Shown here piece by piece: positions 1 to 64,000 of a stretch of DNA of 64,000 nucleotides. Source of the DNA: Candidatus Saccharicenans sp. (GTDB lineage Bacteria; Acidobacteriota; Aminicenantia; Aminicenantales; Saccharicenantaceae); NCBI GenBank assembly GCA_049719515.1, contig JBNARJ010000012.1, positions 2,823 through 66,822 of the forward strand. Direction: 5' to 3'. Position numbers and translations under genes: made by a program. Numbering within the stretch: the first letter of the stretch is position 1; the number at the start of each line of letters is the position of its first letter. Under the pieces are notes generated by a model, which saw only the letters and a program-made list of their open reading frames with translations, did not search any database and was not told the origin of the DNA.

Positions 1-262
1 GGCCCTCAACACGCCGATTCAGGGCTCGGCCGCGGACATCATCAAACTGGCCATGATCAACATCTACCGGGAAATAAAAAACCGAAGCCTGAAAACCAGG
101 ATGATTCTTCAGGTGCACGACGAGCTGGTGTTTGAGGTGCCTCTCGAAGAAAAAGAAATGGTAGGGGAGCTGGTAAAAGAAAAAATGGAAGGGGTCTGCC
201 CTCTTAAGGTTCCACTGAAAGCAAACCTCGGCTGGGGCACCAACTGGGCTGAGGTGAAATAA
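1..262 (+). CDS. polA: DNA polymerase I, C-terminal fragment (gene starts before the window)
   Basis: The frame is open from position 2 and reads ALNTPIQGSAADIIKLAMI...MILQVHDELVFE (family A polymerase motifs B-C). Confidence 0.97.
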   Translation, partial: ALNTPIQGSAADIIKLAMINIYREIKNRSLKTRMILQVHDELVFEVPLEEKEMVGELVKEKMEGVCPLKVPLKANLGWGTNWAEVK

Positions 263-613
263 AGATTTCTGATTTGCTTCTACCCAGGCTGCCCGCTGAA
301 CTCAGGCGCGCCCGGCGGGTCATCTGCTGTGCCGAAATTAATCAACAATCAAACCGGTCAGCCGACCTGGCAAAACAATAACTTCTTAACCGAATTTTTA
401 ATCTTCAGAATTGAGCTGGTGATTTTTAGGCCGGGTGGAAGACAGGGGAGACAAAACAACTCCAAATCTTTTGGAGGAAGGCAGGCGTTTTTTAAGAAGA
501 GCAAATTAGATTTATGAAAATATCAAAATTTTAATAACGCATAAATCAACCTGCCCGGCTGGCCGGGGTCGCTTTTTATTTTAAAATTACCACGCTGTTT
601 CAGAATTAAGCCT

Positions 614-1741
614 TTATACGAGGGATTTCTGATAAACCCGGTAAATCTTGTAGACCTGCCCTCCCATTCTTTCCATCTCGGCCCTAACCTTTACGTTGGA
701 TTCCATTTCATGGTGGGTGTCGATAATTTCAAAACCCGCTTGCTGGGCCGAGGCAATCATGGCCATGCCCATCAGGGCATCAAGCCCCTGGCCGCGATAT
801 TCTTTTTTTATCGCTCCAAGCAGAAGGTCCAGCTGTTTGGTTCTCTTGCTGGCTCTTAAAATATGAATGAAGCCAAAAGGAAAAAGCCGGCCGCGGGCTT
901 TCTGGATGCCGGCGGTCAGGTCCGGGATGCCGATGATGAAGGCCACCACCTGGCCGTCTTTGAGCACCGCTTTGACAAATCTCGGGTCAAGTACGGGCAG
1001 GTATTTTTTGGCCAGGGCGTCCATTTCATGTTCATCCAGGGGAGCATAACCATATATGTTGCTCTCCACGTAGGTTTCGTTCATCAAAGACAGAATGGGT
1101 CTCACCCAGGGCTTTATTTCTTTCCTCTTTTTGAATTCGAGCAGCTGGAAATTGCCTTTCTTGAGAATTCTTTCTGACACCCGACGGTAGAGCTCGGGGA
1201 TTTCTTTGGGTATTTCAATTTTGTAGACAAAATAATCAATGTCCTTCGTGTAGCCCTCTTTTTCTACCATCTCGGGCATCCATTCAAAGTTGTAATAAGT
1301 GGCGATGGTTGCCCGGTGCTCAAACCCCTTGATGAGAAATCCTTCCGGGTCCTGGTCAGAAAAGCCGTAGGGGCCGATAATCCTGGTCATGCCTTTCTCG
1401 CGAGCCCACTGCTCTACCCGGGCAAGAAGCGCGTGGACCACTTCCTGGTCCCTGATGCTTTCCAGAAAGCCAAACCGAGCCGTTTTCTCGTTCCGCACTT
1501 CATTGTAGCGGCGGTTGATGATGCCCATCACCCGGCCGACTATTTCGCCATCCTTTTCGGCCAGCAGCAAAATGGTGTCGGAGTATTCAAAAGCTTTGTT
1601 CTTCTTGGGGTCGAAGTAAGCCCATTCATCCATGTAAATCGGTGGCACCCAGTTCGGACGACCGCGGTGCAATTTTTCCGGCAGGTATATAAAAATCTTT
1701 AATTGTTTTCGGTCCTTAACTTCAATCAATTGAACACTCAT
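614..1741 (-). CDS. GNAT-fold N-acetyltransferase family protein (YghO-like)
   Basis: 375 aa with ARFGFLES, GPYGFS and YRGQGLDALM (acetyl-CoA binding-like) motifs. Strong RBS GAGGAGG. Confidence 0.7.
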   Translation of the reverse strand: MSVQLIEVKDRKQLKIFIYLPEKLHRGRPNWVPPIYMDEWAYFDPKKNKAFEYSDTILLLAEKDGEIVGRVMGIINRRYNEVRNEKTARFGFLESIRDQEVVHALLARVEQWAREKGMTRIIGPYGFSDQDPEGFLIKGFEHRATIATYYNFEWMPEMVEKEGYTKDIDYFVYKIEIPKEIPELYRRVSERILKKGNFQLLEFKKRKEIKPWVRPILSLMNETYVESNIYGYAPLDEHEMDALAKKYLPVLDPRFVKAVLKDGQVVAFIIGIPDLTAGIQKARGRLFPFGFIHILRASKRTKQLDLLLGAIKKEYRGQGLDALMGMAMIASAQQAGFEIIDTHHEMESNVKVRAEMERMGGQVYKIYRVYQKSLV

Positions 1742-1961
1742 GTGCCTCCTCTCTAATTTGTTATTTTTTTAGGATTTTATCAAAACCAGAGATAAAATAA
1801 AAATAAATATTTTTTGGGACCGGCGCGTTCTTCACCGTTCGCTCTTCTTCTCTTTATCAAAATAACCGGCCCTTCTCCCCAAGAAAATCAGGTTGTGGAA
1901 AAATTGTGCTTTGCCTGTGAAAAAGCCTGCGGATTCGTTGTTAATTTTTTATCATAAATTC

Positions 1962-1991
1962 TTGACAATTCCTTTTTTAATTTAATATACT
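1962..1991 (+). promoter_or_regulatory. Sigma70-type promoter of the hydrogenase operon (probably a leaderless transcript)
   Basis: TTGACA (1962-1967), 18-nt spacer, TATACT (1986-1991); ATG at 2000 has no Shine-Dalgarno. Confidence 0.6.
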
Positions 1992-1999
1992 CACTTCTC

Positions 2000-3430
2000 A
2001 TGAAAACCGAGGCTATAACTCTACTCACCATTTTTATTCCGATTTTGGGTTCGCTGCTGGTTCCTCTTGCCGGGTCAATCTCTCCCAAATTACGTTCCGC
2101 CTGGTCAGTTCTGTTAGGAGCCATAACCGCTTTCCTGCCGCTGACGCTTCTACCTCAGGCTTTTAAAGGCGGGGAGATTGTCTGGAGCAAGAGCCTGGCG
2201 CTGGGATTGGATTTCATCCTGATTATTGACCCCCTGTCGATCTTCATGTCGATTGTTTCCTCCTTCATCGGCTTCCTGATTATCATCTACTCGCTCGGCT
2301 ACATCCACCACGAAGAGCACCAGAACGAGTACTACCTGATGGTCATTCTGTTCATCGGCTCGATGATGGGGCTGGTTTTCTCCGGCAACCTGGTATTTAT
2401 GTACCTGTTCTGGGAAATTATCGCCATCGCCTGCTGGAGATTGATCGGCTTCTACCGTCAGAAAGAATACATCCTGCGTGCTGACAAAGCTTTCCTGCTG
2501 ACCTTCGGTGGTGCGGTTGTCATGCTGTTGGGTTTCATCCTCATCTACGGACAGACCGGAACGTTCAACCTGGTGGCCATGCGAGGCGTGGCTGTTCCCG
2601 GCACAGCCGTTCTTCTGATCCTCTTCGGCATGTTCTCCAAATCGGCCACCGTCCCCCTGCACACCTGGTTGCCTGATGCCGGTGTGGCCCCCACCACGGT
2701 GACTGCTTTACTACACGCGGCCGTGCTGGTAAAAATCGGGGTTTATGCTTATGCCAGGTTATTCCTTTACACCTTTAAAATACCAGAGTCCTGGCAGCAG
2801 GCCATCATCATCATGGCGGTTCTGTCCAGCCTTATCGCGGCGGGCGCGGCCACCGTGGAAAATGATTTTAAGCGTATCCTGGCTTACTCCACAATCAGCC
2901 AGATCGGATATATTTTCCTTGGTTTGAGCGTGGCCACCCCGGTAGGTATTACGGGCGGCCTGCTGTATATCCTTATGCACGGACTGGCTAAAGCCGGGCT
3001 TTTCCTGTGTGCTGGCATTGTGCTTCATGCGACACACAAGCGTGATATAAGAGAGATGGGCGGGCTGATTAAAACTATGCCCGTGACGGCCATCTCTTTT
3101 CTTATCTGCGCTTTTTCAGTCATTGGCCTTCCGCCTCTGGGAGGCTTCTTCTCCAAGCTTCTGGTCATCATGGGTACCGTTCAGGCCAATCAGGTCTGGG
3201 TGGCGGCCTTAGCTCTGTTTACCGCTGTTCTGACGATGTTCTACCTCATGCGCACTTTTGCCCTGGTCTTCCTGGGTGACCTGAAGATGGCCGCACCAGA
3301 AAAAACTTTATCCATGGTCAGTGTGGTAGCCATACTGGCTATCCTCTCGGTGCTGGCTGGCCTTTTTGTCTCCTACCCGATGAAACTCGTCCAGCTGGCA
3401 ACAACTCAAATTAGCTGGTGGCTAAAATGA
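2000..3430 (+). CDS. Membrane-bound hydrogenase antiporter-like subunit 1 (NuoL/MrpA/MrpD family, short form)
   Basis: 476 aa, polytopic. Motifs FWEII, PLHTWLPDAGVAPTTVTALLHAA, KRILAYSTISQIGY. Confidence 0.9.
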   Translation: MKTEAITLLTIFIPILGSLLVPLAGSISPKLRSAWSVLLGAITAFLPLTLLPQAFKGGEIVWSKSLALGLDFILIIDPLSIFMSIVSSFIGFLIIIYSLGYIHHEEHQNEYYLMVILFIGSMMGLVFSGNLVFMYLFWEIIAIACWRLIGFYRQKEYILRADKAFLLTFGGAVVMLLGFILIYGQTGTFNLVAMRGVAVPGTAVLLILFGMFSKSATVPLHTWLPDAGVAPTTVTALLHAAVLVKIGVYAYARLFLYTFKIPESWQQAIIIMAVLSSLIAAGAATVENDFKRILAYSTISQIGYIFLGLSVATPVGITGGLLYILMHGLAKAGLFLCAGIVLHATHKRDIREMGGLIKTMPVTAISFLICAFSVIGLPPLGGFFSKLLVIMGTVQANQVWVAALALFTAVLTMFYLMRTFALVFLGDLKMAAPEKTLSMVSVVAILAILSVLAGLFVSYPMKLVQLATTQISWWLK

Positions 3431-5295
3431 CGGCAACGACATTATTATGGACAATACTGTTTCCGGCGGCAGTGGCCATCATTCTGTTCTTAATCCCGGC
3501 CAAGGTAAAACTCGTTCGCGAAGTTCTGGGGGTGCTGGCCTCGGCTGTTTTGCTCTATCTCGGGTTCGCTCTGTTCTCTGTGAAAAACCTTTCTCTGAAG
3601 ACAGACTGGCTCGGGCTGGGCATAAACTTTGACCTGCGGTTGTACCAGTTCTCTGCTTTCATCCTGCTCGCGCTGGCCGGCTTTCTGTTCCTGATCGTCC
3701 TCTACTCCACGGTCAAGATGAAGGACCACCCGAGAGTTCGCGAATATTACCTTTATGTGTTTCTGGCTGCCGCCTTTTCTAACGGTGCGGTTCTGGCTAA
3801 TAATTTCATCTTACTGATTTTCTTCTGGGAAGCTCTGCTCATCACAACCTATGCGTTAGTGACCCTCGGGCTGAAGCCCACCTCACACCGGACGGCCGTT
3901 AAATCGCTGATTATCGGCGGGTTCTGTGATTTTTCCATGATCCTGGGCATCGGGTTGCTCTGGGCTTCTACTGGCACGCTGACCATGGACCAGATTCATG
4001 TCGAACCCCACGGGCTGGCCGCCGCGGCTTTTATTCTGATGATGATCGGCGCCATCGGCAAAGCCGGCGCCATGCCCTTCCACACCTGGATCCCCGATGC
4101 CGCCCTTGATGCACCCGTCAGCTTTATGGCTTTTATGCCCGCTTCCTTTGAAAAACTTCTGGGCATTTATTTGCTGGCCAGGATTGCCCTGGATTTCTTT
4201 GAGCTTAAAGTCGGCAGCGCCATGTCTTTGGTGCTGATGATTATCGGCGCGGCCACCATCGTGCTGGCCGTTTTCATGGCGCTTATTCAGAAAGATTTTA
4301 AGAAACTGCTTTCTTTCCACGCCATCAGCCAGGTGGGTTACATGATCCTGGGCATCGGCACCGCCATTCCCGTGGGAATTGCGGGCGGTGTTTTCCACAT
4401 GATAAACCACGCCATGTACAAATGCGGCCTCTTCCTGAGCGCCGGTTCAGTTGAACATCGCACCGGGACGACCGAACTCAAAAAGCTTGGCGGGCTGGCT
4501 CGCGAGATGCCCTGGACGGCTGCCGGTTTTACTGTTTGCGCCCTGGCCATTTCTGGCGTCTGGCCGCTTAACGGCTTTGTCTCCAAGGAAATGGTTTTTC
4601 ACGGTGCGCTGGAAACCGGACTGCCCATTTTTGCCGTGGCCGCCTGGGTGGGAGCCATTTTTACCTTTGCTTCCTTCCTTAAAGCTGGACATTCAGTATT
4701 TTTCGGCCCGCGCAGCACTGAGGTGGCCAAAACCAAAGAAAGTCCGGCTCCTATCGTGCTGCCCATCCTGATACTGGCAGCCCTGTGTATCACTTTCGGT
4801 GTGTACAACAGGCTCCCGCTGGAAAATTTCATCCAGCCCATTTTGGCCGGCCATGTAGAAGCCGGTGAACACGTGGATTTCACCGCTCATGCCCTGAGTC
4901 TTTTTAACCCGGTGGCCGGCATTTCCATGCTGTGCCTGCTGATTGCTCTCGGGATTCATTTCTTCGGCTGGAAACGCGGCGGGAAAAAAGCTTACCTGGC
5001 ATCCGAACCTATTCATCAGCTGCCTGGCCTGAAAAATCTTTATGACCTGTCCGAAGCAAGGTTCTTTGACCTCTACGAACAGGGCGTTAAATTCCTGCAG
5101 TGGCTGTCGGGCATTCTTTTCCGCTTTATCGACCGGCCGATTGATTTCCTGTACGAAAAAGTGGTTACGGCCATCGGTCGGACTTTTACCGGCCTGCTGC
5201 AGAAAGCGCACAACGGTCAGTATGCAAACTATCTGGCCTGGACTATCGGCGGCCTGGTGGTCGTCGTTTGGATAATACTTCAGTTATTAAAATAG
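3427..5295 (+). CDS. Membrane-bound hydrogenase antiporter-like subunit 2 (NuoL/MrpA-like, with C-terminal lateral helix)
   Basis: PFHTWIPDAA and KKLLSFHAISQVGY motifs; long C-terminal amphipathic segment plus a final TM helix. ATG 3427 overlaps the upstream TGA (ATGA). Confidence 0.9.
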   Translation: MTATTLLWTILFPAAVAIILFLIPAKVKLVREVLGVLASAVLLYLGFALFSVKNLSLKTDWLGLGINFDLRLYQFSAFILLALAGFLFLIVLYSTVKMKDHPRVREYYLYVFLAAAFSNGAVLANNFILLIFFWEALLITTYALVTLGLKPTSHRTAVKSLIIGGFCDFSMILGIGLLWASTGTLTMDQIHVEPHGLAAAAFILMMIGAIGKAGAMPFHTWIPDAALDAPVSFMAFMPASFEKLLGIYLLARIALDFFELKVGSAMSLVLMIIGAATIVLAVFMALIQKDFKKLLSFHAISQVGYMILGIGTAIPVGIAGGVFHMINHAMYKCGLFLSAGSVEHRTGTTELKKLGGLAREMPWTAAGFTVCALAISGVWPLNGFVSKEMVFHGALETGLPIFAVAAWVGAIFTFASFLKAGHSVFFGPRSTEVAKTKESPAPIVLPILILAALCITFGVYNRLPLENFIQPILAGHVEAGEHVDFTAHALSLFNPVAGISMLCLLIALGIHFFGWKRGGKKAYLASEPIHQLPGLKNLYDLSEARFFDLYEQGVKFLQWLSGILFRFIDRPIDFLYEKVVTAIGRTFTGLLQKAHNGQYANYLAWTIGGLVVVVWIILQLLK

Positions 5296-5305
5296 AGGAG
5301 GAGCG

Positions 5306-6784
5306 GTGGTTTTCTCATTCATTGTCATTCCTTTATTGGTAGCTGCTTTTCTGCCTCTCATCGGTAAGTTTTCGAAAAAACTAATTCCGGACGTGCTGAC
5401 CAACGCCGCTCTGGCATTCCTGCTTTTCAACGCGGTCATCCTGGTAAAGCCCATCTTCACGCAGGGAACCATTATCCGGAACGTCAACTGGTTCGGAGAA
5501 CAGGTCAACCTGACGGTGACCCTGGATGCTTTCAACCTGTTCATGCTGTTTACCATCTCGCTGGTCAGCTTGGGGGTAACGCTTTTCTCGGTAGATTATC
5601 TGGAGCATTACGGGCATAAAGCCAATTTCTATGCCCTTCTGATGGTGATGATCGCCGGTATGAACGGCCTCGTGCTGGTCCCCGACCTTTTCTCCATTTA
5701 CCTGTTCCTGGAAGTGGCTGCTGTAGCGTCTTATGCTCTGGTGGCTTTTGGCCTTGGTTATGACGAGCTGGAAGCTTCCTTCAAGTACCTGATGCTATCC
5801 GTGGTGGCTTCCGCCTTCGCCCTGCTGAGCATCACCATCATCTTCGGAATGACGGGCAGCCTGAGCTTTCAGGCCGTCGCCCAGGGGTTGCAGGACCTTC
5901 AGGCACGTTACGTGGTTGGGGTTTGCGTGGCTTTCTTCATCGCGGGGTTCGGGCTGAAAGCGGCCCTGGTTCCTTTCCACGCCTGGTTGCCCGATGCTCA
6001 CCCTTCGGCCCCTGCTCCGATTTCCGCCATGCTGTCCGGATTGCTGATTAAGGTTTCTGGCATCTATGCCCTGTTCAGGATAATTTACAGCGTGGTGGGT
6101 ATGACTCCGGTTCTGACTCAGGTCTTTCTGGCTCTGGGCACCATCTCGATGGTGGTGGCGGCCCTGCTCGCCCTCGGGCAGAAAGACCTCAAGCGGATGC
6201 TGGCCTATTCATCCATCAGTCAGGTGGGCTACATCGTGGTCGGGCTGGCCCTGGGCACTCCTCTCGGTTTACTGGGCGGTCTGTTCCATCTGTTTAACCA
6301 TGCGGTGGCCAAGGGTCTTCTGTTCTTGAATTCAGGCTCGGTTCAGCACATAACCGGCACGAGAAACCTGGAAGAACTCGGCGGGCTGGATAAAAGAGCG
6401 CCAGTCACGGCCACCACCAACCTGATAGGCGCCCTGTCGATTGCCGGCGTGCCACCGCTGGCCGGGTTCTGGAGCAAACTCATCATTATTATGGCTCTGA
6501 TTCAGGCGAAAGAATTTGGTTACGCCCTTATCGCCATCCTGGCCAGTATCCTGACCCTGTGGTATTACCTGCTCATCCAGCGCAAAGCCTTCTTCGGGCC
6601 ATTGAACGAGAATTTAAGACACGTTAAAGAGGCCCCGTTCTGGATGTCAGCCGCCTGCGTCATTCTCGCCCTGGTGGCTATTCTGATAGGTGTGTTCTTC
6701 ACGCCTTTCGTTAAAACCTGGATTTCTCCGGCCGCAGATGTGCTGGCCAAAGGAATTCAACATGTATTAACGTGGGGAATTTAA
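5306..6784 (+). CDS. Membrane-bound hydrogenase antiporter-like subunit 3 (MrpD/MbhH/NuoN-like)
   Basis: LFLEV, EASFKY, PFHAWLPDAHPSAPAPISAMLSG, KRMLAYSSISQVGY motifs. RBS GAGGAGG before GTG. Confidence 0.9.
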   Translation: MVFSFIVIPLLVAAFLPLIGKFSKKLIPDVLTNAALAFLLFNAVILVKPIFTQGTIIRNVNWFGEQVNLTVTLDAFNLFMLFTISLVSLGVTLFSVDYLEHYGHKANFYALLMVMIAGMNGLVLVPDLFSIYLFLEVAAVASYALVAFGLGYDELEASFKYLMLSVVASAFALLSITIIFGMTGSLSFQAVAQGLQDLQARYVVGVCVAFFIAGFGLKAALVPFHAWLPDAHPSAPAPISAMLSGLLIKVSGIYALFRIIYSVVGMTPVLTQVFLALGTISMVVAALLALGQKDLKRMLAYSSISQVGYIVVGLALGTPLGLLGGLFHLFNHAVAKGLLFLNSGSVQHITGTRNLEELGGLDKRAPVTATTNLIGALSIAGVPPLAGFWSKLIIIMALIQAKEFGYALIAILASILTLWYYLLIQRKAFFGPLNENLRHVKEAPFWMSAACVILALVAILIGVFFTPFVKTWISPAADVLAKGIQHVLTWGI

Positions 6785-6785
6785 G

Positions 6786-7280
6786 ATGACCATACAAATA
6801 TTACTGCTGTGTGGCTTGGTGGTCTTTTGCGGGCTGGCCATTCTGGTTCGCGACTTGATTAAAGCCGCTCTTTCCCTGGCGGTGGCCAGCTTGTTCCTCG
6901 GCCTTATCTTCTTTCGCCTGGGAGCGCCTTACGCTGGTGTTTTTGAAATCTCGGTGGTGGCCGGGCTGATTACCGTGCTTTTCGCCCTGACCATCGCCCT
7001 GACCAAGAAGGATGATGAAGTGCAGGAAAATCGTCTGGTGAAAACCATCTTCCCTGTCTTCTTCATCTTATTCCTGGTCATCGACGGGCTGGTCATGAAA
7101 TCACTTCTGAGTAAAGTGCCCGCGCTGCCCGCCTCACCAGAAGGAGGCACCTTCGGCCAGGTCCTCTGGAAGCAAAGAACTTTTGACCTGGTGGCGCAAA
7201 TCGGCGTTATCTTCGCCGGCGTCTTGGCCGTTCTGGCCTTGTTCCGGAAAACAGGGAAAGACGAGGACAAAGATGAGTAA
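6786..7280 (+). CDS. NuoJ-like membrane subunit of the hydrogenase complex
   Basis: 164 aa hydrophobic; LGAPYAGVFEISVVAGLITVLF and a C-terminal GQVLW..FDL helix resemble NuoJ. Confidence 0.8.
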   Translation: MTIQILLLCGLVVFCGLAILVRDLIKAALSLAVASLFLGLIFFRLGAPYAGVFEISVVAGLITVLFALTIALTKKDDEVQENRLVKTIFPVFFILFLVIDGLVMKSLLSKVPALPASPEGGTFGQVLWKQRTFDLVAQIGVIFAGVLAVLALFRKTGKDEDKDE

Positions 7281-7581
7281 CCTTTGGTTTCTTTATTTAT
7301 TCTTTTCGGCTTTATTAATTTTTATCGGCATCTACTGTCTGCTGACCATGCGCAATGTCATCCGGCTGTTTATCGCCGTGGAGATTATTAGCAAAGGCGT
7401 AAGCCTGGCCATTGTGGCCACCGGCGCGGTGAAAAACTCTGTGATCCTGGCCCAGAGCCTGGCAATTACCTACATCGTGGTGGAGGTTAGCCTGGTGGCT
7501 ACCGCCCTGGCCCTGATTATTAACATATACAAAAAGAATAAAAGCCTCGATGTACGTTTATTATCAAAATTGAAGGGATAA
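7273..7581 (+). CDS. NuoK/MrpC-like membrane subunit
   Basis: About 102 aa, 3 TM helices, two conserved Glu (AVEII, VVEVS), ends LSKLKG like NuoK. Start reassigned to ATG 7273. Confidence 0.85.
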   Translation: MSNLWFLYLFFSALLIFIGIYCLLTMRNVIRLFIAVEIISKGVSLAIVATGAVKNSVILAQSLAITYIVVEVSLVATALALIINIYKKNKSLDVRLLSKLKG

Positions 7582-7584
7582 GCC

Positions 7585-7917
7585 ATGAAAGCCATAGACT
7601 TTTTGCTTTCTCCTCCGATTGCTTTCTTCTTTTTCCTGCTGTTTGCTTATCTGCTTTACGCCCTTGGTAACAGTATGGCTCCCAAACTGAAGAAAACTCC
7701 GGGTAAACTCAGCACTTACGCCTGCGGTGAAGACCTGCCCGGGGTTAAGGTGCAGTTTGGTTTTCGCCTCTTTTATCTGTTTGCTCTGTTTTTCACCATC
7801 ATGCACGTGGCGGCTTTGGTAATAGCCACCGTGCCGGCTGGGAAAATAGTGTTTTTCGCAATAATATATCTGGCCATGATTTTTCTGTCCATCATGGCCC
7901 TGGTCTCGAGGAGCTAA
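7585..7917 (+). CDS. NuoA-like membrane subunit
   Basis: 110 aa, 3 TM helices, loop motif YACGE (NuoA YECG-like). Confidence 0.8.
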   Translation: MKAIDFLLSPPIAFFFFLLFAYLLYALGNSMAPKLKKTPGKLSTYACGEDLPGVKVQFGFRLFYLFALFFTIMHVAALVIATVPAGKIVFFAIIYLAMIFLSIMALVSRS

Positions 7918-7918
7918 C

Positions 7919-8344
7919 ATGCTGGCAAAACTAACCGAATGGTCAAGATTAAAATCACCCTGGATTCTCCATCTGAATACCGGTGCCTGCAACGCCTGTG
8001 ACATTGAGGTGGTGGCGGCCCTTACTCCTCGGTTTGATGTGGAAAGATTTGGCATTCTGCTCAAGGCGACGCCCCGGCATGCTGATGTCATTATTTGCAC
8101 CGGCCCGGCCACCCGCCAGATGAAGGACCGCTTAATCAGGATTTATGAGCAGACGCCCGACCCGAAGTTCGTTATCGCGGTCGGGGCCTGCGCCATGTCC
8201 GGCTGTGTTTACCGCGGCGCTTATAACGTGATCGGCGGCATTGACCAGGTGATTCCGGTAGATGTGTACGTTCCAGGCTGCCCGGTGCGGCCTGATGCGG
8301 TGATAGATGGAGTGGTAAAACTCCTGAACAAAATCAAGGGATGA
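7919..8344 (+). CDS. Group 4 [NiFe]-hydrogenase small subunit (NuoB/MbhJ-like)
   Basis: GACNACDIE (CxxC, hydrogenase-type rather than the complex I CC), TPRHADV, VGACA, VPGCPVRP. Confidence 0.95.
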   Translation: MLAKLTEWSRLKSPWILHLNTGACNACDIEVVAALTPRFDVERFGILLKATPRHADVIICTGPATRQMKDRLIRIYEQTPDPKFVIAVGACAMSGCVYRGAYNVIGGIDQVIPVDVYVPGCPVRPDAVIDGVVKLLNKIKG

Positions 8345-8351
8345 GGGAAAA

Positions 8352-8825
8352 ATGAACGACCAAATGCTGATAGATAAAATCACCGACAGATGGAAAGACC
8401 AGGTCGGGGAGATTACCAACCCGGCTCCACGTCGCCTGTTTGTCAGAGTAGAGGTGGCCAGGCTGCTGGACTTTATCGGCTGGCTCAACCAGGAAGAGGG
8501 TTTTACCCATCTGTCCACCATAAGCGGAGTCGACCTGGGCCAGAATTTCGAACTGCTCTACCATTTTGCCAATGATTTCACCTGTCTGACGGTTCGCACA
8601 GAGATTCCGCGGGATAATCCGGTTCTGCCCAGCATCTGCAGCATCATCCCTGGGGCCATCCTGTACGAGCGAGAACTGCAGGATATGTTTGGCATTAAGG
8701 TGGAAGGGCTGCCGGACCCCCGGCCGCTGCTTCTGCCCGACGACTGGCCGGCAGGAAATTACCCGCTGCGCAAGGACTGGAAGTACGAACGTCCGGCCGA
8801 AGTCATTCCGGGAGGTAAAAAATGA
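8352..8825 (+). CDS. NuoC/MbhK-like subunit
   Basis: HLSTISGVD, LYERELQDMFGI, LLLPDDWP, YPLRKD motifs. Confidence 0.92.
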   Translation: MNDQMLIDKITDRWKDQVGEITNPAPRRLFVRVEVARLLDFIGWLNQEEGFTHLSTISGVDLGQNFELLYHFANDFTCLTVRTEIPRDNPVLPSICSIIPGAILYERELQDMFGIKVEGLPDPRPLLLPDDWPAGNYPLRKDWKYERPAEVIPGGKK

Positions 8826-10024
8826 AGTTCCAGATACCCATAGGACCACAGCATCCTGCCTTAAAAGAACCCATCGGTCTGCGGGTGGTGGTCGAAGGCG
8901 AAATCATCAGGGATGCGGACCTGCGCCTGGGTTATAACCACCGGGGCCTTGAAAAACTGGCCGAGCAGAAGACCTGGATTCAGAACATCTACCTGACCGA
9001 ACGAATCTGCGGCATCTGCTCTCATTCCCATACAACCTGCTACGTCCAGGGCGTGGAAAAGTTGATGGAACTCGAAGTTCCCAAGAGGGGGCTTTACATC
9101 CGCACGCTGGTCTCTGAACTGGAAAGGGTTCACAGCCACCTGCTGTGGTTGGGCGTGGCCGGTCATGAAGCCGGCTTCGACAGCTTCTTCATGTACACCT
9201 GGCGGGACCGCGAAATAGTGATGGACATCCTGGAAACAATTTCCGGAAACCGCGTCCATTATGGCATCAACACCATCGGCGGAGTGCGTCGCGACCTGGA
9301 CGAGCTGCAGGTCAAAAAGATTCTTGATTCTCTGGACACTCTGAGAAAGCGGAGTGAATACTACCAGCACCTGGGCACGAACGAACCGAGTTTCGTGGCC
9401 AGGTTAGCGGGGGTCGGGTATCTCTCTAAGGAGGACGCCATTGCCCTGTGTGCCGTGGGTCCAACTCTGCGCGCTTCCGGCGTGCCGCGCGATGTCCGTA
9501 AAGACGACCCGTATGCCGTTTATGATGAGCTGCCGTTTGAGGTCTGCACAGCTGAAACATGCGACGTTCTCGGGCGGACGGTGGTCAGAATCAAGGAGCT
9601 CTTCCAGAGCTATAACATGATTGAATACCTGCTTAAGAACCTGCCCGCCGGGCCGATTGCCGTGAGAGCCCCCCGCCGAGCGAAGCCCAACGAAGTGGTC
9701 AGCCGTTATGAGGCGCCCCGCGGCGAAAACATCCATTACATAAAAAGTAACGGGACAGATAAACCTGAAAGATTGAAGGTTAGAGCGCCCACCCTGGGCA
9801 ATTACGCGGCTACCATCAAAATGCTCAAGAACGGCTTCATTGCTGATGTACCGCTGATTTTCGCCGCGATTGACCCCTGTATCTGCTGCGCCGAGCGCGC
9901 TGTTGCCCTGGTGGATGCCAGGACAGGTGAAGAAAAAGTGGTACCGATGACCGTCCTGAAACAACGCAGCCAGAAATTTTCTGGATTAAACGTAAGAAAG
10001 AGGGAAGTAGAATGGCCACTCTGA
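8822..10024 (+). CDS. Group 4 [NiFe]-hydrogenase large subunit (NuoD/MbhL-like)
   Basis: GPQHP, HRGLEK, L1 motif ERICGICSHSH, L2 motif DPCICCAER followed by a C-terminal extension of about 40 aa. Confidence 0.95.
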   Translation: MKFQIPIGPQHPALKEPIGLRVVVEGEIIRDADLRLGYNHRGLEKLAEQKTWIQNIYLTERICGICSHSHTTCYVQGVEKLMELEVPKRGLYIRTLVSELERVHSHLLWLGVAGHEAGFDSFFMYTWRDREIVMDILETISGNRVHYGINTIGGVRRDLDELQVKKILDSLDTLRKRSEYYQHLGTNEPSFVARLAGVGYLSKEDAIALCAVGPTLRASGVPRDVRKDDPYAVYDELPFEVCTAETCDVLGRTVVRIKELFQSYNMIEYLLKNLPAGPIAVRAPRRAKPNEVVSRYEAPRGENIHYIKSNGTDKPERLKVRAPTLGNYAATIKMLKNGFIADVPLIFAAIDPCICCAERAVALVDARTGEEKVVPMTVLKQRSQKFSGLNVRKREVEWPL

Positions 10025-10983
10025 AAACACTGATTTATCTGATAATTTATCCAGGCCTTCTCTTTTTATTTATCTATTCAACCTTCATAGAATGGTACGA
10101 CCGAAAACTCTATGCCCGGTTCCAGAACCGCATGGGGCCGACCCACACCGGTAAAGCGGGTATTCTGCAGCCGATCGCCGACTTTTTCAAGCTGATGGCC
10201 AAAGAAGATATAACTCCAGAAAGAGCTGATAAGGGCATGTTTTCCGCCCTGCCCGCTTTTGGACTGGCCATTGTGGCCACCGCCATGCTGCTGCTTCCGG
10301 TCTGGAACTACAGCCTGGACAGACCCTCTTTTACATCATTTAACGGAGATATCATCGTTCTCCTCTATCTTTTAAGCCTGCCGACCTTTATTTTCTTCCT
10401 GGCCGGCTGGTCTTCTACCAACCTTTTTTCCACCGTGGGGGCGGCTCGCGTGCTGACCATGCTTTTCGGTTATGAAGTGCCGCTTTTCCTTTCCGTGCTG
10501 AGCCCGGCCATCCTGGCCGGCTCGTGGCGGCTGGCAGAAATTGCCGCCTTTTACCGTGAACACCCGTTGCTCATCCTGGTCAACCTGCTCGGCTTTGTCA
10601 TTGCCTTAATCTGCGTGCAGGCCAAGCTGGAAAGAACACCGTTCGACATCCCGCATGCGGAAACAGAAATTGTCGGCGGTACCTTTACCGAATATTCGGG
10701 CAAAAAACTGGCCATCTTCCGCCTGATGATGGACGTCGAGATGGTGGTGGCCGCCGGGCTGCTGGCCACGGTTTTTCTGGGCGGCTTTCCAACCAATCCC
10801 TGGCTCGGCCTGATTTCCTTCATTTTAAAAACCATGTTCGTAATTTTCTTCCTCAGCCTTATACGAGCCACCACTTCAAGAATCAGAGTGGACCAGGTGG
10901 TGGCCTTTTCCTGGAAATACCTGGCTCCGCTGGCCGTGCTGCAGCTTTTAATCGTCATCATGGTTAAGGGGTTAATCTCATGA
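10012..10983 (+). CDS. NuoH/MbhM-like membrane subunit
   Basis: DRKLYARFQNRMGP, LQPIADFFKL, RTPFDIPHAETEIVGGTFTEYSG motifs. Confidence 0.93.
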   Translation: MATLKTLIYLIIYPGLLFLFIYSTFIEWYDRKLYARFQNRMGPTHTGKAGILQPIADFFKLMAKEDITPERADKGMFSALPAFGLAIVATAMLLLPVWNYSLDRPSFTSFNGDIIVLLYLLSLPTFIFFLAGWSSTNLFSTVGAARVLTMLFGYEVPLFLSVLSPAILAGSWRLAEIAAFYREHPLLILVNLLGFVIALICVQAKLERTPFDIPHAETEIVGGTFTEYSGKKLAIFRLMMDVEMVVAAGLLATVFLGGFPTNPWLGLISFILKTMFVIFFLSLIRATTSRIRVDQVVAFSWKYLAPLAVLQLLIVIMVKGLIS

Positions 10984-11378
10984 GGATCGGCGCTTTTATC
11001 CCGGAACTTTTTCGTCATCTATTCAGAAAACCGGCTACGGTGGATTATCCATTCACCAAACTGGAAGTCCCTTCCGGCTTCCGCGGTTCTCCTTATCTTA
11101 AACCCGAAACCTGCATTGTTTGCCGGGCCTGTGAGCGGGATTGTCCGGCTGAGGCTATCGAAATTCTCTCAATCAACGAAGCTGAAAAAAAATTCAAGAT
11201 GATCATTCACAATGACCGTTGCATTCACTGCGCGCAATGCGTGGATTCCTGCCCGACCGATGCCATGCAGATGGACACCAGGTTCGAAATATCCGACTAT
11301 GACCGGCACAACCTCAAGATGGAATGGGAATACGTCCGGGCGGTGGTCAAGCCCAAATCAGCCGAGCCTAAAGCTTGA
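10980..11378 (+). CDS. NuoI/MbhN-like 2x[4Fe-4S] ferredoxin subunit
   Basis: Two CxxCxxCxxxCP motifs (CIVCRACERDCP, CIHCAQCVDSCP). Confidence 0.93.
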   Translation: MRIGAFIPELFRHLFRKPATVDYPFTKLEVPSGFRGSPYLKPETCIVCRACERDCPAEAIEILSINEAEKKFKMIIHNDRCIHCAQCVDSCPTDAMQMDTRFEISDYDRHNLKMEWEYVRAVVKPKSAEPKA

Positions 11379-11471
11379 TTTATTTAAAGCAGTAAAATTT
11401 TTCTTGCCTGCGAGATGCCGATAGATTAAATTAGCTACTTGGTAAATCAGGAGAAAGAGGTAATAAGGCTA

Positions 11472-11975
11472 ATGACCTCCGACTGGCAAAATTACCTGAA
11501 AAAAGAATTGCGGGGGATGGAAAAAATCGTCATCTTGGGAACAGGGAACGCCCTGGAAGCCGATGATGCCGCCGGACTTTATGTGGCCAGCTTGCTTGAT
11601 GGCAAGCTGTCCAAATACCAGAAGTCCCGCATTAAAGTACTGAGGGCTTACGAGATAATCGATATCTACTTAAAAAAGATTAAAAGAATCAAGCCCAGCC
11701 ACCTGCTAATCGTCGACGCCGTGGATTTAAAGAAAAAGCCGGGAACTATTATGGTCGAAAGGCTCGATATAGAAAAAAAGCGAAAAAGAAAGATGGGGGG
11801 AGAATTCGCCAGCTTCATGGAAAAGCTGGCCAGTGAAGCTGCCTGCAAGATTTATATCATAGGCATTCAGCCGCAGAGGCTTGATTTTGGCCACCCGATA
11901 ACACCCGTGATAAAAGACGCCTGCCGCCTGCTGGCTGATTTTTTGTTTTCTCTTGTGCCAAGAAAGACTAAATAA
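11472..11975 (+). CDS. hycI: Hydrogenase maturation endopeptidase (HycI-like)
   Basis: ILGTGNALEADDAAG and LIVDAVD motifs; IIGIQPQRLDFG. The start could be 11439 or 11472. Confidence 0.8.
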   Translation: MTSDWQNYLKKELRGMEKIVILGTGNALEADDAAGLYVASLLDGKLSKYQKSRIKVLRAYEIIDIYLKKIKRIKPSHLLIVDAVDLKKKPGTIMVERLDIEKKRKRKMGGEFASFMEKLASEAACKIYIIGIQPQRLDFGHPITPVIKDACRLLADFLFSLVPRKTK

Positions 11976-12204
11976 TTTTCTATCCTAACTAAAATTAGTG
12001 TTAGCGCGGATACAACAAACAGCCCTCAATTACTTATGACCTAAAACAATATAATTAGCTAATAATTTATCCACTGCCTGGAAGTTAGCATGATAGGGGA
12101 CAGCCCTTCGGCCGGCTAACCGGACATTAAATTAGTGCTGACTTATTTGATAAGATTGCTCTTGAAATTTTGTCTGCAAGAAGCCCGGGAAAAAACCAGC
12201 TTCT

Positions 12205-13302
12205 TCAAATCTTCATCGGCATCAAAATATACAGGTAAGTGCCTTTTTCTTCCGGCTCTGGCTTTATCAACACGGCACTGTTTTCATCTTTTATCTCAAA
12301 GCGCACCTTTTCTGAGGACACTGTTCCCAGAAAGTCAAGCAGGTATTGAGCGTTAAACCCTATCTCCAGCTCTTTACCCTGATATTCTACCTCGAGTTTA
12401 TCCCGCGCTTCTCCTATTTCCGGGTTAGAAGAAAACATCCTTAATTCATCTTTCTCTATCTCGAATTTTATGCCCTTCGATTTTTCAGAGGAAAGCAGAG
12501 AAACTCTTTTGATGGCATTTATCAAGTTTTCGCGGTTTATCAAAAGTTTGTTCGGGTTGTCTTTCGGGATAACCGCCTGATAATTAGGAAATTTACTCTC
12601 TATGATTCTTGAAATGAGCATCCGGTTATTGACCCTGAAAAACAAGCTGTTATCGTCAAAATCAAAATCAATTTTTTCATCTTCAAATTTCTTCAGCTCG
12701 TTCAGCGTTTTTTTCGAGACGATCTGGTTTATTTCTTCATCCGTAATCAAATTCTCAAATTCGCGGCGATTATAAGCCAGGCGGTGCCCATCAGTGCTGA
12801 CCAGCTCGAGCTGATTTTTTCTGACCGACAGCAGAGCGCCGTTGAGGTAATATCTCTGCTCCTGAGTAATGGCATAGAGCACACAATCAATCATGTCCTT
12901 AAATTCGTTTAAATTAAAACTAATATTTCTTTCAAAACTGCATTCTGGAATGGGCGGGAAATCCTCTTCCTGAGCGGTAACAATTTTAATTTCACTTTCT
13001 CCGCTTTTAACAATCAGATAATCTTCCTTGCGCACAAAATCTATCGGCCTGTCTTCAGGCAGCAATTTAATAAAATCAAAAAGTTTACGACCGTTTACGG
13101 CGGCCACACCTTCTTTCTTTATTTCAGCCTCAAAATATGTTCTTAAACCAACCTCCAGGTCGGTCCCCATCATTACCACCCTGTCCTTTTCAGCTTTTAT
13201 CAGGACATTGGACAGTATAGGCATGGTCGTCCTTTTTTCCACAATACCCTGAAGGAGGCTTAACTCGTTAATAATATTGGATTTACTGGCTGAAAAATTC
13301 AT
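12205..13302 (-). CDS. dnaN: DNA polymerase III beta sliding clamp
   Basis: TTMPILSNVLI, GTDLEV, STDGHRL, FPNYQAVIP, YILMPMKI; directly downstream of dnaA. Confidence 0.98.
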   Translation of the reverse strand: MNFSASKSNIINELSLLQGIVEKRTTMPILSNVLIKAEKDRVVMMGTDLEVGLRTYFEAEIKKEGVAAVNGRKLFDFIKLLPEDRPIDFVRKEDYLIVKSGESEIKIVTAQEEDFPPIPECSFERNISFNLNEFKDMIDCVLYAITQEQRYYLNGALLSVRKNQLELVSTDGHRLAYNRREFENLITDEEINQIVSKKTLNELKKFEDEKIDFDFDDNSLFFRVNNRMLISRIIESKFPNYQAVIPKDNPNKLLINRENLINAIKRVSLLSSEKSKGIKFEIEKDELRMFSSNPEIGEARDKLEVEYQGKELEIGFNAQYLLDFLGTVSSEKVRFEIKDENSAVLIKPEPEEKGTYLYILMPMKI

Positions 13303-13416
13303 TTTTCCACCTTTCCTTGGTTTTTATATATCAATTAAAATTATAAATATCCAGTTAAAATAAAACAATAAAAATCATTGCAAAAGTGAAAAATTTTCCT
13401 ATCTGCTTGATTTTTC

Positions 13417-14748
13417 TCATTGTAAGAGGTTAATCAGAGTGTTGATTTCTCTGTTAATTTCCGGGTCTTCCTTGATTAATTTCTCAATTTTCCTGATGCT
13501 GTGGAGAACTGTCGTGTGGTGTTTGCCTCCAAACTTTTTTCCTATTTCTGGTAAAGAACTATCAGTCAGCTCTTTTGCCAGATACATGGCCACCTGTCTG
13601 GGGAAGGCCACCCGCGGAGAATTATTTTTCGACTTTAACTCGGTCGGTTTCAATTTGTAGTGGTTGCTTACAACTTTCTGTATTTTTTCAACAGTGATGA
13701 CATTGGCTGAGGCGTCAAGCAGGCCTTTTAAGGCTTCTTTGGCCAGCTCTAAATCAATCTTTGCTCCTTTCAAAGAAGCATAAGCGATAACTCTTCTCAG
13801 ATAGCCTTCCAGCTCTCTTATGTTTGAGTGAACCTTATCAGCGATATACAGGGCGACCGGTTCAGGCAGAACCACGTCCTCCAGCTCAGCTTTCTTTTTT
13901 AGAATGGCGATTCTGGTCTCGATGTCGGGAGGTTTCAGGTCGGCAATCAACCCCCATTCAAACCTGGAGCGAAACCTGTCTTCCAAGTGAGGAATGTCCT
14001 TTGGCGGACAGTCGCTGGAAATGACAATCTGTTTTTGAGAATCATATAAGTGATTGAAAGTATGGAAGAATTCTTCCTTGGTTCTTTCTCTGCCTGAAAT
14101 GTAATGGATGTCATCCATAAGTAATACGTCAACCGCGCGGTATTTCTGACGGAATTCAATTATCTTTCCGTACTGGAGGTGGTTGATCAAATCATTCATG
14201 AACCTTTCGGTCGTCACGTACATGACTTTAAGCTTGGCATTGTTGGCCATAATATAATGGCCGATGGCGTTCATCAGGTGAGTTTTTCCAAGCCCGGCGC
14301 CGCCGTAAATGTACAGGGGGTTGTAAGATTTAGCCGGGTTTTTGGCCACGGCCAGAGCGGCAGCATGAGCAAACTGATTGCATGAACCAACCACAAAATT
14401 TTCAAAAGTATAGGTCGGGTTTAGGTTGGCGGCCTGGACAATAGATTTTTCTATCTTTCGTTCCTCCGGGGAGTTCCTTAAGAAAGAATTTGGCGTATCG
14501 TCATATATGTATTTTATGTCAAAAACCTTATCGAAAAGCTGCCGCGAACACTCGTTTATCAGACGCGAATAGTGAAAACTGAGCCAGTCTTTAAAATATG
14601 AGTTAGGAACCTTAATGTACAGAGTGTCGCCTTCTTCCCCTATGTAAGTGGTAGGCTCAAACCAGGTGGAAAAAGCATTCTCGTCGACGCGGTTTTTTAA
14701 CTCCGCCAGTAATTTATTCCAGATATTAGCTTTATATTCTTGTTTCAT
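13417..14748 (-). CDS. dnaA: Chromosomal replication initiator DnaA
   Basis: LNPTYTFENFVVG, YGGAGLGKTHL (Walker A), DVLLMDDI, HHTTVLHS. Start reassigned to ATG 14748 (MKQEYKANIW). Confidence 0.98.
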   Translation of the reverse strand: MKQEYKANIWNKLLAELKNRVDENAFSTWFEPTTYIGEEGDTLYIKVPNSYFKDWLSFHYSRLINECSRQLFDKVFDIKYIYDDTPNSFLRNSPEERKIEKSIVQAANLNPTYTFENFVVGSCNQFAHAAALAVAKNPAKSYNPLYIYGGAGLGKTHLMNAIGHYIMANNAKLKVMYVTTERFMNDLINHLQYGKIIEFRQKYRAVDVLLMDDIHYISGRERTKEEFFHTFNHLYDSQKQIVISSDCPPKDIPHLEDRFRSRFEWGLIADLKPPDIETRIAILKKKAELEDVVLPEPVALYIADKVHSNIRELEGYLRRVIAYASLKGAKIDLELAKEALKGLLDASANVITVEKIQKVVSNHYKLKPTELKSKNNSPRVAFPRQVAMYLAKELTDSSLPEIGKKFGGKHHTTVLHSIRKIEKLIKEDPEINREINTLINLLQ

Positions 14749-14760
14749 GTCTGCCCGATA

Positions 14761-14794
14761 GATTTCCACAAAGATTTCCACAGTTGTGGAAATC
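14761..14794. promoter_or_regulatory. Three identical DnaA-box-like 10-mers (GATTTCCACA): candidate oriC / dnaA autoregulatory site
   Basis: GATTTCCACA at 14761-14770 and 14773-14782, inverted TGTGGAAATC at 14785-14794, followed by an AT-rich tract (about 14800-14895). Confidence 0.7.
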
Positions 14795-15085
14795 TTCCCT
14801 TTTAAATTTCTTTCCTTGAAAAGCTTCCAAAATATTATCAATTTCTGCACTGAATTTCAAGAAATTTTTTTTTATAAAAAATATTATTTTCAGTCAGAAT
14901 TCCGGTGATCTCCTCTCTGCCAGACCTTTGGCTGTCACCAAATTTTATACTGGGATAACTTGCTTTTTTCGAGCAAAGGTGCCGGTTAACCTTTTAGCCG
15001 GCGAGGGGTTGATTTATGCCGAGAAATATGTTATACAAATAACTCCAATAACCTACTGAAAATTCAAAGGAAAGAGAGAAGGACC

Positions 15086-15277
15086 ATGGCGAGAGAGTGT
15101 GATATTTGTCATAAAGGACCTATCTTCGGTCACAGCATCAGCCACTCTAACAAGGCTACCAACAGAAAATGGAGCGTTAACCTGCAGAGAGTTAAAGCCC
15201 GCACGGAAAACGGCGTCCGGAGAATTTGGGTTTGCACCCGGTGCCTTCGTTCCGGCAGGGTACAAAAAGCCGTCTGA
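15086..15277 (+). CDS. rpmB: 50S ribosomal protein L28 (Zn-ribbon form)
   Basis: MARECDICHKGPIFGHSISHSNKATNRKWSVNLQRV...VCTRCLRSG. Confidence 0.97.
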   Translation: MARECDICHKGPIFGHSISHSNKATNRKWSVNLQRVKARTENGVRRIWVCTRCLRSGRVQKAV

Positions 15278-15279
15278 GG

Positions 15280-17439
15280 TCAGCTCCTCTCCACCGAGTG
15301 AATATCTTTCAGTTTAGCAATACGTTTAATAATCTCGTTTAAATGGTTTATGTCTTTGATGGTTACTTCCAGGTTGATGGAAGCGTCTCCCTCACCGGAA
15401 GTGCTGACTTCAGCTTTAGTAATGTTCCCGTTTAGCTCGGCCACGGCCGTGGCCACCCGGGCCAGAACGCCAGGTGAGTCTTTTGAAGTGATGGTCAGCT
15501 TGGCTTTAAACCTTCCCTCGTAAGACGGGTCCCACGTCACCTCCACCAAACGCTGGCTGTCGAGAATTTCCTTGCTCACCAGGTAGCATCTTTGAGCATG
15601 GACGGTCAAACCTTTGCCGGAGGTGAGGTATCCAACCACGGGTTCTCCTTTGACCGGCTGGCAGCAGCGGGCCAGGGTAATCATCTGCTCTTGAAGATTG
15701 CGGATGACCAAACCGCCGGGCTGATGACGGCCGGTCAGAGAGTCGACCATTTTCTTGAAGAGACCAGAAACCGGTGGCTGACCCAAGGTGGCTTCTGCCG
15801 CCAGGCGTTCGACCAGCTTTCTGTTGATGATGACTTTACCCAGGCCGGCCAGGACGAAAAAGTCATCCATGGTCTGGATTCTTAGCTTTAATTCCTGCCT
15901 CAGCCGGTTTTTCAGGTTTTCTTCAGAGCGCAATTCAGCCGGCAGCTGATATTTACTGATTTCTTTTTCCCAGAGTTTTTTGCCCAGGGCGAGGGCCTTC
16001 TGGCGTGTTTTTAAATTAAGATACCTTTTGATGTTTTGTCGAGCCTGAGCGGTGGCCACCCAGTTCAGCCAGCTGCGGTTCGGTTCTCTCCCTGGCGCAG
16101 TAATGATTTCCACAATATCCCCGGTATGAAGCTGAGTTTTTAGAGGCATGAGCTCGCCGTTAATCCGAGCTTGTGACGCCTTAAGCCCTATTTCCGTGTG
16201 TATTTTAAAGGCAAAATCGAGTGCCGTTGCTCCCGGCGGCAGGGTTATTACTTTTCCCTTCGGGGTAAAGGCATAAATCTCTTCCGGGATCAGGTTAATC
16301 TTAAGGTTTTTTAGAAATTCTTTGGGATTTTTCTGCTCGCTGAACAGAGCGGCGATTTCCCTGAGCCACTGCAACCTCTGGTCTTCACTGGCCAGCCCGG
16401 TAGGTGCCCCCTCTTTATACTTCCAGTGAGCGGCAATCCCGTTTTCGGCCAGTTCGTGCATTTCTCGGGTTCTAATCTGGATTTCAAAAGTCTGTTTGTT
16501 TTCTGTGATGATGGTGGTATGCAGCGATTGGTAAAGATTCGGCTTGGGCATGGCGATGAAATCTCGAAAGCGCTGCGGCAGATGAGGCCAGCGCTGGTGA
16601 ATTATGCCCAGAGCGGCGTAGCAGTTTTTTACCGAGTCGGTAATGATGCGCAGCGCCAGGAAATCATAAACCTGGTCGAACCCCACCCCTTTTCTTTTCA
16701 TCTTGGTGTAGATGCTGTAAAGCCTTTTGATTCTGGACTGGATTTCGGCCGGGATGCCGTTTTCTTTTAAAACCTGCTCCATCTCCTTTTTTAATTTCTT
16801 TAGTTCTTTTTCGCCCTTTTTGAGCTCGGGCTCGACCAGGGCGACCATGCGAAAATATTCATCAGGCTCCACATAGCGAAAAGACAGGTCTTCCAGTTCG
16901 GCGCGTATTTTTCCCATGCCCAGCCGGTTGGCAATCGGAGCGTAGATTTCCAGAGTTTCCTGGGCGATCCTTTTCTGCTTGTCTTCGGGCAGGAAGTGCA
17001 GGGTTTTTAAGTTGTGCCAGCGGTCAGCCAGTTTGATGAATATAACTCGCAAGTCATCAGTCATGGCCAGGATGATTTTGCGGATGGTTTCCGCCCGCGT
17101 TTCCTCTGGCGTGGCGTCTTCTACCCTGGCAATCTTGGTCACGCCTTCGACCAGGTCGGCCACTTCCTTGCCGAAATTTTCCCTTATTTCCTGGATGGTA
17201 ACGTCTGTATCTTCCGGCACATCGTGCAACAGTCCGGCCACCAGAGTGGTCAGGTCAAGGTTCATATCGGCCAGAATGTTGGTCACTTCCAGCGGATGGC
17301 TGAGGTAGGGCTCGCCCGAACGGCGGATCTGCCCCTTGTGTGCTCGGGCAGCGAATATATAGGCTTTTTGCAGCTGGCGGATGTCTTTTTCCGAATACTT
17401 GCCCTGTATCTTTTCTACTATGTCGTCAAAACGAATCAT
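15280..17439 (-). CDS. rel: Bifunctional (p)ppGpp synthetase/hydrolase (long RSH)
   Basis: RRSGEPYLSHP, HD motif LLHDVPED, YQSLHTT, EIQIRT, TGS (FTPKG) and ACT domains. Confidence 0.96.
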   Translation of the reverse strand: MIRFDDIVEKIQGKYSEKDIRQLQKAYIFAARAHKGQIRRSGEPYLSHPLEVTNILADMNLDLTTLVAGLLHDVPEDTDVTIQEIRENFGKEVADLVEGVTKIARVEDATPEETRAETIRKIILAMTDDLRVIFIKLADRWHNLKTLHFLPEDKQKRIAQETLEIYAPIANRLGMGKIRAELEDLSFRYVEPDEYFRMVALVEPELKKGEKELKKLKKEMEQVLKENGIPAEIQSRIKRLYSIYTKMKRKGVGFDQVYDFLALRIITDSVKNCYAALGIIHQRWPHLPQRFRDFIAMPKPNLYQSLHTTIITENKQTFEIQIRTREMHELAENGIAAHWKYKEGAPTGLASEDQRLQWLREIAALFSEQKNPKEFLKNLKINLIPEEIYAFTPKGKVITLPPGATALDFAFKIHTEIGLKASQARINGELMPLKTQLHTGDIVEIITAPGREPNRSWLNWVATAQARQNIKRYLNLKTRQKALALGKKLWEKEISKYQLPAELRSEENLKNRLRQELKLRIQTMDDFFVLAGLGKVIINRKLVERLAAEATLGQPPVSGLFKKMVDSLTGRHQPGGLVIRNLQEQMITLARCCQPVKGEPVVGYLTSGKGLTVHAQRCYLVSKEILDSQRLVEVTWDPSYEGRFKAKLTITSKDSPGVLARVATAVAELNGNITKAEVSTSGEGDASINLEVTIKDINHLNEIIKRIAKLKDIHSVERS

Positions 17440-17465
17440 ATTGTAACCTGCAGAGCTAAATGGGC

Positions 17466-18476
17466 TCAGATGCTAAACGAGCCAAGCTCTACCACTTTTT
17501 GGAAAACTTCCTCGGGAGATATGCTCTGGAGGCAACGATGGTCATAGGGGCAGTTTTTGTAGGAACAGGGCGCGCAGGGTGCGGGTTTCTGGAACACGTG
17601 AACGGGTGGCAGAACCGGGCCGCACAGCCTGTAATCGGTGGGTCCGTAAAGGGCAACAACCGGCCGTCCGAGCGCGTTGGCTAAATGAGTTAGACCACCG
17701 TCGTTACCCACAAAAACTCTGGCCAGGGCCAGCAGCCCGGGCATGCTTTCCAGCGGCCATTGTCCGGCCAGATTATGGGCATGACCGTCAGCCCCGGAAA
17801 CTATTTTTTCACACACTGCCTGGCTGGCGGGAGAGCCAACCAGAACAATCCGGGCGGGCAGGCGGGAAAGTTTCCGGACAAGTTCGAGCTGGTAGCTTAA
17901 AGGCCAGACTCTGGACAACCCCCAGCTTGAGCCAGGTTTCAGGATGATTAAATCTTCGCCTGAAAAATCTCCGGCCTGGCTTAACTGTTTTCTGGCTTCT
18001 GCCACGTGCGTTTCGGCCAGAACAAGATTAGCTTTAGCCCCGTCGATTTGAAGGCCAAGTTTTTGAAGCAGGCTGAGGTAATAATCCATTAAATGAAGAG
18101 GCGGGTCGGTAAACTTCACCCGAATTTTTTTGGTGAGCATGAAGCCGCGGTTTTCCCGGTCATATCCCCAGCGTTCAGGAATTCTGGCCAAGTAAACAAG
18201 CAAGGCGGCTGCGAAAGAATCATCCAGCAGGATAGCCAGGTCAAAACGCTGCCTGGCCAGGAGCTGGGAGGTGGATTTCAATTTTTTTATGTCTTTAACC
18301 TCACCCAGCCGTATCAGAGAAAATTCTGGAAGGAGCTTGCTTAGCAGTCCGGCATAAACTTCGTTTACAGCCAGGGTGATTTGACTGGCCGGGAAATTCT
18401 TGTTTATGGCCCGCAGTGCAGGCAAAGACAGGATGGAACTGCCCAGCTGCCTTGGGAAAAAAACCAGGATTTTCAT
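17466..18476 (-). CDS. waaF: LPS heptosyltransferase II-like glycosyltransferase (GT9)
   Basis: FDLAILL, FVGNDGGLTHLANALG, VALYGPTD, PCAPCSYKNCP motifs. Confidence 0.85.
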   Translation of the reverse strand: MKILVFFPRQLGSSILSLPALRAINKNFPASQITLAVNEVYAGLLSKLLPEFSLIRLGEVKDIKKLKSTSQLLARQRFDLAILLDDSFAAALLVYLARIPERWGYDRENRGFMLTKKIRVKFTDPPLHLMDYYLSLLQKLGLQIDGAKANLVLAETHVAEARKQLSQAGDFSGEDLIILKPGSSWGLSRVWPLSYQLELVRKLSRLPARIVLVGSPASQAVCEKIVSGADGHAHNLAGQWPLESMPGLLALARVFVGNDGGLTHLANALGRPVVALYGPTDYRLCGPVLPPVHVFQKPAPCAPCSYKNCPYDHRCLQSISPEEVFQKVVELGSFSI

Positions 18477-18483
18477 CTGCTAA

Positions 18484-18512
18484 ATCTTAATCTGGAAACC
18501 GGAGAAAGTCAA
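18484..18512 (-). promoter_or_regulatory. Sigma70-type promoter of waaF-rel (probably leaderless)
   Basis: Minus strand TTGACT-17 nt-TAAGAT, then 7 nt, then the ATG; no SD sequence. Confidence 0.6.
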
Positions 18513-18518
18513 AAATCA

Positions 18519-18800
18519 TTACTTGTTAGCCGCCGAGCCGGCTTCCTTTTTTTCTGACGAAGGTTTGTCTTCTTTTCCGTTTCTGTGGCCGTTAGACCCG
18601 TTTCCTCCCGAAGGAGAATTTTTATGGGCATAATCGGTGATGTACCAGCCAGAGCCTTTAAACTGGATAGCGGGTGAAGAAACCAGGCGCGTCAGGTGCC
18701 CGCCGCACTTGGGGCAGGTATCTAAGCTTTTATCATTAATTTTCTGTAAAATTTCAAACTGATGGTGGCACTTGTCACAACGATATTCGTATATCGGCAT
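18519..18800 (-). CDS. FmdB-family zinc-ribbon protein
   Basis: MPIYEYRCDKC...CPKCGG...FKGSGWYITDY; SD AAGGAG 8 nt before ATG 18800. Confidence 0.92.
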   Translation of the reverse strand: MPIYEYRCDKCHHQFEILQKINDKSLDTCPKCGGHLTRLVSSPAIQFKGSGWYITDYAHKNSPSGGNGSNGHRNGKEDKPSSEKKEAGSAANK

Positions 18801-18937
18801 GGCCACATCTCCTTATCCAGAATTTGAAAATACATTATAGCAAAAAAGTCAAACAGCAGTAATAGATGCTCCAGGGCAAAAAGGCCCCCTCGGCTTCCTG
18901 GAAAGTCCCCCCTTTTATTCTGTCAGCAAAAAATGAT

Positions 18938-19063
18938 TTATTCTGAATCGTCCTGGAACTTGGGGATGCGAGCTCTTTCCTTCTCTTTTCCAAAGTGGAA
19001 GCCAACCAGAAACATGGTAAAAATACCGATTAGCAGAAGCAATATGTTGAACAGCCTTCTCAT
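18938..19063 (-). CDS. Small single-TM membrane protein, 41 aa (absent from the ORF track)
   Basis: MRRLFNILLLLIGIFTMFLVGFHFGKEKERARIPKFQDDSE*; SD GGGAAGG 5-6 nt upstream. Confidence 0.6.
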   Translation of the reverse strand: MRRLFNILLLLIGIFTMFLVGFHFGKEKERARIPKFQDDSE

Positions 19064-19213
19064 TTTTGCCTTCCCAATAAATTTTTCCCTAAATTTCCAC
19101 GCTTGTCAACAGAAGTTGATGCTTTTTTTTCTGATCAATAAATTTTTTTTATTTTTGTTGCTGATTTGCCAGGCGGTCCTTAAAGTTTTAATATGTTAAG
19201 CAGGAGGGAGAAA

Positions 19214-20653
19214 ATGAACAGGCGAGTTTGGCTCGCTTTGGCTTTAATCTGTTTGCTGGGCTCATGGCACTTTTTACCCGCCCAGGGCGTTAGGAAACCG
19301 GTCTGGGCCGGTCAGTTTTATGAAGCTGACCCAGTGCGCCTGAGCCGCGCCCTTGATTTGTACCTTAACACTGATAAGACTCTGCCTGAAGACAAAGAAA
19401 TTGCAGGGCTAATCTGCCCGCATGCCGGTTATGTGTACGCTGGCCGAGTAGCCGGGGCGGCCTATGCTCTGGCCAGGAACAAAAAAGTGGACACGGTCGT
19501 CATTGTAGGTCCCTCGCACCAGTACGGGTTTGAGGGCTGCTCCATATACGGGAAAGGAGGGTTTGAGACACCGCTGGGTGTAGCACAGGTTGACGAGAAG
19601 CTGGCTCGAGAAATTTCCAGGGCGAGTGGCTTTGGCTATGTACCCCAGGCTCACGCAAAAGAGCATTCTGTAGAAGTACAGGTGCCTTTCATCCAGAAAA
19701 CATGGCCGGAAGCCAAAATAGTGCCCATAGTCATGGGATATCAGTCCCCGGAAACAATTGAAGCCCTTTCCTCTGCCCTGTACAAAACGCTTAAAGGCAA
19801 AAATGTATTGGTGGTGGCTTCCACTGACATGTCTCATTTTTTGACCAGGGAAGCTGCTAACCAGGTGGACCGCCAGACGATTGAACTCATCAAGAAACTG
19901 GACCTGAACACGCTATCGAGAAAGGTGGAAAGAGCAGAAAATATAATGTGCGGTGGCGGCCCCGTTCTGGCACTTCTGCAATACGCCCGCAAATTAGGCC
20001 AGGTCGAAGTGAATGAAGTTATGTACAGCGATTCGACGGCCGCCGGCGGACCGGCTGACCGGGTGGTTGGTTATTTTTCTGCCATAATTCTCGTTGAAGA
20101 GAAACGCCAGCCGATGGAATTTACCGGAGAAGAAAAACAGGAGCTTCTGGCGCTGGCCCGGCAATCTATCGCCCATTATCTGGAGACGGGCCAGGTGCTC
20201 AATATCGTGCCCGAAAACCCGAAATTCAAAAGGCCAGCCGGGGCTTTTGTCACCCTGCGGATTAATAAGGAGCTGCGGGGTTGCATAGGTTTTGTCGAAC
20301 CGGTGTTTCCCCTTTATCAGACGATAATTCAATCAGCGGTTTATGCGGCTACCCAGGACCCCAGGTTTCCCCCGCTCAGAAAGAGTGAGCTTAACCGGGT
20401 GAAGATAGAAATCTCTGTTCTCGGGCCACTTGAACCGGTGGAGAATGTCTCGGACATCGAAGTTGGCCGACACGGCCTTTTGATTAAGCAGAAAGGCCGG
20501 AGCGGGCTGCTCCTTCCTCAGGTGGCCACGGAATTTGGCTGGGACCGGCAAACTTTTCTGGTGGAGGTTTGCCGAAAAGCTGGCCTGCCGGACAATGCCT
20601 GGAAACAAACAGGCTCGCTTTTCAAGTTTGAAGCGGTGGTTTTTGAAGAATAG
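19214..20653 (+). CDS. amrB: AmmeMemoRadiSam protein B (MEMO1) + protein A (AMMECR1) fusion with an N-terminal signal peptide
   Basis: MEMO motifs PHAGY, GPSH, EHSVEVQVPF, STDMSH, MCG; AMMECR1 motifs GAFVTL..LRGCIG, DPRF, LLLPQVA, KAG. RBS AGGAGGGAG before ATG 19214. Confidence 0.9.
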   Translation: MNRRVWLALALICLLGSWHFLPAQGVRKPVWAGQFYEADPVRLSRALDLYLNTDKTLPEDKEIAGLICPHAGYVYAGRVAGAAYALARNKKVDTVVIVGPSHQYGFEGCSIYGKGGFETPLGVAQVDEKLAREISRASGFGYVPQAHAKEHSVEVQVPFIQKTWPEAKIVPIVMGYQSPETIEALSSALYKTLKGKNVLVVASTDMSHFLTREAANQVDRQTIELIKKLDLNTLSRKVERAENIMCGGGPVLALLQYARKLGQVEVNEVMYSDSTAAGGPADRVVGYFSAIILVEEKRQPMEFTGEEKQELLALARQSIAHYLETGQVLNIVPENPKFKRPAGAFVTLRINKELRGCIGFVEPVFPLYQTIIQSAVYAATQDPRFPPLRKSELNRVKIEISVLGPLEPVENVSDIEVGRHGLLIKQKGRSGLLLPQVATEFGWDRQTFLVEVCRKAGLPDNAWKQTGSLFKFEAVVFEE

Positions 20654-20715
20654 ACAGGCAGATTTGCTAAAGCGGCCGACTAAACATATAATTTAATCTG
20701 GAAGGTGAAAAGAAA

Positions 20716-20976
20716 ATGAGCTGGACAATTTATGCCATTCTGATAATTTTTGGCCTGTTCATCGTGCTGATGATCATTAACCCCAACCTGTCCTGCTTTG
20801 GACGCCGCATCCGTTCTCCGTTTTATCCTGTTATCAGAAAGAGGAAAATGAAAATAGCCGCCAGGGATTATAAATTTGATGTCACGGGAGAAGGGCAGGC
20901 GAAGAAAACTCCTGCCGCTGGCGACCCGGAAGTGAAGAAAAAGCTGGAAGACGAATACGGCTTCAAGCTCGATTAA
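20716..20976 (+). CDS. Hypothetical small membrane-anchored protein
   Basis: 86 aa; N-terminal TM helix followed by a basic segment; SD GAAGG. Confidence 0.7.
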   Translation: MSWTIYAILIIFGLFIVLMIINPNLSCFGRRIRSPFYPVIRKRKMKIAARDYKFDVTGEGQAKKTPAAGDPEVKKKLEDEYGFKLD

Positions 20977-21000
20977 AGCTGAAACACACGAGGAACTTAG

Positions 21001-21711
21001 GTGGGCCGGGTAAGAAGGGGATGGCTAAAAATTTATGCCACGCTTTTTGAAAGCAAACTTTCTGCTTTTTCGATTGTTCTATTAAGTTTGGTTTTCCTGG
21101 CCGGCTGTTTTGTATCGCCGGTTCGAATCATTCCCGCCAGAGAAGTGGAGTCGATTCAGGCGGAAAGTTCCTTTTTTTATCACGGAGAGGCCGGGCAGGG
21201 CCGCTCGCGTTTGCTAATGTATCTTCAAACACCAGACCGCCTGCGGCTGGAAATTTTTAACCCCTTTGGCGGGCTCGAATACATCCTCTGGTTAAATGGC
21301 GAACAGGCGAGCCTTTATCTTCCGGGGAAGAAAGTTTTCTGGGAAGGAAGCAGTCTGAAGCTGACCACGGAATTTCTCGGCGGACCAATCACCACAAACG
21401 AGCTGGCCTGGCTTTTTTCAGGCAGAATAGAACAATTGAGCCAGAGCCCGGGCTGGAAGTCTGCCGGTCAACGGCCGTCAAATTTTTATGTGGGTGAAAA
21501 AGATGGCTGGAAGTTGAGCATAAAAGAATTTTTCAAAGGGGGAGAAATACCGAGAACCATTTACTTCGAAAAGCCGGGTCAGGTAGTACGGCTTCGCCTT
21601 CTAAAAATAAAGTTTAATCCGAGATTTAGTACTGAGGTCTTTTTACCATCTTATGCCCAATCGGCGGAAAAATTATCCTGGGAAGAGATTTCTGAGCTAT
21701 GGAAGAAGTAG
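21001..21711 (+). CDS. Lipoprotein, putative LolB/DUF4292-like
   Basis: Lipobox LAGC; beta-rich LRLEIFNPFG segment; sits at the lolB position immediately upstream of ispE. Confidence 0.55.
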   Translation: MGRVRRGWLKIYATLFESKLSAFSIVLLSLVFLAGCFVSPVRIIPAREVESIQAESSFFYHGEAGQGRSRLLMYLQTPDRLRLEIFNPFGGLEYILWLNGEQASLYLPGKKVFWEGSSLKLTTEFLGGPITTNELAWLFSGRIEQLSQSPGWKSAGQRPSNFYVGEKDGWKLSIKEFFKGGEIPRTIYFEKPGQVVRLRLLKIKFNPRFSTEVFLPSYAQSAEKLSWEEISELWKK

Positions 21712-22604
21712 TGTGTTTTTCGCCCGCCAAGATAAACCTCGGGCTGGAGATAACCGGCTTGAGGGAAGATGGCTACCACGAGCTTATAACTCTGTTTCAG
21801 ACGGTGGACCTGTGCGACAGAATAATTTTTAAGCGCAGAGAAGATAGACAGCTTCTGCTCTCTGGAAATGACCCGGCCGTTCCCTGGGACAGGCACAACT
21901 TAATTTTCCGAGCGGCGGAAGCACTGCAAATCAAGACGGGTACTTCTTCCGGTGTGGAGATTTGGGTCGAGAAAAACATCCCGGCCGGCCGGGGGCTGGG
22001 TGGCGGAAGCAGTAATGCCGCGGTAACGCTTTTGTGTCTGAACCGGCTGTGGAATACCGGGCTATCAATAAAGGATTTGTATCCTTTGGCTGTTGCACTC
22101 GGCGCTGACGTGCCATTTTTTCTGTGGGGTGGCCTCTGCCTGGGTCGTGGTCGGGGAGAAAAAATTCAGCCTTTGCCTGAGAACAAGAAATGGTGGGTCC
22201 TGCTGGTCTTGCCCAGCTTTTCAATCTCTACCGCCACAGCTTACCGAGAATACGACCGACTGGCGGACTCCTTGACTTCAAAGGGTAAAGAAAGTAAAAT
22301 TATTCAGTTTTTAGAAGCTAAAGATATTTCACTAATTAGAAGTTTCAGGAATGATTTAGAAGCTGTAGCTTTTAAAATAAATCCGCAGCTGGCCAAGATA
22401 AAACAGAGCATCCAAAGAAGCGGAGCAGAATTATCTCTTATGAGCGGTTCGGGTTCGGCCTTGTTTGGCTTGTTTTCGGAAGAGACCAAAGCGCGGGAAG
22501 CCGCGGAGAAACTGGCCGGCCAGCACAAAACGCTGGTGATAGCTACAGTTAACAGAACAGAATACAGGCGCAAGCTCGGCACTGGGGCGTCGCCAAACTG
22601 GTAA
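21699..22604 (+). CDS. ispE: 4-diphosphocytidyl-2-C-methyl-D-erythritol kinase
   Basis: PAKINLGL, YHEL, IPAGRGLGGGSSNAA, LGADVPFF, MSGSGSALF. Confidence 0.97.
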   Translation: MEEVVCFSPAKINLGLEITGLREDGYHELITLFQTVDLCDRIIFKRREDRQLLLSGNDPAVPWDRHNLIFRAAEALQIKTGTSSGVEIWVEKNIPAGRGLGGGSSNAAVTLLCLNRLWNTGLSIKDLYPLAVALGADVPFFLWGGLCLGRGRGEKIQPLPENKKWWVLLVLPSFSISTATAYREYDRLADSLTSKGKESKIIQFLEAKDISLIRSFRNDLEAVAFKINPQLAKIKQSIQRSGAELSLMSGSGSALFGLFSEETKAREAAEKLAGQHKTLVIATVNRTEYRRKLGTGASPNW

Positions 22605-22655
22605 GGCAACGGACTTTGGATCCGTCATTTGGAGGTTCGAGTCCTCCCGCCCCAG
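22583..22655 (+). tRNA. tRNA-Gln(TTG), CCA not encoded
   Basis: Cloverleaf: acceptor TGGGGCG/CGCCCCA, D arm GCC/GGC, anticodon arm ACGGA-CTTTGGA-TCCGT, T arm GGAGG-TTCGAGT-CCTCC. Confidence 0.97.
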
Positions 22656-22689
22656 CTTGACAAGTTAGATTGGCTTTAAGGATAGCAAA

Positions 22690-23619
22690 ATGAAGGTATT
22701 TAGCGGCTCTTCAAACCCTGAACTGGCCAGGAAAATAGCCAGCTATTTAGGGATCGAACTCGGCCGTTGTGTGCTCGGCCGTTTTGCCGACGGAGAAATT
22801 CACTTTTACATCGATGAAAATGTGCGGGGAGAGGATGTTTTTGTCATTCAGTCCGGTTGCTCGGATGCCAATTTCCACCTGATGGAACTTTTTGTCATGC
22901 TGGATGCTTTCAAGCGAGCCTCGGCCGGCCGCATAACAGCTGTTATTCCCTATTATGCATACGCTCGCCAAGACTGGAAAGACCGGCCGCGAGTGCCGAT
23001 TTCGGCCAGGCTGATGGCTGACCTGCTGGAAAAAGCCGGGGCCAACCGCGTGCTGACCATGGACCTGCATTCACCCCAGATCCAGGGCTTTTTCTCCATC
23101 CCGGTTGACAACCTGACTTCAGCCCCGGTGATCGCCAACCACGTCCGCACTCTAAACCTGGAAAACCTGACCGTTGTTTCGCCCGATGCCGGCGGAGTCG
23201 GGCGGGCTCGCGTGTTTGCCAAGAGGCTGAACGCCATGCTGGCCATCATTGACAAGAGAAGGCCGGCGCCGAACGTGGCCCAGGTTTTGCACGTTATAGG
23301 CGATGTGAAGGATAAGGATGTAATCCTGTTCGATGACATGGTGGACACGGCCGGCACGCTTACTCTGGGGGTGGAAGCCCTGAAGCGCGAAGGCGCCAGG
23401 CGGATTTTTGCGGCCTGCACTCATCCTGTGCTGTCCGGCGAAGCCATTGACCGAATCAACAACTCCAGCCTGGAAAAAGTCTTTGTCACGGATACTATCC
23501 CCCTGAAAGAGCAGGCTAAGAACAGCCAAAAATTTGAAGTGCTGTCTGTGGCTGAGCTGTTCGGCGAAGCCATTCGAAGAATAAATGAGGGTAGCTCAGT
23601 TAGCTCTCTTTTTACTTAA
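22690..23619 (+). CDS. prs: Ribose-phosphate pyrophosphokinase
   Basis: FADGE, PYYAYARQD, DLHSPQIQGFF, VVSPDAGGV, DDMVDTAGT. Confidence 0.98.
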   Translation: MKVFSGSSNPELARKIASYLGIELGRCVLGRFADGEIHFYIDENVRGEDVFVIQSGCSDANFHLMELFVMLDAFKRASAGRITAVIPYYAYARQDWKDRPRVPISARLMADLLEKAGANRVLTMDLHSPQIQGFFSIPVDNLTSAPVIANHVRTLNLENLTVVSPDAGGVGRARVFAKRLNAMLAIIDKRRPAPNVAQVLHVIGDVKDKDVILFDDMVDTAGTLTLGVEALKREGARRIFAACTHPVLSGEAIDRINNSSLEKVFVTDTIPLKEQAKNSQKFEVLSVAELFGEAIRRINEGSSVSSLFT

Positions 23620-23631
23620 GGAGGAGAAAAA

Positions 23632-24294
23632 ATGACACTGGTAATTAAAGCAGAGAAAAGAACCGAACTCGGTAAAAACGCCTCCGGGCGTCTGAGACGG
23701 CAGGGCCTGGTGCCCGCTATTCTTTATGGAGAATCCATAGAGAATATTCCTCTGACTCTGAAGAAAAAGGACGTCATTGAAATCCTGAAGTCAGAGACGG
23801 GCGAAAACACGATTTTTAAAGTGGCTTTTGATTCCGAAGAACGGGATGTCATGATTAAAGAAGTTCAGATTAACCCCATTACCGATGAATTAACTCATGT
23901 AGATTTAATCCAGATTTCCATGGATAAGCCCGTGCGGGTATCCGTGCCGGTCGAGCTGGTGGGCGAGCCGGTCGGTGTGAAAACCGGAGGAGGGGTGGTG
24001 GACTTCTTGCTTCGTGAACTGGAAATTGAATGTTTGCCACGTGAAATTCCTGAATCGATCAAGATTGACATTAGCCCGCTGCACGTACACCAGTCGTTTA
24101 AAGTCCAGAACCTGACGCTTCCGGCCGGGATTAAAATCCTGCATGACCCGAACACGGCCATAGTTGTTATCAGCAGCGTGACGGAAGAAGCGGCCCCGGC
24201 TACCGGTGAGGAAGTGATTGAAGGCGCCGAGATGAAGGAGCCTGAAGTTATCAAGAAAGAGCGCAAGAAAGAAGAAGAAGAGAACAAGGAGTGA
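23632..24294 (+). CDS. rplY: 50S ribosomal protein L25/Ctc
   Basis: GKNASGRLRRQGLVPAILYG, HVDL, G.PVGVKTGG; acidic C-terminal tail. Confidence 0.96.
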   Translation: MTLVIKAEKRTELGKNASGRLRRQGLVPAILYGESIENIPLTLKKKDVIEILKSETGENTIFKVAFDSEERDVMIKEVQINPITDELTHVDLIQISMDKPVRVSVPVELVGEPVGVKTGGGVVDFLLRELEIECLPREIPESIKIDISPLHVHQSFKVQNLTLPAGIKILHDPNTAIVVISSVTEEAAPATGEEVIEGAEMKEPEVIKKERKKEEEENKE

Positions 24295-24297
24295 TGA

Positions 24298-24867
24298 GTG
24301 TGGCTGGTGGTTGGCCTGGGTAACCCCGGGACGGAGTACAGCAGGACGCGCCACAACCTCGGTTTCCTGGTGGTCCAGGCCTTAGCCCGCGAGCAGGGGC
24401 TTCAGATAAAAGAAAAAAAATACCGGTCGAAAGTGGCCACGGCCGAAATAGACGGGCAGAAGGTCATCCTGGCCCTCCCTCAAACCTACATGAACCTGAG
24501 CGGGCTGGCCGTGAAGGATTTGCTTGACGGCTACCACCTGCCTCCGGAAAGAATGGTGGTCGTGTACGATGACCTTGACCTGCGCTTCGGTGATATCCGG
24601 GTCCGACCCCAGGGAAGCCCCGGCACGCACAAGGGAATGAAATCTATAGTCCAGGAAATAAATACGACTGTGTTTCCCAGGGTTAGAGTGGGTATTGGCC
24701 CGAAGAGTGAAGGCCAGGACGCGGCGGAGTTTGTGCTGTCAGAGTTTTCGCCCGAAGAGCGGGAGAACTTGAAAGAAGTTATTGACAGAGCCTGCACGGC
24801 GGTAAAAATGGTCCTGGCCGGGGAGATGCAGAGGGCCATGAACGAATTTAACCGGAAGAAGGTTTGA
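24298..24867 (+). CDS. pth: Peptidyl-tRNA hydrolase
   Basis: LVVGLGNPG..Y..TRHNLGF, PQTYMNLSG, VVYDDLDL. Confidence 0.97.
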   Translation: MWLVVGLGNPGTEYSRTRHNLGFLVVQALAREQGLQIKEKKYRSKVATAEIDGQKVILALPQTYMNLSGLAVKDLLDGYHLPPERMVVVYDDLDLRFGDIRVRPQGSPGTHKGMKSIVQEINTTVFPRVRVGIGPKSEGQDAAEFVLSEFSPEERENLKEVIDRACTAVKMVLAGEMQRAMNEFNRKKV

Positions 24868-24900
24868 TTTTTTCTGGAAATAGTTTAAAATATGTGTTCA

Positions 24901-24950
24901 ACTCCTTGCTCGTGCCGGTGAGAGCACGGGCTATAAAACCGTGAGGAGGT
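24901..24950 (+). ncRNA. S6:S18 ribosomal protein leader (autogenous control element)
   Basis: CTCCTT can pair with the SD GAGGAG; inner hairpin GCTCGTGC/GCACGGGC; conserved unpaired CCG just before the SD; directly upstream of rpsF-rpsR. Confidence 0.8.
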
Positions 24951-24954
24951 TAAG

Positions 24955-25362
24955 ATGAATCAATACGAAACAGGTTTCATTATCGCACCCAACCTGTCGG
25001 AAGAAGAAACCACGGCGCTGATTGCTCAGATGGCCGAGGTTGTGCCGGCCAAAAAAGGCCGGATGATCAAACAGGACCTCTGGGGAAAAAGAAGGCTGGC
25101 TTATCCCATCAAAAGGTTTACAGAAGGTTTTTATGTCTTCTTTACCTATGAAGGCACCCCGGCTGTTCCGGCTGAACTGGAAAGGAAATTCAAGCAAACG
25201 GACGCTATCCTGCGCTTCATGACCATCAAAAAGGACCCCAGAGGAATGGTTAAAGGCAAGGAAAAAGAGACAAAGGCTGAGCCAGCACCGGCGGCCGAGC
25301 CTGAAGTGACCGCAGAGGTTAAGGTTGAAGCCGAGACTGCTTCTGGTGAGGAGGTAAAATAA
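24955..25362 (+). CDS. rpsF: 30S ribosomal protein S6
   Basis: [26 protein letters not shown]. Confidence 0.97.
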
Positions 25363-25363
25363 G

Positions 25364-25630
25364 ATGGCTAACAGAGAAGAAAGAGAAAAAACAGAAAAAA
25401 CACAGGCCAGGAAATTCTTTCCTCCGAAGAAAAAAGTCTGCCGTTTTTGCGAAAGGAATTTGAGGGATATAGACTATAAAGCGGTAGAAATTCTGCGGAA
25501 ATACATACCAGACCGAGGCAAGATTGCTCCCCGCCGCGTAACCGGCACCTGTGCCTATCATCAGAGAAAGCTGGCCAGAGCCATCAAAAGAGCTCGGATC
25601 ATGGCCCTGTTGCCGTTTGTGGAAGATTGA
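25364..25630 (+). CDS. rpsR: 30S ribosomal protein S18 (Cys-containing form)
   Basis: [38 protein letters not shown]. Confidence 0.97.
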
Positions 25631-25647
25631 CAGGCAGGAGGCTACCG

Positions 25648-26133
25648 ATGAAAGTTATTCTGCTGGAAAACGTGGAAAAAGTTGGACGCAAAGGCGACAT
25701 CCTGGAAGTAGCGCCCGGTTTTGCCCGCAACTATCTCATCCCCCGGCGCCTGGCGATGGAGGTAACCCCCGCCAACCTGAAGATGGTGGAAATGCAGCAG
25801 AAAGCGCTGCGAAAGAAGCTGGAAAAAGAACGGCTCACTTACCAGGAACTCATCAAGAAGCTGAACGAAGTCACCTTAACTTTTTATCGTCGCTCGAGCG
25901 AAAAGGACGTTATTTTTGGTTCTGTCTCGGCGGCGGACATACAGGAAGAACTGGCCAAACTCGGCTTTGAGATAGACAAGAAAAAAATTATTCTGGATGA
26001 GCCAATTAAAAGGTTGGGAACCTTTACGGTGCCCATCAAGGTCTATCATGAAGACCGGGCAGAGATAAAAGTTATAGTCGAAAAAGAGGCTCAACCTCAG
26101 GCCGAACCAGCTGAAGAAAAACAGAACTCTTGA
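25648..26133 (+). CDS. rplI: 50S ribosomal protein L9
   Basis: MKVILLENVEKVG..GD..V.PGFARNYLIP, IFGSV. Start reassigned to ATG 25648. Confidence 0.97.
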   Translation: MKVILLENVEKVGRKGDILEVAPGFARNYLIPRRLAMEVTPANLKMVEMQQKALRKKLEKERLTYQELIKKLNEVTLTFYRRSSEKDVIFGSVSAADIQEELAKLGFEIDKKKIILDEPIKRLGTFTVPIKVYHEDRAEIKVIVEKEAQPQAEPAEEKQNS

Positions 26134-26207
26134 GAACGGGCAGATTGCAGTTTCGTCTCTTTAAAGCATGAGACCCAGGGGGTTAAATCCCCTGAAGAGA
26201 GATAAAC

Positions 26208-27572
26208 ATGGAATTTGATTTAACCGTTCTCAAAAAAGCTCCGCCGCACAGTCTGGAAGCCGAAAAGACCGTCCTGGGTGGTATTCTGGTCAACAATGCC
26301 TACCTGAATGTGGTCCTTTCAGCCATCAATGTTGAAGATTTCTACAAAGATGCCCACCGGACTATCTTGGAAAAAATGATTGTGTTGATGGACCGGGGGC
26401 AGCCGATTGATTTGCTGACTTTAAGCGAGGAACTCAGCCGGGCCGGTCAGTTAGAGGAAGTGGGGGGTGCTGCCTATTTAGCTTCTTTAATGGACGGAGT
26501 GCCTCGCAGCCTCAACATCGAATACTACGTGCAGATCATCAAAGAAAAATCGCTGCTGCGCAAATTAATATTTTCTTCAGCCAAAATTATCAGCTCTTCT
26601 TACGAACAGCAGGTGGAGGCGGATGAGCTGATCAATGAAGCCCAGCAGGCTATCGTGGAAATCGCCGAAGAAAAGATCAAGCCGGGTTTTGTGCCAGTGG
26701 GTGAGCTGACTGCTTCCATGATGGACACTATCCGGGTGCTGGCTGAGCGGCGGGAAGCCGTCACCGGTATTCCCACCGGTTTTATAGATTTGGACAACAT
26801 AACGGCCGGACTTCACCCTTCTGAATTCATCGTTCTGGCCGCCCGGCCCTCAATGGGTAAGACCGCCCTGGCTTTAAACATTGCCCAGCACGTTGGTTTG
26901 CATACTGATTATTATGCCGGCTTCTTTTCCATTGAGATGTCAAAGGAGCAGGTGGCCCTGAGGCTTCTTTGCTCTGAAGCTCAGGTGGACATTAAAAAAG
27001 CCAGATCCGGCTTTATCAGCGAACGGGAGTTTGAAAAACTCCAGATGGCGGCCGAAACGCTGTCCCAGGCCAGGATTTATATTGACGAGTCGCCTGCCCT
27101 GACGGTCATGGAAATGAAAGCCAAGTGCCGGCGGCTTAAACTCGAAGGTCACCTTGACATCGTCTTCGTGGATTACATCCAGCTGATGCGGACTGGCGGA
27201 CGGTTTGAAAACCGCAACCAGGAAATGTCCTTCATCTCTCGGTCGCTGAAAGAGCTGGCGAAGGAGTTAAAGATACCGGTGGTGGGAATTTCCCAGTTGA
27301 GCCGGGCCCCGGAGAAAATGCGCAAAGAACCCCGGCCGATGCTCTCTGATTTGCGGGAATCTGGAGCCATTGAACAGGATGCGGATGTGGTGATTTTCAT
27401 CTATCGGCCGGATTATTACAATCCAAATGATGAAACTATTCAGGGGATTGCCGAGGTGAGCGTGGCCAAGCAGCGTAACGGGCCGCTGGGCACCGTCCGG
27501 CTGGTTTTCTTGCGGGAGTTTGCCAAGTTTGCCAACATGGAATATGGCTATCGGGAAGAAGAGGGGGTCTAA
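26208..27572 (+). CDS. dnaB: Replicative DNA helicase
   Basis: PPHSLEAEK.VLGG, AARPSMGKT, VDYIQLM, SQLSR, DLRESGAIEQDAD, KQRNGP. Confidence 0.98.
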   Translation: MEFDLTVLKKAPPHSLEAEKTVLGGILVNNAYLNVVLSAINVEDFYKDAHRTILEKMIVLMDRGQPIDLLTLSEELSRAGQLEEVGGAAYLASLMDGVPRSLNIEYYVQIIKEKSLLRKLIFSSAKIISSSYEQQVEADELINEAQQAIVEIAEEKIKPGFVPVGELTASMMDTIRVLAERREAVTGIPTGFIDLDNITAGLHPSEFIVLAARPSMGKTALALNIAQHVGLHTDYYAGFFSIEMSKEQVALRLLCSEAQVDIKKARSGFISEREFEKLQMAAETLSQARIYIDESPALTVMEMKAKCRRLKLEGHLDIVFVDYIQLMRTGGRFENRNQEMSFISRSLKELAKELKIPVVGISQLSRAPEKMRKEPRPMLSDLRESGAIEQDADVVIFIYRPDYYNPNDETIQGIAEVSVAKQRNGPLGTVRLVFLREFAKFANMEYGYREEEGV

Positions 27573-27579
27573 ATAAAAA

Positions 27580-28365
27580 ATGGCCAGCCCCATCTGGAGA
27601 CCTTTTTGGGATGGATTTTTCTTCGAGCTGGGCCAGGTTTTTGAGCTCGGCTGGCAGGCTTTAAAAGGAATTTTTAAAAAGCCTTTCGAAAAAACCAATT
27701 TCCTTCAGCAGCTGGAAGAAGTTGGGGTCAATTCACTACCCGTGGTTTCACTGACGGCGGCTTTTGGCGGGCTGGTTTTCGGGTTGCAGACTTATTTAGC
27801 CTTTCACCGTTACATCGGACCCGGGTCAGAATCTCAGGGAGGGCCGATTATTGCCGTTGGCCTTTGCCGCGAGCTGATTCCCATCTTGGTCGGACTGATG
27901 GTGGCCGGCCGGGTTGGTTCGGCCATGGCGGCGGAAATCGGCACGATGAAAATAACCGAGCAGATAGATGCCCTGTTCAGCCTGGGGGCCCATCCGGTCA
28001 GGTATCTGGTGGTTCCCCGGTTATTGGCCAGCCTCATCATGGTGCCAATCCTGACGCTCTACGGAGATGTTATTGGTATCTTTGGCGGCTTTGCCTACAA
28101 CGTTTTTTTGATGAAGGTGAACCAGACTCTGTACGTGCAGAACACCCTGAAATATTTTGAAATGTGGGACGTGTCGGTTGGCCTGATAAAAGCCGTCGTC
28201 TTTGGCCTGGTGATTGCCGTGGTTGGTTGCTGGCAGGGCATGACCGCGGAAGGCGGGGCAGAAGGTGTGGGGCGGGCCACGACCAAATCGGTGGTGGTGG
28301 CCAGCATCGCCATACTCATACTGAATTTCTTCCTGAGTAAGGTTTTGCCGTCAACGCTGAATTGA
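27580..28365 (+). CDS. mlaE: MlaE-family ABC permease
   Basis: VGVNSLPVV, RELIP, AGRVGSAMAAEIGTMKITEQIDAL, GAEGVGRATT. Confidence 0.93.
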   Translation: MASPIWRPFWDGFFFELGQVFELGWQALKGIFKKPFEKTNFLQQLEEVGVNSLPVVSLTAAFGGLVFGLQTYLAFHRYIGPGSESQGGPIIAVGLCRELIPILVGLMVAGRVGSAMAAEIGTMKITEQIDALFSLGAHPVRYLVVPRLLASLIMVPILTLYGDVIGIFGGFAYNVFLMKVNQTLYVQNTLKYFEMWDVSVGLIKAVVFGLVIAVVGCWQGMTAEGGAEGVGRATTKSVVVASIAILILNFFLSKVLPSTLN

Positions 28366-28400
28366 GAGAAGATAAAAACTGGATTAATGGGCAGAAAATT

Positions 28401-29159
28401 ATGAGCAGAATAAAAATCAAGCTGGTTGACGTCCATAAATCTTTTGGCCCTAAAAAAGTTCTGTCCGGTGTCAACCTCGATGTTTTTGAAAACGAGACCA
28501 TCGTGATTATCGGGCAGAGCGGTTCGGGGAAAAGCGTCCTGCTCAAACACATCATCGGGATTATGAAACCTGACCGGGGGCACATTTATGTTGATGGCCA
28601 GGATATAACCTCACTGTCAGAAGAAGAAATGATGAAATTAAGCCGGAAGTTCGGCATGCTTTTCCAGGGGGCCGCCCTGTTTGATTCTCTGACGGTGGCT
28701 GAAAATGTGGCTTTTGGCCTGCGGCGGCATACCAATTTATCAGAAAAAGAAATTGAAGAGGTGGTGAAGGCCAGTTTGGAACGAGTCGGATTGCGGGGAG
28801 TGGAAAACTTGCTGCCCTATGAGCTGTCTGGGGGGATGAAAAAGAGGGTCGGTTTGGCCAGAGCCATCGCTTACAACCCGGAAATAATTCTTTATGACGA
28901 ACCGACCACCGGCCTGGACCCGATCCGGGCGGATGCCATCAACGATTTAATCCTGCAGCTTAAAAAAGACCTGTGTGTCACTTCCGTTGTGATAACGCAT
29001 GACATGAACTCGACCTACAAAATAGCCGACCGCATTGCCATGCTGTATGATGGCCGTATAATTGAGGTCGGGACGCCGGAAGAAATAAGAAATTCTTCCA
29101 ACCCGGTGGTCCAGCAGTTCATAAATGGACGGGCCACCGGCCCGATTGAAGAATGGTGA
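28401..29159 (+). CDS. mlaF: MlaF-family ABC ATPase
   Basis: GQSGSGKS, MLFQGAALFDS, LSGGMKKRVGLARA, LYDEPTTGLDP. Confidence 0.93.
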   Translation: MSRIKIKLVDVHKSFGPKKVLSGVNLDVFENETIVIIGQSGSGKSVLLKHIIGIMKPDRGHIYVDGQDITSLSEEEMMKLSRKFGMLFQGAALFDSLTVAENVAFGLRRHTNLSEKEIEEVVKASLERVGLRGVENLLPYELSGGMKKRVGLARAIAYNPEIILYDEPTTGLDPIRADAINDLILQLKKDLCVTSVVITHDMNSTYKIADRIAMLYDGRIIEVGTPEEIRNSSNPVVQQFINGRATGPIEEW

Positions 29160-29168
29160 GGTGCGGAC

Positions 29169-30479
29169 ATGACCCGAAGAGAAGTTAGGGTTGGCATTTT
29201 CATTTCTGGGGCCTTCATCCTTCTTGCCCTCCTGATTCTGTTCGTGGGTGATGTGCAGGAGCTGTTCAAAAAACCCGGCTACCGGGTTTACGCCGTGTTT
29301 GATTCAGCCCTCGGCCTGGAAAAAAACGCGGCCGTTAAAATGGCCGGCATTAAAATTGGGCTGGTGAAGGATATAACCCTTGATGGCCGTCGGGCCCGGG
29401 TGACCATGAGCATTTATCCGAATTACCGAATACCCCACGGTTCGCGGGTTACCCTGGCTTCTCTGGGAATTCTGGGAGAAAAATACGTGGAAATTGTTCC
29501 TGGCAAGGAAGATACATATTACGAGCCGGAAGAAATCATGGAATCGCTTCCGCCGATAAGCTTTGACCAGTTAGGGACATTGCTGCTCTCGATGGGCGAA
29601 GATGTCAAAAGGGTAAGCAATTCTATAAACAACGTTGTCAGTAAGGACTTAGGGCCCAACCTCAAAAAAACTCTCGAAAACCTTCAGTCGCTCACAGCAG
29701 AGCTTGATAGCCTGCTCAAGGAAAACCGAGAAGCCTTGCACCAGACAATTCAGAACTCCGCACAGACCATCAGCACGCTTAACCAACAAATAAACAGCGT
29801 TTCCCGGGAAGTGCAGGACACCCTGGGTGAGGTGAAGGGTCTGGTGAAAGACAACCGGGGACAGGTCCGCGAAAGCTTAGAGAAACTGAAGGCAAACCTG
29901 GATAAGCTCGAGGAAACGCTCAACAGCCTCAACCACACCTTGCAGAAGATTGAGAAGGGAGAAGGCACAGCCGGGCGATTGGTGAACGACCCGCAACTTT
30001 ATGAAGAAGCGAAAGAAACGATTAGCCAGGTAAAAAGCATAAGCTCTTCAGTTTCAGCGCTAAAGCCGATGGCCGGCCTTCAGGGCTGGTATTATGGCGA
30101 GAGCGAAAAAATTAAGGGAAACTTGATGGCCGGTTTGACCTGGAAGGAAAAGTTGATGTTTTCAGCCGGCCTGAGCAACCGGATAGCAGACGACCATATC
30201 CTGTATTCAGTCCAGGGCGGCTGGAAATTTCAAAATCTGGCTCTGCGGGGAGGTCTGATTGAATCAAAATTTGGCGCGGGGGTTGACCTTTATCTTTTGA
30301 AAGACCGGTTGTCCCTGAGTGTTGAAGGTTTTGATTTTAACCGCTCTTCGCGGCCGCAATTCAGGTTTTATGGCCGTGTTTACCCGGCCAAGAATTTTTT
30401 CCTGCTGGCCGGGCTGGAGGATTTTTCTTTGGCTTCCAACCGCGAATTTTTCTTCGGACTGGGATGGTCATGGCGCTGA
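29169..30479 (+). CDS. mlaD: MCE/MlaD protein with a long coiled coil and a C-terminal beta-rich domain
   Basis: N-terminal TM; MCE motifs GLEKNAAVKMAGIKIG and GILGEKYVEI; heptad-like region; beta-strand-like C-terminus ending FFFGLGWSWR. Confidence 0.88.
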   Translation: MTRREVRVGIFISGAFILLALLILFVGDVQELFKKPGYRVYAVFDSALGLEKNAAVKMAGIKIGLVKDITLDGRRARVTMSIYPNYRIPHGSRVTLASLGILGEKYVEIVPGKEDTYYEPEEIMESLPPISFDQLGTLLLSMGEDVKRVSNSINNVVSKDLGPNLKKTLENLQSLTAELDSLLKENREALHQTIQNSAQTISTLNQQINSVSREVQDTLGEVKGLVKDNRGQVRESLEKLKANLDKLEETLNSLNHTLQKIEKGEGTAGRLVNDPQLYEEAKETISQVKSISSSVSALKPMAGLQGWYYGESEKIKGNLMAGLTWKEKLMFSAGLSNRIADDHILYSVQGGWKFQNLALRGGLIESKFGAGVDLYLLKDRLSLSVEGFDFNRSSRPQFRFYGRVYPAKNFFLLAGLEDFSLASNREFFFGLGWSWR

Positions 30480-30497
30480 ATCAGAATTGCTTGACGG

Positions 30498-31865
30498 GTG
30501 AAAACTAAGATGAAAAAAGGAACAGTCTTTGTCTGCCAGAACTGCGGCTTTCGCTTGCCCAAGTGGCTGGGCCGGTGCACCATGTGCGGTGAGTACAACA
30601 CGATGGTGGAAGAGCTGGAAGAAGAAGTAATCGTTGACCTCTCAGAAACAGGCAGCGAAGCAGTCCTCTACTCCGAGGTGAAAGAAACAGCCGGGCAGAG
30701 AATCCAGGTGGGCATTGAGCCGGTTAACAACGTGCTCGGCGGCGGCTTGGTTCTGGGTTCGGTGGTGCTCATTGGCGGTGAACCGGGAATCGGCAAATCG
30801 ACGCTTCTGCTCCAGGTGTCGCGGGATTTGGCCGGCCGAGAAAATCCGGTGCTGTATGTTTCCGGAGAGGAATCACTCGAGCAGATAAAACTTCGGGGCG
30901 CCCGTCTCGGTTTATCCGATGAAAAAGTTTATCTTCTGGCGGAAACTTCCCTGGAAAGAATAATAAACATTGCTGACCGTATGAACCCACGCGCTCTGGT
31001 GGTGGATTCGGTCCAGACCATTTTTTCTTCCAAACTTACGTCCAGCCCGGGCACGATAAGTCAGGTGCGGGAAGTAACCAACCAGGTTTTCCGACTGGCC
31101 AAGAAGAACCAGATTCCGGTTTTTTTGATCGGGCACATAACCAAAGACGGAACCCTGGCCGGGCCAAAATCGCTCGAGCACATGGTGGACGTGGTGCTTC
31201 TGTTTGAAGGGGAAAGGGACCATAACCACCGCGTTCTGCGGGTGCTTAAGAACCGCTTCGGGCCGGTGTCGGAGCTGGCCATCTTTGAAATGAGTCAGTC
31301 TGGCCTTCGGCCGATTGACAACCCCTCGGCATTTTTCTTGCGGGAGCGGCCGATGAATGAACCGGGCAGCGTGGTCGTTTCCACCATCAAGGGCACCCGG
31401 CCCCTGCTGGTTGAAATCCAGGCCCTCGTTTCGTCGACCCTTTTTTCGGGCAATCCCCGGCGGATGTCCATCGGGCTGGACCATTACCGGGTAGCCATGC
31501 TGCTCGCCCTGGTGGAAAAGAAAATCGGTTACAGTTTTGCCGGTGAAGATATTTACCTTAACGTCGCCGGCGGCCTGACGGTCGATGAGCCGGCCGCCGA
31601 TTTAGGAGTGGTGCTGGCCGTTATCTCGTCAGTTAAAAACATCCCGCTGCCGCGGGAGATGGCTGTTTTTGGCGAAGTGGGGTTGAGCGGCGAAGTTCGG
31701 TCGGTAAGCCAACCGGTTGCCCGGGTAAAGGAAGCTCGTTCCCTTGGTTTTGAAATGGTGCTGATGCCGGAGGGCAATCTGCCGCAGTTAGCCGGCGAAA
31801 ATCTGTCCGGCATAAGATGTCTCGGGGTGGGTTCGGTCAGGAAAGCCCTGTCTCAGATATTTTAA
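30498..31865 (+). CDS. radA: DNA repair protein RadA/Sms
   Basis: CQNCG..W.GRCTMC zinc finger, GGEPGIGKSTLL, KNRFG, FGEVGLSGEVR. The start may be 30510. Confidence 0.97.
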   Translation: MKTKMKKGTVFVCQNCGFRLPKWLGRCTMCGEYNTMVEELEEEVIVDLSETGSEAVLYSEVKETAGQRIQVGIEPVNNVLGGGLVLGSVVLIGGEPGIGKSTLLLQVSRDLAGRENPVLYVSGEESLEQIKLRGARLGLSDEKVYLLAETSLERIINIADRMNPRALVVDSVQTIFSSKLTSSPGTISQVREVTNQVFRLAKKNQIPVFLIGHITKDGTLAGPKSLEHMVDVVLLFEGERDHNHRVLRVLKNRFGPVSELAIFEMSQSGLRPIDNPSAFFLRERPMNEPGSVVVSTIKGTRPLLVEIQALVSSTLFSGNPRRMSIGLDHYRVAMLLALVEKKIGYSFAGEDIYLNVAGGLTVDEPAADLGVVLAVISSVKNIPLPREMAVFGEVGLSGEVRSVSQPVARVKEARSLGFEMVLMPEGNLPQLAGENLSGIRCLGVGSVRKALSQIF

Positions 31866-31918
31866 TTTTAAGCGTATTCTTGTAAAATAAGCCTGAACCT
31901 GAAGGAAGGATTAATAAC

Positions 31919-32908
31919 ATGGGATTAATAGTTTTCAGGTTAATTATTGTCATTTTGTTAACCGTTGCCGGTTATTTTTATCCACCGTTTACGCTCGGTG
32001 CTAAAAGCGGTGCGGCGGTTGGCTTCATCCTGTCCGTTTTGATTATCTTTTTAGAAAACCGCGTGCGGAAAGCGCAATTCAGAATCATCTGGACCGCTTC
32101 TGTTGGAACTTTACTGGGCGTGGTCGTCGGCTGGCTGCTTGGCTCGATATACCATAACATCGTCCAGACCTCCTCCATGGCAAATTTTATCCGCATTTTT
32201 TTCTTGGTGGCTTTCCCTTACATTGGTTTTCTGCTGGGCATCAAGAAACCGGAATGGCTGGAACCGGCATTCTTGGTTAATTTTTTTAAGAGCAAGAGCG
32301 AGGAGCATTCTTACAAGCTGCTCGACACCTCGGTCATCATTGACGGGCGGATTGCGGAGGTTTGCGATACTGGTTTCATAGAAGGGGTGCTGGCGGTCCC
32401 CCAGTTCGTGCTTAAGGAATTGCAGCTGGTGGCAGATTCCCCGGACCCCTTAAAAAGGCAGAGGGGCCGGCGCGGTCTGGAAGTGCTCGACCGCTTGCAG
32501 AAAAATTCGAAGATTAAAGTAGTTATTTCTGACCTGGATTTTCCTGAAGTCAAAGACGTGGATTCCAAGTTAATTGAGTGTGCCAAAAGCCTTAAAGCCA
32601 AGATTATTACCAATGATTTTAACCTGAACAAGGTAGCCAAGCTGCAGGGCATAGAAGTGCTCAACATAAACGAGCTGGCCAACGCCCTCAAGCCGGTAGT
32701 TCTTCCGGGTGAAACGATGAGGGTTTTTATCCTTAAAGAGGGTAAAGAAAAGGACCAGGGCGTGGCTTACCTGGATGACGGGACGATGGTCGTGGTGGAT
32801 AACGCACGACGGATGATTGGACAGACGGTGGATATAACCGTGACTTCGGTGCTGCAGACCACCGTCGGCAAAATGATTTTTGGACGTTATAACGGGGAGC
32901 TTCACTGA
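31919..32908 (+). CDS. Membrane PIN/TRAM domain protein (YacL-like)
   Basis: N-terminal TM helices; LDTSVIIDGRI (PIN), RGRRGLEVL, TNDFNLNKVA, YLDDGTMVVV (TRAM). Confidence 0.93.
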   Translation: MGLIVFRLIIVILLTVAGYFYPPFTLGAKSGAAVGFILSVLIIFLENRVRKAQFRIIWTASVGTLLGVVVGWLLGSIYHNIVQTSSMANFIRIFFLVAFPYIGFLLGIKKPEWLEPAFLVNFFKSKSEEHSYKLLDTSVIIDGRIAEVCDTGFIEGVLAVPQFVLKELQLVADSPDPLKRQRGRRGLEVLDRLQKNSKIKVVISDLDFPEVKDVDSKLIECAKSLKAKIITNDFNLNKVAKLQGIEVLNINELANALKPVVLPGETMRVFILKEGKEKDQGVAYLDDGTMVVVDNARRMIGQTVDITVTSVLQTTVGKMIFGRYNGELH

Positions 32909-32951
32909 TAAATTTATCGACTTGTAGTACAAGGCAAAAAGGTAAAATCAG

Positions 32952-33431
32952 ATGAGTCAGAGAGTTGGTCTGGGCTATGACCTCCACCGTTTGGTGCCAG
33001 GGCGAAAATTAATTCTGGGCGGAGTAGAAATCCCGGCCGAGAAAGGCAGCCTGGGCCATTCTGACGCCGACGTTCTGGTGCATTCTTTAATTGATGCTCT
33101 GCTGGGTGCCTGTGGTTTGGGAGATATCGGGCAGAAATTTCCAGACACCGACCCGGCCTATTCCGGAATTTCCAGCCTCGTCCTGTTAAGGCAAGTTATG
33201 GAAGAGGTAAGGGCAGCTGGCTTTTCTGTCATCAACAGCGATAGCCTGGTCGTTCTGGAGAAGCCCAAAATAGCTCCTTACATAGACCTGATGAAAGCGA
33301 ATCTGTATCCCATAATCGGGATTTCTCCGGATAAGATAAGCATCAAAGGGAAAACCGCTGAAGGTACCGGGGAAATCGGGTCCGGACAGGCCATTGCCTG
33401 CTGGTCTGTTGTTCAGGTCAGCCGGGAATAA
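32952..33431 (+). CDS. ispF: 2-C-methyl-D-erythritol 2,4-cyclodiphosphate synthase
   Basis: RVGLGYDLH, GHSDADVLVH, GDIGQKFPDTD, KGKTAE. Confidence 0.96.
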   Translation: MSQRVGLGYDLHRLVPGRKLILGGVEIPAEKGSLGHSDADVLVHSLIDALLGACGLGDIGQKFPDTDPAYSGISSLVLLRQVMEEVRAAGFSVINSDSLVVLEKPKIAPYIDLMKANLYPIIGISPDKISIKGKTAEGTGEIGSGQAIACWSVVQVSRE

Positions 33432-33445
33432 CCGGTTGACAGTTT

Positions 33446-33474
33446 TTGATTTAAATTGTTGAATCTGGTATAAT
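33446..33474 (+). promoter_or_regulatory. Sigma70-type promoter upstream of the glutamate dehydrogenase gene
   Basis: TTGATT-17 nt-TATAAT with an extended TGn motif. Confidence 0.7.
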
Positions 33475-33594
33475 ATATTCTAATAATATCAGGGGAGTAA
33501 GGTTTCTTAACTCAGCATAAAAAAAAAAGAAATAATAAAAATTTCATAGGGGAAAGAAACTACTCTTCTGAGAAATCCATGAAAGGAGTGTTAG

Positions 33595-36477
33595 ATGAAA
33601 TCCTTAAAGGAAATTGCTGAAAAAGCATTTCTTTCTGAAGAACAGCTTCAAAAGATTGAAGCTATCATCCTGAAAGACAATTTTTTCCCGGCCGAAGCTG
33701 TCCGCCAGGAGATTGAAACTTTCTGCACGGACCTCGGGCTGAACAGCCAGTATTTTGAGACGACGCCCCTGGAAACCATAGCCAAGCATATTGAAGCTCT
33801 GCGGTCAGCTGAAATTTTGGCCACTTTACGGGGCGAAAAAGAAGTCAAGATCGATTTCGCCACCGAGCATGAAGATGAGGCTTTTTATTTGGTGGAAGAC
33901 AATCACTACCGGGCGATCGAGATTGAAGAGAGGATAGAGAGCAGGTATCCCGGTTATCGACTGCAGTCGTACCGTTCGGCTCGCAAGTTGAAAGGAGTAG
34001 AGCACCTGCGGTGGTATGTGGTCTGCAGGCCGGAATTTCCGACGAAAGAAATTCTGCCGGAAGAAACTGATTTGAGGAAGATTGCCGACAGGGAATTTCT
34101 GCGTTCCATCCCAAAGGAAACCTATGACAGATACCAGAATTTGCTCAAGAAGGCCAAAGATTCAGAGAGACCTTATCTCGAAGCTAACCATGTGACCAAG
34201 GATAATACGCTGCGCATTTCGGTAGTTTGCAAGAGTGATTCTATCCCGCGGTTTTTCATTAATGTTTCCGATGTGCTGAATTCTCACGGTCTTGTTTCCA
34301 GGCGCAAGTATATGGAACATTTTGCTAACGGCAAAACGATATTTACCTTTTATGTTGATGACATAAAAGATGAAAGCAAGCTGCAGGATCTGTTGGAGGA
34401 CATTTCCCTGATTTATGTCATTCCGGAAAGCCCTCTGTCGAAGCTCTTCCGGGAAGGTAAACTCACCGCCCAGGAAACAGTGTTCGGCGTTTCAGCCTGG
34501 AGTTTCTGCCACCAGTTCCTCAGCTCTTTTAATGAAGAATACGAGAAACTTTCCCAGGCCCTCAAGGATTCTCCCGAACTGCTCGGCTTGCTGCGGGAGA
34601 TGAAGACCAGGCTGGCCAAGGAAACATTCACTGAAGACCGGGTGTGGGATGCTTTGATCAGCAATTATCAATTCGTAAAAAAGCTTTTTGTGGCTTTTGA
34701 CAAGAAATTCAACCCGCTCGAAAAAGACCACAGAGTGGAAGAACAGCTCCAGACCCTGAGCAAAGAAATAAACCGCGAAGTTCAGGTCGAAGCTGACCGC
34801 ATAGTTCTGCTGGCGGTCATCAAGTTCATTAACTCTATCCTGCGCACCAATTTCTACAAGCGGGAGAAAGTTTCCATCGCCTACATGTATCACCCTGAAT
34901 TTTTGAACAAAGTTGATTATCCGGTCACGCCATTTGGAGTTTTCCATGTAGTTGGCAAGGAATTGCGCGGCTTCCACATTCGCTTCCGGGACATTGCCCG
35001 CGGCGGCATCAGAATCGTGCGCTCGATAAATTACCAGACTTACCTGAATAATTCTGATTTCATCTTTGATGAAAACTACAACCTGGCCTTAACCCAGCAG
35101 AGGAAAAATAAGGACCTGGCCGAGGGTGGTTCCAAGGGTACCATTCTCCTGCGCTGGGGCTTCAACGACAAAATGTCTGTGGCTTTCAAAAAATACATCG
35201 ACGGCTTGCTCGACCTGATGATGCCCGACCAGAGCATTGTTGATTATTATGGCAAAGATGTTTTCCTGTTCCTCGGTCCCGATGAATGGACGGCGGATTT
35301 AATGGAATGGGCTGCCTATCGGGCAAAAGTTCGCGGTTATAAATTCTGGAAAGCTTTTACCACAGGCAAGCCGCTCAGCATGGGGGGCATTCCGCATGAC
35401 CGCTACGGCATGACCACCAATTCTGTCCATGAATACGTGCTGGGCACGCTGGAAAAACTTGGCCTTAAGGAAGAAAACGTAACCAAGGTCATGACCGGTG
35501 GCCCGGATGGCGACCTGGGTTCTAACGAAATTTTAATTTCCAAGGATAAAATCCTGGCCATCATAGATGGTTCGGGCGTGCTTTATGACCCCGCCGGCAT
35601 CAACCGGAAAGAACTGACCAGGCTGGCCAAAGCCAGAAAGATGGTCGAAAACTTCAACCGCTCCTTGCTCTCTCCGCAGGGCTTCCTGGTCACCATCAAG
35701 GACCGCGACGTAACTCTGCCTGATGGGGAGAAGGTGGAAAACGGGCTGGAATTCCGGAATAATTTCCACCTGCATCCGAAGTTCAGGGCAGACATTTTTG
35801 TGCCCTGCGGCGGACGCCCGGCTTCCGTCAACATCAACAACTGGAAAACCTGGGTTGATGAAGACGGACGCCCGAGGTTCAAGGCCATCATCGAGGGTGC
35901 CAACCTGTTCCTCACGCAGGAAGCCAGGTTAAGGCTGGAAGAAAAGGGTGTGATCATCTACAAAGATGCTTCGGCCAACAAGGGTGGAGTTACTTCTTCT
36001 TCTCTGGAAGTTCTGGCCAGCATGGTGATGACTGACAAAGAATGGGAAGAACTGATGTGCGTCAAAGGCAATCAGGAATCTGAGTTCAGAAAGCAGTATG
36101 TAAAAGAAGTAATTGACATAATCAAGCAGAATGCCAGGATGGAATTTGAAATTATCTGGAAAGAGAATGCTCGCACCGGTATCCCCCGGGCCGTCTTGAC
36201 GGATTTAATCAGCGAGAAGATCAATCAGATTAAAGATGCTGTCAGAGAATCTGACCTGATTAAAGATAAGGTTCTGCTCAAGAAGGTCATTGAAGTTGGG
36301 GTGCCCAAATCACTGGTCAAGCTGGTTGGCGTCAACCGGATCATCAACAAGCTGCCGGAAAACTACCTGAGAGCCCTGTTTGCTTCCAGGCTGGCCGGAC
36401 GGTATGTTTACACCCATGGGCTGCAGGCCAATGAAATCGATTTTTATCGATTCCTGGAAGAGTTCAAGAAAAGCTGA
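33595..36477 (+). CDS. Large (about 110 kDa) NAD-specific glutamate dehydrogenase (GDH2-like)
   Basis: 960 aa; RFRDIARGGIR, KNKDLAEGGSKG, FLGPDE, TGGPDGDLGSNE, EGANLF, KDASANKGGV. Confidence 0.9.
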   Translation: MKSLKEIAEKAFLSEEQLQKIEAIILKDNFFPAEAVRQEIETFCTDLGLNSQYFETTPLETIAKHIEALRSAEILATLRGEKEVKIDFATEHEDEAFYLVEDNHYRAIEIEERIESRYPGYRLQSYRSARKLKGVEHLRWYVVCRPEFPTKEILPEETDLRKIADREFLRSIPKETYDRYQNLLKKAKDSERPYLEANHVTKDNTLRISVVCKSDSIPRFFINVSDVLNSHGLVSRRKYMEHFANGKTIFTFYVDDIKDESKLQDLLEDISLIYVIPESPLSKLFREGKLTAQETVFGVSAWSFCHQFLSSFNEEYEKLSQALKDSPELLGLLREMKTRLAKETFTEDRVWDALISNYQFVKKLFVAFDKKFNPLEKDHRVEEQLQTLSKEINREVQVEADRIVLLAVIKFINSILRTNFYKREKVSIAYMYHPEFLNKVDYPVTPFGVFHVVGKELRGFHIRFRDIARGGIRIVRSINYQTYLNNSDFIFDENYNLALTQQRKNKDLAEGGSKGTILLRWGFNDKMSVAFKKYIDGLLDLMMPDQSIVDYYGKDVFLFLGPDEWTADLMEWAAYRAKVRGYKFWKAFTTGKPLSMGGIPHDRYGMTTNSVHEYVLGTLEKLGLKEENVTKVMTGGPDGDLGSNEILISKDKILAIIDGSGVLYDPAGINRKELTRLAKARKMVENFNRSLLSPQGFLVTIKDRDVTLPDGEKVENGLEFRNNFHLHPKFRADIFVPCGGRPASVNINNWKTWVDEDGRPRFKAIIEGANLFLTQEARLRLEEKGVIIYKDASANKGGVTSSSLEVLASMVMTDKEWEELMCVKGNQESEFRKQYVKEVIDIIKQNARMEFEIIWKENARTGIPRAVLTDLISEKINQIKDAVRESDLIKDKVLLKKVIEVGVPKSLVKLVGVNRIINKLPENYLRALFASRLAGRYVYTHGLQANEIDFYRFLEEFKKS

Positions 36478-36486
36478 AGCTGCGGC

Positions 36487-37248
36487 TTAACTTATTTCGC
36501 CAGTAATGTAGGCCCGGGTTCTGGGGTCCTGCGGAGAAGTAAGGACTTCAGAAGCCGGGCCGAATTCTATAAGCTCTCCCAGATAAAGAAAAGCCACATA
36601 ATCAGCTAACCTTTTAGCCTGTCGTAGGATGTGGGTGACCAGGACGATGGTGTAGTTCTCTTTAAGTCTTAGCAGCTGGGCTTCCACGTTTCGGCTGGAC
36701 TGGGGGTCAAGAGCGGAAGTTGGCTCATCACAGAGGAGGATTTCGGGCTCAACCGCCAGCCCCCGGGCCAGGCACAGCCTCTGCTGCTGACCAATTGAAA
36801 GCCGGTGGGCGGGCTCTCCCAGCCGGTCTTTAACCTCTTCCCACAGGCCGGCTAAGCGCAGATATTTTTCCACCACGCGGTCAAGTGCCTTTTTATCTTT
36901 GAGCCCGTGCAAACGCGGGCCAAAGGCCACGTTATCATAGATTGACATGGGCAGCACCTGCGGTTTTTGAGAAAGAAGCCCCATCTTTTTACGTACGAGA
37001 GTCACGTCCACATCCGGGTCGTATATGTTTTTCCCGTCAACCAGGATTTCACCTTCCACCCTGACTTCTTCCACTTCATCCAGCAGCCGGTTGAAACATT
37101 TAAGCAGGGTGGTTTTACCGCAGCCTGAAGGCCCGATGATAACCGTGATGCGGCGTTCAGGAATCTGCAGTGAAATATTTTTCAGGACCTGGTTTTTCCC
37201 GTAAAAAACATTGACCTTCTTGAGGCTTATTCTTCCCCGGTCAACCAT
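36487..37248 (-). CDS. pstB: PstB-like ABC ATPase (operon 1)
   Basis: GPSGCGKTT, variant signature LSIGQQQRLCLAR, DEPTSALD, YITGEIS. Confidence 0.88.
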   Translation of the reverse strand: MVDRGRISLKKVNVFYGKNQVLKNISLQIPERRITVIIGPSGCGKTTLLKCFNRLLDEVEEVRVEGEILVDGKNIYDPDVDVTLVRKKMGLLSQKPQVLPMSIYDNVAFGPRLHGLKDKKALDRVVEKYLRLAGLWEEVKDRLGEPAHRLSIGQQQRLCLARGLAVEPEILLCDEPTSALDPQSSRNVEAQLLRLKENYTIVLVTHILRQAKRLADYVAFLYLGELIEFGPASEVLTSPQDPRTRAYITGEIS

Positions 37249-37326
37249 TTTTACTCCACCTGAAACAGATTTTTGTTGCTAATTTTTTTCTTGGCAAGGC
37301 CTGGGCAGTCAAGTCTTAGCAGCATT

Positions 37327-38208
37327 TTATTTTATTCTATGTCTGGCCACTTTTCGGGTCAGAACCCTGGCGGCCAAGCTCAGGCTCAGGACAAGCAAGG
37401 TCAGGATAGCCGCCGAAGCATAGGCTCGCTGTTGCACCTCTGGAAAAGGCGAGTTGAGCTGGAAAAAAATGGCCAGCGGCAGGGTGGCCACAGGTTGCAA
37501 AAGAGAAGTGGTAAGGCGGTCGGTGTAACCGGCGGTAAAGAGCACCGAAGCTGCATCTCCCAAACCACGGCCGAGCGCAACGAGCACGGCTGTTACCAGC
37601 CCGGGGAAAGCCTGTCTTAAAACCACCCTGGTGGCGGTCTGCCAGCGGTTGGCGCCAACGGCATAGGTGGCTTCTCTGAGCTCGGCCGGCACCAGGCGGA
37701 TGGTTTCGTCAAGCGCGCGGGCCAAGATTGGTAATTCCACCAGGGCCAAGGTAATCATACCGGCCAGCAGGGAGGCCCGCAGCCGGAAGGTCAGCATCAG
37801 CAGGAAGCCAAAAGCCCCGAAAACAATCGAGGGTATGCCCCAGAGTATGTCCAGAACGAGCCTGATTACTTCAGAAAGAAGTGATTTTTTCTTAAGATAA
37901 GTGTTGAGGTAAATAATTCCGGGCAGGGCCAGAAACATGGCCAGCAGAGTGGCGCCCAGGGTAATCTCCAAGGAACCAACGATGGCGTTGAGTATTCCTC
38001 CCTCCTGGCCAAGGTAATAACCGGCGCCAGAAGTCTTGGTGACCATCGAAAGTTTAAGAGCAGGCAGGCTCTTGCGCAGTACGGTCACCAGGATCAAAAG
38101 CAGTATTAAAGCCACCAGCAGGGAGGCTCCGAGCATCAGGAAGTAAAAAGCGCGGTCAACTCGCCGGCGGCGTTTGAGCCGGTCCTCAGCCGCTGAAATT
38201 TTTTTCAC
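37327..38208 (-). CDS. pstA: PstA-like ABC permease (operon 1)
   Basis: GGILNAIVGS, GIPSIVFG, REATYAVGA, RGLGDAA. The GTG overlaps the upstream TGA. Confidence 0.85.
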   Translation of the reverse strand: MKKISAAEDRLKRRRRVDRAFYFLMLGASLLVALILLLILVTVLRKSLPALKLSMVTKTSGAGYYLGQEGGILNAIVGSLEITLGATLLAMFLALPGIIYLNTYLKKKSLLSEVIRLVLDILWGIPSIVFGAFGFLLMLTFRLRASLLAGMITLALVELPILARALDETIRLVPAELREATYAVGANRWQTATRVVLRQAFPGLVTAVLVALGRGLGDAASVLFTAGYTDRLTTSLLQPVATLPLAIFFQLNSPFPEVQQRAYASAAILTLLVLSLSLAARVLTRKVARHRIK

Positions 38209-39086
38209 TGCCCGGACCTCCTGACTAACCTTGAAAGATAGAGCCTGGCCAGCAGGCTGAAAGCCATTACCACGAACAGCAAAATAAGGGCGGCCAGGTT
38301 GAGAGCTGCTTCGTAGCCCGGGATAGAAAGCATCTCCCCGTAGTTGTTCGCCAGCAGAGCTGGTATCGGGTAAGCCGGGGAAAAAAGTGAACGAGGTATT
38401 TCAGGTACATTGCCAACCACCATCAGCACGGCTATGGTTTCACCAAAAGCTCGGGCAAGCCCCAGCACGCCCGCGGCTAAAAGACCCGGGCGCGCTTTTT
38501 TCAGGATAACATGTTTGACTACTTCAAATCGGGTGGCGCCGAGAGAAAGGGCCGCTTCTTTCAGGCTGGCCGGCACAGAACTTATCACTTCGGCCGAAAT
38601 GTTGACCATGGTCGGCAGAATCATCACGGCCAGGACGAGGCCCGCGGTCAGCACGCTGTAGCCTGAGCTGGGGCAGCCAGCAAGGGGAGCTAAAAAGCGG
38701 CCAACAAATGGTACAACCATCAATACCCCCCACATACCGTAGATGACCGAAGGTAAACCGGCCAGCAGGTCAACTGCGGGCAGGATTATTTTTTTAACTC
38801 CGGCCGGAGCATATTCTGCCAGATAAAGCGAAGTGAGCACAGAAACAGGCAAAGCCAAGATAAAAGCCACGGCTGTTACCCAGAGGGTGCTCAGGAGAAA
38901 GGGCCAGAGGCCAAACTCACCTTTTTGCGGCTGCCAGGCCGAACTAAAGATAAGTTCCGGCAGCGATTTTAAAGAAATAAGCGGCCAGGCTTTAAGCAGG
39001 ATGGCCAGAAAGATGGCCGCAGTCAACAAAACCGGAAAAAAAGCAATTATGCCTGAAGCACCGGCCACCAGCTTTTCTTTTGTCAT
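38205..39086 (-). CDS. pstC: PstC-like ABC permease (operon 1)
   Basis: LAGLPSVIYG, KEAALSLGAT, RAFGETIAVLMVVGN. Start reassigned to ATG 39086, which overlaps the pstS stop (ATGA). Confidence 0.87.
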   Translation of the reverse strand: MTKEKLVAGASGIIAFFPVLLTAAIFLAILLKAWPLISLKSLPELIFSSAWQPQKGEFGLWPFLLSTLWVTAVAFILALPVSVLTSLYLAEYAPAGVKKIILPAVDLLAGLPSVIYGMWGVLMVVPFVGRFLAPLAGCPSSGYSVLTAGLVLAVMILPTMVNISAEVISSVPASLKEAALSLGATRFEVVKHVILKKARPGLLAAGVLGLARAFGETIAVLMVVGNVPEIPRSLFSPAYPIPALLANNYGEMLSIPGYEAALNLAALILLFVVMAFSLLARLYLSRLVRRSGQ

Positions 39087-40210
39087 TTCTGGCGCTCTTT
39101 TGCTAAATCTTGGGATAAGGATTTTAGCTTGATTTTTTCTTCTTCCAAAACTGCGGCGGGCAAACGCACGTAGCCGGCTTTTTCCACCAGGCTCTGGCCT
39201 TCCTGCAGACACCACAGTAAAAAAGGCAGGATTAACTGATTGTGAACCGGCCTGGTTATGACCAGGTAAAGGTCTCGGGCCGGGGGAGAAGGATAAACGC
39301 CTGAAGAAATGGCCTGCCTGAGGCTTTCTCTTGTGTGATAAAAATCTTCTTCCCCAGACAGCTGACCGTCTTCGTTCAGGTCGAGCGGGCCAACCGCCAG
39401 GCCAGCGTGCGGCCGACCTGTGGCGGGGTTAAAGGCGAAATTCAGGTTGTTAAAACCCAGGCCCAGCGGGTCGCGGCGGACGGCTTCGGCCAGCCCGGGG
39501 TCGCCGTAAATGGCAATACCTTTCAGGTCTTCCTGGTGTCCGCCGAGAAAGGCGGCCCAGGTTTCGGCCGCACCGCAGGCGTCGGACCGGGTATAAAGAT
39601 GGATGGGCGTCTGCCCTTTTTGTCCTACCAGTTCTTCCCAGGTTTTAATTTTACCTTCAATCCAGACTGCTCGGAGAGCTTTTCGGTCGAGACCTTTTTT
39701 CAGTATGAACTTCAAAAAGGGGTTTTTTTCGTTCAGGGTAGCGACCACCGCATCGCGGGCGACGGCCACCGGAAAGGCTCCGCGGCTTATTTCTTCAGGG
39801 TAGACAGCACGCGAGACAAGGGCAATATCTACCAGGCCGGACAGAACATCGGCCATACCCTTGCCTGCCCCGCCGGCCTGCAGGTCTATTTTTACCCCGG
39901 GCTGGAGTTTCTGAAATTCTTCTACCCAGCAAGCGGCTAAGGGGTAAAGAGCCCAGGCGCCAGAAATGCTCAACTGACCTTTAAGCTGAGGAAGGGGCCG
40001 AGTTAAGAAATTTTTGTCGCTCTGGCTTTGCGCCAGTAGACCAGAGGGTGACAGTAAAAAGCTGCCAGATATAAATAATACAAACAGAGCAACGGCCAGC
40101 AGCCCTGACCGGCTCAAGACGGATGGCCTTTTCCTTTTAGCCCGTAGCTTAAAAGCATTGACAGAAACCGGTTTGAAAATCGGCCTTTTTTGAGTAACAA
40201 ACAATTTCAC
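39083..40210 (-). CDS. PstS-like oxyanion-binding protein with a divergent ligand site (operon 1)
   Basis: SGAWALYP, AGGAGKG, VSR, RSDACGAAETW, YGDPG, PSPPARDLY; N-terminal export signal; RBS GAGGAGG. Confidence 0.8.
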   Translation of the reverse strand: MKLFVTQKRPIFKPVSVNAFKLRAKRKRPSVLSRSGLLAVALFVLFISGSFLLSPSGLLAQSQSDKNFLTRPLPQLKGQLSISGAWALYPLAACWVEEFQKLQPGVKIDLQAGGAGKGMADVLSGLVDIALVSRAVYPEEISRGAFPVAVARDAVVATLNEKNPFLKFILKKGLDRKALRAVWIEGKIKTWEELVGQKGQTPIHLYTRSDACGAAETWAAFLGGHQEDLKGIAIYGDPGLAEAVRRDPLGLGFNNLNFAFNPATGRPHAGLAVGPLDLNEDGQLSGEEDFYHTRESLRQAISSGVYPSPPARDLYLVITRPVHNQLILPFLLWCLQEGQSLVEKAGYVRLPAAVLEEEKIKLKSLSQDLAKERQK

Positions 40211-40272
40211 CTTATCTTTCCTCCTCAGCCTTAACCAACTATTTATCTAAAGTTTCATTTACCCAATTGCCC

Positions 40273-41283
40273 TTAAAAGCCGACCTGAAGCTGAGCCAAG
40301 AAAGCGTGGGTATCCCTCTCCAGCTGGCGGTCATGGTATTCATAGTTGACCTGGAATTTTGATTTAGAAGAAACAAACCAGTTCAGCCCCGTCGTGTAGA
40401 TGGTGGTTTTCTGCCCGGGCCGGGACAGGTCCAGATTAACAGAGTCAAGGCGCCCGATTAACTGGACCTTGTCAGGTATTAACGTATAACCCAAAAGGGT
40501 ATACCAGCCCTGTTTTTTCTGCAGGTCATCAGTCGCCCGGATGTATTCCGCCTGAAAAGCAAAGCGCCCGGCGGAGTAACTGGCTTCCAGGCCATATTTA
40601 TTTCTTACTAAATTAGTAGGATTTCCGGGAACGGTCTTTTTGCCCTGATAAAGCGAAAAGCCTAACTTCAGGCCGGGCCTGGCTTTTAATAACAGCCGGC
40701 CGCTGAAATCTTTCCGGTCGTTGTCATCTTTGCGGTTGATGCCTGAGCCGTTAATCAGCCCGAGATAATATTCAAAAATCGAATGGCGCCCGAAAAGGAC
40801 CAGCCCCTGGTCTCGCCCCGTTGCTCCGTTATCCCGGCCAGGGGCAAGCAGGTCAACCGTCTGAGAGCGGTTAATAGTTAGCAATTCGCCGGCGGAAGTA
40901 GTGTTTTCCAGACTGAAAGGCACCAGGAATTGACCGAAACGCAGGTTAAGCTGTTCGCTTATGGGAATTTCGGCCAGGGCATCCCGCAGAACAGGGGACT
41001 TGGCCAAGTCAACCTGAATTTTAAAGCGAAGCCATTTTAAAAGGCTTCCGGACAGGGAGAGCCTGGCCCGGTTGACGGAAAAAGTGTCGGCTTCGGTGTT
41101 TTTACTGCTAAATTGAAGCTGGGTGTAACCGGAAAGCTGGAGTGGGATGGTCGTCTGGATGGCCAAGCTTTCTGCTTTTTTGCTTTCCCCGTTTACCGCA
41201 GTGGCCTGCACTGAGCCCGGGCGCACCAGAATAATCAGCAGCATGACTGAAAGGAAAAGGTTTAACAAAACAGGTCGATTCAT
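40273..41283 (-). CDS. Outer-membrane porin, OprO/OprP-like
   Basis: Signal peptide; RARLSLSG, GQFLVPFSLE, RDQGL, QAEY; ends QLQVGF. ATG 41283 overlaps the rrf2 stop. Confidence 0.8.
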   Translation of the reverse strand: MNRPVLLNLFLSVMLLIILVRPGSVQATAVNGESKKAESLAIQTTIPLQLSGYTQLQFSSKNTEADTFSVNRARLSLSGSLLKWLRFKIQVDLAKSPVLRDALAEIPISEQLNLRFGQFLVPFSLENTTSAGELLTINRSQTVDLLAPGRDNGATGRDQGLVLFGRHSIFEYYLGLINGSGINRKDDNDRKDFSGRLLLKARPGLKLGFSLYQGKKTVPGNPTNLVRNKYGLEASYSAGRFAFQAEYIRATDDLQKKQGWYTLLGYTLIPDKVQLIGRLDSVNLDLSRPGQKTTIYTTGLNWFVSSKSKFQVNYEYHDRQLERDTHAFLAQLQVGF

Positions 41284-41729
41284 TTTTTCTTCTCCATGAG
41301 GTGTTTTCTGTTTATCAGCTGTTGCCTTTTGAGCACATCTGCAAAAGTGGTTTTTTCTAAGTGTAAGGCCACCAGGTCGCGGACCTCTTTCCACAGCCAG
41401 CGCAGCCCGCATCTTTCTTCAAGCGGACAGGGTTCGTGCTCGATGACGCTCACGCAGTTGATGGGCGCCAGCGGTCCGTCCATCACCCTGATCACTTCGG
41501 CTACCGTAATTTCGGCTGGCGGCCTGGCCAAATAATAACCGCCGTTCGGTCCCTTTTTGCTTTTGACATAACCGGCCCGACGCAGCAGGAGCAGGATCTG
41601 TTCCAAGAAAGGCTGAGGAATGGCCTGGCGCATAGCGATGATTTTAATGGGTACCGGCCCCTGACCGTAACAAGCAGACAGCTCGACCATCGCCCGGCTG
41701 GCATATTCACCCTTGGTGGAAAGCCTCAA
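41280..41729 (-). CDS. Rrf2-family (IscR/CymR-like) transcriptional regulator with 3 Cys
   Basis: LSTKGEYA.RA, FLEQIL, G.V.S.KGPNGGYYL, C92/C101/C107; TTG start with SD AAGGAGG. Confidence 0.93.
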   Translation of the reverse strand: MRLSTKGEYASRAMVELSACYGQGPVPIKIIAMRQAIPQPFLEQILLLLRRAGYVKSKKGPNGGYYLARPPAEITVAEVIRVMDGPLAPINCVSVIEHEPCPLEERCGLRWLWKEVRDLVALHLEKTTFADVLKRQQLINRKHLMEKKK

Positions 41730-41745
41730 CGGCCTGACCTCCTTA

Positions 41746-41770
41746 ATAGTTGATTAATTTTATCGACAAT
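41746..41770. promoter_or_regulatory. IscR type-1-like operator (probable Rrf2 autoregulatory site)
   Basis: ATAGTTGATTAATTTTATCGACAAT, a 25-bp imperfect palindrome. It matches 21/25 positions of the E. coli IscR type-1 consensus ATASYYGACTRwwwYAGTCRRSTAT and abuts the rrf2 SD. Confidence 0.65.
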
Positions 41771-42569
41771 ATCATATAATAATTTTAAGGGTGCTTGTCA
41801 ACAAGTTTTTTGCGGGCGGCGGCCAGAAATTCAGACTGGTCTGGACCGCCCGGACGACAGATAAATTTAAGATAATTTTTTTCTTGTCTGAATACATTTC
41901 GAAGACAGAAGATTTTTTGACCGGCTAAATATCATTTAAGGTTCGACACGGTATTTTCCGGGGGAAAAGAAGAAAAGAAAATTGAGGAAAAGCTGAAACG
42001 GCCTCCCCGGCCGTACCGGCTCCGGTCTCTCACCGAGGAAGTCCATCTGTCGAGCACCATATCAAATAGATATTTGAACGCCCCGCTCAACCACACTCCT
42101 TGTGGCTCTCAACATAACTCAAAGAAATACCAGATAACCTTCAGTTGATTAAAAAAATTTTATTTTCGTTGAGACCATAATTCGACCAGAAACGTCATTC
42201 AGGGTGGCAATAAAAGCGGTCAGGTTCCACTGGTAATGACCGCCCTGCCCGCATTTCCTGTTTTTCGAGGAAATATGCTTAAGCAACAGAGGCCCTAACT
42301 TTAACCGGCGTTTTTATAAAGATTAAAATAAAAAAATTAGATATTGCTTAGAAATTGGTTGCTTTATTTGCCGGTTGAATGTTTATGTCGATGTATTAGA
42401 ATTGTAGAAGCAGGGTAGCGTTTAGAAGGTTTGCCTAAAAAACGGTGTTTGGCTTTCGGCCCGGGCCAGCTTCCGGGCGAAACTGGTGGAAAATTTTTAT
42501 AAGAAATTTTATTATTAAGTTATAAAATAAACTTTGGTTTCGAATTTTCAGGTCAGACCGGAGGGCAAA

Positions 42570-43352
42570 ATGAAGAAAAGAAACTGGGCTGGCACGGCTT
42601 TGATGATTTTGCTTTTTTGCAGCCATTCTTTTTTACTGGCTCAGGTCAAAGCGCCCAGGGTGGTGTTTAAGGAAAAAGAATGGGATTTTGGCCGGATAAA
42701 ACAGGGAGAGGTAGTGACCCATGAATTTATTTTCCGCAACGAAGGCACGGCGCCTTTGAAAATAACGCGCGTGACTACTTCATGCGGTTGCACGGCGGCT
42801 CTGGTTTCGGCAAATGAAGTGGCTCCGGGGCAGGAAGGCCGTCTTAAAGTCACCTTTGACTCGCGAGGCTATTACGACAAAGTCATAAAATATGTTTATT
42901 TCGAATCCAACGACCCGGAAAAGCCAAGAATTGAGCTGACCATTACTACCATAGTGGAGACAGGGCCGGCCCCGCGGGTGGAGCTGGACCGTTATAATGT
43001 CGATTTGGGCATAGCGCTTGAAGGAGAAGAGGCTTCGGCCGTCATCGGCCTGAAGAATGTGGGCCAGCTCGAACTGAAGATAGAGACCGAAATGTCTGAT
43101 ACTTCTTTTTACGTCAACGGCAAAAAAATCACTTTCCCCTACCGGGTGCCGGCGGGCAAAGCGGTTGAACTGGAAGTACGTTTTCCGGGCAAAGCCGGTC
43201 GCCTTGGTTTATTGAGAGATTACGTGCTTCTTAAAACCAACGACCCGATGCGCTCCACGCTTTCTATATTTGTCACCAGGTATGTGGTGACCAAGGATGA
43301 GTTAAAAAAACTTTTTGAAAAATATGGCCAAGAGCTTGGGATAAAACGATGA
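42570..43352 (+). CDS. Exported DUF1573 (Ig-like) domain protein
   Basis: Signal peptide; HEFIFRNEG.APL.I..V..SCGCT motif; a second Ig-like repeat. Start reassigned to ATG 42570. Confidence 0.85.
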   Translation: MKKRNWAGTALMILLFCSHSFLLAQVKAPRVVFKEKEWDFGRIKQGEVVTHEFIFRNEGTAPLKITRVTTSCGCTAALVSANEVAPGQEGRLKVTFDSRGYYDKVIKYVYFESNDPEKPRIELTITTIVETGPAPRVELDRYNVDLGIALEGEEASAVIGLKNVGQLELKIETEMSDTSFYVNGKKITFPYRVPAGKAVELEVRFPGKAGRLGLLRDYVLLKTNDPMRSTLSIFVTRYVVTKDELKKLFEKYGQELGIKR

Positions 43353-43396
43353 GCCAAAATAGGGCCAAAACAATCTCATGAAACAGCAATAATCTC

Positions 43397-43651
43397 ATGA
43401 AACAACCCGAGCCGGTGAAAAGATTACTGAACGTAAAGGTGCAGCCCAAGGCCTCGCGGCAGCAGCTGGTGCAAACAGCCGAAAATGAATTTAAAGCCTG
43501 GTTGACCTCACCACCAGAAAAAGGCAAAGCCAATGCCGAGCTGCTGGAGCTTCTGGCCGATTATCTGAACCTTCCCGTTTCGCACCTGCGGCTGGTGCGG
43601 GGTGAAACCTCAAGGATAAAGGTGGTGGAAGTGGTTGGGCGGCCGAAATAA
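43397..43651 (+). CDS. DUF167/YggU-family protein
   Basis: VKVQPKAS, PPEKGKANAELL, L..GETSR.KVV. Confidence 0.9.
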   Translation: MKQPEPVKRLLNVKVQPKASRQQLVQTAENEFKAWLTSPPEKGKANAELLELLADYLNLPVSHLRLVRGETSRIKVVEVVGRPK

Positions 43652-43799
43652 ATCTGCCGGGCGAAAGAAAAATCCAAATATTTCAGTGAGAAGTGTGAGC
43701 CGGCTCTCTTTTTTATCAAAGCCGGGCTCCCACTGCTTGAGAGCTTGCTGAATTATGGTTAAAATCGGATAAATAATAATTATTTAAACGGGGAAAAAT

Positions 43800-45110
43800 A
43801 TGAGCTGGTTGAATGCCATAAGCTTTCTGGGGATATTTCTGCTGGCCTCAGCCGCCTGGCTTTTTTCCAGCCAGAAAAGAGTTATAAACTGGAAAGTGGT
43901 CATCTGGGGAGTGGGGCTTCAATTAGGTTTTGCCTTCTTTATCTTCAGGGTTCCGGCCGGGGTTAAGTTTTTCTTGGCCATGAATGAGCTTGTGGTCAGC
44001 ATACTAAATTCAGCCACAGCGGGCATTAAATTTCTGTTTGGCCGTTTAGCTATTCCGCCAGGTGCGGTTGGAGAAGGGGGAGAGACCTCTCTCGGTTTTA
44101 TCCTGGCGGTGCAAAGCCTGCCCACGGTGGTGTTTTTCTCCGCCCTGGTGGGCATGCTTTATTATCTTAAAGTTATGCCCTTCCTCATCCGGCTTTTTGC
44201 CAGGATTTTTACCCGTTTGATGAAGGTCAGCGGCGCAGAAGCGCTGTGCGTTTCGAGCAATATTTTTGTCGGTGTGGAATCTTCCGTGGTGGTCAGGCCT
44301 TATCTTTACCAGATGACCATCTCGGAGCTCGGGACTATTCTGACGGCCGGAATGGCCACCATCGCTTCCTCGGTCCTTTCAGTCTATGTTATGGTTCTCA
44401 AAGAAGCATTGCCAACCATTGCCGGTCATTTGGTCTCTGCCTCGCTTCTCTCGGCACCGGCAGCCCTGCTGACCTCTAAGCTGATTTTCCCCGAAACAGA
44501 AAAGCCGCTGACCCTCGGGCTGGAGGTGAAGCCTTATTATGAAAAAGAAGATAACCTGATTATGGCCATAATTAACGGGGCCAATGCCGGCCTCAAGCTC
44601 CTGGGCGGCATCATTGCCCTGCTGCTGGCTTTCCTGGGGTTGATGGCTCTTCTGGACTTTTTTCTTGGCTGGGGCGGCGGTCATCTCAACCGTTGGCTGG
44701 GGCTTTCCTTCAACTGGAAAATAGCGAACATCCTGAGTTATGTTTTTTTACCTTTTACCCTGGTCATGGGAGTGCACCCCCATGATGCCCTCACGGTGGC
44801 CAGGCTGCTGGGCGAACGGGTTGTGGCCACAGAGCTGGTCAGCTACCAGCACCTGGCCGACCTGATAAAAGCCGGAGCTTTTATCGACCCCCGCTCGCCG
44901 GTCATTGCTTCTTATGCCCTGTGCGGCTTTGCCCACGTAGCTTCCCTGGCCATTTTTGTAGGCGGCATTGGCGCGCTGGCTCCGGGCAGGCTCAAAGACC
45001 TGTCACGTATTGGCCTGAAAGCTCTGGTGGCGGCCACCATAGCCTGCCTTATTACCGGTGCGGTAGCCGGACTTTTTGCCGCCGGCTCGACCGTGCTTTT
45101 CGGACCTTGA
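43800..45110 (+). CDS. Concentrative nucleoside transporter (CNT/NupC family)
   Basis: INWKVVIWG..LQ, FVGVES, MATIASSV, NE-like TELVSY, ALCGFA. Confidence 0.92.
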   Translation: MSWLNAISFLGIFLLASAAWLFSSQKRVINWKVVIWGVGLQLGFAFFIFRVPAGVKFFLAMNELVVSILNSATAGIKFLFGRLAIPPGAVGEGGETSLGFILAVQSLPTVVFFSALVGMLYYLKVMPFLIRLFARIFTRLMKVSGAEALCVSSNIFVGVESSVVVRPYLYQMTISELGTILTAGMATIASSVLSVYVMVLKEALPTIAGHLVSASLLSAPAALLTSKLIFPETEKPLTLGLEVKPYYEKEDNLIMAIINGANAGLKLLGGIIALLLAFLGLMALLDFFLGWGGGHLNRWLGLSFNWKIANILSYVFLPFTLVMGVHPHDALTVARLLGERVVATELVSYQHLADLIKAGAFIDPRSPVIASYALCGFAHVASLAIFVGGIGALAPGRLKDLSRIGLKALVAATIACLITGAVAGLFAAGSTVLFGP

Positions 45111-45249
45111 GCACTTATAAAAGACAAATTTCAAGCTGAGAAATTCAAGGATAGCCGCTCGTCTTATATTTTGTCTGAAGTAAAAAAAGGTTGTCCGGGG
45201 CTGACGAGGATGTGATAGAATAAAAGAAAATCGAGAAGGAGAAGGGAAC

Positions 45250-46125
45250 ATGAAAAATCAAATTAAAAACATCCTCTGGGCAACGGACTTTTCCGGTGAA
45301 TCTTTAACTGCTCTGAGTTATGCCAAGTATCTGGCCGATAAATTTAATGCTTCCATCACGGCTCTGCACGTCGTGCCGGATTTTGCTCCGGCCCTTTATG
45401 AAACGCGGGGCGTGCTGGTGGCGGAGCTGGTTGAAAAGCAGGAAGAAAGCAAAATAAAAGCCGGAAAGAAGCTGGAAAAAATTCAGGAGAAAGCGGGATT
45501 AAGCTTCGCCAAGATTTTAGTGGAGACCGGCTCGCCGGGGAAAAAGGTTGCTGAAATGGCCGAAAAGGAAAAATGTCAGTTAATCGCCATCGGCCGCAAG
45601 GGTATGTCAGCCCTGGAGAAAATTTTGCTCGGCAGTGTGGCCAGCCGCATACTCCGGCATTCGAAAGTGCCGGTCCTGGTTACTCCCAGAATGAGGAAAT
45701 CGCCAGAAATTAACAACATCCTGGTGCCCACCGATTTTTCTGGCAGAGAAGAGAAAGAAAGAGACTATGCCTGGATGATGGCCTCGGCTCTTCAGGCTAA
45801 TTTGACCTTGATATATATTCTGGAACTGTACGATTTCAAATTTTCCCCAGATGAAATAAAAAAAATGATGGACCAGGCTCTGGAAAGGTTAAAAAACCGC
45901 AAGAAGCGCCGGCAGGAATTTGAAGTCAAGGAAGTGGTGGTCCGCGACCTGAATGCCGCTGCCGGAATTGTGACCTATGCGGCCAGGCATAAAATGGACC
46001 TTATCTTGATGTCCACCTGTGTTTCTCCCATTGAGAGGTTTTTCCTCGGCAGCACAACTGAAAAAGTGATATCCTACGCCACCGTTCCCGTGTTAGCTTT
46101 GCCTTCGGTTTACTGTGAGAAGTGA
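45250..46125 (+). CDS. Tandem-domain universal stress protein
   Basis: Two repeats: ILWATDFS...LGSVASRIL and ILVPTDFS...LGSTTEKVI. Confidence 0.92.
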   Translation: MKNQIKNILWATDFSGESLTALSYAKYLADKFNASITALHVVPDFAPALYETRGVLVAELVEKQEESKIKAGKKLEKIQEKAGLSFAKILVETGSPGKKVAEMAEKEKCQLIAIGRKGMSALEKILLGSVASRILRHSKVPVLVTPRMRKSPEINNILVPTDFSGREEKERDYAWMMASALQANLTLIYILELYDFKFSPDEIKKMMDQALERLKNRKKRRQEFEVKEVVVRDLNAAAGIVTYAARHKMDLILMSTCVSPIERFFLGSTTEKVISYATVPVLALPSVYCEK

Positions 46126-47225
46126 AGGAAGAAAACAGAAAGCTTTTATGCTTAGCGCTTAATTTTCTGGTGACAGAAGGGCTGGTTTCCGGCAGAAAAG
46201 CTCTGACTATTTTTGACGAACCGGAGAAGCTGTTCCAGCCGGGGGAAAGCTGGCTTGGTGCTCTTAACCTCAGCCAGAGAGCAAAGGAAAGTATATTATC
46301 GGGCCAGCTCCGAAGCCGGGCCCTCCGGGAACTTGAGAAGGCAGAGAAAAAAGAGTATACTCTTTTAACTATAGGTGACCCCGGTTACCCTGAGGCTCTT
46401 CGCCAAACCCTTGAACCACCACTTGTTCTTTACGTTAAAGGCCAGCCTGATGTGCTGAGCTGGGCAGCGGTGGCCGTCGTGGGTTCAAGGCGCCCATCGG
46501 GATACGGACGTCTGATGGCCGAAAAGCTGGCTGAAGAGCTGGCCGCCGCCGGGCTGGTAGTGGTCAGCGGGCTGGCCAGAGGCATAGATACCTGCGCCCA
46601 TCGGGGAGCCCTCAGAAGCGGTCGGACGCTTGCCGTCCTGGGTTCTGGGCTGGAAGTTATTTACCCAAGGGAAAATAAGATGCTGGCTGAAAAAATTGCC
46701 GAAAAAGGAGCGGTAGTTAGCGAATTTCCGCTGGATTCCGGCCCGGCCCGCTTCCATTTTCCGCTGCGCAACCGCATCATAAGCGGCCTCTCGCTGGGCT
46801 GCCTGGTGGTTGAAGCCAGCCGCCGGAGCGGTGCTCTGATTACGGCCAGGCTGGCCCTTGATGAGGGACGGGAAGTTATGGCCCTGCCGGGACCGGTGAC
46901 CTCAGACCTCAGCGGAGGCACCAATTTTCTGATTAAAAACGGGGCAAAATTGGTTGAAACAGCCTTTGATGTTATTACAGAATTGCCTTCTCCCTGGAAG
47001 GAGGCAGCTTTTGGTCTTCTTCAGGCCAGAACTCAACAAAAAATCGAACTGCAGGGCCAGGAGAAAGCAGTTTACGAAGCACTGCCAGACAATTCGGTTA
47101 TCCATATAGATGAACTATCTGATAGAATTCAGATGCCCGTGGCCGAGCTTTTAACTGTCCTGCTGGCTCTGGAAATGAAAGAGCTGGTGGTGCAGGAAGC
47201 CGGGAGAATGTTTCGCAGGAGATGA
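46122..47225 (+). CDS. dprA: DNA-processing protein DprA
   Basis: YPEALRQ..EPP, VVGSR, VVSGLARGID..AH, FPLRNRIISGL, SGALITA. Confidence 0.96.
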   Translation: MKEENRKLLCLALNFLVTEGLVSGRKALTIFDEPEKLFQPGESWLGALNLSQRAKESILSGQLRSRALRELEKAEKKEYTLLTIGDPGYPEALRQTLEPPLVLYVKGQPDVLSWAAVAVVGSRRPSGYGRLMAEKLAEELAAAGLVVVSGLARGIDTCAHRGALRSGRTLAVLGSGLEVIYPRENKMLAEKIAEKGAVVSEFPLDSGPARFHFPLRNRIISGLSLGCLVVEASRRSGALITARLALDEGREVMALPGPVTSDLSGGTNFLIKNGAKLVETAFDVITELPSPWKEAAFGLLQARTQQKIELQGQEKAVYEALPDNSVIHIDELSDRIQMPVAELLTVLLALEMKELVVQEAGRMFRRR

Positions 47226-47228
47226 GAA

Positions 47229-49604
47229 TTGGGTAAAGCGTTAGTTATTGTGGAATCGCCAGCTAAAGCCAAGACGGTCAACCGCTATCTCGGCTCGAAT
47301 TATTTAGTCAAAGCCTCAATGGGACACGTGTGTGACCTGCCGAAGACCAAGCTCGGCGTGGATGTTAAAAACGATTTTAAACCCACCTACCAGGTTATTC
47401 CTGAACGTCGGAAATTGGTGGCCGAGCTTAAAAAACTGGCGGCTGAATGTGAAAAAGTCATTCTGGCGGCTGACCCGGACCGGGAAGGTGAAGCCATCTC
47501 CTGGCACATCAGCCAGCTTCTGGAAAAAGAGAACCCGCACATATACCGGGCGGTGTTTCACGAGATAACCGAAGAGGCCATCAAGGAAGCCTTTTCCAAG
47601 CTGGGGCCTTTGGACCAGAATAAGATTAACGCCCAGCAGACGCGGCGAATCCTCGACCGGCTGGTGGGCTACCTGATCAGTCCGCTGCTCTGGAAAAAAA
47701 TCGGCCGCGGGTTGAGTGCCGGTCGGGTGCAGACGGTGGCCCTGCGATTAATCTGTGACCGAGAAAATGAAATAAAGAATTTTCAGCCGGAAGAGTACTG
47801 GACTATCTCAGCCATCCTGCGAGCGGAAAACCCGCCCGAGTTTAAAGCCAGCCTGGTCACGATCGATGGCAAGAAAAGCAAAATAAAGGATGAAAAGCAG
47901 GCTCAGGAAATTCTTGAAACATGCCGGAAACAACCGTTTGTTTTAGAAAAAATCCACGTTCGAGCCAAGAAAAAGAACCCGCCTGCACCTTACATTACTT
48001 CGACCTTGCAGCAGGATGCCTACCGTATTCTGAAATTCTCGGTTAAGAAGACCATGATGGTGGCTCAAAGGCTGTATGAAGGGCTGGAGCTTGGTGAACT
48101 GGGGCCGGTGGGCTTGATCACTTATATGAGAACCGATTCGGTCAGGGTGGCTGATGTGGCCCGCCAGGCGGCCAAAAAGTACATCGAGCAGCATTACGGT
48201 CCGGAATTTGTGCCTGAAAAACCCAACGTTTTTAAATCACGCAAGACAGCCCAGGAAGCACACGAAGCCATCAGACCAGCCCACCTGGATTTACCGCCGG
48301 AAAAAGTTAAGCCTTACCTGAAGAAAGAAGAATATGACCTTTATCGCTTGATCTGGAACAGGTTCCTCGCCTCGCAGATGAAGCCGGCCGAGGTGGAAGA
48401 AACTCAGTTTGACATAAAGGTGGGAAGATATGGCTTTGTGGCCAAAGGCGAGGTGGTCAAGTTTAAAGGATATTTGGTGCTTTATGAGGAACAGCACCTG
48501 AGCTTCGAAAACGGAAAAGCAGAAAAAGAAGGAAGTGCGGCAGAAGAGAAGGAAGAGACGGGGCTTCTGCCGGTCGCCCGGGAAGGAGAAATTCTTTCGC
48601 TGGTAGACATCCAGAGCAAACAGAATTTTACTCAACCACCCCCTCGCTACACTGAAGCTACCTTGGTAAAAGAGCTGGAGGCCAGGGGCATCGGTCGACC
48701 GAGCACTTATGCGCCGATCATTGCCACTCTGCAGAACCGGGTTTATGTAGTCAAGGAAGAAGGACGGTTCAAGCCGACCCAGCTGGGTATGTTTGTCACG
48801 GATTTTTTGGTCAAGTATTTCAGCGAGCTCTTTGACTACAAGTTCACGGCCCGGATGGAAGAGCAGCTTGACCGCATCTGCGACGGTGAAGCTGACTGGC
48901 TGGAAAGTCTGAGAGGGTATTACCAGCTGCTTCAGAATTATCTCGAGAAAGGCCAGGAAACAGAGTCAGTCAAAAAAAACGGCATACCGGTCGAAGAAAA
49001 ATGCCCTAAATGCGGCAGGCAGTTAGTAATTAAAGAAGGCAAATTCGGCCGATTTAAAGCCTGCTCGGGCTATCCTGAGTGCGATTATAGCGAGCCCCTG
49101 CTGAAAAAAGAAAACAAAACCCTCGACGCGAAATGTCCCAAATGCGGTTCTCCCCTGGTTTACCGTAAAGGCAAATATGGCAGTTTCATTGCCTGCTCTA
49201 ATTATCCCAAATGCAAGTATATCCATAAAGAAAAAACCGACACTGGCCTGCCCTGCCCGCTCGGTTGCGGGGGAACAATCATTAAACGCAAGACTAAAAG
49301 AGGCAAGTATTTCTATGGCTGCAGCAACTTCCCCAGATGTCGTTTTGCCACCTGGGATGAAATAGTCCCGGAAAAATGTCCAAAATGCCAGGCTCCCTTC
49401 CTGCTGAAAAAGGTGCCCAGCAAGGGGCATCCCTACATCTACTGCCAGAATTGTGATTATGTGAATTACCAGGTGGAAGGAGAAGAAGACCAGAAGTTTA
49501 AAATAGACAGGCTCGCGGAGAAAACGGTAAAAGCGGAAGAGCCCGGGAGCCCCGACCTTTCTAAAGAAAACAGTAACTCTGACAAAGATGAAGAAAGAGG
49601 TTGA
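47229..49604 (+). CDS. topA: DNA topoisomerase I with C-terminal Zn ribbons
   Basis: LVIVESPAKAKT, DPDREGE, SAGRVQ, ITYMRTDS, GIGRPSTY, repeated CPKCG motifs. Confidence 0.98.
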   Translation: MGKALVIVESPAKAKTVNRYLGSNYLVKASMGHVCDLPKTKLGVDVKNDFKPTYQVIPERRKLVAELKKLAAECEKVILAADPDREGEAISWHISQLLEKENPHIYRAVFHEITEEAIKEAFSKLGPLDQNKINAQQTRRILDRLVGYLISPLLWKKIGRGLSAGRVQTVALRLICDRENEIKNFQPEEYWTISAILRAENPPEFKASLVTIDGKKSKIKDEKQAQEILETCRKQPFVLEKIHVRAKKKNPPAPYITSTLQQDAYRILKFSVKKTMMVAQRLYEGLELGELGPVGLITYMRTDSVRVADVARQAAKKYIEQHYGPEFVPEKPNVFKSRKTAQEAHEAIRPAHLDLPPEKVKPYLKKEEYDLYRLIWNRFLASQMKPAEVEETQFDIKVGRYGFVAKGEVVKFKGYLVLYEEQHLSFENGKAEKEGSAAEEKEETGLLPVAREGEILSLVDIQSKQNFTQPPPRYTEATLVKELEARGIGRPSTYAPIIATLQNRVYVVKEEGRFKPTQLGMFVTDFLVKYFSELFDYKFTARMEEQLDRICDGEADWLESLRGYYQLLQNYLEKGQETESVKKNGIPVEEKCPKCGRQLVIKEGKFGRFKACSGYPECDYSEPLLKKENKTLDAKCPKCGSPLVYRKGKYGSFIACSNYPKCKYIHKEKTDTGLPCPLGCGGTIIKRKTKRGKYFYGCSNFPRCRFATWDEIVPEKCPKCQAPFLLKKVPSKGHPYIYCQNCDYVNYQVEGEEDQKFKIDRLAEKTVKAEEPGSPDLSKENSNSDKDEERG

Positions 49605-50475
49605 GGAATTCCTAAATTATCTCCGACTGGAGAGGAATGCTTCTCCGCACACGGTTTCTAACTACCAACGCGACCTCAAGCAGCTGGCTGAATATCTGAA
49701 AGAGGGGGGATATACCTGGCGTACGGCCGATACCATAGCCCTCAGGGGTTTCCTGGCTGAACTGCATGAACGGAAGCTTAAAAAAAGCTCCATCATCCGC
49801 AAGTTAGCCTGTTTTCGCTCCTTCTTTGAATTTTGCCTGAGGAAAAAATGGAGGGATGATAACCCGGCCAGCGTCCTGGCCACCCCGAGAAAAGAACAGC
49901 AAATCCCCGGTTTTTTGACCGAGCAAGAAACGGTCAAACTGCTGGAATGGCCGGTTGAGTTAAATGACCCGCTTGAAGTCCGCGACCGTGCTATCCTGGA
50001 ATTGCTTTATGCTTCAGGCCTCAGAGTATCGGAGCTGACCTCTCTTGACCTTGAAGACCTTCATCTTAAAGAAAGACTTGTCCGGGTAAAGGGCAAGGGC
50101 AAGAAAGAGCGCATTGTGCCTTTTGGCCGGGAGGCGGAAAAATGGTTGCGGGAGTACCTTAAGGCCCGCTTAAAAATTTCTTTAAAAGGGCCGGCCACAC
50201 AGGCCTTATTCCTCAATTATCGGGGCGAAAGGCTTACCGTCCGCTCTGTCCAGCGTTTAATCCGGCAGAGGATAAATCAGATAGCCCTTAACCGGCGGAT
50301 CAGCCCGCATTCTCTCCGTCACTCTTTTGCCTCTCATCTGCTGAGCCGCGGTGCCGACCTGAGGGCCATTCAGGAACTTCTGGGACACAAAAGCCTGGCC
50401 ACCACTCAGAAGTACACCCATCTGGACCTCAGCCGGCTGCTCGAAGTTTACCGCCGTTCGCATCCCCGCTCGTGA
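49588..50475 (+). CDS. xerC: Tyrosine recombinase XerC
   Basis: RDRAILELLYASGLRVSEL, GKGKKER, PHSLRHSFASH, LGH..LATTQKY; downstream of topA. Confidence 0.9.
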   Translation: MKKEVEEFLNYLRLERNASPHTVSNYQRDLKQLAEYLKEGGYTWRTADTIALRGFLAELHERKLKKSSIIRKLACFRSFFEFCLRKKWRDDNPASVLATPRKEQQIPGFLTEQETVKLLEWPVELNDPLEVRDRAILELLYASGLRVSELTSLDLEDLHLKERLVRVKGKGKKERIVPFGREAEKWLREYLKARLKISLKGPATQALFLNYRGERLTVRSVQRLIRQRINQIALNRRISPHSLRHSFASHLLSRGADLRAIQELLGHKSLATTQKYTHLDLSRLLEVYRRSHPRS

Positions 50476-50557
50476 GCGGTTTAAAAAGTGCGGGTACGGA
50501 AGGAAAAATCCTCCCGCACCCGCAGCCATGCCTTGAGTGCCAGATCGGTTTCTGTTT

Positions 50558-50872
50558 TTACTTGTTTTCGCCCACGGTTATCCGGTCCTTAATCTGCTCG
50601 AAAACCTTTTCTCCGATACCCCGGACTTTCATCAAATCTTCAATCTTTTTGAAAGGTCCGTTCTGTGTCCGGAAATCAACAATTCTCTGGGCGACTTTTG
50701 GCCCGATCCTGGGTAAATTCTGCAGTTCAGCCGCCGAGGCGGTGTTGATGTTGATTTTACCCTGGGCAGCCTTCGGTTGAGCCTGAGTCTGAGCTACAAC
50801 CGGGGTTAAAGTGGAAAGCAGAAGAGCCGCCGAAAGCCCGACGGCCAGTAACAGCCTGAGATTAATTCTCAT
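50558..50872 (-). CDS. comEA: ComEA-family helix-hairpin-helix DNA-binding protein
   Basis: Signal peptide; KININTAS..ELQ.LPRIGP..A.RI...R..NGPFK..EDL..VRGIG. Confidence 0.92.
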   Translation of the reverse strand: MRINLRLLLAVGLSAALLLSTLTPVVAQTQAQPKAAQGKININTASAAELQNLPRIGPKVAQRIVDFRTQNGPFKKIEDLMKVRGIGEKVFEQIKDRITVGENK

Positions 50873-50898
50873 CGTCAACCTCCTTTCGCCTTGATAAT

Positions 50899-50916
50899 AA
50901 GCAACAAGCGTGCCAA
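50899..50916 (-). promoter_or_regulatory. Sigma54 (-24/-12) promoter upstream of comEA
   Basis: Minus strand TTGGCACGCTTGTTGCTT: GG-N10-GC with TGGCACG and TTGCT, correctly placed before the SD AAGGAGG. Confidence 0.7.
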
Positions 50917-51061
50917 TCCATTGAACAGGCTAAAAAATTGATAAAAAATAAATTATAAGACTGAACCACACGTCCCCGGTAAACGACTGTTTACCCTGAG
51001 GAGAAATGGAGTAAATTCCAGTTGACGAAAGATGGGCTTTTATGAGCGGAGATGATCTGGT

Positions 51062-51691
51062 TTAGCTGCTCGGAGCCTCAGACGAGCAGTTGGCCTGAAA
51101 TTTTTCCAGAAATTTTCTGAGCTTTCTTAAGGCGCGGCCGCGATGGCTTACCAGGTTTTTTTCCTCTGCAGTCAGTTCGGCAAAAGTTTTCTTAAGCGGC
51201 TTGTAATAAAATACCGGGTCGTAGCCAAAACCTCCGCTGCCCTGCGGCTCCCTGGTAATCACACCGCGAACCTGTCCTTTAAAACTTTTAATAACCCGGC
51301 CGTTTCTGGCCAGGGTGGCCACGCACACAAACCTGGCTTTTCTCCTGGCCGGCGGGACTTTCTCCAGAAGGCGAAGAAGTTTTCTTATATTATGGCTGTC
51401 GCTTGCTCGAGAGCCGGCGAAGCGTGCCGACCTTACTCCGGGTTTCCCGGCAAGGGCTTCAACCTCAAGGCCAGAATCTTCGGCCAGCACCAGGCCGGGG
51501 TATTTGCGGCTGTAAAAAATGCTTTTGGCCCGGCTGTTTTCTTCAAAGGTTTTCCCGCGCTCGACCAGGGTGCCAAATTCGGGATAATCAGCCAGGCTTT
51601 CTATTTTAAGCCTCAACCCGCGCAGCAATTTTTTTATTTCCCGGACTTTTCCCCGGTTGGTTGTGGCCAGCAGGAGTTTTTTCTCAATCAA
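51062..51691 (-). CDS. rdgB: Non-canonical purine NTP pyrophosphatase (RdgB/HAM1)
   Basis: ATTNRGK, EDSGL, PGVRSARFAG, GFGYDP, KN.VSHRGRAL. Confidence 0.96.
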   Translation of the reverse strand: MIEKKLLLATTNRGKVREIKKLLRGLRLKIESLADYPEFGTLVERGKTFEENSRAKSIFYSRKYPGLVLAEDSGLEVEALAGKPGVRSARFAGSRASDSHNIRKLLRLLEKVPPARRKARFVCVATLARNGRVIKSFKGQVRGVITREPQGSGGFGYDPVFYYKPLKKTFAELTAEEKNLVSHRGRALRKLRKFLEKFQANCSSEAPSS

Positions 51692-52331
51692 CCTTAAATT
51701 CCTCCAACCCAGCCAGGTTCATAAGGGAATCGTTGAATTCCTGCTCTTTTTCTTCCGGGCCTGAAATAGAAAAACTGATGATGAGAGAAGAGCCTTCTTT
51801 CCGCAGGCTGAGCCTTTCCAACTTTACTCCGTGGTGGAAGCTGATTTTTCTCAGGTTTGAAAGCAGGTCGGGCGAATCTTTAAATCTCAGTTGGTAGTGG
51901 AAAATGTGTCTTTTGAGGTAAATCTCTTCGATTTTCCGGAAAGCGACCAGGGTGGCCATTACCACGGCGGTAATGATTAGGGCCGGAACATAATAGCCGG
52001 CCCCGATGACCAGACCAAGGCCGGCCACCACCCATAAAGTGGAAGCGGTGGTCAGGCCGATGACCATACCGCGGGCGTGGATGATGGTGCCGGCGCCCAA
52101 AAAGCCTATGCCGGTGACCACCCCGGCTGCCATGCGCACGAGAGTATCAGGGGCCATCTGCCCTGACTGGAAAAGCCCAACGGCCAGGCTCATCAGGGTG
52201 GTTGAACCGAGGCAGACCAGGATGTTTGTCCTGAAGCCGGCCGGTTTCTGGCTGGCTTCTCTTTCTATGCCAACCAGACCGCCGAGCGCCACAGCCAGGA
52301 CCAATTTTAACAGCAGTTCAAGTATGTTCAT
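51684..52331 (-). CDS. MgtC/SapB-family membrane protein
   Basis: LGGLVGIERE, AGFRT..LV, RMAAGVVTGIGFLGAG, GLTTA. Confidence 0.93.
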   Translation of the reverse strand: MNILELLLKLVLAVALGGLVGIEREASQKPAGFRTNILVCLGSTTLMSLAVGLFQSGQMAPDTLVRMAAGVVTGIGFLGAGTIIHARGMVIGLTTASTLWVVAGLGLVIGAGYYVPALIITAVVMATLVAFRKIEEIYLKRHIFHYQLRFKDSPDLLSNLRKISFHHGVKLERLSLRKEGSSLIISFSISGPEEKEQEFNDSLMNLAGLEEFKVD

Positions 52332-52480
52332 TTGCTCAGGGTCTCCTTCGTAAAATACTTCCCTTCTTTCAACCTGATTTTATAAGAAATAAGGTGAAAT
52401 TAGAAGAATAAATTTAATCAGCCGGACCACCCGGGGCATTAGAATTGCGCTGTTTTCTGTGCTAAAATTTTAAACAATAA

Positions 52481-53803
<1,323 letters not shown>

Positions 53804-53847
53804 TTCTGAAAGCTTAGCGAAAAAGAAAAAAATATTTGGCGAAGAAG

Positions 53848-53883
53848 TAGCCGTGACCGAGAAAGGTCGCGGCTATTTTTTTT
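53848..53883 (+). terminator. Rho-independent terminator after eno
   Basis: 11-bp stem TAGCCGTGACC / GGTCGCGGCTA (one G-U pair), 6-nt loop, followed by T8. Confidence 0.9.
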
Positions 53884-53941
53884 ATTACAGGTTTTCTTTT
53901 TTTAAGCAATTATCTTATACTTGTAAAAAAGAGGGACGCTT

Positions 53942-55153
53942 ATGAAAAAATATCTGTGGTCGGCGATAACGGTTTGTTTGCTGATGGTTATTCTGGTGAG
54001 CACGTCCACCGCCCAGAATCAAAAATTCCGGGTTAGGGTGGTGGCTGAGCAGGCCAACATCAGAGTTAAACCCGATATCGGCAGCGAAATGCTTTTTCAG
54101 GTGCCGGAAGGAACCGAGCTCGAAGCCGAGAAGAAGGAGGGAGAATGGTTCCTGGTGTTGTATGACCGGTCTGACGGAAGCAAGGGGCGGGGGTATGTGC
54201 ATGAGAGCCTGGTGGAAGTAGTCCAGCCTGATAAAACTTCAATCCAGAAAACACTTCCGCCGCCCAAGGAAACCGGAAAGGTTGAAAAACCATCTTCAGC
54301 GGGAGAAAAAAAAGCAGAAACACAGCCTGCGCCCCGGCCTTCGGTTAGGGCACAACGGAGGTTCAGCTCGAAGGATTTTTCTTTCGAGCTGTCTGGCGGT
54401 GGTTTTTATTTAAAGGCAGCCGAGATTAACCAGGCCGCTCGCGGAGTGATAGATTACTATCAGTATTATTTAGGAGAAGCGAGCAGCAGGAAAATAAGAC
54501 CGCTTCATCTCGGGTTGAATTTCGGGGCGGAAATCTTTTACCGGATCTATTCCGGCCTGTACGCTGGCTTTGGTTTTGAATACCAGCAGAGAGAAACCAC
54601 ACACAGATTAGAATATGCCGCTGGAACGGAAGGTGCTTATTCCGTGCTGGTCAGGGAAGGAATCAGAGACTGGCCTCTGCGTCTGTCGGTGATGTACGAA
54701 CCAAACGCAAATTTTTACCTTAAAGTCGGCATTGAATACCACCTGGCCAGGCTTACCTATTTTTATTCTGCTCCGCTTAGCCTGGCTGAGCCGGCTTCAG
54801 CCGCGGCCATCTGGCAGGGCAAAGCCACGGGAAACTCTTTGGGCTGGATGGAAGCAGTCGGTTATCGTTACCAGCTTACTTCCTGGCTCAAGGCTTTTGT
54901 CGAGGGTTCCTACCGCTACGTCAGGATTAAAAATTTTGAAGGCACTAACAGCTATGAGAATACACTTGGTGTGACCGGTCAGGAAAAAGGCAGGCTGTAT
55001 CAGTGGGAAGCAGAGGTGACCTCTGGCCGGACTTTCCCGGTCATGTTCATAAGAGAAACCAGGCCGACCGAGCCCGGCGTGCTTAACGTCAGGACGGCCA
55101 ATATCAGTTTCTCCGGGCTGGCCCTCCGCTTTGGTTTTCATCTGATGTTTTAA
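53942..55153 (+). CDS. Exported SH3b-domain protein with a putative C-terminal outer-membrane beta-barrel
   Basis: Signal peptide; SH3-like ANIRVKP..GSE....VP.G..L......GEW..V......GYVH; Pro/Lys linker; amphipathic strands ending LRFGFHLMF. Confidence 0.65.
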   Translation: MKKYLWSAITVCLLMVILVSTSTAQNQKFRVRVVAEQANIRVKPDIGSEMLFQVPEGTELEAEKKEGEWFLVLYDRSDGSKGRGYVHESLVEVVQPDKTSIQKTLPPPKETGKVEKPSSAGEKKAETQPAPRPSVRAQRRFSSKDFSFELSGGGFYLKAAEINQAARGVIDYYQYYLGEASSRKIRPLHLGLNFGAEIFYRIYSGLYAGFGFEYQQRETTHRLEYAAGTEGAYSVLVREGIRDWPLRLSVMYEPNANFYLKVGIEYHLARLTYFYSAPLSLAEPASAAAIWQGKATGNSLGWMEAVGYRYQLTSWLKAFVEGSYRYVRIKNFEGTNSYENTLGVTGQEKGRLYQWEAEVTSGRTFPVMFIRETRPTEPGVLNVRTANISFSGLALRFGFHLMF

Positions 55154-55439
55154 ATTCCCAGAGCTGGCCGGACCGGGGACGGGTTTGTTTACCGGCATTG
55201 GATATCTCTGAGCAGGCTGTTAATTTTAATTTGATTTATTATCATTAAATTCTTCTGTTTCTGGCAAAAATTGATGAAATGAGAAGCAGTCCTTCATCTG
55301 TCGGTTGAGCTTAATTAATTTTGTTTGCCCGCCGGGCACCTTTTTTTTTATAATGCTTCTCTCGGCTTGTTTGAAAATTTGTTTAGATGGTTTTTTTAAA
55401 CAAAGGCAATTTTGATTTGGCTACCGGCCGGAGGCTGAT

Positions 55440-56903
55440 TTGAGCCAGAACGAGAGATTCCTTTCCAGAATAGGGTTTGTGTCTGCGGCCATTGGCATGG
55501 CCGTCGGTACGGGCAACATCTGGCGTTTCCCTCGCATGGCCGCCCAGTACGGCGGAGGGGTGTTTGTTCTGGTTTATATTCTGGCTTTATTCCTCTGGTC
55601 AGCTCCGCTGCTGATGGTAGAAATGGCCATCGGTCGGACCACCAGGCTCGGGCCCATCGGAGGCTTTAGGGATTTTATCGGGCAGAAGTTCACCTGGATG
55701 GGTGGCTGGATGGCCGCCGTGTGTCTGTTGATTACTTTTTATTATGCTGTTATTACCGGCTGGTGTGCCAAGTACTTTATCCTGGCCCTTCAGGGTGGTT
55801 TAAAACCGGGGGTGGATACGGCCTCTCTCTGGACGAGCTTTCTGCACAACCGCTGGCAGAATGTTTTTTACCAGGCGTTGGCTATCGGTCTCTGTGGACT
55901 TATCATTTACAAAGGAATTCAAAAAGGGGTGGAAAAGATTAATAAAATTCTGGTGCCCTCTCTTTTTCTCTTTCTGATCATTGCGGCGGTGCGTGCGGTG
56001 ACTCTGCCCGGAGCCAGCCTGGGATTGCGCTATTTATTCATACCTGACTGGTCAAAGCTGTCTGACCCGGCCACCTGGCTTCAGGCTTTCACTCAGTCTG
56101 CCTGGTCGACCGGAGCCGGCTGGGGGCTCATGCTCACCTATGCGGTTTACACCAGCCGGAAGGACGACATTCCGCAGAATGCCCTGGTGACTGGCTTTGG
56201 GGATAATTCGGCGGCCCTCCTGGCCGGTATGGCGGTCATTCCGACCATCTTTGCCCTTACGCCGAACTTGGCCGCCGCCCGGGCCTCGCTTTCTGATAAC
56301 ATGGGCTTAACCTTCATTTCGCTGGCCGGGCTGTTCCCTAAAATGAAGGGTGGCATGGTCATCGCACCGGTCTTTTTCCTGGCCATGCTTTTTGCCGCTT
56401 TAAGCTCGTTGATTGCTCAGGTCGAGCTGGGGGCCAAGACCTTCATGGACTTCGGCTGGACCCGCAGGAAAAGCACGACCGTCATCATCCTGGTCTGCTT
56501 TATCCTCGGCTTACCTTCTGCCGCTTTTCCTTCTTTCCTGCTGAACCAGGATTGGGTCTGGGGCATGGCCCTTCTTCTGAGCGGTTTCTGGACGATGCTG
56601 GCGGCCAGAAAGTACGGGCTGGAAAAATTGCGGAAGGAAGTCAATGCGGGGGCAGAACTCAGGATGGGGAAATGGTGGGTTTTTATACTTAAATATATAT
56701 CCCCCCTGATATTCCTGGTGATGACCGGCTGGTGGTTTTATCAGGCCATTTCCTGGGATAAGAAAGAATGGTGGCATCCATTCAAAGTGAATTCGGTCGG
56801 GACCATCATCCTGCAGTGGGCCATGCTTTTGATTCTGGTCTGGCTGTTGAATAACAGGCTGGCCCTCTGGACCAGGAAACCGGCGGTCGAGGAAGAGGAT
56901 TGA
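55440..56903 (+). CDS. Sodium-dependent transporter, NSS/SNF family
   Basis: AIGMAVGTGNIWRFP, YGGG.F, AFTQSAWS, LFAALSS. Confidence 0.94.
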   Translation: MSQNERFLSRIGFVSAAIGMAVGTGNIWRFPRMAAQYGGGVFVLVYILALFLWSAPLLMVEMAIGRTTRLGPIGGFRDFIGQKFTWMGGWMAAVCLLITFYYAVITGWCAKYFILALQGGLKPGVDTASLWTSFLHNRWQNVFYQALAIGLCGLIIYKGIQKGVEKINKILVPSLFLFLIIAAVRAVTLPGASLGLRYLFIPDWSKLSDPATWLQAFTQSAWSTGAGWGLMLTYAVYTSRKDDIPQNALVTGFGDNSAALLAGMAVIPTIFALTPNLAAARASLSDNMGLTFISLAGLFPKMKGGMVIAPVFFLAMLFAALSSLIAQVELGAKTFMDFGWTRRKSTTVIILVCFILGLPSAAFPSFLLNQDWVWGMALLLSGFWTMLAARKYGLEKLRKEVNAGAELRMGKWWVFILKYISPLIFLVMTGWWFYQAISWDKKEWWHPFKVNSVGTIILQWAMLLILVWLLNNRLALWTRKPAVEEED

Positions 56904-56904
56904 C

Positions 56905-56994
56905 ATGGACCTCATCATCTGGATGGTCATAATACTCGGGCTGAATTTCGGGGGGTTGAGTTACTTGCTGTGGAGGCTGCTGAAGAAAAAGTAG
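56905..56994 (+). CDS. MetS-like NSS transporter small subunit, 29 aa (absent from the ORF track)
   Basis: MDLIIWMVIILGLNFGGLSYLLWRLLKKK*; starts 1 nt after the NSS stop; single TM helix with a GGL motif; SD GAGGA. Confidence 0.75.
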   Translation: MDLIIWMVIILGLNFGGLSYLLWRLLKKK

Positions 56995-57029
56995 CCGCCG
57001 AGTATTACGTTTTAATTAATTCGTAACAT

Positions 57030-57722
57030 CTAATCAGCTTCAAACTTGTAGCCCACCCCCCGCACGCTCTGGATGGAGACGGCCAGCGGCCCGAGTTTTT
57101 CCCTCAGGTGCCGCACATGAACATCGACCGTGCGAGGGATGACCACTTTGTCCTGCCCCCAGAGGTGGTCGAGTATCTGGCTTCGCTCAAACACCCGGCC
57201 CGGTCTGGAAGTCAGGAGTTCCAGGATTTTAAATTCGGTCTTCGACAGGTCGAGGCGCTGGCCATCGACCAGGACCTCGTATTTTTCGGGTTCGATGACC
57301 AGACGGCCTTTGAAAAAAACCTTTCGCCCGCCGGAGCCGGCGGCCGAAGCTTCCTGTCTTCTGAGGACCGCCTTGACCCGGGCTTCGAGCTCCCTCAGGG
57401 AAAACGGCTTGGTGATGTAATCGTCAGCTCCCAGCTCGAGGCCGGTCACGCGGTCGGCTTCCTGCGAGCGGGCGGTCAGCATGATGACCGGAATGGAAGC
57501 CTTTTCCGGTTTTTTCTTCAGATAACGACAGATTTCCAGGCCGTCAGAACCGGGTAACATCAGGTCAAGCAGGATGAGGTCGGGTTGATGCCGGTCAAGG
57601 TATCTAAGGAAAGCTTCCGGTGAAGAAAAAGGTTTGACCATAAAACCCGCTTTGGTCAGATAATTCTGGACGAGCTTCAGGATATCTTCCTCGTCATCCA
57701 GAATGGCAATCGTCCTGGTCAT
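57030..57722 (-). CDS. phoB: PhoB/OmpR-family response regulator
   Basis: DDE, LLDLMLPG, MLTAR, GADDYITKPF, recognition helix RTVDVHVRHLREKL; follows the pst operon. Confidence 0.85.
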   Translation of the reverse strand: MTRTIAILDDEEDILKLVQNYLTKAGFMVKPFSSPEAFLRYLDRHQPDLILLDLMLPGSDGLEICRYLKKKPEKASIPVIMLTARSQEADRVTGLELGADDYITKPFSLRELEARVKAVLRRQEASAAGSGGRKVFFKGRLVIEPEKYEVLVDGQRLDLSKTEFKILELLTSRPGRVFERSQILDHLWGQDKVVIPRTVDVHVRHLREKLGPLAVSIQSVRGVGYKFEAD

Positions 57723-57826
57723 TATTCTTCCCCTCTAATTTTAAAACAAATTTAAATTATTTTGTCCAGAAAAAGACGGCCTTTGCCATTTGACGGCTGC
57801 CCGGGCTGAATTCACCTTCCATCATG

Positions 57827-58609
57827 TCAACCGAAGCGGCCGGTTATGTAATCTTCGGTGAGCTTGCTGGCCGGGTTGGTAAAAATTTTCTCGGTTCGGT
57901 CATATTCGATGAGTTCCCCCAGCCAGAGAAAAGCGGTAAAATCAGACACGCGGGCGGCCTGCTGCATGTTGTGGGTGACAATGACCACGGTGTAATCCTT
58001 TTTAAGCTCGTGAATCAACTCTTCGATGCGGGCGGTGGCGATGGGATCAATGGCCGAGCAAGGCTCATCGAACAAAATGACTTCTGGTTCAACGGCCAGC
58101 GCGCGGGCGATGCACAGTCTCTGCTGCTGACCGCCTGACAGTTTCATGGCATTTTGATGAAGGCGGTCTTTTACCTCTTCCCAGAGGGCCGCTTGCCGCA
58201 GGCTTTTTTCCACGATAAATTCTATTTGCTCCCCTTTCAAGCGTCGGCCGATTCTCAGACCGTAGGCAATGTTCTCGAAAATTGACCTGGGGAAGGGGTT
58301 GGGTTTTTGGAAGACCATGCCCACTTTCTTGCGCAGGGCCACAACGTCCACATCCGGGTCATAAATATTTTCCCCATCAAGAAGCACCCGGCCCTCTACT
58401 CTTGCTTCTGGAATCAGGTCGTTCATTCGGTTTAACACTCGGACCAGGCTGGATTTGCCGCAACCGGATGGCCCGATAATGGCGGTCACCCGCTTTTCAG
58501 GAATCTCCAGGGAGATATCTTTCAGCACTTGCTTCTTACCGTAATACAGGTTCAGATTTTCAATCTGGATTTTGGTCTCAGCCGGTGACAGGCGAATAAC
58601 TTGGTTCAT
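57827..58609 (-). CDS. pstB: Phosphate ABC ATPase (operon 2)
   Basis: [47 protein letters not shown]. Confidence 0.96.
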
Positions 58610-58610
58610 C

Positions 58611-59495
58611 TCAGTGTCTCCATTTATTTCTCAACCGAGCTCGAATGAGGATGGCTCCCAGGTTGAACAGGATGATGAAAGCGATGAGCACCACGGCCGT
58701 GCCGTAAGCAATGGCCCGGGCTTTATCTATCGCGTGGTGCTGGGTGGCCATGATGTATAAATGATAGGGCAGAGCCATAAACTGGTCTTTTAGTGAGCGC
58801 GGCAGGTAGGGAAGATAAAACGCCGCACCGGTAAACATGATGGGAGCTGTTTCTCCGGCCGCTCTGGCCAGTCCCAAAACTGCTCCGGTTATCATGCCCG
58901 GTACTGCGTAGGGAAGCACGTTAGTCCTGACCATCTGCCATTTGGTGGCCCCCAGGGCGAGCGCGCCCTCGCGGTATGAGTCCGGAACCGATTTCAGGGC
59001 TTCTTCGCTGGCCGTAATGGTCCAGGGCAGGGTGAGAAGTCCGAGGGTTAGCCCGGCAGAAAGAACCGATGTGCCGAATTTCATGATGTTGACGAATAAA
59101 ATTACTCCGAACAAACCGTAAACTATGGATGGCACACCGGCCAGATTCCTGATTGATAACCTGATAAGGCGGGTGAGGCGGCCAGCCCGTGCGTATTCAT
59201 TAAGATAAATGGCTGCCGCCATGCCCAAAGGCACGGCCACAAGTGCGGTAATCATCGTCACCAGAAAAGTGCCGACGATGGCGGGGAATATTCCGCCCTG
59301 AGTCATTCCTTTCCGGGGAGCCTCGGTCAGAAAGGCCCAGGAAAGTGAACCATAGCCCTTGCTCCCGATATCATACAGAAAGTACAAAAGGATAAAAAGA
59401 ACAGCATAGACCGACACCCGCAGGAAGAAAAACCCGAACCATTCGGCCAGGGTTGATTTTGTAACGCCTTTTTTCTTCTTAATCGAACGGTTCAC
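58611..59495 (-). CDS. pstA: Phosphate ABC permease PstA (operon 2)
   Basis: [32 protein letters not shown]. Confidence 0.94.
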
Positions 59496-60397
59496 AGGAG
59501 TTTCCTTTTCTGTTTTTCCATGATTAAATCAGCGCTCAGGTTGACCGCAAAAGTCAGCAGAAAAAGCGCCAGGCCAAGAGCAAACAAAGCATAATAGTGG
59601 GGAGTAAAGTACGGCACTTCGCCCAGTTCGATGGCGATGTTGGCAGTAAGTGTTCTTACTGATTGCAGAAGCCCGTGGGGAAAAGAGCGAGCATTACCCG
59701 TCGCCATGAGGACCGTCATGGTTTCGCCTATGGCCCGGCCCATACCCAGCATGAAAGCGGCCACGATTCCCGACATGGCGGCCGGAATTTTCACCCGAAC
59801 AAGGGTCTGCCAGCGATTGGCTCCCACGGCCAGAGAAGCTTCGGTGTAGCTCTGGGGCACTGCCCGCAGAGCGTCTTCTGAGATGCTGATGATGGTTGGT
59901 AGGGCCATGATGGCCAGGAGGATACTTCCGTTGAGAGCGGTCAGGCCATGGCTCATCTTGAAGATTCTGGCTATCAGCGGGCCAGTTAAGGTAATTCCAA
60001 TAAACCCGATGACCACCGAAGGAATGGCCGCCAGAAGTTCGACCACTGGCTTAAAAATTTCTCTGATTTTCGGGCTGGCCACACCCGAAAGATAAGCCGC
60101 CACCGCCACTCCGAGGGGAAAGGCCAGCACCAGAGCCCCCGCGGTTACCAGAAGTGAAGAAGCCAGCAGAGAAAGAATTCCATAAGCCGGCTTCTCGGGC
60201 GAGGTGGGGTCCCAGCGGGTGGAAGTAAAAAATTCTTTCAGGTTGATTTCTCTGAAGGCCGGGACCGCCGTGTAAAGAAGAAGGACAAAGATACCGAGCA
60301 GGGCAAGAACGGTCAGCAGACCGCTGACCTGGAAAAGATGTTTGATAAGTTTTTCTTTTAAATCCCCGCCGAAGCCCTTCTTCTTTACCGAGGTCAT
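59492..60397 (-). CDS. pstC: Phosphate ABC permease PstC (operon 2)
   Basis: ELLAAIPSVV, GRAIGETM.VLM..GN, TLTANIA.ELGE. Confidence 0.94.
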   Translation of the reverse strand: MTSVKKKGFGGDLKEKLIKHLFQVSGLLTVLALLGIFVLLLYTAVPAFREINLKEFFTSTRWDPTSPEKPAYGILSLLASSLLVTAGALVLAFPLGVAVAAYLSGVASPKIREIFKPVVELLAAIPSVVIGFIGITLTGPLIARIFKMSHGLTALNGSILLAIMALPTIISISEDALRAVPQSYTEASLAVGANRWQTLVRVKIPAAMSGIVAAFMLGMGRAIGETMTVLMATGNARSFPHGLLQSVRTLTANIAIELGEVPYFTPHYYALFALGLALFLLTFAVNLSADLIMEKQKRKLL

Positions 60398-60416
60398 ATT
60401 GGTTTTCCTTTTTGCT

Positions 60417-61343
60417 TTATTTCAGGTTTTTAAGATTTTGTTCCATAAGTTCCTGACCAATCTTGAAGAAGCCTTCTTTTTCTACAATGGCCTGGCCTTC
60501 CGGGCTGAGGATGAATTTAATGAATTCAGCGGCCAGACCGGAGGGCTGGCCGTTGGTAGATTGATAAAGTGGCCTGGATACCGGATATTTAGCTGAGTAA
60601 ACAGCTTCTTTGTCGAGAGGTGAGTAAGCCGAGGACTGGTCATCCTTTTTGATTTTCAGGACTTTAATCCCCCGGCGCAGTTTTCCGTTTTCGTCATAAA
60701 GGTAGCCGACCCCGACATAGCCCACACCGCTGGCATCCTGAGTAACCGCTTCGATAATCTGAGCGTTGCCGTTCATCTCTTTAACCTCCGGCGAGTAATT
60801 CTTGTTGTTCAGAACATGTTCCTGCATGAAAGCGTATGTGCCGGAGTTGGATTGACGCCCGTAAAGAGAGATTTTCTGGTCCGGTCCACCGAGCACTTTC
60901 CAGTTCTTGATCTCGCCGCGGAAGATGGAGCCCACCTGAGCCATGGTCAGGGTATCCAGGGGGTTCTTTTCGTTGACGATTATACTGAGGGCATCGACCG
61001 CCATGGCAAAAATCTTGGGCCGGACTCCCTTTTCGTAGGCCAGGTCCAGCTCCTTTTGTTTCCATTCCCGAGAATGGTTGGCGATGTCACAGGTGCCGTT
61101 GATTAGGGCGGTGATACCGGTGCCCGAACCTCCGCCAAGCACGGCGATGGCCGCTCCGGGATTCTTGGCCATGTATTCTTCGGCCAGGATTTGAACCAGG
61201 TTAACCATCGTGTCTGAGCCTTTAACCTGAATCATCTTTTTCTGGGCGAGGCTCGGGCTCAGCAGAGTGAACACGGCCAGGGCCAGGGCCCACACCAGCC
61301 TGAACGGCCCGGAGATTTTGTTTGATTTTTTTTGGCTAATCAT
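60417..61343 (-). CDS. pstS: Phosphate-binding protein PstS (operon 2, canonical site)
   Basis: KGSDTM, GGGSGTG, SRE, RQSNSGTY, YPVSRPLY. Confidence 0.95.
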   Translation of the reverse strand: MISQKKSNKISGPFRLVWALALAVFTLLSPSLAQKKMIQVKGSDTMVNLVQILAEEYMAKNPGAAIAVLGGGSGTGITALINGTCDIANHSREWKQKELDLAYEKGVRPKIFAMAVDALSIIVNEKNPLDTLTMAQVGSIFRGEIKNWKVLGGPDQKISLYGRQSNSGTYAFMQEHVLNNKNYSPEVKEMNGNAQIIEAVTQDASGVGYVGVGYLYDENGKLRRGIKVLKIKKDDQSSAYSPLDKEAVYSAKYPVSRPLYQSTNGQPSGLAAEFIKFILSPEGQAIVEKEGFFKIGQELMEQNLKNLK

Positions 61344-61373
61344 TTTGCCTCCTTATTTTTTGAATTAATTTTT

Positions 61374-62447
61374 TTAAAAGCTCATGAAGAAGGTCAGGTT
61401 GAACACAACATCACTTTTCTTGAGCGGGTCCTGGTAGTCATACACCCAGATGTTTGGCTGAAGTTTTAAACTGCTGTGAAGAGGAGCCCAGTCCAGCCCG
61501 GCGATCACCAGATTAATTTGATCGTTTGACATCAGATTGTTGGGTTCGAAATGGTCAAAGCGGGCGAACAGGTTAAGTTTTTCTGGGATCAGATTGTAGC
61601 GCCCGAAAATTGACAGGCCGGCGCGGTCATACCTCTGACCATCTTGCAGATTTTTATCATTCCGGTAAACAAACCATTCCGTGCCCAGGGTGAGGTTGGG
61701 GATGAATTCCAGGTAGAGGTCGCTTTTGTAAGTAAAAGCTTTCGCCCCGGGTTCTTGTTTTTCGTAATCTATGTAGCCAACCACAGACAGGCCGGCTACC
61801 GGAATAACCTGCAGGTAGGCCATTAATTTTTTGTGCTTATCCCCTTCAGGATGGCTGTAGCCGGCGCCGTTAGTTAGCATCAGCCCATACCGAACAGGAC
61901 GGGCTATCTTACCGGTCAGGCTCACCCCCAGGTCTGCACTGGAAGCGTCAACCTCTTTTCCTGTCACATCCTTGAAAATGTCCATAATCGTTTTGGCCAC
62001 GCTGCGGTAACCCCAGCGGTCTTCAGCCAGCTTGAAGGTGATGGTGTCGGCCAAACCAACTTTCAGGTCAGTGCCCGGCCAGATTTCTGAAATTTGAAAA
62101 TACAGGTGCTTGAGAAAGGGACGAAACTTGTCATCTTTTTTGCCCTGAGCATCGACTGCTTTCACATAGTCACCGTCGAAAGTCAGGCGGAAACTCAATT
62201 TGTCGTTGATCTTATTGTCGTAACGGAAGTAAGCCCGGCGGAAGGTGAAAAAATTGTTCTTAAAATTTGGGTCACCCTGCGGATTGGTGAGCGGCCCCTG
62301 GTTGGAAAGGTAAAAAGTGTAATCCAGGTAGATGGCGGTCGAGAATTTCTGCTGAGCCTGTCCTGCTGCTGTCAGAAAGAAGAAAATCATCAAGAAGAAA
62401 GCTGCACAGACGGACCAGGATATTCTGGCTTTTTTCCTTAAATTCAT
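61374..62447 (-). CDS. Putative outer-membrane porin heading pst operon 2
   Basis: Signal peptide; beta-strand pattern (FRRAYFRY, LKHLYF, FARFDHF); C-terminal aromatic FFMSF. Confidence 0.75.
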   Translation of the reverse strand: MNLRKKARISWSVCAAFFLMIFFFLTAAGQAQQKFSTAIYLDYTFYLSNQGPLTNPQGDPNFKNNFFTFRRAYFRYDNKINDKLSFRLTFDGDYVKAVDAQGKKDDKFRPFLKHLYFQISEIWPGTDLKVGLADTITFKLAEDRWGYRSVAKTIMDIFKDVTGKEVDASSADLGVSLTGKIARPVRYGLMLTNGAGYSHPEGDKHKKLMAYLQVIPVAGLSVVGYIDYEKQEPGAKAFTYKSDLYLEFIPNLTLGTEWFVYRNDKNLQDGQRYDRAGLSIFGRYNLIPEKLNLFARFDHFEPNNLMSNDQINLVIAGLDWAPLHSSLKLQPNIWVYDYQDPLKKSDVVFNLTFFMSF

Positions 62448-62534
62448 TTTTCCTCCTTAATTTTTTTACCCTGGAAATTTTCAGGCGCCCGTTTATCCCA
62501 GAGTTTATTCAGGCTCAAAATATAGATAAGCCGA

Positions 62535-62572
62535 GTGAAGAACCGGTGAAAGAAAAGTTAAGATTTGGTTAA
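62535..62572 (-). promoter_or_regulatory. Pho-box-like direct repeats
   Basis: Minus strand TTAAC-N6-TTAAC-N6-TTCAC-N6-TTCAC: four units with an exact 11-bp period, upstream of the porin-pstSCAB-phoB operon. Confidence 0.75.
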
Positions 62573-62954
62573 ATTTCCTGGCATCCGGCTTGTTTTTACA
62601 CCGGAAACTGAGTTGGACATATTTCATAAAATATTATGGTGCTATAATTGAGCCAGGCTCGAGCACTGGCAGACAGAAGGTTTTACCCCAGAGCTTTAAT
62701 GTAGGTTTAACTGAGATTTCTTAAGGCCGGCCAGATTACCCTTTTATTCAAAGTGGCGATTGGCCAGGAAAGCCCGGCCAGAAAGCCCTTAACATTTAAA
62801 TAAGCCGGGACATATTTCTATAAACTTTTTCCGCAGAAAAATATGAATTTTAACTTCTTGAGCGATTGGCCTGCCTGTTAAGGCGAGGGCCTGTTCCATT
62901 TAAAAGGCGGTTTTTATCTGGTATAATAAAAACTAAACGAAGGGATAAACTTCA

Positions 62955-64000
62955 ATGTGTGGAGTTATTGGTATCTGGTCTAACCGGGAAGTTTTCCATG
63001 ACCTTTATCAGGGGTTGCTGTCCATCCAGCACCGCGGACAGGATGCGGCGGGCATTATCACTTACGACGGCCGGTTTCATGAGAAGAAAGGCAGCGGACT
63101 GGTGATGGATATTTTTGGGCCGCAGGAAGCAGCCCAGCTCAAAGGTCAGATTGGCATTGGCCACACCCGCTACCCGACTGTTGGCGGGGGAGGCCACGAA
63201 GATGCTCAGCCCTTTATGGTCAACACGCCTTTTGGTATTGTGCTCGCCCATAACGGTAACGTGGTTAATTACCGGCAGCTGAAAAAAGAGCTGTTTGAGA
63301 AAAACCAGCGGCTGTTAAATTCAGATTGCGACGCGGAAGTCATACTGAACGTTTTTGCCCAGGAATTAGAAGACCTCAGAGTAAAAAACCTGACCGCGGA
63401 AAATGTGTTCAAAGCGGTGGCCGGTGTTTACCGGCGGGTCAGGGGCAGCTATGCGACCGTAGCTTATATAGCCGAGCAGGGTATGGTCGCTTTCCGCGAC
63501 CCATATGGAATAAAACCGCTGAGTTTTGGCCGTCGGCGAGATGGTCTGCTTCCGTCGTATGCTTTTGCTTCCGAAACGGTCAGCCTCAACCTGATGGGTT
63601 TTGATGAAATTGAGCACCTCGAGGCCGGGGAAGCGATTTTCATCGACCGCAACCGTCAGCTGCACCGCAAGAAAATCATCAAGAGAAAACACACTCCCTG
63701 TCTTTTTGAGTGGGTTTATTTTGCCCGGCCTGATTCAGTCATCGATGGAGTGAATGTTTACAAGAGCCGGGTCAACCTGGGTCGTTTGCTGGCCGGAGAA
63801 ATAAAGAAAAAGAACCTGGAAATTGACGTGGTGGTGCCGGTTCCCGATTCAGCCAGGGATGCGGCCATCGAGATTGCCCGCCGGCTGAAATTAAAATACA
63901 GCGAAGCGCTGGTCAAGAATCGTTACATCGGACGAACATTTATCATGCCGGCTGAAGCCAAGAGGCAGAGTTCGGTCCGGCAAAAACTCAACCCCATCTG
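62955..64000 (+). CDS. purF: Amidophosphoribosyltransferase (runs off the window end)
   Basis: MCGVIG, LQHRGQD-like IQHRGQDAAG, GHTRYPT, AHNGN, RDPYGIKPL, CLFEWVYFARPDS, NRYIGRTFI. Missing from the ORF track because there is no stop in the window. Confidence 0.97.
   Translation, partial: MCGVIGIWSNREVFHDLYQGLLSIQHRGQDAAGIITYDGRFHEKKGSGLVMDIFGPQEAAQLKGQIGIGHTRYPTVGGGGHEDAQPFMVNTPFGIVLAHNGNVVNYRQLKKELFEKNQRLLNSDCDAEVILNVFAQELEDLRVKNLTAENVFKAVAGVYRRVRGSYATVAYIAEQGMVAFRDPYGIKPLSFGRRRDGLLPSYAFASETVSLNLMGFDEIEHLEAGEAIFIDRNRQLHRKKIIKRKHTPCLFEWVYFARPDSVIDGVNVYKSRVNLGRLLAGEIKKKNLEIDVVVPVPDSARDAAIEIARRLKLKYSEALVKNRYIGRTFIMPAEAKRQSSVRQKLNPI

What the first reader, a model, noticed from the sequence alone, without database searches (positions are those of the whole stretch)
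2000..11975. [NiFe]-hydrogenase with the full 11-subunit complex I core architecture
Seen: three antiporter-like subunits (one with a NuoL-like lateral helix) plus homologues of NuoJ, K, A, B, C, D, H and I, with A-B-C-D-H-I in complex I order. The large subunit keeps both NiFe CxxC motifs, the small subunit has CxxC, and a maturation protease follows. There are no MrpE/F/G-like Na+ module genes and no NuoEFG. Established: Pyrococcus Mbh has one antiporter-like subunit plus an Mrp Na+ module, and an 11-subunit core has been proposed as the complex I ancestor. Inference: a ferredoxin-driven, H2-evolving pump with up to three ion channels, an intermediate between group-4 hydrogenases and complex I (probably HydDB 4d/4g-like). 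Related clusters may already be catalogued.
Basis: partly seen in the sequence, partly recalled or inferred. Interest (0 to 1): 0.7.

Follow-up and report, generated by a model that had tools for sequence, protein, structure and literature searches.

The report
Complex-I-shaped nickel-iron hydrogenase operon
This is a real 12-gene operon of an uncultured Aminicenantes bacterium for a membrane-bound nickel-iron hydrogenase built from the same 11 subunits as the core of respiratory complex I; the enzyme type is biochemically untested but already described in archaea ("Hfo", HydDB group 4g), and the same operon occurs in many bacterial phyla.

Summary
Window 2000-11975 (+ strand) holds twelve tightly packed genes. 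They encode three antiporter-like subunits, homologues of NuoJ, K, A, B, C, D, H and I, and a HycI-type protease. One antiporter-like subunit has a predicted NuoL/MrpA-type lateral helix.

The large subunit keeps both Ni-Fe motifs and a 41-residue cleavable tail. The small subunit has the hydrogenase-type CxxC. All three antiporter-like subunits and the NuoK homologue keep the charged residues of the complex I proton paths. There are no MrpEFG, NuoEFG or formate/CO-dehydrogenase genes in the operon.

The subunits look mosaic. B, C, D and I score closer to Mbh/Hyc/Hyf. H and A score closer to complex I. J is unsplit like NuoJ.

The same gene order was found in 47 species-representative genomes labelled with about 11 named bacterial phyla. 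Rearranged versions occur in Chloroflexota, Caldisericota and Methanoregula. Bathyarchaeia carry it in canonical nuo order.

That archaeal form was published in 2021 as "Hfo", an Fpo-like 11-subunit [NiFe] hydrogenase of HydDB subgroup 4g. The window's operon is therefore a bacterial member of a known, uncharacterised kind.

The most likely function is ferredoxin-driven H2 evolution coupled to ion translocation. Energetics allow only about 1-2 ions per H2, so complex-I-like 4-ion pumping is unlikely.

The parts
1962..1991 (+). Near-consensus sigma-70-type promoter (TTGACA-N18-TATACT, 11/12). It ends 8 nt before the first ATG and no Shine-Dalgarno sequence lies between, so the transcript may be leaderless.
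   Evidence: consensus match only, no transcript-start data
2000..3430 (+). Antiporter-like subunit 1 (476 aa), NuoL/HyfD-like core without a C-terminal extension. Keeps E139, K214, H327, K331 and K386.
   Evidence: Pfam PF00361 246 bits and PF00662; E. coli HyfD 209 and NuoL 195 bits; channel residues conserved in 47 genomes
3418..5295 (+). Antiporter-like subunit 2 (625 aa) with a NuoL/MrpA-type C-terminal extension: TM15 at 498-520, lateral helix at about 538-597, TM16 at 602-624. Keeps E138, D171, K215, K246, H327/H331/K335 and K390/E391.
   Evidence: NCBIfam NuoL model matched 8-621; AlphaFold pLDDT 89.9; Foldseek full-length hits to MrpA 7qru_A and NuoL 8e9i_L at TM 0.81/0.82; residues
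5306..6784 (+). Antiporter-like subunit 3 (492 aa), MrpD/NuoN-like. Keeps E136, K218, K249, H328/H332/K336 and K391.
6786..7280 (+). NuoJ-type subunit (164 aa, 5 TM), unsplit. The N-terminal half resembles MbhD/MbsD in sequence.
   Evidence: Pfam PF00499 and PF13244; PDB hits; AlphaFold model and Foldseek give full-length NuoJ/Nqo10/ND6 matches while MbhD covers only 73 columns
7273..7581 (+). NuoK/MrpC-type subunit (102 aa, 3 TM). Both NuoK membrane glutamates (E. coli E36 and E72 equivalents) are conserved.
   Evidence: Pfam PF00420 66.5 bits; alignment
7585..7917 (+). NuoA/ND3-type subunit (110 aa, 3 TM) with a conserved Y-x-CGE loop motif. E. coli NuoA D79/E81 are replaced by a conserved His and by Ala.
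7919..8344 (+). Hydrogenase small subunit, NuoB-like (141 aa). Cluster ligands C24, C27, C91 and C121, with hydrogenase-type CxxC rather than the NuoB CC.
   Evidence: Pfam PF01058 110 bits; HyfI 132 and HycG 131 bits against NuoB 104; CN[AG]CD[IV]E (CAGCDIE in one) in every small subunit read in the related loci
8352..8825 (+). NuoC-like subunit (157 aa), not fused to the large subunit.
   Evidence: Pfam PF00329 109 bits
8822..10024 (+). [NiFe] large subunit, NuoD-like (400 aa). L1 RICGICSHSH (C63, C66), L2 DPCICCAER (C353, C356), conserved E16, and a 41-aa C-terminal tail.
10012..10983 (+). NuoH-type membrane subunit (323 aa, 8 TM) with the complex-I-type long TM1-2 loop and conserved E-channel motifs.
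   Evidence: Pfam PF00146 294 bits; Nqo8 181 and E. coli NuoH 148 bits against MbhM 97, HycD 68 and MbsM 67; alignment
10980..11378 (+). NuoI/MbhN/HyfH-type 2x[4Fe-4S] subunit (132 aa), the presumed ferredoxin-facing electron entry point.
   Evidence: HyfH 77, HycF 53 and NuoI 48 bits
11472..11975 (+). HycI-type maturation endopeptidase (167 aa from ATG 11472; the longest ORF starts at TTG 11439).
   Evidence: Pfam PF01750 E 1.4e-8; HycI 36 bits; orthologues are 160-175 aa; GGAGAAAGAGG lies upstream of ATG 11472

Best explanation
[quoted passage not shown] Its 11 structural subunits correspond one-to-one to the NuoA, B, C, D, H, I, J, K and L/M/N-type core of complex I. It is the bacterial counterpart of the archaeal 'Hfo' enzyme.

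Proposed mechanism:
1. Reduced ferredoxin from fermentation donates electrons to the two [4Fe-4S] clusters of the NuoI-like subunit (inferred).
2. The electrons pass through the single cluster of the small subunit to the Ni-Fe site of the large subunit, where protons are reduced to H2. The cofactor ligands are shown; the chemistry is inferred.
3. The large subunit is matured by removal of its 41-residue tail by the operon's HycI-type protease (inferred from the HycE precedent).
4. Charge changes at the active site are passed through the NuoH/A/J/K 'E-channel' to three antiporter-like subunits, which a NuoL-type lateral helix may clamp together (the clamping role is inferred), so that H+ (or Na+) is moved out of the cell. 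The conserved residues are shown; ion movement is inferred.

The ferredoxin-to-H+ span is only about 50-200 mV. That pays for about 1-2 ions per H2, so the three modules cannot all pump as in complex I. Some may exchange or idle, or the enzyme may run with a low or variable stoichiometry.
For: - Domain assignments for all 12 genes.
- Ni-Fe L1/L2 motifs, the small-subunit CxxC and the conserved Glu16 are present in the window. L2 is present in every related large subunit read (about 80 loci), L1 in all but one, and CxxC in every small subunit read.
- The cleavable tail (33-50 aa) is present in all 47 same-order loci, and the protease gene was found in 35 of them.
- TM5 Glu, TM7 Lys, TM8 Lys/His and TM12 Lys are kept in all three antiporter-like subunits in 44-47 of 47 genomes. 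Both NuoK Glu residues and the NuoH motifs are kept.
- The NuoL/MrpA-like extension is modelled with high confidence.
- Genes overlap or abut, and the whole order is conserved across about 11 named phyla. All three antiporter-like subunits therefore belong to the complex.
- There is no FdhF, CooS/F, HycB/HyfA or NuoEFG gene in the operon or its flanks.
- The large-subunit tree groups it with Hfo-type clusters and apart from Mbh and Hyc/Hyf. Loh et al. 2021 describe Hfo with the same features and report that HydDB places its large subunit in 4g.
- Aminicenantales MAGs are described as fermenters with H2-evolving group 4 hydrogenases.
- Short contigs at >=99% identity from RNA-Seq-labelled sludge runs lie within the operon (weak evidence).
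Against: - No biochemical or structural data exist for any 4g enzyme.
- The donor, the direction and the ion are all inferred.
- HydDB was not run.
- The rest of the genome could not be searched, so ferredoxin-producing enzymes, hyp genes, Rnf, a separate Mrp and quinone synthesis are unknown.
- Three intact antiporter-like modules plus an E-channel imply more ion paths than the free energy of ferredoxin-to-H2 can pay for.
- The transcript evidence is thin and could be DNA carry-over.
Confidence: 0.8

Rival explanations
1. Same complex, opposite physiological direction. It uses the membrane potential to drive the uphill reduction of ferredoxin by H2, like Eha/Ehb, and as Loh et al. proposed for Hfo in acetogenic Bathyarchaeia.
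For: Loh et al. favour this direction for Hfo. Group 4 enzymes are reversible in principle (my own knowledge). Several ion paths per 2 e- would make uphill ferredoxin reduction feasible at low H2 or a low membrane potential.
Against: Aminicenantes MAGs are described as fermenters with H2-evolving hydrogenases. A fermenter needs a sink for reduced ferredoxin. No CO2-fixation or other ferredoxin-consuming genes lie in the window. Direction cannot be read from sequence.
Confidence: 0.15
2. Part of the membrane arm works as a built-in Mrp-like H+/Na+ exchanger. Redox-driven H+ export by one module is then converted to Na+ export by the others, giving a net sodium-motive hydrogenase as in Mbh. This is a variant of the main mechanism and not exclusive of it.
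For: The 625-aa subunit's best structural match is MrpA. Its best sequence matches in the PDB are MbhH, MbsH', MrpD and MrpA. The J subunit's N-terminal half is closest to MbhD/MbsD. The energetics leave room for only 1-2 net charges per H2 (inference).
Against: The MrpE/F/G (MbhA-C) subunits are absent from the operon; by my own knowledge they form part of the proposed Na+ path in Mrp and Mbh. No Na+-site residues were identified here. Whether Na+-dependent ATP synthase or Rnf is present could not be checked.
Confidence: 0.25
3. It is really a quinone-reducing respiratory complex (H2:quinone or ferredoxin:quinone oxidoreductase) of the 11-subunit complex I type that happens to retain the cysteines.
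For: The NuoH and NuoA homologues, which form the quinone tunnel in complex I, are complex-I-like. NuoH keeps the long TM1-2 loop.
Against: The quinone-head-group ligands of T. thermophilus Nqo4 (His38 and Tyr87; residue roles from my own knowledge) align with Lys15 and with the CGIC Ni-Fe motif. NuoB-type tandem Cys is replaced by hydrogenase-type CxxC. A cleavable tail and a dedicated protease are conserved. Purifying selection on L1/L2 across about 80 loci only makes sense for a Ni-Fe site.
Confidence: 0.03
4. The complex-I-like membrane part is not ancestral. It was acquired by module swapping: a hydrogenase peripheral arm grafted onto the NuoH/A/J/K/L-M-N arm of a complex I. The operon would then be a chimera, not an evolutionary intermediate. 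This concerns origin only, not function.
For: The similarity pattern is split. B, C, D and I are nearer Hyc/Hyf/Mbh, while H and A are nearer complex I. Gene order differs between bacterial, Chloroflexota-type and archaeal versions, so rearrangements have occurred.
Against: The same split pattern is expected if Mbh/Hyc membrane subunits simply diverged faster. All order variants fall in one large-subunit clade, though with only moderate support (SH-aLRT 89). No broad NuoH/NuoA phylogeny could be built here.
Confidence: 0.25

Closest known systems
Hfo, the Fpo-like 11-subunit [NiFe] hydrogenase of Bathyarchaeia (Loh, Herve & Brune 2021, PMC7886697; HydDB subgroup 4g, their 4g-6)
   Same: The same 11 subunit types. 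L1/L2 Ni-Fe motifs retained. No Mbh-type Na+ module and no NuoEFG/FpoF. Bathyarchaeial clusters of this type fetched here (L066, L077) share 54-56% identity in the large subunit, 65-70% in the small subunit and 41-45% in NuoH. They fall in the same large-subunit clade. Neither has been characterised biochemically.
   Different: The host is a bacterium. Gene order is antiporter x3 - J - K - A - B - C - D - H - I - protease instead of the nuo/fpo order A-B-C-D-H-I-J-K-L-M-N. The protease is part of the operon. NuoJ is a single 164-aa protein, whereas the archaeal loci show an 82-86 aa J fragment. The bacterial sequences form their own clade (SH-aLRT 90). The three antiporter paralogues are not clearly one-to-one with those of Hfo.
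Pyrococcus furiosus membrane-bound hydrogenase Mbh (HydDB 4d; PDB 6CFW)
   Same: The most similar solved large subunit (293 bits). Shares the peripheral-arm order B-C-D-H-I, the expected ferredoxin-to-H2 chemistry with ion translocation, and an MbhD-like N-terminal half of J.
   Different: Mbh has one antiporter-like subunit plus the MrpEFG-like MbhA-C module, a split NuoJ (MbhD + MbhE), and a large subunit that ends at the L2 motif with no tail (alignment). Its MbhM is far less similar to this H subunit than complex I NuoH is (97 against 181 bits). No PDB match of the A subunit to MbhI was found.
E. coli hydrogenase 4 (Hyf) and hydrogenase 3 (Hyc, PDB 7Z0S), HydDB 4a
   Same: Hyf also has three antiporter-like subunits. 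The large subunit has a cleavable C-terminal tail and a HycI protease. HycE scores 292 bits and HyfD 209 bits to antiporter subunit 1.
   Different: Hyf/Hyc have a fused NuoC-D large subunit, extra ferredoxin-like subunits (HycB/HyfA) and a formate dehydrogenase partner. No NuoA or NuoJ homologue is recognised in them (none scored in the E. coli Hyf/Hyc set; Moparthi & Hagerhall 2011). Their NuoH homologues are much more distant (68-74 bits). They fall in a different large-subunit clade.
11-subunit ('NuoEFG-less') complex I, Fpo-like and NDH-1 complexes
   Same: Identical subunit inventory. The NuoH, NuoA, NuoJ, NuoK and NuoL-type lateral-helix features match complex I.
   Different: Those enzymes lack the C-terminal Cys pair, bind quinone or methanophenazine with His/Tyr residues, and have tandem-Cys NuoB. 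Here the Ni-Fe site, the CxxC small subunit and the maturation protease are present (Moparthi & Hagerhall 2011).
Pyrococcus furiosus Mbs/Mbx sulfane-sulfur reductase (PDB 6U8Y) and Mrp antiporter (PDB 7QRU, 6Z16)
   Same: The 625-aa subunit matches end to end an NCBIfam model (NF006419, 613 aa, 'NADH dehydrogenase subunit M') of about the same length and name as MbsH' (618 aa). That this model represents MbsH' is my guess. The direct MbsH' match covers only residues 20-466 (166 bits). Its fold is closest to MrpA, lateral helix included.
   Different: The Mbs large subunit has lost the Ni-Fe ligands (my own knowledge) and scores only 183 bits. Mrp has no redox module. Both carry MrpE/F/G-type subunits, which are absent here.

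Membership tests
[quoted passage not shown] | Large subunit with L1 (RxCGxCxxxH) and L2 (DPCxxCxxR/H) Ni-Fe ligand motifs | tested here: met
   RICGICSHSH at 61-70 and DPCICCAER at 351-359. L2 is present in every related large subunit read (about 80 loci) and L1 in all but one. PF00374 and PF00346 both hit.
[quoted passage not shown] | Short NuoB-like small subunit with a single proximal [4Fe-4S] cluster bound by four Cys, including CxxC | tested here: met
   141 aa; C24, C27, C91 and C121. PF01058 110 bits. CN[AG]CD[IV]E (CAGCDIE in one) conserved.
[quoted passage not shown] | NuoH-like and antiporter-like membrane subunits encoded with the catalytic subunits | tested here: met
[quoted passage not shown] | Assignment to a subgroup (4a-4i) by the HydDB classifier | not testable with these tools
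   HydDB is not available. 4g is inferred because the nearest named relatives are Hfo-type clusters, whose large subunit Loh et al. report HydDB places in 4g. 4g itself is polyphyletic.
[quoted passage not shown] | Hydrogenase activity with a low-potential donor | not testable with these tools
   Needs biochemistry.
Hfo-type 11-subunit complex-I-like [NiFe] hydrogenase (Loh et al. 2021) | All 11 subunits homologous to NuoA, B, C, D, H, I, J, K, L, M, N together with an intact Ni-Fe site | tested here: met
   Every window subunit has a homologue in the Bathyarchaeia loci L066 and L077.
Hfo-type 11-subunit complex-I-like [NiFe] hydrogenase (Loh et al. 2021) | Absence of the Mbh Na+ module (MbhA-C, F) and of NuoEFG/FpoF | tested here: met
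   No unassigned gene or gap in 2000-11975. The flanks are a GNAT gene and dnaN. Absence from the rest of the genome was not testable because the genome search was shut.
Hfo-type 11-subunit complex-I-like [NiFe] hydrogenase (Loh et al. 2021) | Gene order identical to fpo/nuo (A-B-C-D-H-I-J-K-L-M-N) | tested here: not met
   The order is ant-ant-ant-J-K-A-B-C-D-H-I-protease. The canonical order is seen only in the archaeal loci L066 and L077.
Hfo-type 11-subunit complex-I-like [NiFe] hydrogenase (Loh et al. 2021) | Large subunit inside the Hfo (4g-6) clade | tested here: inconclusive
   It falls in a clade with the Bathyarchaeia sequences (SH-aLRT 89), but in a separate bacterial subclade (SH-aLRT 90). 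This is a quick IQ-TREE run, and the reference Hfo sequences of the paper were not included.
Mbh (HydDB 4d) | MrpE/F/G-like MbhA-C module, split NuoJ (MbhD/E), one antiporter-like subunit | tested here: not met
   None of these holds: there are three antiporter-like subunits, an unsplit 5-TM J, and no MbhA-C homologues.
Respiratory complex I / Fpo / NDH-1 | NuoD without Ni-Fe cysteines and with quinone-binding His/Tyr; NuoB with tandem Cys | tested here: not met
   Nqo4 His38 aligns with Lys15, and Tyr87 with Gly64 inside CGIC. The small subunit has CNAC.
Respiratory complex I / Fpo / NDH-1 | Seven-subunit membrane arm (A, H, J, K plus three antiporter-like subunits, one with a lateral helix and TM16) with conserved channel residues | tested here: met
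Formate hydrogenlyase-type Hyc/Hyf (HydDB 4a) | Fused NuoC-D large subunit, HycB/HyfA polyferredoxin and FdhF partner | tested here: not met
   C and D are separate genes. No extra ferredoxin or formate dehydrogenase gene lies in or beside the operon. It falls in a different clade.

The most novel reading that the evidence does not exclude
[quoted passage not shown] Its complex-I-type H/A/J/K/L-M-N arm would then be ancestral and not grafted on. It would be a natural complex I membrane arm driven by H+/H2 chemistry instead of quinone chemistry, at a driving force too small for 4 H+/2e-. That would make both the coupling mechanism and the stoichiometry flexibility of complex-I-type pumps directly testable.
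Probability: 0.2. Interest if true: 0.8.

Novelty: new member of a known kind. Interest (0 to 1): 0.45.

Why it matters
Complex I is thought to descend from a membrane-bound [NiFe] hydrogenase. In 2011 an 11-subunit, Ni-Fe-bearing ancestor was postulated but no living example was known. An archaeal example (Hfo) was reported in 2021.

This window, with the 47 same-order and roughly 10 rearranged loci retrieved here, indicates that the same enzyme type is common in anaerobic bacteria. The phyla include Aminicenantes, Omnitrophota, Elusimicrobiota, Planctomycetota, Bacillota, Spirochaetota and Acidobacteriota. In published surveys these clusters are usually labelled only 'group 4g' or 'Mbh-Mrp type'.

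No member has been purified or solved. A structure and an ions-per-H2 measurement would test two things: how a full complex-I-type membrane arm is driven without quinone, and how it works at a very small driving force.

For this particular window the result is confirmatory, not new.

Tried and rejected
- **Whole-genome search.** The rest of the window holds only housekeeping genes.
- **Context of the two next-nearest cluster representatives.** Contigs for P0122 and P0123 were too short to show the gene neighbourhood.
- **Lateral helix on a different paralogue than in complex I.** In the quick tree antiporter subunit 1, not subunit 2, grouped with NuoL. An AU test did not reject a single clade of all extension-bearing subunits (p 0.22), so I dropped this idea.
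- **Quinone reductase reading.** Rejected on active-site residues.
- **Transcription evidence.** RNA-Seq-labelled sludge runs gave only a dozen 150-290 nt contigs at depth 2-4. Runs X10 and X11 look like one data set filed twice. This is weak and not used as proof.
- **Literature.** Ten searches found no paper that describes the bacterial operon as an 11-subunit complex-I-type hydrogenase. It is mentioned only generically as 'group 4', '4g linked to Mrp' or 'Mbh-Mrp type'. The Saccharicenans genome paper is not in the library, so I could not see how it describes the cluster.
- **Ancestral versus grafted membrane arm.** A proper NuoH/NuoA phylogeny could not be built because no broad set of named complex I, Fpo, Ech or Coo sequences was obtainable with the remaining caps.

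Full report
**What is in the sequence**

On the + strand between 2000 and 11975 there are twelve open reading frames that overlap or abut. Spacings are -13 to +10 nt, with 93 nt before the last gene. A near-consensus promoter, TTGACA-N18-TATACT, ends 8 nt before the first ATG. The flanks are a divergent GNAT acetyltransferase gene and a convergent dnaN-dnaA pair, so the unit is self-contained.

Pfam and NCBIfam assign the genes as follows:
- three Proton_antipo_M proteins of 476, 625 and 492 aa;
- a 164-aa protein that hits both NuoJ (PF00499) and MbhD (PF13244);
- NuoK (102 aa);
- a 110-aa protein at the threshold of NuoA (PF00507, 23.2 bits against a cut-off of 23.3);
- NuoB-like (141 aa), NuoC-like (157 aa) and NuoD/NiFeSe_Hases (400 aa);
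- NuoH (323 aa), a 2x[4Fe-4S] NuoI-like protein (132 aa) and a HycI endopeptidase.

**The host**

The large subunit is 77-91% identical to more than a hundred proteins from metagenome-assembled genomes. Those that carry a name are labelled Candidatus Saccharicenans or Candidatus Aminicenantes. The window also carries bacterial dnaA, dnaN, relA/spoT and dnaB. Near-identical DNA is found in sludge and hot-spring metagenomes.

**It is a hydrogenase, not a complex I**

- The large subunit has L1 RICGICSHSH and L2 DPCICCAER. It also has a Glu16 that is invariant in the alignment, in the HPxxxEP segment.
- The positions that bind the quinone head group in T. thermophilus Nqo4 (His38 and Tyr87; residue roles from my own knowledge) align with Lys15 and with Gly64 inside the CGIC motif.
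- The small subunit has four Cys (C24, C27, C91, C121) with hydrogenase-type CxxC instead of the tandem Cys of NuoB.
- After the Arg of L2 the protein continues for 41 residues. That tail is the kind of substrate removed by a HycI-type protease, and such a protease closes the operon.
- In 47 related loci the tail is 33-50 residues long, and the protease gene was found in 35 of them.
- L2 is conserved in every related large subunit examined (about 80 loci) and L1 in all but one. The small-subunit CxxC is conserved wherever a small subunit was read.

**The membrane arm is of the complex I type and looks functional**

- The 625-aa subunit matches an NCBIfam NuoL model from end to end.
- An AlphaFold model built on 42 orthologues (pLDDT 89.9, pTM 0.86) shows TM15, a lateral helix at about residues 538-597 and a terminal TM16.
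- That model superposes full-length on MrpA and on NuoL chains (TM 0.81/0.82 to 8e9i_L). Subunits without the extension, MrpD and MbhH, cover only the core.
- Aligned with E. coli NuoL/M/N, all three antiporter-like subunits keep the TM5 Glu, TM7 Lys, TM8 Lys/His and TM12 Lys in 44-47 of 47 genomes. The 625-aa subunit also has equivalents of the NuoL-specific D178 and D400.
- The NuoK homologue keeps both membrane glutamates. The NuoH homologue keeps the NuoH signature motifs and the long TM1-2 loop that Hyf/Hyc lack.
- The NuoA assignment is weak for one sequence but holds for the family. Thirty-three of 40 orthologues hit PF00507, and the family profile finds only NuoA/ND3/NdhC chains in the PDB.
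- The J subunit is an unsplit 5-TM protein whose model matches NuoJ/Nqo10/ND6 over its whole length. MbhD matches only the first 73 columns.
- Hydropathy gives 5, 3, 3 and 8 membrane segments for J, K, A and H, as in complex I.

**The similarity pattern is mosaic**

- Against solved structures the large subunit scores 293 bits to MbhL, 292 to HycE, 210 to Nqo4 and 183 to MbsL.
- Against E. coli, subunits B, C, D and I score higher to Hyc/Hyf than to Nuo.
- The H subunit is the opposite: Nqo8 181 and E. coli NuoH 148 bits, against MbhM 97, HycD 68 and MbsM 67.
- Subunits J and K find only Nuo partners in E. coli, and A finds only NuoA/ND3 in the PDB.
- The N-terminal half of J is nearest MbhD/MbsD.
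- The antiporter-like subunits are nearest MbhH, MbsH', MrpD/A and HyfB/D, followed by NuoL.

**Distribution**

I labelled their ORFs with the window's proteins.

- Forty-seven loci have exactly the window's order. Their NCBI labels span Aminicenantota, Omnitrophota, Elusimicrobiota, Planctomycetota, Bacillota, Spirochaetota, Acidobacteriota, Myxococcota, Actinomycetota, Margulisiibacteriota and Pseudomonadota, plus nine with no named phylum. Some labels look wrong, for example 'uncultured Eubacteriales' carrying operons 72-78% identical to Aminicenantes.
- Chloroflexota (including the cultured Longilinea arvoryzae KOME-1), Caldisericota and a Methanoregula genome have J-K-antiporters-A-B-C-D-H-I-protease.
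- Bathyarchaeia have A-B-C-D-H-I-J-K followed by antiporter-like genes (three in L066), which is the canonical nuo/fpo order.
- A metagenome contig whose large subunit is 54% identical shows the same order over the stretch it covers, from the truncated second antiporter gene onward.
- In a search of 1.84 billion cluster representatives, the best full-length match was only 54% identical. The family is therefore distinct but large.

**Phylogeny**

- In a large-subunit tree of 135 sequences (quick IQ-TREE run, LG+C20), all three gene-order types fall in one clade (SH-aLRT 89). That clade is separate from the one holding P. furiosus MbhL and E. coli HycE/HyfG (SH-aLRT 87).
- The bacterial same-order loci lie in a 68-row subclade (SH-aLRT 90). 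Within it, the Aminicenantes sequences sit with one Omnitrophota, one Edwardsbacteria and two unnamed bacterial sequences (SH-aLRT 96).
- In a tree of the antiporter-like subunits, each of the three paralogues is monophyletic across phyla (support 99 or higher). The triplication therefore predates the spread of the operon.
- Their one-to-one relation to NuoL/M/N is unresolved. An AU test does not reject a single origin of all extension-bearing subunits (p 0.22).

**Comparison with the literature**

- Moparthi and Hagerhall (2011) proposed an 11-subunit, Ni-Fe-bearing last common ancestor. They stated that no hydrogenase has NuoA or NuoJ, and that all 11-subunit complex I enzymes lack the C-terminal Cys pair.
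- Loh, Herve and Brune (2021) described 'Hfo' in Bathyarchaeia as the first [NiFe] hydrogenase made of the same 11 subunits in the same gene order. It has L1/L2 motifs, lacks the Mbh Na+ module, and HydDB places it in subgroup 4g. They noted that no 4g enzyme has been characterised.
- Subgroup 4g is heterogeneous and polyphyletic.
- Bacterial clusters appear only generically. They are called 'group 4g linked to Mrp' in Omnitrophota and Cloacimonadota, 'Mbh-Mrp type' in Elusimicrobia, and 'group 4 NiFe-hydrogenases' in Aminicenantales MAGs.
- Within the searchable library I found no explicit description of the bacterial 11-subunit form.
- Earlier notes of this scan on other Aminicenantes genomes reached the same reading. 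They are not independent evidence.

**Mechanism and energetics**

The shown facts are the cofactor ligands, the channel residues, the predicted lateral helix, the cleavable tail with its protease, and the conserved synteny.

The inferred steps are these. Reduced ferredoxin donates to the NuoI-like subunit, because no other donor module is encoded. Electrons reach the Ni-Fe site and reduce protons. The energy is passed through H/A/J/K to the antiporter-like subunits.

From established values (my own calculation), E0' of H+/H2 is -414 mV. It rises to about -300 mV at 10 Pa H2. Ferredoxin lies at about -450 to -500 mV. The span is therefore roughly 50-200 mV, or 10-40 kJ per mol H2. One charge moved against 150-180 mV costs 15-17 kJ per mol. 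Only 1-2 ions per H2 are affordable.

Four complex-I-like paths cannot all pump outward. Some modules may exchange H+ for Na+ as in Mrp and Mbh, or the enzyme may work with a low or variable stoichiometry, or it may run in reverse as Loh et al. suggested for Hfo. These alternatives cannot be separated by sequence.

**Verdict**

The operon is a bacterial member of a known but experimentally untouched kind. Its value lies in the breadth of the family and in what a structure or an ion-per-H2 measurement would teach, not in this window being unusual.

Noticed in passing
window 1962-2002: The promoter-like TTGACA-N18-TATACT ends 8 nt before the ATG of the first gene, with no Shine-Dalgarno sequence in between. 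The hydrogenase mRNA may therefore be leaderless or nearly so.
   Followed up: partly
L038:7236-14614 and L056:7770-13050: Two relatives of the large subunit keep the L1/L2 motifs but sit in clusters with no membrane subunit at all (NuoB-C-D-I-like genes plus a HycI protease). In a Dehalococcoidales MAG the cluster is flanked by an MvhD/FlpD polyferredoxin, a MetF C-terminal domain protein and an HdrA-like flavoprotein. In a Bathyarchaeia MAG it is flanked by HypA, a NUBPL-like ATPase and an FrhB-like protein with CBS domains. This looks like a soluble group-4-derived hydrogenase module wired to Hdr/Mvh/F420-type partners.
   Followed up: partly
L081 (Longilinea arvoryzae KOME-1), L084, L087: Chloroflexota carry a variant with the order J-K-antiporter-antiporter-A-B-C-D-H-I-protease. 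It has only two antiporter-like subunits (one about 580 aa and NuoL-like, one about 500 aa). L. arvoryzae is cultured, so it could serve for biochemistry.
   Followed up: partly
window 7585-7917: The NuoA-like subunit family has a conserved motif FT..HV in place of the NuoA FDVE segment. E. coli D79 is replaced by an almost invariant His, and E81 is not conserved (Ala in the window). The loop motif Y-x-CGE is conserved.
   Followed up: partly
L012, L013, L015, L019: MAGs labelled 'uncultured Eubacteriales' (Bacillota) carry operons whose large subunits are 72-78% identical to the window and nest among Aminicenantes sequences. The taxonomic labels of these records are probably wrong.
   Followed up: no
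window 11975-14850: The operon ends about 230 bp from the convergent dnaN-dnaA pair, that is, next to the presumed replication origin. First-reader notes on other genomes with look-alike operons describe the same neighbourhood.
   Followed up: no
L080 (Methanoregula sp. PtaB.Bin085): The locus carries a 1094-aa antiporter-like ORF, possibly a fusion of two modules. Upstream of the full cluster there is a second, partial NuoC-D-I-like set.
   Followed up: no
L066, L077, L072, L075 (Bathyarchaeia and other archaeal loci): In the archaeal nuo-order clusters the J homologue detected is only 71-86 aa (about half of NuoJ), whereas all bacterial loci have an unsplit J of about 160 aa. The second half may be a separate gene that my labelling did not pick up.
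   Followed up: no

What the first reader, a model, noticed from the sequence alone, without database searches (positions are those of the whole stretch)
13417..14900. Variant DnaA boxes paired with substitutions in DnaA's DNA-reading residues
Seen: three identical GATTTCCACA 10-mers within 34 bp just upstream of dnaA (two direct with a 12-bp period, one inverted; boxes 2 and 3 form a 12-bp-arm palindrome). The 9-mer ATTTCCACA differs from TTATCCACA at positions 1 and 3. DnaA domain IV aligns cleanly with E. coli but reads KNNS for KRRS (R399 to N) and GGKHH for GGRDH (D433 to H). Established: R399 contacts the minor groove at the 5' TTA end of the box, and D433/H434 read the major groove. Inference: a co-evolved, lineage-specific DnaA box and the location of oriC. 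The AT-rich tracts at about 14800-14895 and 13320-13410 are candidate unwinding elements.
Basis: partly seen in the sequence, partly recalled or inferred. Interest (0 to 1): 0.65.

Follow-up and report, generated by a model that had tools for sequence, protein, structure and literature searches.

The report
DnaA-box operator in dnaA leader
Three binding sites for the replication initiator DnaA sit in fixed positions just before its own gene in this uncultured Aminicenantes bacterium and across its phylum, most likely as a self-regulating switch beside the replication origin; the initiator's two changed DNA-reading residues are real but are not shown to have co-evolved with the site.

Summary
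Three identical GATTTCCACA 10-mers lie at 14761-14794, where 0.08 copies per window are expected by chance. DnaA reads N for E. coli R399 and H for D433.

- The true dnaA start is the ATG at 14748, so the boxes are non-coding.
- The boxes sit at -45, -34 and -22, between a conserved sigma-70-type promoter and the ATG, in all 81 Aminicenantales loci. The same one-forward, two-reverse layout recurs across Acidobacteriota. This fits an autoregulatory operator, possibly one half of a two-part origin.
- GC skew changes sign at dnaA. The best-conserved AT-rich tract is the dnaA-dnaN spacer, not the tract upstream.
- The lineage consensus is WTTTCCACA, mostly TTTTCCACA. That is the published cyanobacterial box and fits the relaxed E. 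coli consensus.
- N399 and H433 are phylum-wide. Cyanobacteria use TTTTCCACA with R399 and D433 intact, and Acidobacteriota that carry R, K, G or S at 399 keep the same box. Co-evolution is therefore unproven.

Extra finding: a second conserved three-box module elsewhere in the genome has exactly the E. coli DARS-core spacing.

The parts
14785..14793 (-). DnaA box I (ATTTCCACA on the dnaA sense strand, -45..-37 from the ATG)
   Evidence: A box occupies the same position in 81/81 loci.
14774..14782 (+). DnaA box II (ATTTCCACA on the + strand, opposite in direction to box I; 2-bp gap to box I)
14762..14770 (+). DnaA box III (ATTTCCACA on the + strand; 3-bp gap to box II; ends 13 bp before the ATG)
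14832..14860 (-). Sigma-70-type dnaA promoter: TTGAAA, 17-bp spacer, TG-n-TAATAT
   Evidence: Consensus scan. The same -35/-10 pair lies 111-118 nt from the ATG in 77 of 81 relatives. Its function is inferred.
13417..14748 (-). dnaA, 443 aa, with N376 (E. coli R399) and H410 (E. coli D433) in domain IV
13303..13416 (.). dnaA-dnaN spacer: a degenerate box (TTTTTCACT, 13385-13393) followed by a very AT-rich tract; the best candidate for the unwinding element
   Evidence: Relatives carry a wTwTnCACA box at +1354 (28 of 81 by a strict pattern). Mean AT is 83-87% at +1380..+1410 over 80 genomes. Unwinding is not tested.
14862..14895 (.).
   Evidence: Present in the window, but AT averages only 60-69% at this position across relatives. 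It overlaps the place where an UP element would sit.
12205..13302 (-). dnaN, with a TTTTCCACA at 13235-13243 that encodes the conserved peptide I-V-E-K

Best explanation
The three 10-mers are DnaA boxes of the type WTTTCCACA. They are arranged one forward and two reverse, with gaps of 2 and 3 bp, in the transcribed leader of dnaA between a conserved sigma-70-type promoter and the ATG at 14748.

DnaA bound there would block or slow its own transcription. This is autoregulation, as is known for the dnaA genes of E. coli and B. subtilis. The chromosome origin lies at or beside dnaA. The triple may also serve as the upstream half of a two-part origin whose unwinding element is the AT-rich dnaA-dnaN spacer.

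The N399 and H433 substitutions are a phylum-wide trait of Acidobacteriota DnaA. They may loosen reading of the 5' third of the box (position 1 is A or T, position 3 is mostly T), but they are not needed for a TTTTCCACA-type box.

Shown here: the sequence, the positional conservation, the non-coding status, the skew switch and the distribution of the residues. Inferred: DnaA binding, repression and the site of unwinding.
For: - Start codon. All 81 loci give a 443-aa DnaA from the same start. B. subtilis DnaA residue 5 aligns with residue 7 here. In 27 of 81 relatives an in-frame stop lies within 16 codons upstream of the ATG, and the distance from the -35 element to the ATG varies from 111 to 118 nt.
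- Position. Boxes sit at -45(+), -34(-) and -22(-) in 81/81 loci. In 100-bp bins over 7.3-kb loci, 239 strict box hits fall in the bin from -100 to 0, and the bins further upstream hold almost none.
- Promoter. TTGAAA-17-TAATAT lies upstream of the boxes.
- Phylum-wide layout. The same forward-reverse-reverse module lies next to dnaA in many Acidobacteriota families.
- Strict geometry. In 81 genomes of the order, the first gap is only ever 2 or 5 bp out of the allowed 1-8. The reversed control pattern gave 0 hits.
- Origin. GC skew on contig C12 turns from negative to positive at window positions 13-15 kb. In the closed relative OY969586.1, skew is negative up to 1.5 Mb and positive from 1.7 Mb, with dnaA at 1.63 Mb.
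- Residues. N at position 399 in 81/81 loci of the order and 58/69 elsewhere in the phylum; H at 433 in 64/69.
Against: - No binding, transcription-start or unwinding data exist for this organism.
- An RNA-seq contig (depth 2.4) spans 14720-14934, which runs past the predicted promoter. So either there is transcription from further upstream or DNA carried over into the library.
- dnaA has no recognisable Shine-Dalgarno sequence after box III.
- Only three strong boxes flank dnaA, which is few for an origin, and the spacer box is degenerate in this genome (TTTTTCACT).
- The skew evidence rests on one 68-kb contig and on coarse sampling of one relative.
Confidence: 0.7

Rival explanations
1. The triple is the DnaA-assembly core of oriC itself, and unwinding occurs in an adjacent AT-rich tract. 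That tract is either upstream at 14862-14895 or, in a two-part origin like those of B. subtilis and H. pylori, the dnaA-dnaN spacer. This reading does not exclude autoregulation.
For: GC skew changes sign at dnaA. The dnaA-dnaN spacer has a conserved box followed by a tract of 83-87% AT in 80 genomes. The T-rich tract after the spacer box meets the loose published criterion of at least three NAN trios within 16 bp of a box (PMC8287927).
Against: Boxes II and III are followed within 13 bp by the dnaA ATG, and box I is followed by boxes II and III, so no DnaA-trio array adjoins the triple. The triple lies downstream of the promoter. The upstream AT tract is only 60-69% AT across relatives. The NAN criterion does not discriminate in T-rich DNA.
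Confidence: 0.35
2. N399 and H433 retuned DnaA so that it prefers WTTTCCACA over TTATCCACA, so the protein and its box co-evolved.
For: R399 reads the 5'-TTA of the box in the minor groove, and R399A is defective in binding (PMC5742627). R399 and D433 are two of the six base-reading residues (PMC2533591, PMC7561715). The five solved DnaA proteins have R or K at 399, and four of the five have D at 433. In N/H lineages the first three box letters are TTT 57, ATT 23 and TTA 5. Within the order, position 3 is T in 87% of boxes and position 1 is T 66% / A 34%.
Against: All 118 cyanobacterial DnaA clusters examined have SRRRE and GGKDHTTV, that is R399 and D433. These include Cyanothece 51142, whose domain IV binds TTTTCCACA by gel shift (PMC4674748). 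Acidobacteriota with R (L107), K (L157), G (L158) or S (L160) at 399 still carry WTTTCCACA boxes before dnaA. TTATCCACA or ATATCCACA fills 23 of 243 box slots in the order. TTTTCCACA already fits the relaxed consensus TT(A/T)TNCACA. The association rests on one phylogenetic event.
Confidence: 0.25
3. The leader triple is a DARS-type module that promotes ADP release from DnaA, here built into the dnaA leader.
For: Box I is opposite in direction to boxes II and III, and the gap between II and III is 3 bp, as in the E. coli DARS1 and DARS2 cores (PMC5742627).
Against: The gap between boxes I and II is 2 bp, not 5 bp. The same genomes hold a separate distal module with the exact 5/3 spacing, and the two classes do not mix.
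Confidence: 0.1
4. The repeats are coding: the true start is the upstream GTG at 14850 and the repeats translate as V-E-I.
For: The frame is open from 14850. Some database gene calls for close relatives are 450-478 aa long.
Against: All 81 relatives share the 443-aa start. In-frame stops lie 2-3 codons upstream in 24 of them. The upstream length varies by amounts that are not multiples of 3. The alignment with B. subtilis DnaA starts at residue 7.
Confidence: 0.02

Closest known systems
Cyanobacterial DnaA box TTTTCCACA (Synechococcus PCC 7942, Anabaena PCC 7120, Cyanothece 51142)
   Same: It has the same 9-mer as the commonest box here, differing from TTATCCACA at position 3 (PMC4674748, PMC10225481).
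   Different: Cyanobacterial DnaA keeps R399 and D433. Their boxes cluster next to dnaN. Position 1 here is A or T.
dnaA autoregulation through DnaA boxes in the dnaA promoter or leader region (E. coli, B. subtilis)
   Same: DnaA boxes lie between or after the promoter elements of the initiator's own gene (my own knowledge of those systems).
   Different: Here exactly three boxes hold fixed positions and spacing (gaps 2 and 3, one forward and two reverse), and this is conserved across a phylum. I found no description of this layout in the papers searched.
B. subtilis-type two-part oriC flanking dnaA, with the unwinding element between dnaA and dnaN
   Same: Boxes lie upstream of dnaA, and a box plus an AT-rich tract lie in the dnaA-dnaN spacer.
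   Different: There are far fewer boxes here. No clear 3'-GAT-5' trio array is present. Unwinding is untested.
E. coli DARS1 / DARS2 core
   Same: There are three boxes, with box I opposite in direction to boxes II and III and a 3-bp gap between II and III. The distal module (contig C3 7550-7584) matches the full 5/3 spacing.
   Different: The leader triple in the window has a 2-bp gap between boxes I and II. No nucleotide-exchange activity is known outside E. coli and its relatives.
E. coli DnaA domain IV bound to a DnaA box (PDB 1J1V)
   Same: Domain IV aligns without gaps over 92 residues (E = 3.5e-26). P423, H434, T435 and H439 are kept.
   Different: R399 is N and D433 is H. The basic loop reads KNNSPR instead of KRRSRS, with a basic residue moved to the position of E. 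coli S402.
Thermotoga maritima DnaA with its 12-mer box AAACCTACCACC
   Same: It is a precedent for a changed signature helix paired with a changed box (PMC10225481; alignment).
   Different: The T. maritima signature (N-RSHPVV) and its box are far more divergent. Here the 3' two-thirds of the box, TCCACA, is unchanged.

Membership tests
DnaA box (TT[A/T]TNCACA) | 9-mer matching the consensus | tested here: met
   ATTTCCACA matches 8 of 9 positions of the relaxed consensus, and TTTTCCACA in relatives matches 9 of 9. Positions 2, 4 and 6-9 are all but invariant over 243 boxes.
DnaA box (TT[A/T]TNCACA) | Bound by DnaA domain IV | not testable with these tools
   This needs a gel shift or footprint with the cognate protein.
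dnaA autoregulatory operator | Boxes within or downstream of the dnaA promoter and upstream of the start codon | tested here: met
   The -35/-10 pair is at 14860-14832 and the boxes are at 14793-14762, before the ATG at 14748. This holds in 77 to 81 of the 81 loci. The promoter is a consensus match supported by conservation; it has not been mapped.
dnaA autoregulatory operator | DnaA level changes dnaA transcription | not testable with these tools
   RNA contigs at depth 2-7 neither confirm nor exclude the predicted transcription start.
Bacterial oriC | GC-skew sign change at the locus | tested here: met
   Contig C12 goes from negative to positive at window positions 13-15 kb. Coarse sampling of OY969586.1 agrees.
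Bacterial oriC | Box cluster adjoining an AT-rich unwinding element with DnaA-trios | tested here: inconclusive
   There are three strong boxes plus a conserved spacer box and an AT tract. No 3'-GAT-5' array is present; only the loose NAN criterion is met.
Bacterial oriC | Supports initiation or autonomous replication | not testable with these tools
   This is an experimental test.
DARS core (E. coli DARS1/2) | Three boxes, with box I opposite in direction to boxes II and III | tested here: met
DARS core (E. coli DARS1/2) | Start-to-start spacing of 14 and 12 bp (gaps of 5 and 3) | tested here: not met
   The leader triple has spacings of 11 and 12. The distal module on contig C3 has 14 and 12.
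DARS core (E. coli DARS1/2) | Stimulates ADP release from ADP-DnaA | not testable with these tools
   This is a biochemical assay.
Canonical DnaA domain IV reading head | The six base-specific residues R399, P423, D433, H434, T435 and H439 | tested here: not met
   Four of the six are kept; R399 is N and D433 is H (residue list from PMC2533591 and PMC7561715). The protein as a whole is a clear DnaA (TIGR00362, 565 bits against a 344-bit cut-off).

The most novel reading that the evidence does not exclude
Acidobacteriota DnaA, with N in place of the minor-groove arginine R399 and H in place of D433, is a natural specificity variant. It no longer reads the 5'-TTA of the box through R399; instead it accepts or prefers W-T-T, perhaps through the displaced basic residue at the position of E. 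coli S402. The phylum also uses two rigid three-box modules: one with gaps of 2 and 3 in the dnaA leader, and one with gaps of 5 and 3, the DARS-core spacing, 330-510 kb away. These may be separate devices for controlling the amount of DnaA and its nucleotide state.
Probability: 0.2. Interest if true: 0.65.

Novelty: new variant of a known kind. Interest (0 to 1): 0.42.

Why it matters
DnaA boxes before dnaA are ordinary, so the core of this finding is unsurprising. Three points are of wider use.

1. A whole phylum has replaced two of the six residues through which DnaA reads its box, yet keeps a near-canonical box. This is a clean natural test of how much R399 and D433 contribute to specificity.

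2. Origin-prediction tools that score TTATCCACA would do better with WTTTCCACA for Acidobacteriota. They should also expect the strongest cluster to be a dnaA operator rather than the unwinding site.

3. The three-box layout comes in two strict spacings. One equals the E. coli DARS core and lies away from dnaA. This suggests that DARS-like control may reach beyond E. coli and its relatives; a 2026 review treats DARS as an E. coli system that B. subtilis lacks (PMC13220808).

Tried and rejected
- Upstream GTG start, which would make the repeats coding: rejected.
- The distal three-box site on contig C3 as the origin: rejected. Skew is uniformly negative along C3, and in OY969586.1 the syntenic site at 2.01 Mb lies inside the positive-skew arm.
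- Genome-wide enrichment of the box: none. TTTTCCACA occurs 79 times against 81.7 expected from a 4th-order Markov model, so only the clusters are informative.
- RNAalifold on the leader between the -10 element and box I: no consensus structure. Single-sequence folds show a GC-rich hairpin ending 1-6 nt before the T-run of box I in many relatives (mean z = -1.2), but only -2.8 kcal/mol in this window. This is left unexplained.
- The high-GC Acidobacteriota family with R at 399 (loop KKRSRQQ) as a within-phylum contrast: it has no recognisable boxes in the 450 bp before dnaA, so it gives no contrast.
- Domain IV search of the 5.8-billion-protein set: it listed only close relatives and gave no view of other phyla.
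- RNA-seq contigs for the transcription start: too shallow to decide.

Full report
**What is there**

The window comes from an uncultured Candidatus Aminicenantes / Saccharicenans genome of the phylum Acidobacteriota: 28 contigs, 2.71 Mb, 49% GC. On the minus strand lie dnaA (13417-14748, 443 aa, TIGR00362 at 565 bits) and then dnaN (12205-13302). Upstream of dnaA lie rpmB (15086-15277, + strand) and relA/spoT (15280-17439, - strand).

The 10-mer GATTTCCACA occurs at 14761-14770 (+), 14773-14782 (+) and 14785-14794 (-). Shuffles of the window give 0.08 copies on average, and the whole genome has 13. The 12-bp direct period and the 12-nt palindromes are confirmed.

**Start codon**

The longest frame begins at a GTG at 14850 and would make the repeats coding. 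Four results show that the real start is the ATG at 14748.
- All 80 relatives fetched (72-95% identical proteins) give a 443-aa product from the homologous start.
- B. subtilis DnaA residue 5 aligns with residue 7 here.
- In 27 of 81 loci an in-frame stop lies within 16 codons upstream, and in 24 of them within 2-3 codons.
- The distance from the -35 element to the ATG varies from 111 to 118 nt, so the length changes are not multiples of three.

**Anatomy and conservation**

Read on the dnaA sense strand, the region is: TTGAAA, a 17-bp spacer, TG-n-TAATAT (14860-14832), about 40 nt, box I (forward, -45), 2 bp, box II (reverse, -34), 3 bp, box III (reverse, -22), 13 nt, ATG.

All 81 loci have this layout at these exact offsets. 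Strict box matches pile up there: 239 fall in the bin from -100 to 0, and almost none fall in the 3 kb further upstream.

The count matrix over 243 boxes is as follows. Position 1 is T 161 / A 82. Position 2 is T 241. Position 3 is T 212 / A 31. Position 4 is T 242. Position 5 is C 227 / T 16. Positions 6-9 read CACA. The commonest words are TTTTCCACA (140), ATTTCCACA (61) and TTATCCACA (15). The window's three ATTTCCACA copies are therefore a local version of a WTTTCCACA consensus.

**Beyond the order**

In 69 further Acidobacteriota dnaA loci from many families, the same forward-reverse-reverse module recurs before dnaA, at distances of about 14-200 bp. The first three box letters are TTT 57, ATT 23 and TTA 5.

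I ran an unbiased spacing test. It allowed a gap of 1-8 bp between boxes I and II, in 81 genomes of the order. Only gap 2 (about 71 hits, next to dnaA wherever the position could be checked) and gap 5 (31 hits in 30 genomes) were returned. No other gap appeared, and the reversed control pattern gave no hits. Phylum-wide, gaps of 2 or 4 lie next to dnaA, and gap 5 lies on other contigs or away from dnaA.

**Where is the origin?**

On contig C12, GC skew is negative up to about window position 13 kb and positive from about 15 kb. The cumulative minimum falls at 13179-15179. In the closed relative OY969586.1, 20-kb samples are mostly negative up to 1.5 Mb and positive from 1.7 Mb, with dnaA at 1.63 Mb. 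The origin is therefore at or near dnaA.

The triple itself is a poor unwinding core, for two reasons. It lies downstream of the promoter. It is also followed on one side by the coding region and on the other by its own partner boxes, so no DnaA-trio array adjoins it.

Averaged over 80 genomes, the only strongly conserved AT-rich tract is in the dnaA-dnaN spacer (83-87% AT at +1380..+1410). It is preceded by a box of the form wTwTnCACA at +1354, found in 28 of 81 loci by a strict pattern and visible in degenerate form in most of the others. In this window that box is degenerate: TTTTTCACT at 13385-13393. The tract upstream of the -35 element (14862-14895) averages only 60-69% AT.

My reading is that the triple is an operator in the dnaA leader and that the origin is probably two-part, as in B. 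subtilis, with unwinding in the dnaA-dnaN spacer. Unwinding is inferred, not shown.

**The DnaA residues**

The six base-specific residues of E. coli DnaA are R399, P423, D433, H434, T435 and H439 (PMC2533591, PMC7561715). R399 enters the minor groove at the 5'-TTA of the box, and R399A is defective in binding (PMC5742627).

The window's DnaA keeps four of the six and has N376 for R399 and H410 for D433. KNNSP and GGKHH are invariant in the 81 loci of the order. In the 69 other Acidobacteriota DnaA proteins, position 399 is N 58, R 8, K 1, G 1, S 1, and position 433 is H 64, N 3, D 2.

By contrast, the solved DnaA proteins of E. coli, B. subtilis, A. aeolicus and T. maritima have R at 399, and that of M. 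tuberculosis has K. All but T. maritima have D at 433. The substitutions are therefore real, unusual and phylum-wide.

**Co-evolution?**

Three results argue against the strong form of the claim.

1. TTTTCCACA is the established cyanobacterial box (PMC10225481, PMC4674748). All 118 cyanobacterial DnaA clusters retrieved carry SRRRE...ARQ and GGKDHTTV, that is R399 and D433. They include Synechocystis PCC 6803 and Cyanothece 51142, whose domain IV binds TTTTCCACA in gel shifts.

2. Within Acidobacteriota, genomes with R (L107), K (L157), G (L158) or S (L160) at position 399 still have WTTTCCACA boxes before dnaA.

3. The canonical words TTATCCACA and ATATCCACA fill 23 of the 243 box slots, and TTTTCCACA already fits the relaxed consensus TT(A/T)TNCACA.

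The link between N399/H433 and WTTTCCACA is thus one phylogenetic event and is not necessary for the box type. The substitutions may still loosen reading of positions 1 and 3, which are W and mostly T here, or shift the contact to the basic residue that appears at the position of E. coli S402. Only binding assays can tell.

**A second module (outside the window)**

The genome's only other three-box cluster is on contig C3. Its boxes are at 7550 (+), 7564 (-) and 7576 (-), in a 377-bp AT-rich spacer after an S9-peptidase gene. Its start-to-start spacing of 14 and 12 bp, and its box orientations, equal those of the E. coli DARS1 core (808+, 822-, 834- in locus L136) and the DARS2 core (636+, 650-, 662- in locus L137). 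The review PMC5742627 defines the DARS core by exactly these features.

The module is syntenic in 23 genomes I aligned. There it is followed, about 60 bp on, by a second head-to-head pair, TTGCACA-N5-TGTGCA. It lies 330-510 kb from dnaA on six large contigs. It is not at a skew switch.

Earlier notes of this scan describe a DARS-like cluster in other soil Acidobacteriota. I had found the spacing match before reading them. Its activity is untested.

**Other checks**

- The box is not enriched genome-wide (79 copies against 81.7 expected).
- RNA-seq contigs cover 14060-14934 at depth 2-7, which neither confirms nor excludes the predicted transcription start.
- A GC-rich hairpin with different stem sequences in different lineages often ends just before the T-run of box I, but it is weak in this window.

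**Verdict**

The triple is best read as a phylum-conserved DnaA operator in the dnaA leader, beside the origin. The box is of the known TTTTCCACA type. The N399/H433 reading head is a genuine and interesting natural variant, but its functional link to the box is unproven.

Noticed in passing
Own genome contig C3 7436-7812 (outside the window); boxes at 7550(+), 7564(-), 7576(-): A second three-box DnaA module has exactly the E. coli DARS1/DARS2 core spacing (14 and 12 bp start to start, box I opposite in direction). It is syntenic after an S9-peptidase gene in 23 Aminicenantales genomes and lies 330-510 kb from dnaA. About 60 bp further on it is followed by a second head-to-head pair, TTGCACA-N5-TGTGCA. 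Gap-5 modules also occur away from dnaA in at least 7 other Acidobacteriota genomes.
   Followed up: partly
window 14794-14831 (dnaA leader between the -10 element and box I); same position in loci L002-L081: In many relatives a GC-rich hairpin, whose stem sequence differs between lineages (for example CCTCTCCCGG / CCGGGAGAGG, CCCCC / GGGGG, CCTTCT / AGAAGG), ends 1-6 nt before the T-run that begins box I, which gives a terminator-like shape. The mean z-score is -1.2. In this window it is weak (-2.8 kcal/mol). RNAalifold found no consensus structure.
   Followed up: partly
window 14749-14761: dnaA has no recognisable Shine-Dalgarno sequence between box III and the ATG, in this genome or in its relatives, whereas dnaN has GAAAGGTGG. 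In 35 of 81 relatives the 2-bp gap between boxes I and II creates an ATG that opens a mini-ORF of about 10 codons running through boxes II and III. This is not conserved as an ATG in the Saccharicenans group.
   Followed up: no
window 11179-15179: The stretch from the hydrogenase-maturation gene through dnaN and dnaA is 41-42% GC, against about 50% on either side and 49% genome-wide.
   Followed up: no
dnaA coding region at +679 and +1055, and dnaN at +1505 from the dnaA ATG (window 13235-13243 for the dnaN site): Perfect TTTTCCACA words recur inside the coding sequence in many relatives. They arise from conserved peptides: FFHTF in dnaA and VEK in dnaA and dnaN. Whether DnaA uses them is unknown.
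   Followed up: partly
window 16105-16114 (+), inside relA/spoT: A fourth exact GATTTCCACA lies 1.3 kb upstream of the triple, within coding sequence. It is probably one of the 9 scattered copies in the genome.
   Followed up: no
Loci L138-L144 (a high-GC Acidobacteriota family, DnaA 36-39% identical): These DnaA proteins have R at position 399 (loop KKRSRQQ) but M-H-H in the signature. rpmH lies divergently upstream, and no recognisable DnaA boxes occur within 450 bp of dnaA.
   Followed up: partly
own genome contig C7, first ~20 kb: There is a second negative-to-positive GC-skew step (-0.043, then +0.03 to +0.07), with no box cluster nearby. It is probably local noise.
   Followed up: no

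What the first reader, a model, noticed from the sequence alone, without database searches (positions are those of the whole stretch)
36487..41770. Rrf2 (IscR-like Fe-S sensor)-led porin-PstSCAB-like operon: candidate uptake system not controlled by phosphate
Seen: rrf2, porin, pstS-like, pstC, pstA and pstB lie on one strand. rrf2/porin, pstS/pstC and pstC/pstA are joined by ATGA/GTGA overlaps, implying one translationally coupled unit. No clear Pho box precedes it, whereas a second, canonical Pho-boxed pst operon with PhoB exists at 57-62.6 kb. Established: pst operons are normally under PhoB/PhoP control, and Rrf2 proteins with three Cys (IscR, CymR relatives) sense Fe-S, cysteine/sulfur or NO status. 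Inference: this paralogous transporter responds to Fe-S/sulfur status and may import a different oxyanion (sulfate, thiosulfate, tungstate/molybdate, phosphite), or it links phosphate uptake to Fe-S status. Caveat: from memory, similar divergent PstS/PstB sequences occur in Bacteroidota pst operons, so it may be a horizontally acquired true phosphate system.
Basis: partly seen in the sequence, partly recalled or inferred. Interest (0 to 1): 0.8.

Follow-up and report, generated by a model that had tools for sequence, protein, structure and literature searches.

The report
Phosphate-type transporter that probably imports sulfate
This Aminicenantes operon looks like a phosphate (Pst) uptake system and is annotated as one, but its binding protein has lost the residues that hold phosphate, its relatives sit next to sulfate-activating genes, and an iron-sulfur-type Rrf2 repressor heads it, so it is most likely a sulfate importer of a kind I could not find described in the searched literature.

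Summary
On the minus strand, rrf2, porin O/P, a pstS-like gene, pstC, pstA and pstB form one compact unit with ATGA/ATGA/GTGA overlaps. A promoter-like site and a 25-bp operator precede it, and there is no Pho box. A second, canonical pst operon (57.0-62.4 kb) has Pho-box-like repeats and a PhoB-like regulator.

The PstS-like protein belongs to a large, sharply defined clade with invariant SGAWALYP, GGAGKG and RSDACGAA motifs. At least 568 GTDB species carry it, including archaea. Five of the six hydroxyl side chains that hold phosphate in S-type PstS are Ala or Cys in this clade. The anion-binding arginines of PstC and PstA are kept.

Among 166 related loci, rrf2 lies directly upstream in 95 of the 146 with enough flank. 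PhoU is never present. Seventeen loci carry sulfate-activation genes (cysDN, sat, cysC, cysH), mostly in the same operon. The operator is conserved. A second copy appears before the transporter genes wherever rrf2 is not overlapped.

Best explanation (about 0.7): a Pst-derived sulfate (possibly thiosulfate) ABC importer, repressed by a Cys3 Fe-S Rrf2 regulator when sulfur or Fe-S supply is sufficient. No Pst-type sulfate transporter turned up in the literature I searched.

The parts
41773..41801 (-). Promoter-like site: -35 TTGACA (41801-41796), 17-nt spacer, -10 TATATG (41778-41773)
   Evidence: Read directly. The consensus scan did not list it because position 6 of the -10 hexamer is G. Function is inferred.
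41746..41770 (-). 25-bp Rrf2 operator ATTGTCGATAAAATTAATCAACTAT. It starts 2 nt after the -10 hexamer and ends 1 nt before the RBS.
   Evidence: A PWM built from 93 upstream regions gives consensus ATAGTCGATTGAATTAGTCGACTAA, placed 12-18 nt before the rrf2 start in most loci. The window site scores 32.1 bits and is the only site of at least 12 bits in the 64 kb; 50 shuffles reached at most 17.7. By my recollection of the E. coli IscR type-1 consensus it matches 21 of 25 positions.
41280..41729 (-). rrf2: IscR/CymR-like Rrf2 regulator with Cys92-X8-Cys101-X5-Cys107 and Glu8
   Evidence: PF02082 132.8 bits. NCBIfam CymR 107.7 and IscR 94.8 bits, both below cut-off. The closest solved structure is Thermincola potens IscR 4cic, whose three Cys-to-Ser positions align with C92, C101 and C107. 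The three Cys are kept in 85 of 96 operon-linked Rrf2 proteins and E8 in 96 of 96.
40273..41283 (-). Outer-membrane anion porin of the OprO/OprP family. Its ATG overlaps the rrf2 stop (ATGA).
   Evidence: PF07396 85.5 bits. It holds the same position in 43 of 146 related loci. Other phyla have DUF2490 or Alginate_exp barrels in its place.
39083..40210 (-). PstS-like substrate-binding protein with an altered anion pocket (G84-A85-W86-A87, A115, S133-R134, R208, D210, C212, A214, W218)
   Evidence: TIGR02136 86 bits against a cut-off of 206.6. The AF2 model has pLDDT 87 and PstS folds are its best PDB matches. The signature residues are invariant or nearly so in 236 cluster representatives.
38205..39086 (-). 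PstC-type permease. Arg/Glu (E. coli R237/E241) are kept as RAFGET.
   Evidence: TIGR02138 255.8 bits, alignment, and 137 of 142 family members keep the motif.
37327..38208 (-). PstA-type permease. Arg (E. coli R220) is kept; E224 is Asp and ETAP is DAAS.
   Evidence: TIGR00974 212 bits, alignment, and GRG[IL]GDAA is found in 110 of 126 family members.
36487..37248 (-). PstB-type ATPase
   Evidence: TIGR00972 338.2 bits, just under the cut-off of 343.2. The canonical paralogue scores 408.9.
57030..62572 (-). Comparator, not part of the unit: the canonical porin-pstSCAB-phoB-like operon with four TTMAC repeats (62535-62572)

Best explanation
The unit is a Pst-derived ABC importer for sulfate, with thiosulfate not excluded. 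It is not a phosphate transporter.

Proposed path of the substrate: an OprO/P-type porin lets the anion cross the outer membrane. The PstS-like protein binds it in a pocket that has lost the proton-accepting and hydroxyl ligands needed for HPO4(2-) but keeps Arg208/Asp210 and Ser133/Arg134. PstC'/PstA' then pass it across the inner membrane using the conserved arginine pair, driven by PstB'.

Proposed control: the first gene encodes an Rrf2 regulator with a Cys3(+Glu8) site for an Fe-S cluster. It binds the 25-bp operator that overlaps the transcription start and represses the whole operon, including itself. When sulfide, cysteine or Fe-S supply falls, or the cluster is oxidised, the repressor loses DNA binding and the costly ATP-driven sulfate uptake is switched on.

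Shown here: gene order and overlaps, loss of the phosphate ligands, conservation of the clade signature, the rrf2 linkage, operator conservation and placement, and adjacency to sulfate-activation genes in relatives.

Inferred: the ligand identity, cluster binding, the direction of regulation and the signal.
For: (1) Binding site. In S-type PstS the phosphate-holding side chains are S15, T17, T45, S63, S146 and T148. T17A abolishes binding and T148A weakens it strongly (PMC13614923). In this clade these positions are A85, A87, A115, S133, C212 and A214, invariant or nearly so in 236 representatives.

(2) Family models. The SBP fails the NCBIfam PstS model (86 against 206.6), while the window's other PstS passes (238.5).

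(3) Genomic context. Of 166 non-identical loci, 17 have cysD/cysN, sat, cysC or cysH next to the transporter, mostly on the same strand. Examples are L145 pstS'CAB-cysD-cysN-cysC and L102/L108/L122 cysD-cysN-pstS'CAB, plus ANME-1 loci L070/L094. These binding proteins carry the same signature as the window's. Assuming a 1-2% chance rate, P is about 1e-9 to 1e-6.

(4) No phosphate regulators. PhoU is absent from all loci. Canonical-clade loci do carry PhoU/PhoBR or Pho-box-like repeats.

(5) Coexistence. The window carries both systems. About eleven contig lengths recur in the hit lists of both binding-protein clades, which suggests that related genomes also keep both.

(6) Regulator. The Rrf2 partner is closest to T. 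potens IscR and to CymR, and its Cys triad is conserved. In 1.68 Mb of loci the operator is found almost only before rrf2 and, where there is a spacer, before porin/pstS'.

(7) Downstream pathway. An Aminicenantes genome is reported to encode sat, cysC, cysH and sir (PMC4897734).

(8) Permease. The PstC/PstA arginines that define the anion site are retained (PMC12976172).
Against: - There is no biochemical or genetic test of any member.
- PstC' and PstA' still pass the phosphate-permease equivalog models, and the membrane arginine pair is the one said to set Pi specificity in E. coli.
- In the window and in Aminicenantes loci generally, no sulfate-assimilation gene is adjacent. The link rests on relatives with 46-55% identical binding proteins.
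- Only about 10% of loci show the cys/sat adjacency.
- The RNA data show only scattered short contigs over pstS', pstC and pstA, and say nothing on induction or co-transcription.
- An invariant Cys212 and Trp86 in the pocket are not features of the known sulfate-binding protein and could mean a different sulfur anion.
Confidence: 0.7

Rival explanations
1. It is a true second phosphate transporter with an unusual binding mode, placed under Fe-S or redox control so that phosphate uptake follows iron or redox status.
For: PstC' (255.8 bits) and PstA' (212 bits) pass the NCBIfam phosphate-permease cut-offs, and PstB' nearly does. The R237/E241 and R220 equivalents are kept. The porin belongs to the phosphate-selective OprO/P family. 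The best structural matches are all phosphate-binding proteins.
Against: Five of the six phosphate-holding hydroxyls are replaced, including both Thr residues whose mutation abolishes or cripples binding. PhoU, PhoBR and Pho boxes are absent from 166 loci. A canonical Pho-box-bearing system coexists in the window and apparently in related genomes. The only recurrent metabolic neighbours are sulfate-activation genes.
Confidence: 0.1
2. It imports another fully ionised or sulfur-containing anion, such as thiosulfate, sulfite, polysulfide or hydrosulfide, selenate, or molybdate/tungstate, rather than sulfate.
For: The pocket has an invariant Cys212 and Trp86/Trp218, which the classical sulfate-binding protein lacks. 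FNT-family channels (L083, L086, L098, L135), an MBL-rhodanese fusion (L088) and FGE-sulfatase (L095) are neighbours in some loci. Outer clades of the family have variant motifs, which suggests diversified specificity. ATP sulfurylase also acts on selenate and molybdate (my own knowledge).
Against: The recurrent operon partners are ATP sulfurylase (CysDN or Sat) and APS kinase. Thiosulfate and sulfide assimilation do not need these enzymes. No recurrent mod/moa/tup, cysM or selenium genes were seen in the flanks.
Confidence: 0.15
3. It imports reduced phosphorus (phosphite or hypophosphite) or a phosphonate. The hydrophobic residues would replace hydroxyls to face a P-H or P-C bond.
For: Hydroxyl-to-Ala/Trp changes would suit a less oxygenated ligand. 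An Fe-S regulator could report anoxia, under which reduced phosphorus persists (inference only).
Against: No gene for phosphite or phosphonate metabolism turned up among the roughly 30 flanking proteins I scanned against Pfam or in the precomputed Pfam annotations of the fetched contigs. I ran no targeted ptxD/htxA/phn search. Known phosphite and phosphonate binding proteins are of the PhnD type (my own knowledge).
Confidence: 0.03

Closest known systems
PstSCAB phosphate ABC importer (PhoT family, TC 3.A.1.7; E. coli structures 9K3S/9K3X, PMC12976172)
   Same: The five-part architecture is the same: one SBP, two permeases and an ATPase. PstC/PstA/PstB are clearly homologous. The membrane Arg pair with its Glu/Asp partners is conserved, and the SBP has a PstS fold.
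   Different: The SBP pocket lacks the Asp or Thr/Ser proton acceptor and four further hydroxyls. PstA E224 is Asp and ETAP is DAAS throughout the clade. There is no PhoU, PhoBR or Pho box. The regulators are Rrf2 or RHH proteins, and the neighbours are sulfate-activation genes.
S-type phosphate-binding proteins (Synechocystis SphX, C. perfringens PBP-1, Sll0540; PMC13614923)
   Same: These are the closest sequence and structure relatives. They share the S-R pair at the D56 position and the Arg-x-Asp pair.
   Different: GS(x)T becomes GAWA, GGSG becomes GGAGKG and SGT becomes CGA. The Thr/Ser-centred triad is therefore gone.
Bacillus subtilis CysP, a PiT-family member that transports sulfate (as described in PMC5840216)
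   Same: This is a precedent of the same kind: a phosphate-transporter family member recruited for sulfate, with loss of residues essential for phosphate, encoded with sulfate-assimilation genes.
   Different: CysP is a secondary carrier of an unrelated fold, not an ABC system.
CysPTWA/Sbp sulfate-thiosulfate ABC importer (SulT, TC 3.A.1.6)
   Same: The proposed substrate and energy coupling are the same. It is also a cysteine-regulon member that sits near cysDN.
   Different: It is a different ABC subfamily. The window's permeases score only 44-46 bits on CysT (cut-off 246), and the SBP is PBP_like_2 rather than the Sbp/CysP type.
IscR (especially Thermincola potens IscR, PDB 4cic) and CymR of Bacillus and Staphylococcus
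   Same: It is an Rrf2 winged-helix regulator. The Cys92/101/107 spacing equals that of T. potens IscR. It has an IscR-type-1-like palindromic operator overlapping its own promoter, and it controls sulfur-related uptake as CymR does.
   Different: It is below the cut-offs of both equivalog models. It has no His107, and Glu8 is invariant instead. It is dedicated to one transporter operon rather than to isc/suf or a broad cysteine regulon, as far as the window and loci show.

Membership tests
PstSCAB phosphate transporter (functional family) | The binding protein matches the curated PstS models | tested here: not met
   TIGR02136 86.2 bits against a cut-off of 206.6, and TIGR00975 63 against 205. 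The canonical paralogue scores 238.5.
PstSCAB phosphate transporter (functional family) | Phosphate ligands are present: Asp56 or the Thr/Ser triad, plus the Ser/Thr hydroxyls | tested here: not met
   The SphX ligands S15, T17, T45, S146 and T148 correspond to A85, A87, A115, C212 and A214. Only S133 is kept.
PstSCAB phosphate transporter (functional family) | PstC and PstA permeases with the Arg237/Arg220 anion site | tested here: met
   TIGR02138 255.8 bits and TIGR00974 212 bits are above their cut-offs. The arginines are conserved.
PstSCAB phosphate transporter (functional family) | PstB ATPase equivalog | tested here: inconclusive
   338.2 bits against a cut-off of 343.2.
PstSCAB phosphate transporter (functional family) | Pho regulon membership (Pho box, PhoU or PhoBR linkage) | tested here: not met
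   There are no Pho-box-like repeats upstream. PhoU is absent from all 166 loci.
SulT sulfate/thiosulfate ABC transporter (CysPTWA) | Sbp/CysP-type binding protein and CysT/CysW permeases | tested here: not met
   CysT 45.6 and 44.1 bits against a cut-off of 246. The window's SBP has no Sbp/CysP-family (PF13531) match.
Sulfate importer (by function) | Binds and transports sulfate | not testable with these tools
   Only context and the chemistry of the binding site bear on this.
IscR | Three Cys plus His107 ligating a [2Fe-2S] cluster, and a match to the equivalog model | tested here: inconclusive
   C92, C101 and C107 are present and conserved. There is no His after C107. TIGR02010 scores 94.8 bits against a cut-off of 207.55.
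CymR | Match to the equivalog model; cluster-less regulator acting with CysK | tested here: not met
   NF047409 107.7 bits against a cut-off of 195. The protein has a conserved Cys triad, unlike CymR.
Rrf2 superfamily | Rrf2 domain | tested here: met
   PF02082 132.8 bits and TIGR00738 127.9 bits.
Porin O/P (OprO/OprP) | Pfam PF07396 above the gathering score | tested here: met
   85.5 bits against 20.9. Anion selectivity was not tested.

The most novel reading that the evidence does not exclude
A whole branch of the Pst (PhoT) ABC importers is a sixth, unrecognised family of prokaryotic sulfate transporters. It is recognisable by SGAWALYP / GGAGKG / RSD(A/S)CGAA in the binding protein and GRG(I/L)GDAA in PstA. 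It occurs in at least 568 GTDB species, including ANME-1, ANME-2 and Bathyarchaeia, and is universally annotated as phosphate uptake. In many lineages it is governed by a dedicated Fe-S-cluster Rrf2 repressor that uses cluster occupancy as a read-out of sulfide and sulfur sufficiency.
Probability: 0.6. Interest if true: 0.8.

Novelty: new variant of a known kind. Interest (0 to 1): 0.72.

Why it matters
If this is right, thousands of "pstS/pstC/pstA/pstB" calls in genomes and metagenomes of anaerobic bacteria and archaea are wrong. Surveys that use pst genes as markers of phosphorus limitation would be over-counting.

It would also name the missing sulfate uptake route for organisms that encode sulfate activation but whose sulfate transporter is uncertain, such as ANME-1 and many uncultivated anaerobes. 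The ANME survey calls the specificity of its putative transporters uncertain (PMC6286981). The five transporter families listed in PMC5840216 include no Pst type.

It gives a clean natural example of how an anion-binding pocket is re-tuned from HPO4(2-) to a non-protonated anion. It also links an Fe-S sensor directly to sulfur acquisition.

Tried and rejected
- Rfam scan of the whole window: only one tRNA, and nothing in the 765-bp region upstream of rrf2.
- Literature searches for Rrf2 with pstS, for Pst-type sulfate transport, and for ANME and methanogen sulfate transporters: no description of this system.
- E. coli-type Pho box search: no hit anywhere in the window, so it is uninformative by itself. 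The TTMAC-repeat search was the informative one.
- RNA runs X11 and X12, which appear to be the same data filed twice: only 151-283-nt contigs over pstS', pstC and pstA. This says nothing on operon structure or induction.
- Neighbours of loci that lack rrf2, RHH and cys genes: a miscellany of MshEN-Usp proteins, histidine kinases, transposases and shikimate genes, with no second theme.
- Naive all-against-all ORF clustering of flanks was swamped by antisense ORFs and was abandoned.
I therefore could not check the window's own genome for sat/cysH/sir, a canonical SulT system or other Rrf2 paralogues.
- I could not inspect the coordinates of the AF2 model, so the pocket geometry rests on alignment.
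- Molybdate/tungstate and phosphite readings were considered and set aside for lack of any supporting neighbour genes.
Full report
**1. What is in the window**

The minus strand between 41729 and 36487 carries six genes:
- rrf2, 41729-41280, with a TTG start and an AAGGAGG ribosome-binding site.
- A porin, whose real ATG is at 41283, running to 40273.
- A PstS-like gene, 40210-39083, with a GTG start and a GGAGG ribosome-binding site.
- pstC, ATG at 39086, running to 38205.
- pstA, GTG at 38208, running to 37327.
- pstB, 37248-36487.

The junctions rrf2/porin, pstS/pstC and pstC/pstA are ATGA, ATGA and GTGA overlaps. The pstA-pstB gap is 78 nt.

Pfam and NCBIfam confirm the families:
- Rrf2: 132.8 bits.
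- Porin_O_P: 85.5 bits.
- PstC: 255.8 bits against a cut-off of 196.
- PstA: 212 bits against 193.
- PstB: 338.2 bits against 343.2.
- The binding protein reaches only 86 bits against the 206.6 required by the PstS model.

Names attached to close homologues place the organism in Candidatus Aminicenantes, near Saccharicenans.

The second operon at 62447-57030 is porin-pstS-pstC-pstA-pstB followed by a response regulator whose best match is PhoB. All four of its Pst proteins pass their cut-offs comfortably. Four tandem TTMAC repeats at 11-bp spacing precede it, and they occur nowhere else in the window.

**2. The binding protein is not an ordinary PstS**

Homologues at 46-91% identity share invariant blocks: SGAWALYP, (Q/S)AGGAGKG, VSR, TRSD(A/S)CGAAxTW and YPSPPAR. 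The window's canonical PstS has GSDT, GGGSGTG, HSR and RQSNSGT at the same places.

In S-type PstS the phosphate is held by the side chains of S15, T17, T45, S63, S146 and T148. T17A abolishes binding and T148A weakens it strongly (PMC13614923). The equivalent residues here are A85, A87, A115, S133, C212 and A214.

Across 236 cluster representatives the counts are:
- A85: 232 of 236.
- A87: 232 of 236.
- A115: 232 of 232.
- C212 and A214: 236 of 236.
- R208, D210 and W218: 236 of 236.
- W86: 225 of 236, with Phe in 7.

The pocket has therefore lost every candidate proton acceptor and four further hydroxyl donors. It keeps the Arg-x-Asp pair and the Ser-Arg pair. That chemistry suits a fully ionised tetrahedral anion rather than HPO4(2-); this step is inference.

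The fold is still PstS. The AF2 model has pLDDT 87 and all top PDB matches are phosphate-binding proteins.

In the membrane subunits the residues that coordinate phosphate in E. coli are PstC R237/E241 and PstA R220 (PMC12976172). They are kept here. PstA E224 is Asp, and the following TAP is AAS, throughout the clade.

**3. Neighbourhood survey**

I assembled 166 non-identical loci from three sources. These were exact-protein look-ups, a scan of GTDB species genomes (at least 568 species, best 80 kept) and a metagenome scan led by an ANME-1-type member.

Regulators and other recurrent neighbours:
- rrf2 lies directly upstream on the same strand in 95 of the 146 loci with at least 700 bp of upstream sequence. 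That is 70 of 79 in the Aminicenantes-led set and 25 of 67 in the other.
- A small ribbon-helix-helix gene takes that place in eight loci, mostly archaeal.
- A porin O/P follows rrf2 in 43 loci. Other phyla have DUF2490 or Alginate_exp barrels instead.
- PhoU was found in none, with either an E. coli or an Aminicenantes PhoU as seed. It is also absent from the precomputed Pfam annotations of these loci.
- One of two canonical-clade control loci has pstSCAB-phoU followed by a response regulator and a kinase.

Coexistence of the two systems: about eleven contig lengths recur in the hit lists of both binding-protein clades. This suggests that related genomes also keep both systems, as the window does.

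The only recurrent metabolic partners are sulfate-activation genes. They occur in 17 loci from archaea and several bacterial phyla:
- cysD-cysN directly before or after the transporter on the same strand: L070, L094, L102, L104, L105, L108, L122, L145 (which also has cysC) and L177.
- Convergent cysNDC: L156.
- sat: L096, L126, L134 and L151.
- A cysH-like gene: L155.
- APS kinase plus a sulfotransferase: L035.
- L124 is doubtful, because its cysN-like hit is on the opposite strand and about 7 kb away.

The binding proteins of these loci carry the same signature as the window's. If such genes lay within these flanks by chance in 1-2% of loci, the excess would have P of about 1e-9 to 1e-6. The chance rate is my own rough estimate.

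**4. The regulator and its operator**

The closest solved relative of the Rrf2 protein is Thermincola potens IscR (4cic). The three Cys-to-Ser substitutions of that crystal form align exactly with C92, C101 and C107. CymR is the next closest.

The Cys triad is present in 85 of 96 operon-linked Rrf2 proteins and Glu8 in all 96. There is no histidine at the IscR His107 position.

A 25-bp element with consensus ATAGTCGATTGAATTAGTCGACTAA lies 12-18 nt before the rrf2 start in most loci. The window copy (41746-41770) is the only site of at least 12 bits in the 64 kb. It begins two bases after a TTGACA-17-TATATG promoter-like site, so a bound protein would cover the transcription start.

I scanned 1.68 Mb of related loci with the same matrix. 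Every additional site of at least 18 bits except one lies in the spacer between rrf2 and the porin or pstS' gene. This occurs in the 17 loci where rrf2 is not overlapped by the next gene. That is strong comparative evidence that the Rrf2 protein controls the transporter genes themselves, and that the operator belongs to this operon and to little else.

**5. Mechanism proposed**

Sulfate crosses the outer membrane through the porin. PstS' captures it and PstC'A'B'2 imports it. The Fe-S form of the Rrf2 protein represses the operon. Loss of the cluster under sulfur or iron shortage, or under oxidation, relieves repression.

The logic fits an anaerobe that normally uses sulfide and should pay ATP for sulfate only when sulfide is lacking. 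An Aminicenantes genome has been reported to encode sat, cysC, cysH and sir (PMC4897734), so the downstream pathway exists in the phylum.

The ligand, the cluster and the sign of regulation are inferred. The anatomy and the comparative patterns are shown.

**6. Rivals**

A true phosphate system remains possible at about 0.1, because the permeases and the arginine pair look canonical. Another anion, such as thiosulfate, sulfite, a reduced sulfur species, selenate or Mo/W oxyanions, stands at about 0.15, mainly because of the invariant Cys212 and Trp86. Reduced phosphorus has no support.

**7. Comparison with the known**

The five recognised prokaryotic sulfate transporter families are SulT, SulP, CysP (PiT family), DASS and CysZ (PMC5840216). 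No Pst-type system is among them, and my searches found none.

The nearest precedent in kind is B. subtilis CysP. It is a PiT-family phosphate-transporter homologue that carries sulfate after losing the aspartates essential for phosphate.

By homology the system belongs to the PhoT family. It fails the functional tests for a phosphate transporter at the binding protein and at regulation. It is not a SulT member.

The profile search of 1.84 billion representatives finds 352 clusters at E of 1e-30 or better. Outer clades carry variant motifs such as SGAFALYP and RSDxSGA, so the radiation may hold further specificities.

**8. Earlier notes of this scan**

I consulted the word search only after my own survey. 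Several unchecked AI notes on other genomes reach the same reading. I treat them as agreement of method, not as independent evidence.

**Verdict**

This is a new variant of a known kind, of real interest, and it awaits a simple binding and complementation test.

Noticed in passing
window 41771-42533: A 765-bp stretch upstream of rrf2 has no ORF of note. It holds a terminator-like hairpin on the minus strand (42008-41986) and no Rfam match. It may contain an unannotated small RNA or leader.
   Followed up: partly
window 62535-62572 (minus strand): Four tandem TTMAC repeats at 11-bp spacing lie about 90-125 nt before the start codon of the canonical porin-pstSCAB operon. This is a PhoP/PhoB-type Pho box candidate for Aminicenantes, and it is unique in the window.
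   Followed up: partly
window 57030-62447: The canonical pst operon ends with a PhoB-like response regulator. It has no phoU and no adjacent histidine kinase in the window. It too is headed by a 357-aa outer-membrane protein, one that matches no NCBIfam model.
   Followed up: partly
L034, L071, L077, L087 and 13 other loci: A second copy of the 25-bp operator lies in the rrf2-porin/pstS' spacer wherever rrf2 is not translationally coupled to the next gene.
   Followed up: yes
L070, L094, L108, L126, L134, L148, L172, L176, L177: A small ribbon-helix-helix (CopG-like) gene replaces rrf2 upstream of the transporter, mainly in ANME-1-type and related loci.
   Followed up: partly
L079:6873-7583, L081:9542-10204, L053, L113, L121, L147, L155: DUF2490 proteins are encoded inside or right after the operon in Kiritimatiellia-type and other loci. 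They may be the outer-membrane channel that replaces the O/P porin.
   Followed up: partly
L096:8989-11163: An extra ABC ATPase, a CobW-family GTPase and a PF04060 'FeS' protein are inserted between pstS' and pstC'. ATP sulfurylase lies convergent downstream.
   Followed up: no
L083, L086, L098/L101, L135 (upstream); L111 (downstream): A formate/nitrite-transporter-family channel gene accompanies the operon in Anaerolineae-type loci, directly before rrf2 in L083 and L098/L101. It could be a hydrosulfide or sulfite channel.
   Followed up: no
L117, L130, L135: An MshEN-domain plus universal-stress-protein gene lies directly upstream of pstS' in three metagenome loci that lack rrf2.
   Followed up: no
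P0243-P0381: Outer clades of the family have variant pocket motifs, such as SGAFALYP, SGAYALYP, RSDxSGA and GGTGKG. This suggests further, different anion specificities within the same radiation.
   Followed up: partly
window 37520-39720: Short contigs with 0-1 mismatches (151-283 nt) from a sludge library labelled RNA-Seq (X11/X12, apparently one data set filed twice) cover parts of pstA, pstC and pstS'. This is consistent with low expression, but DNA carry-over cannot be excluded.
   Followed up: partly
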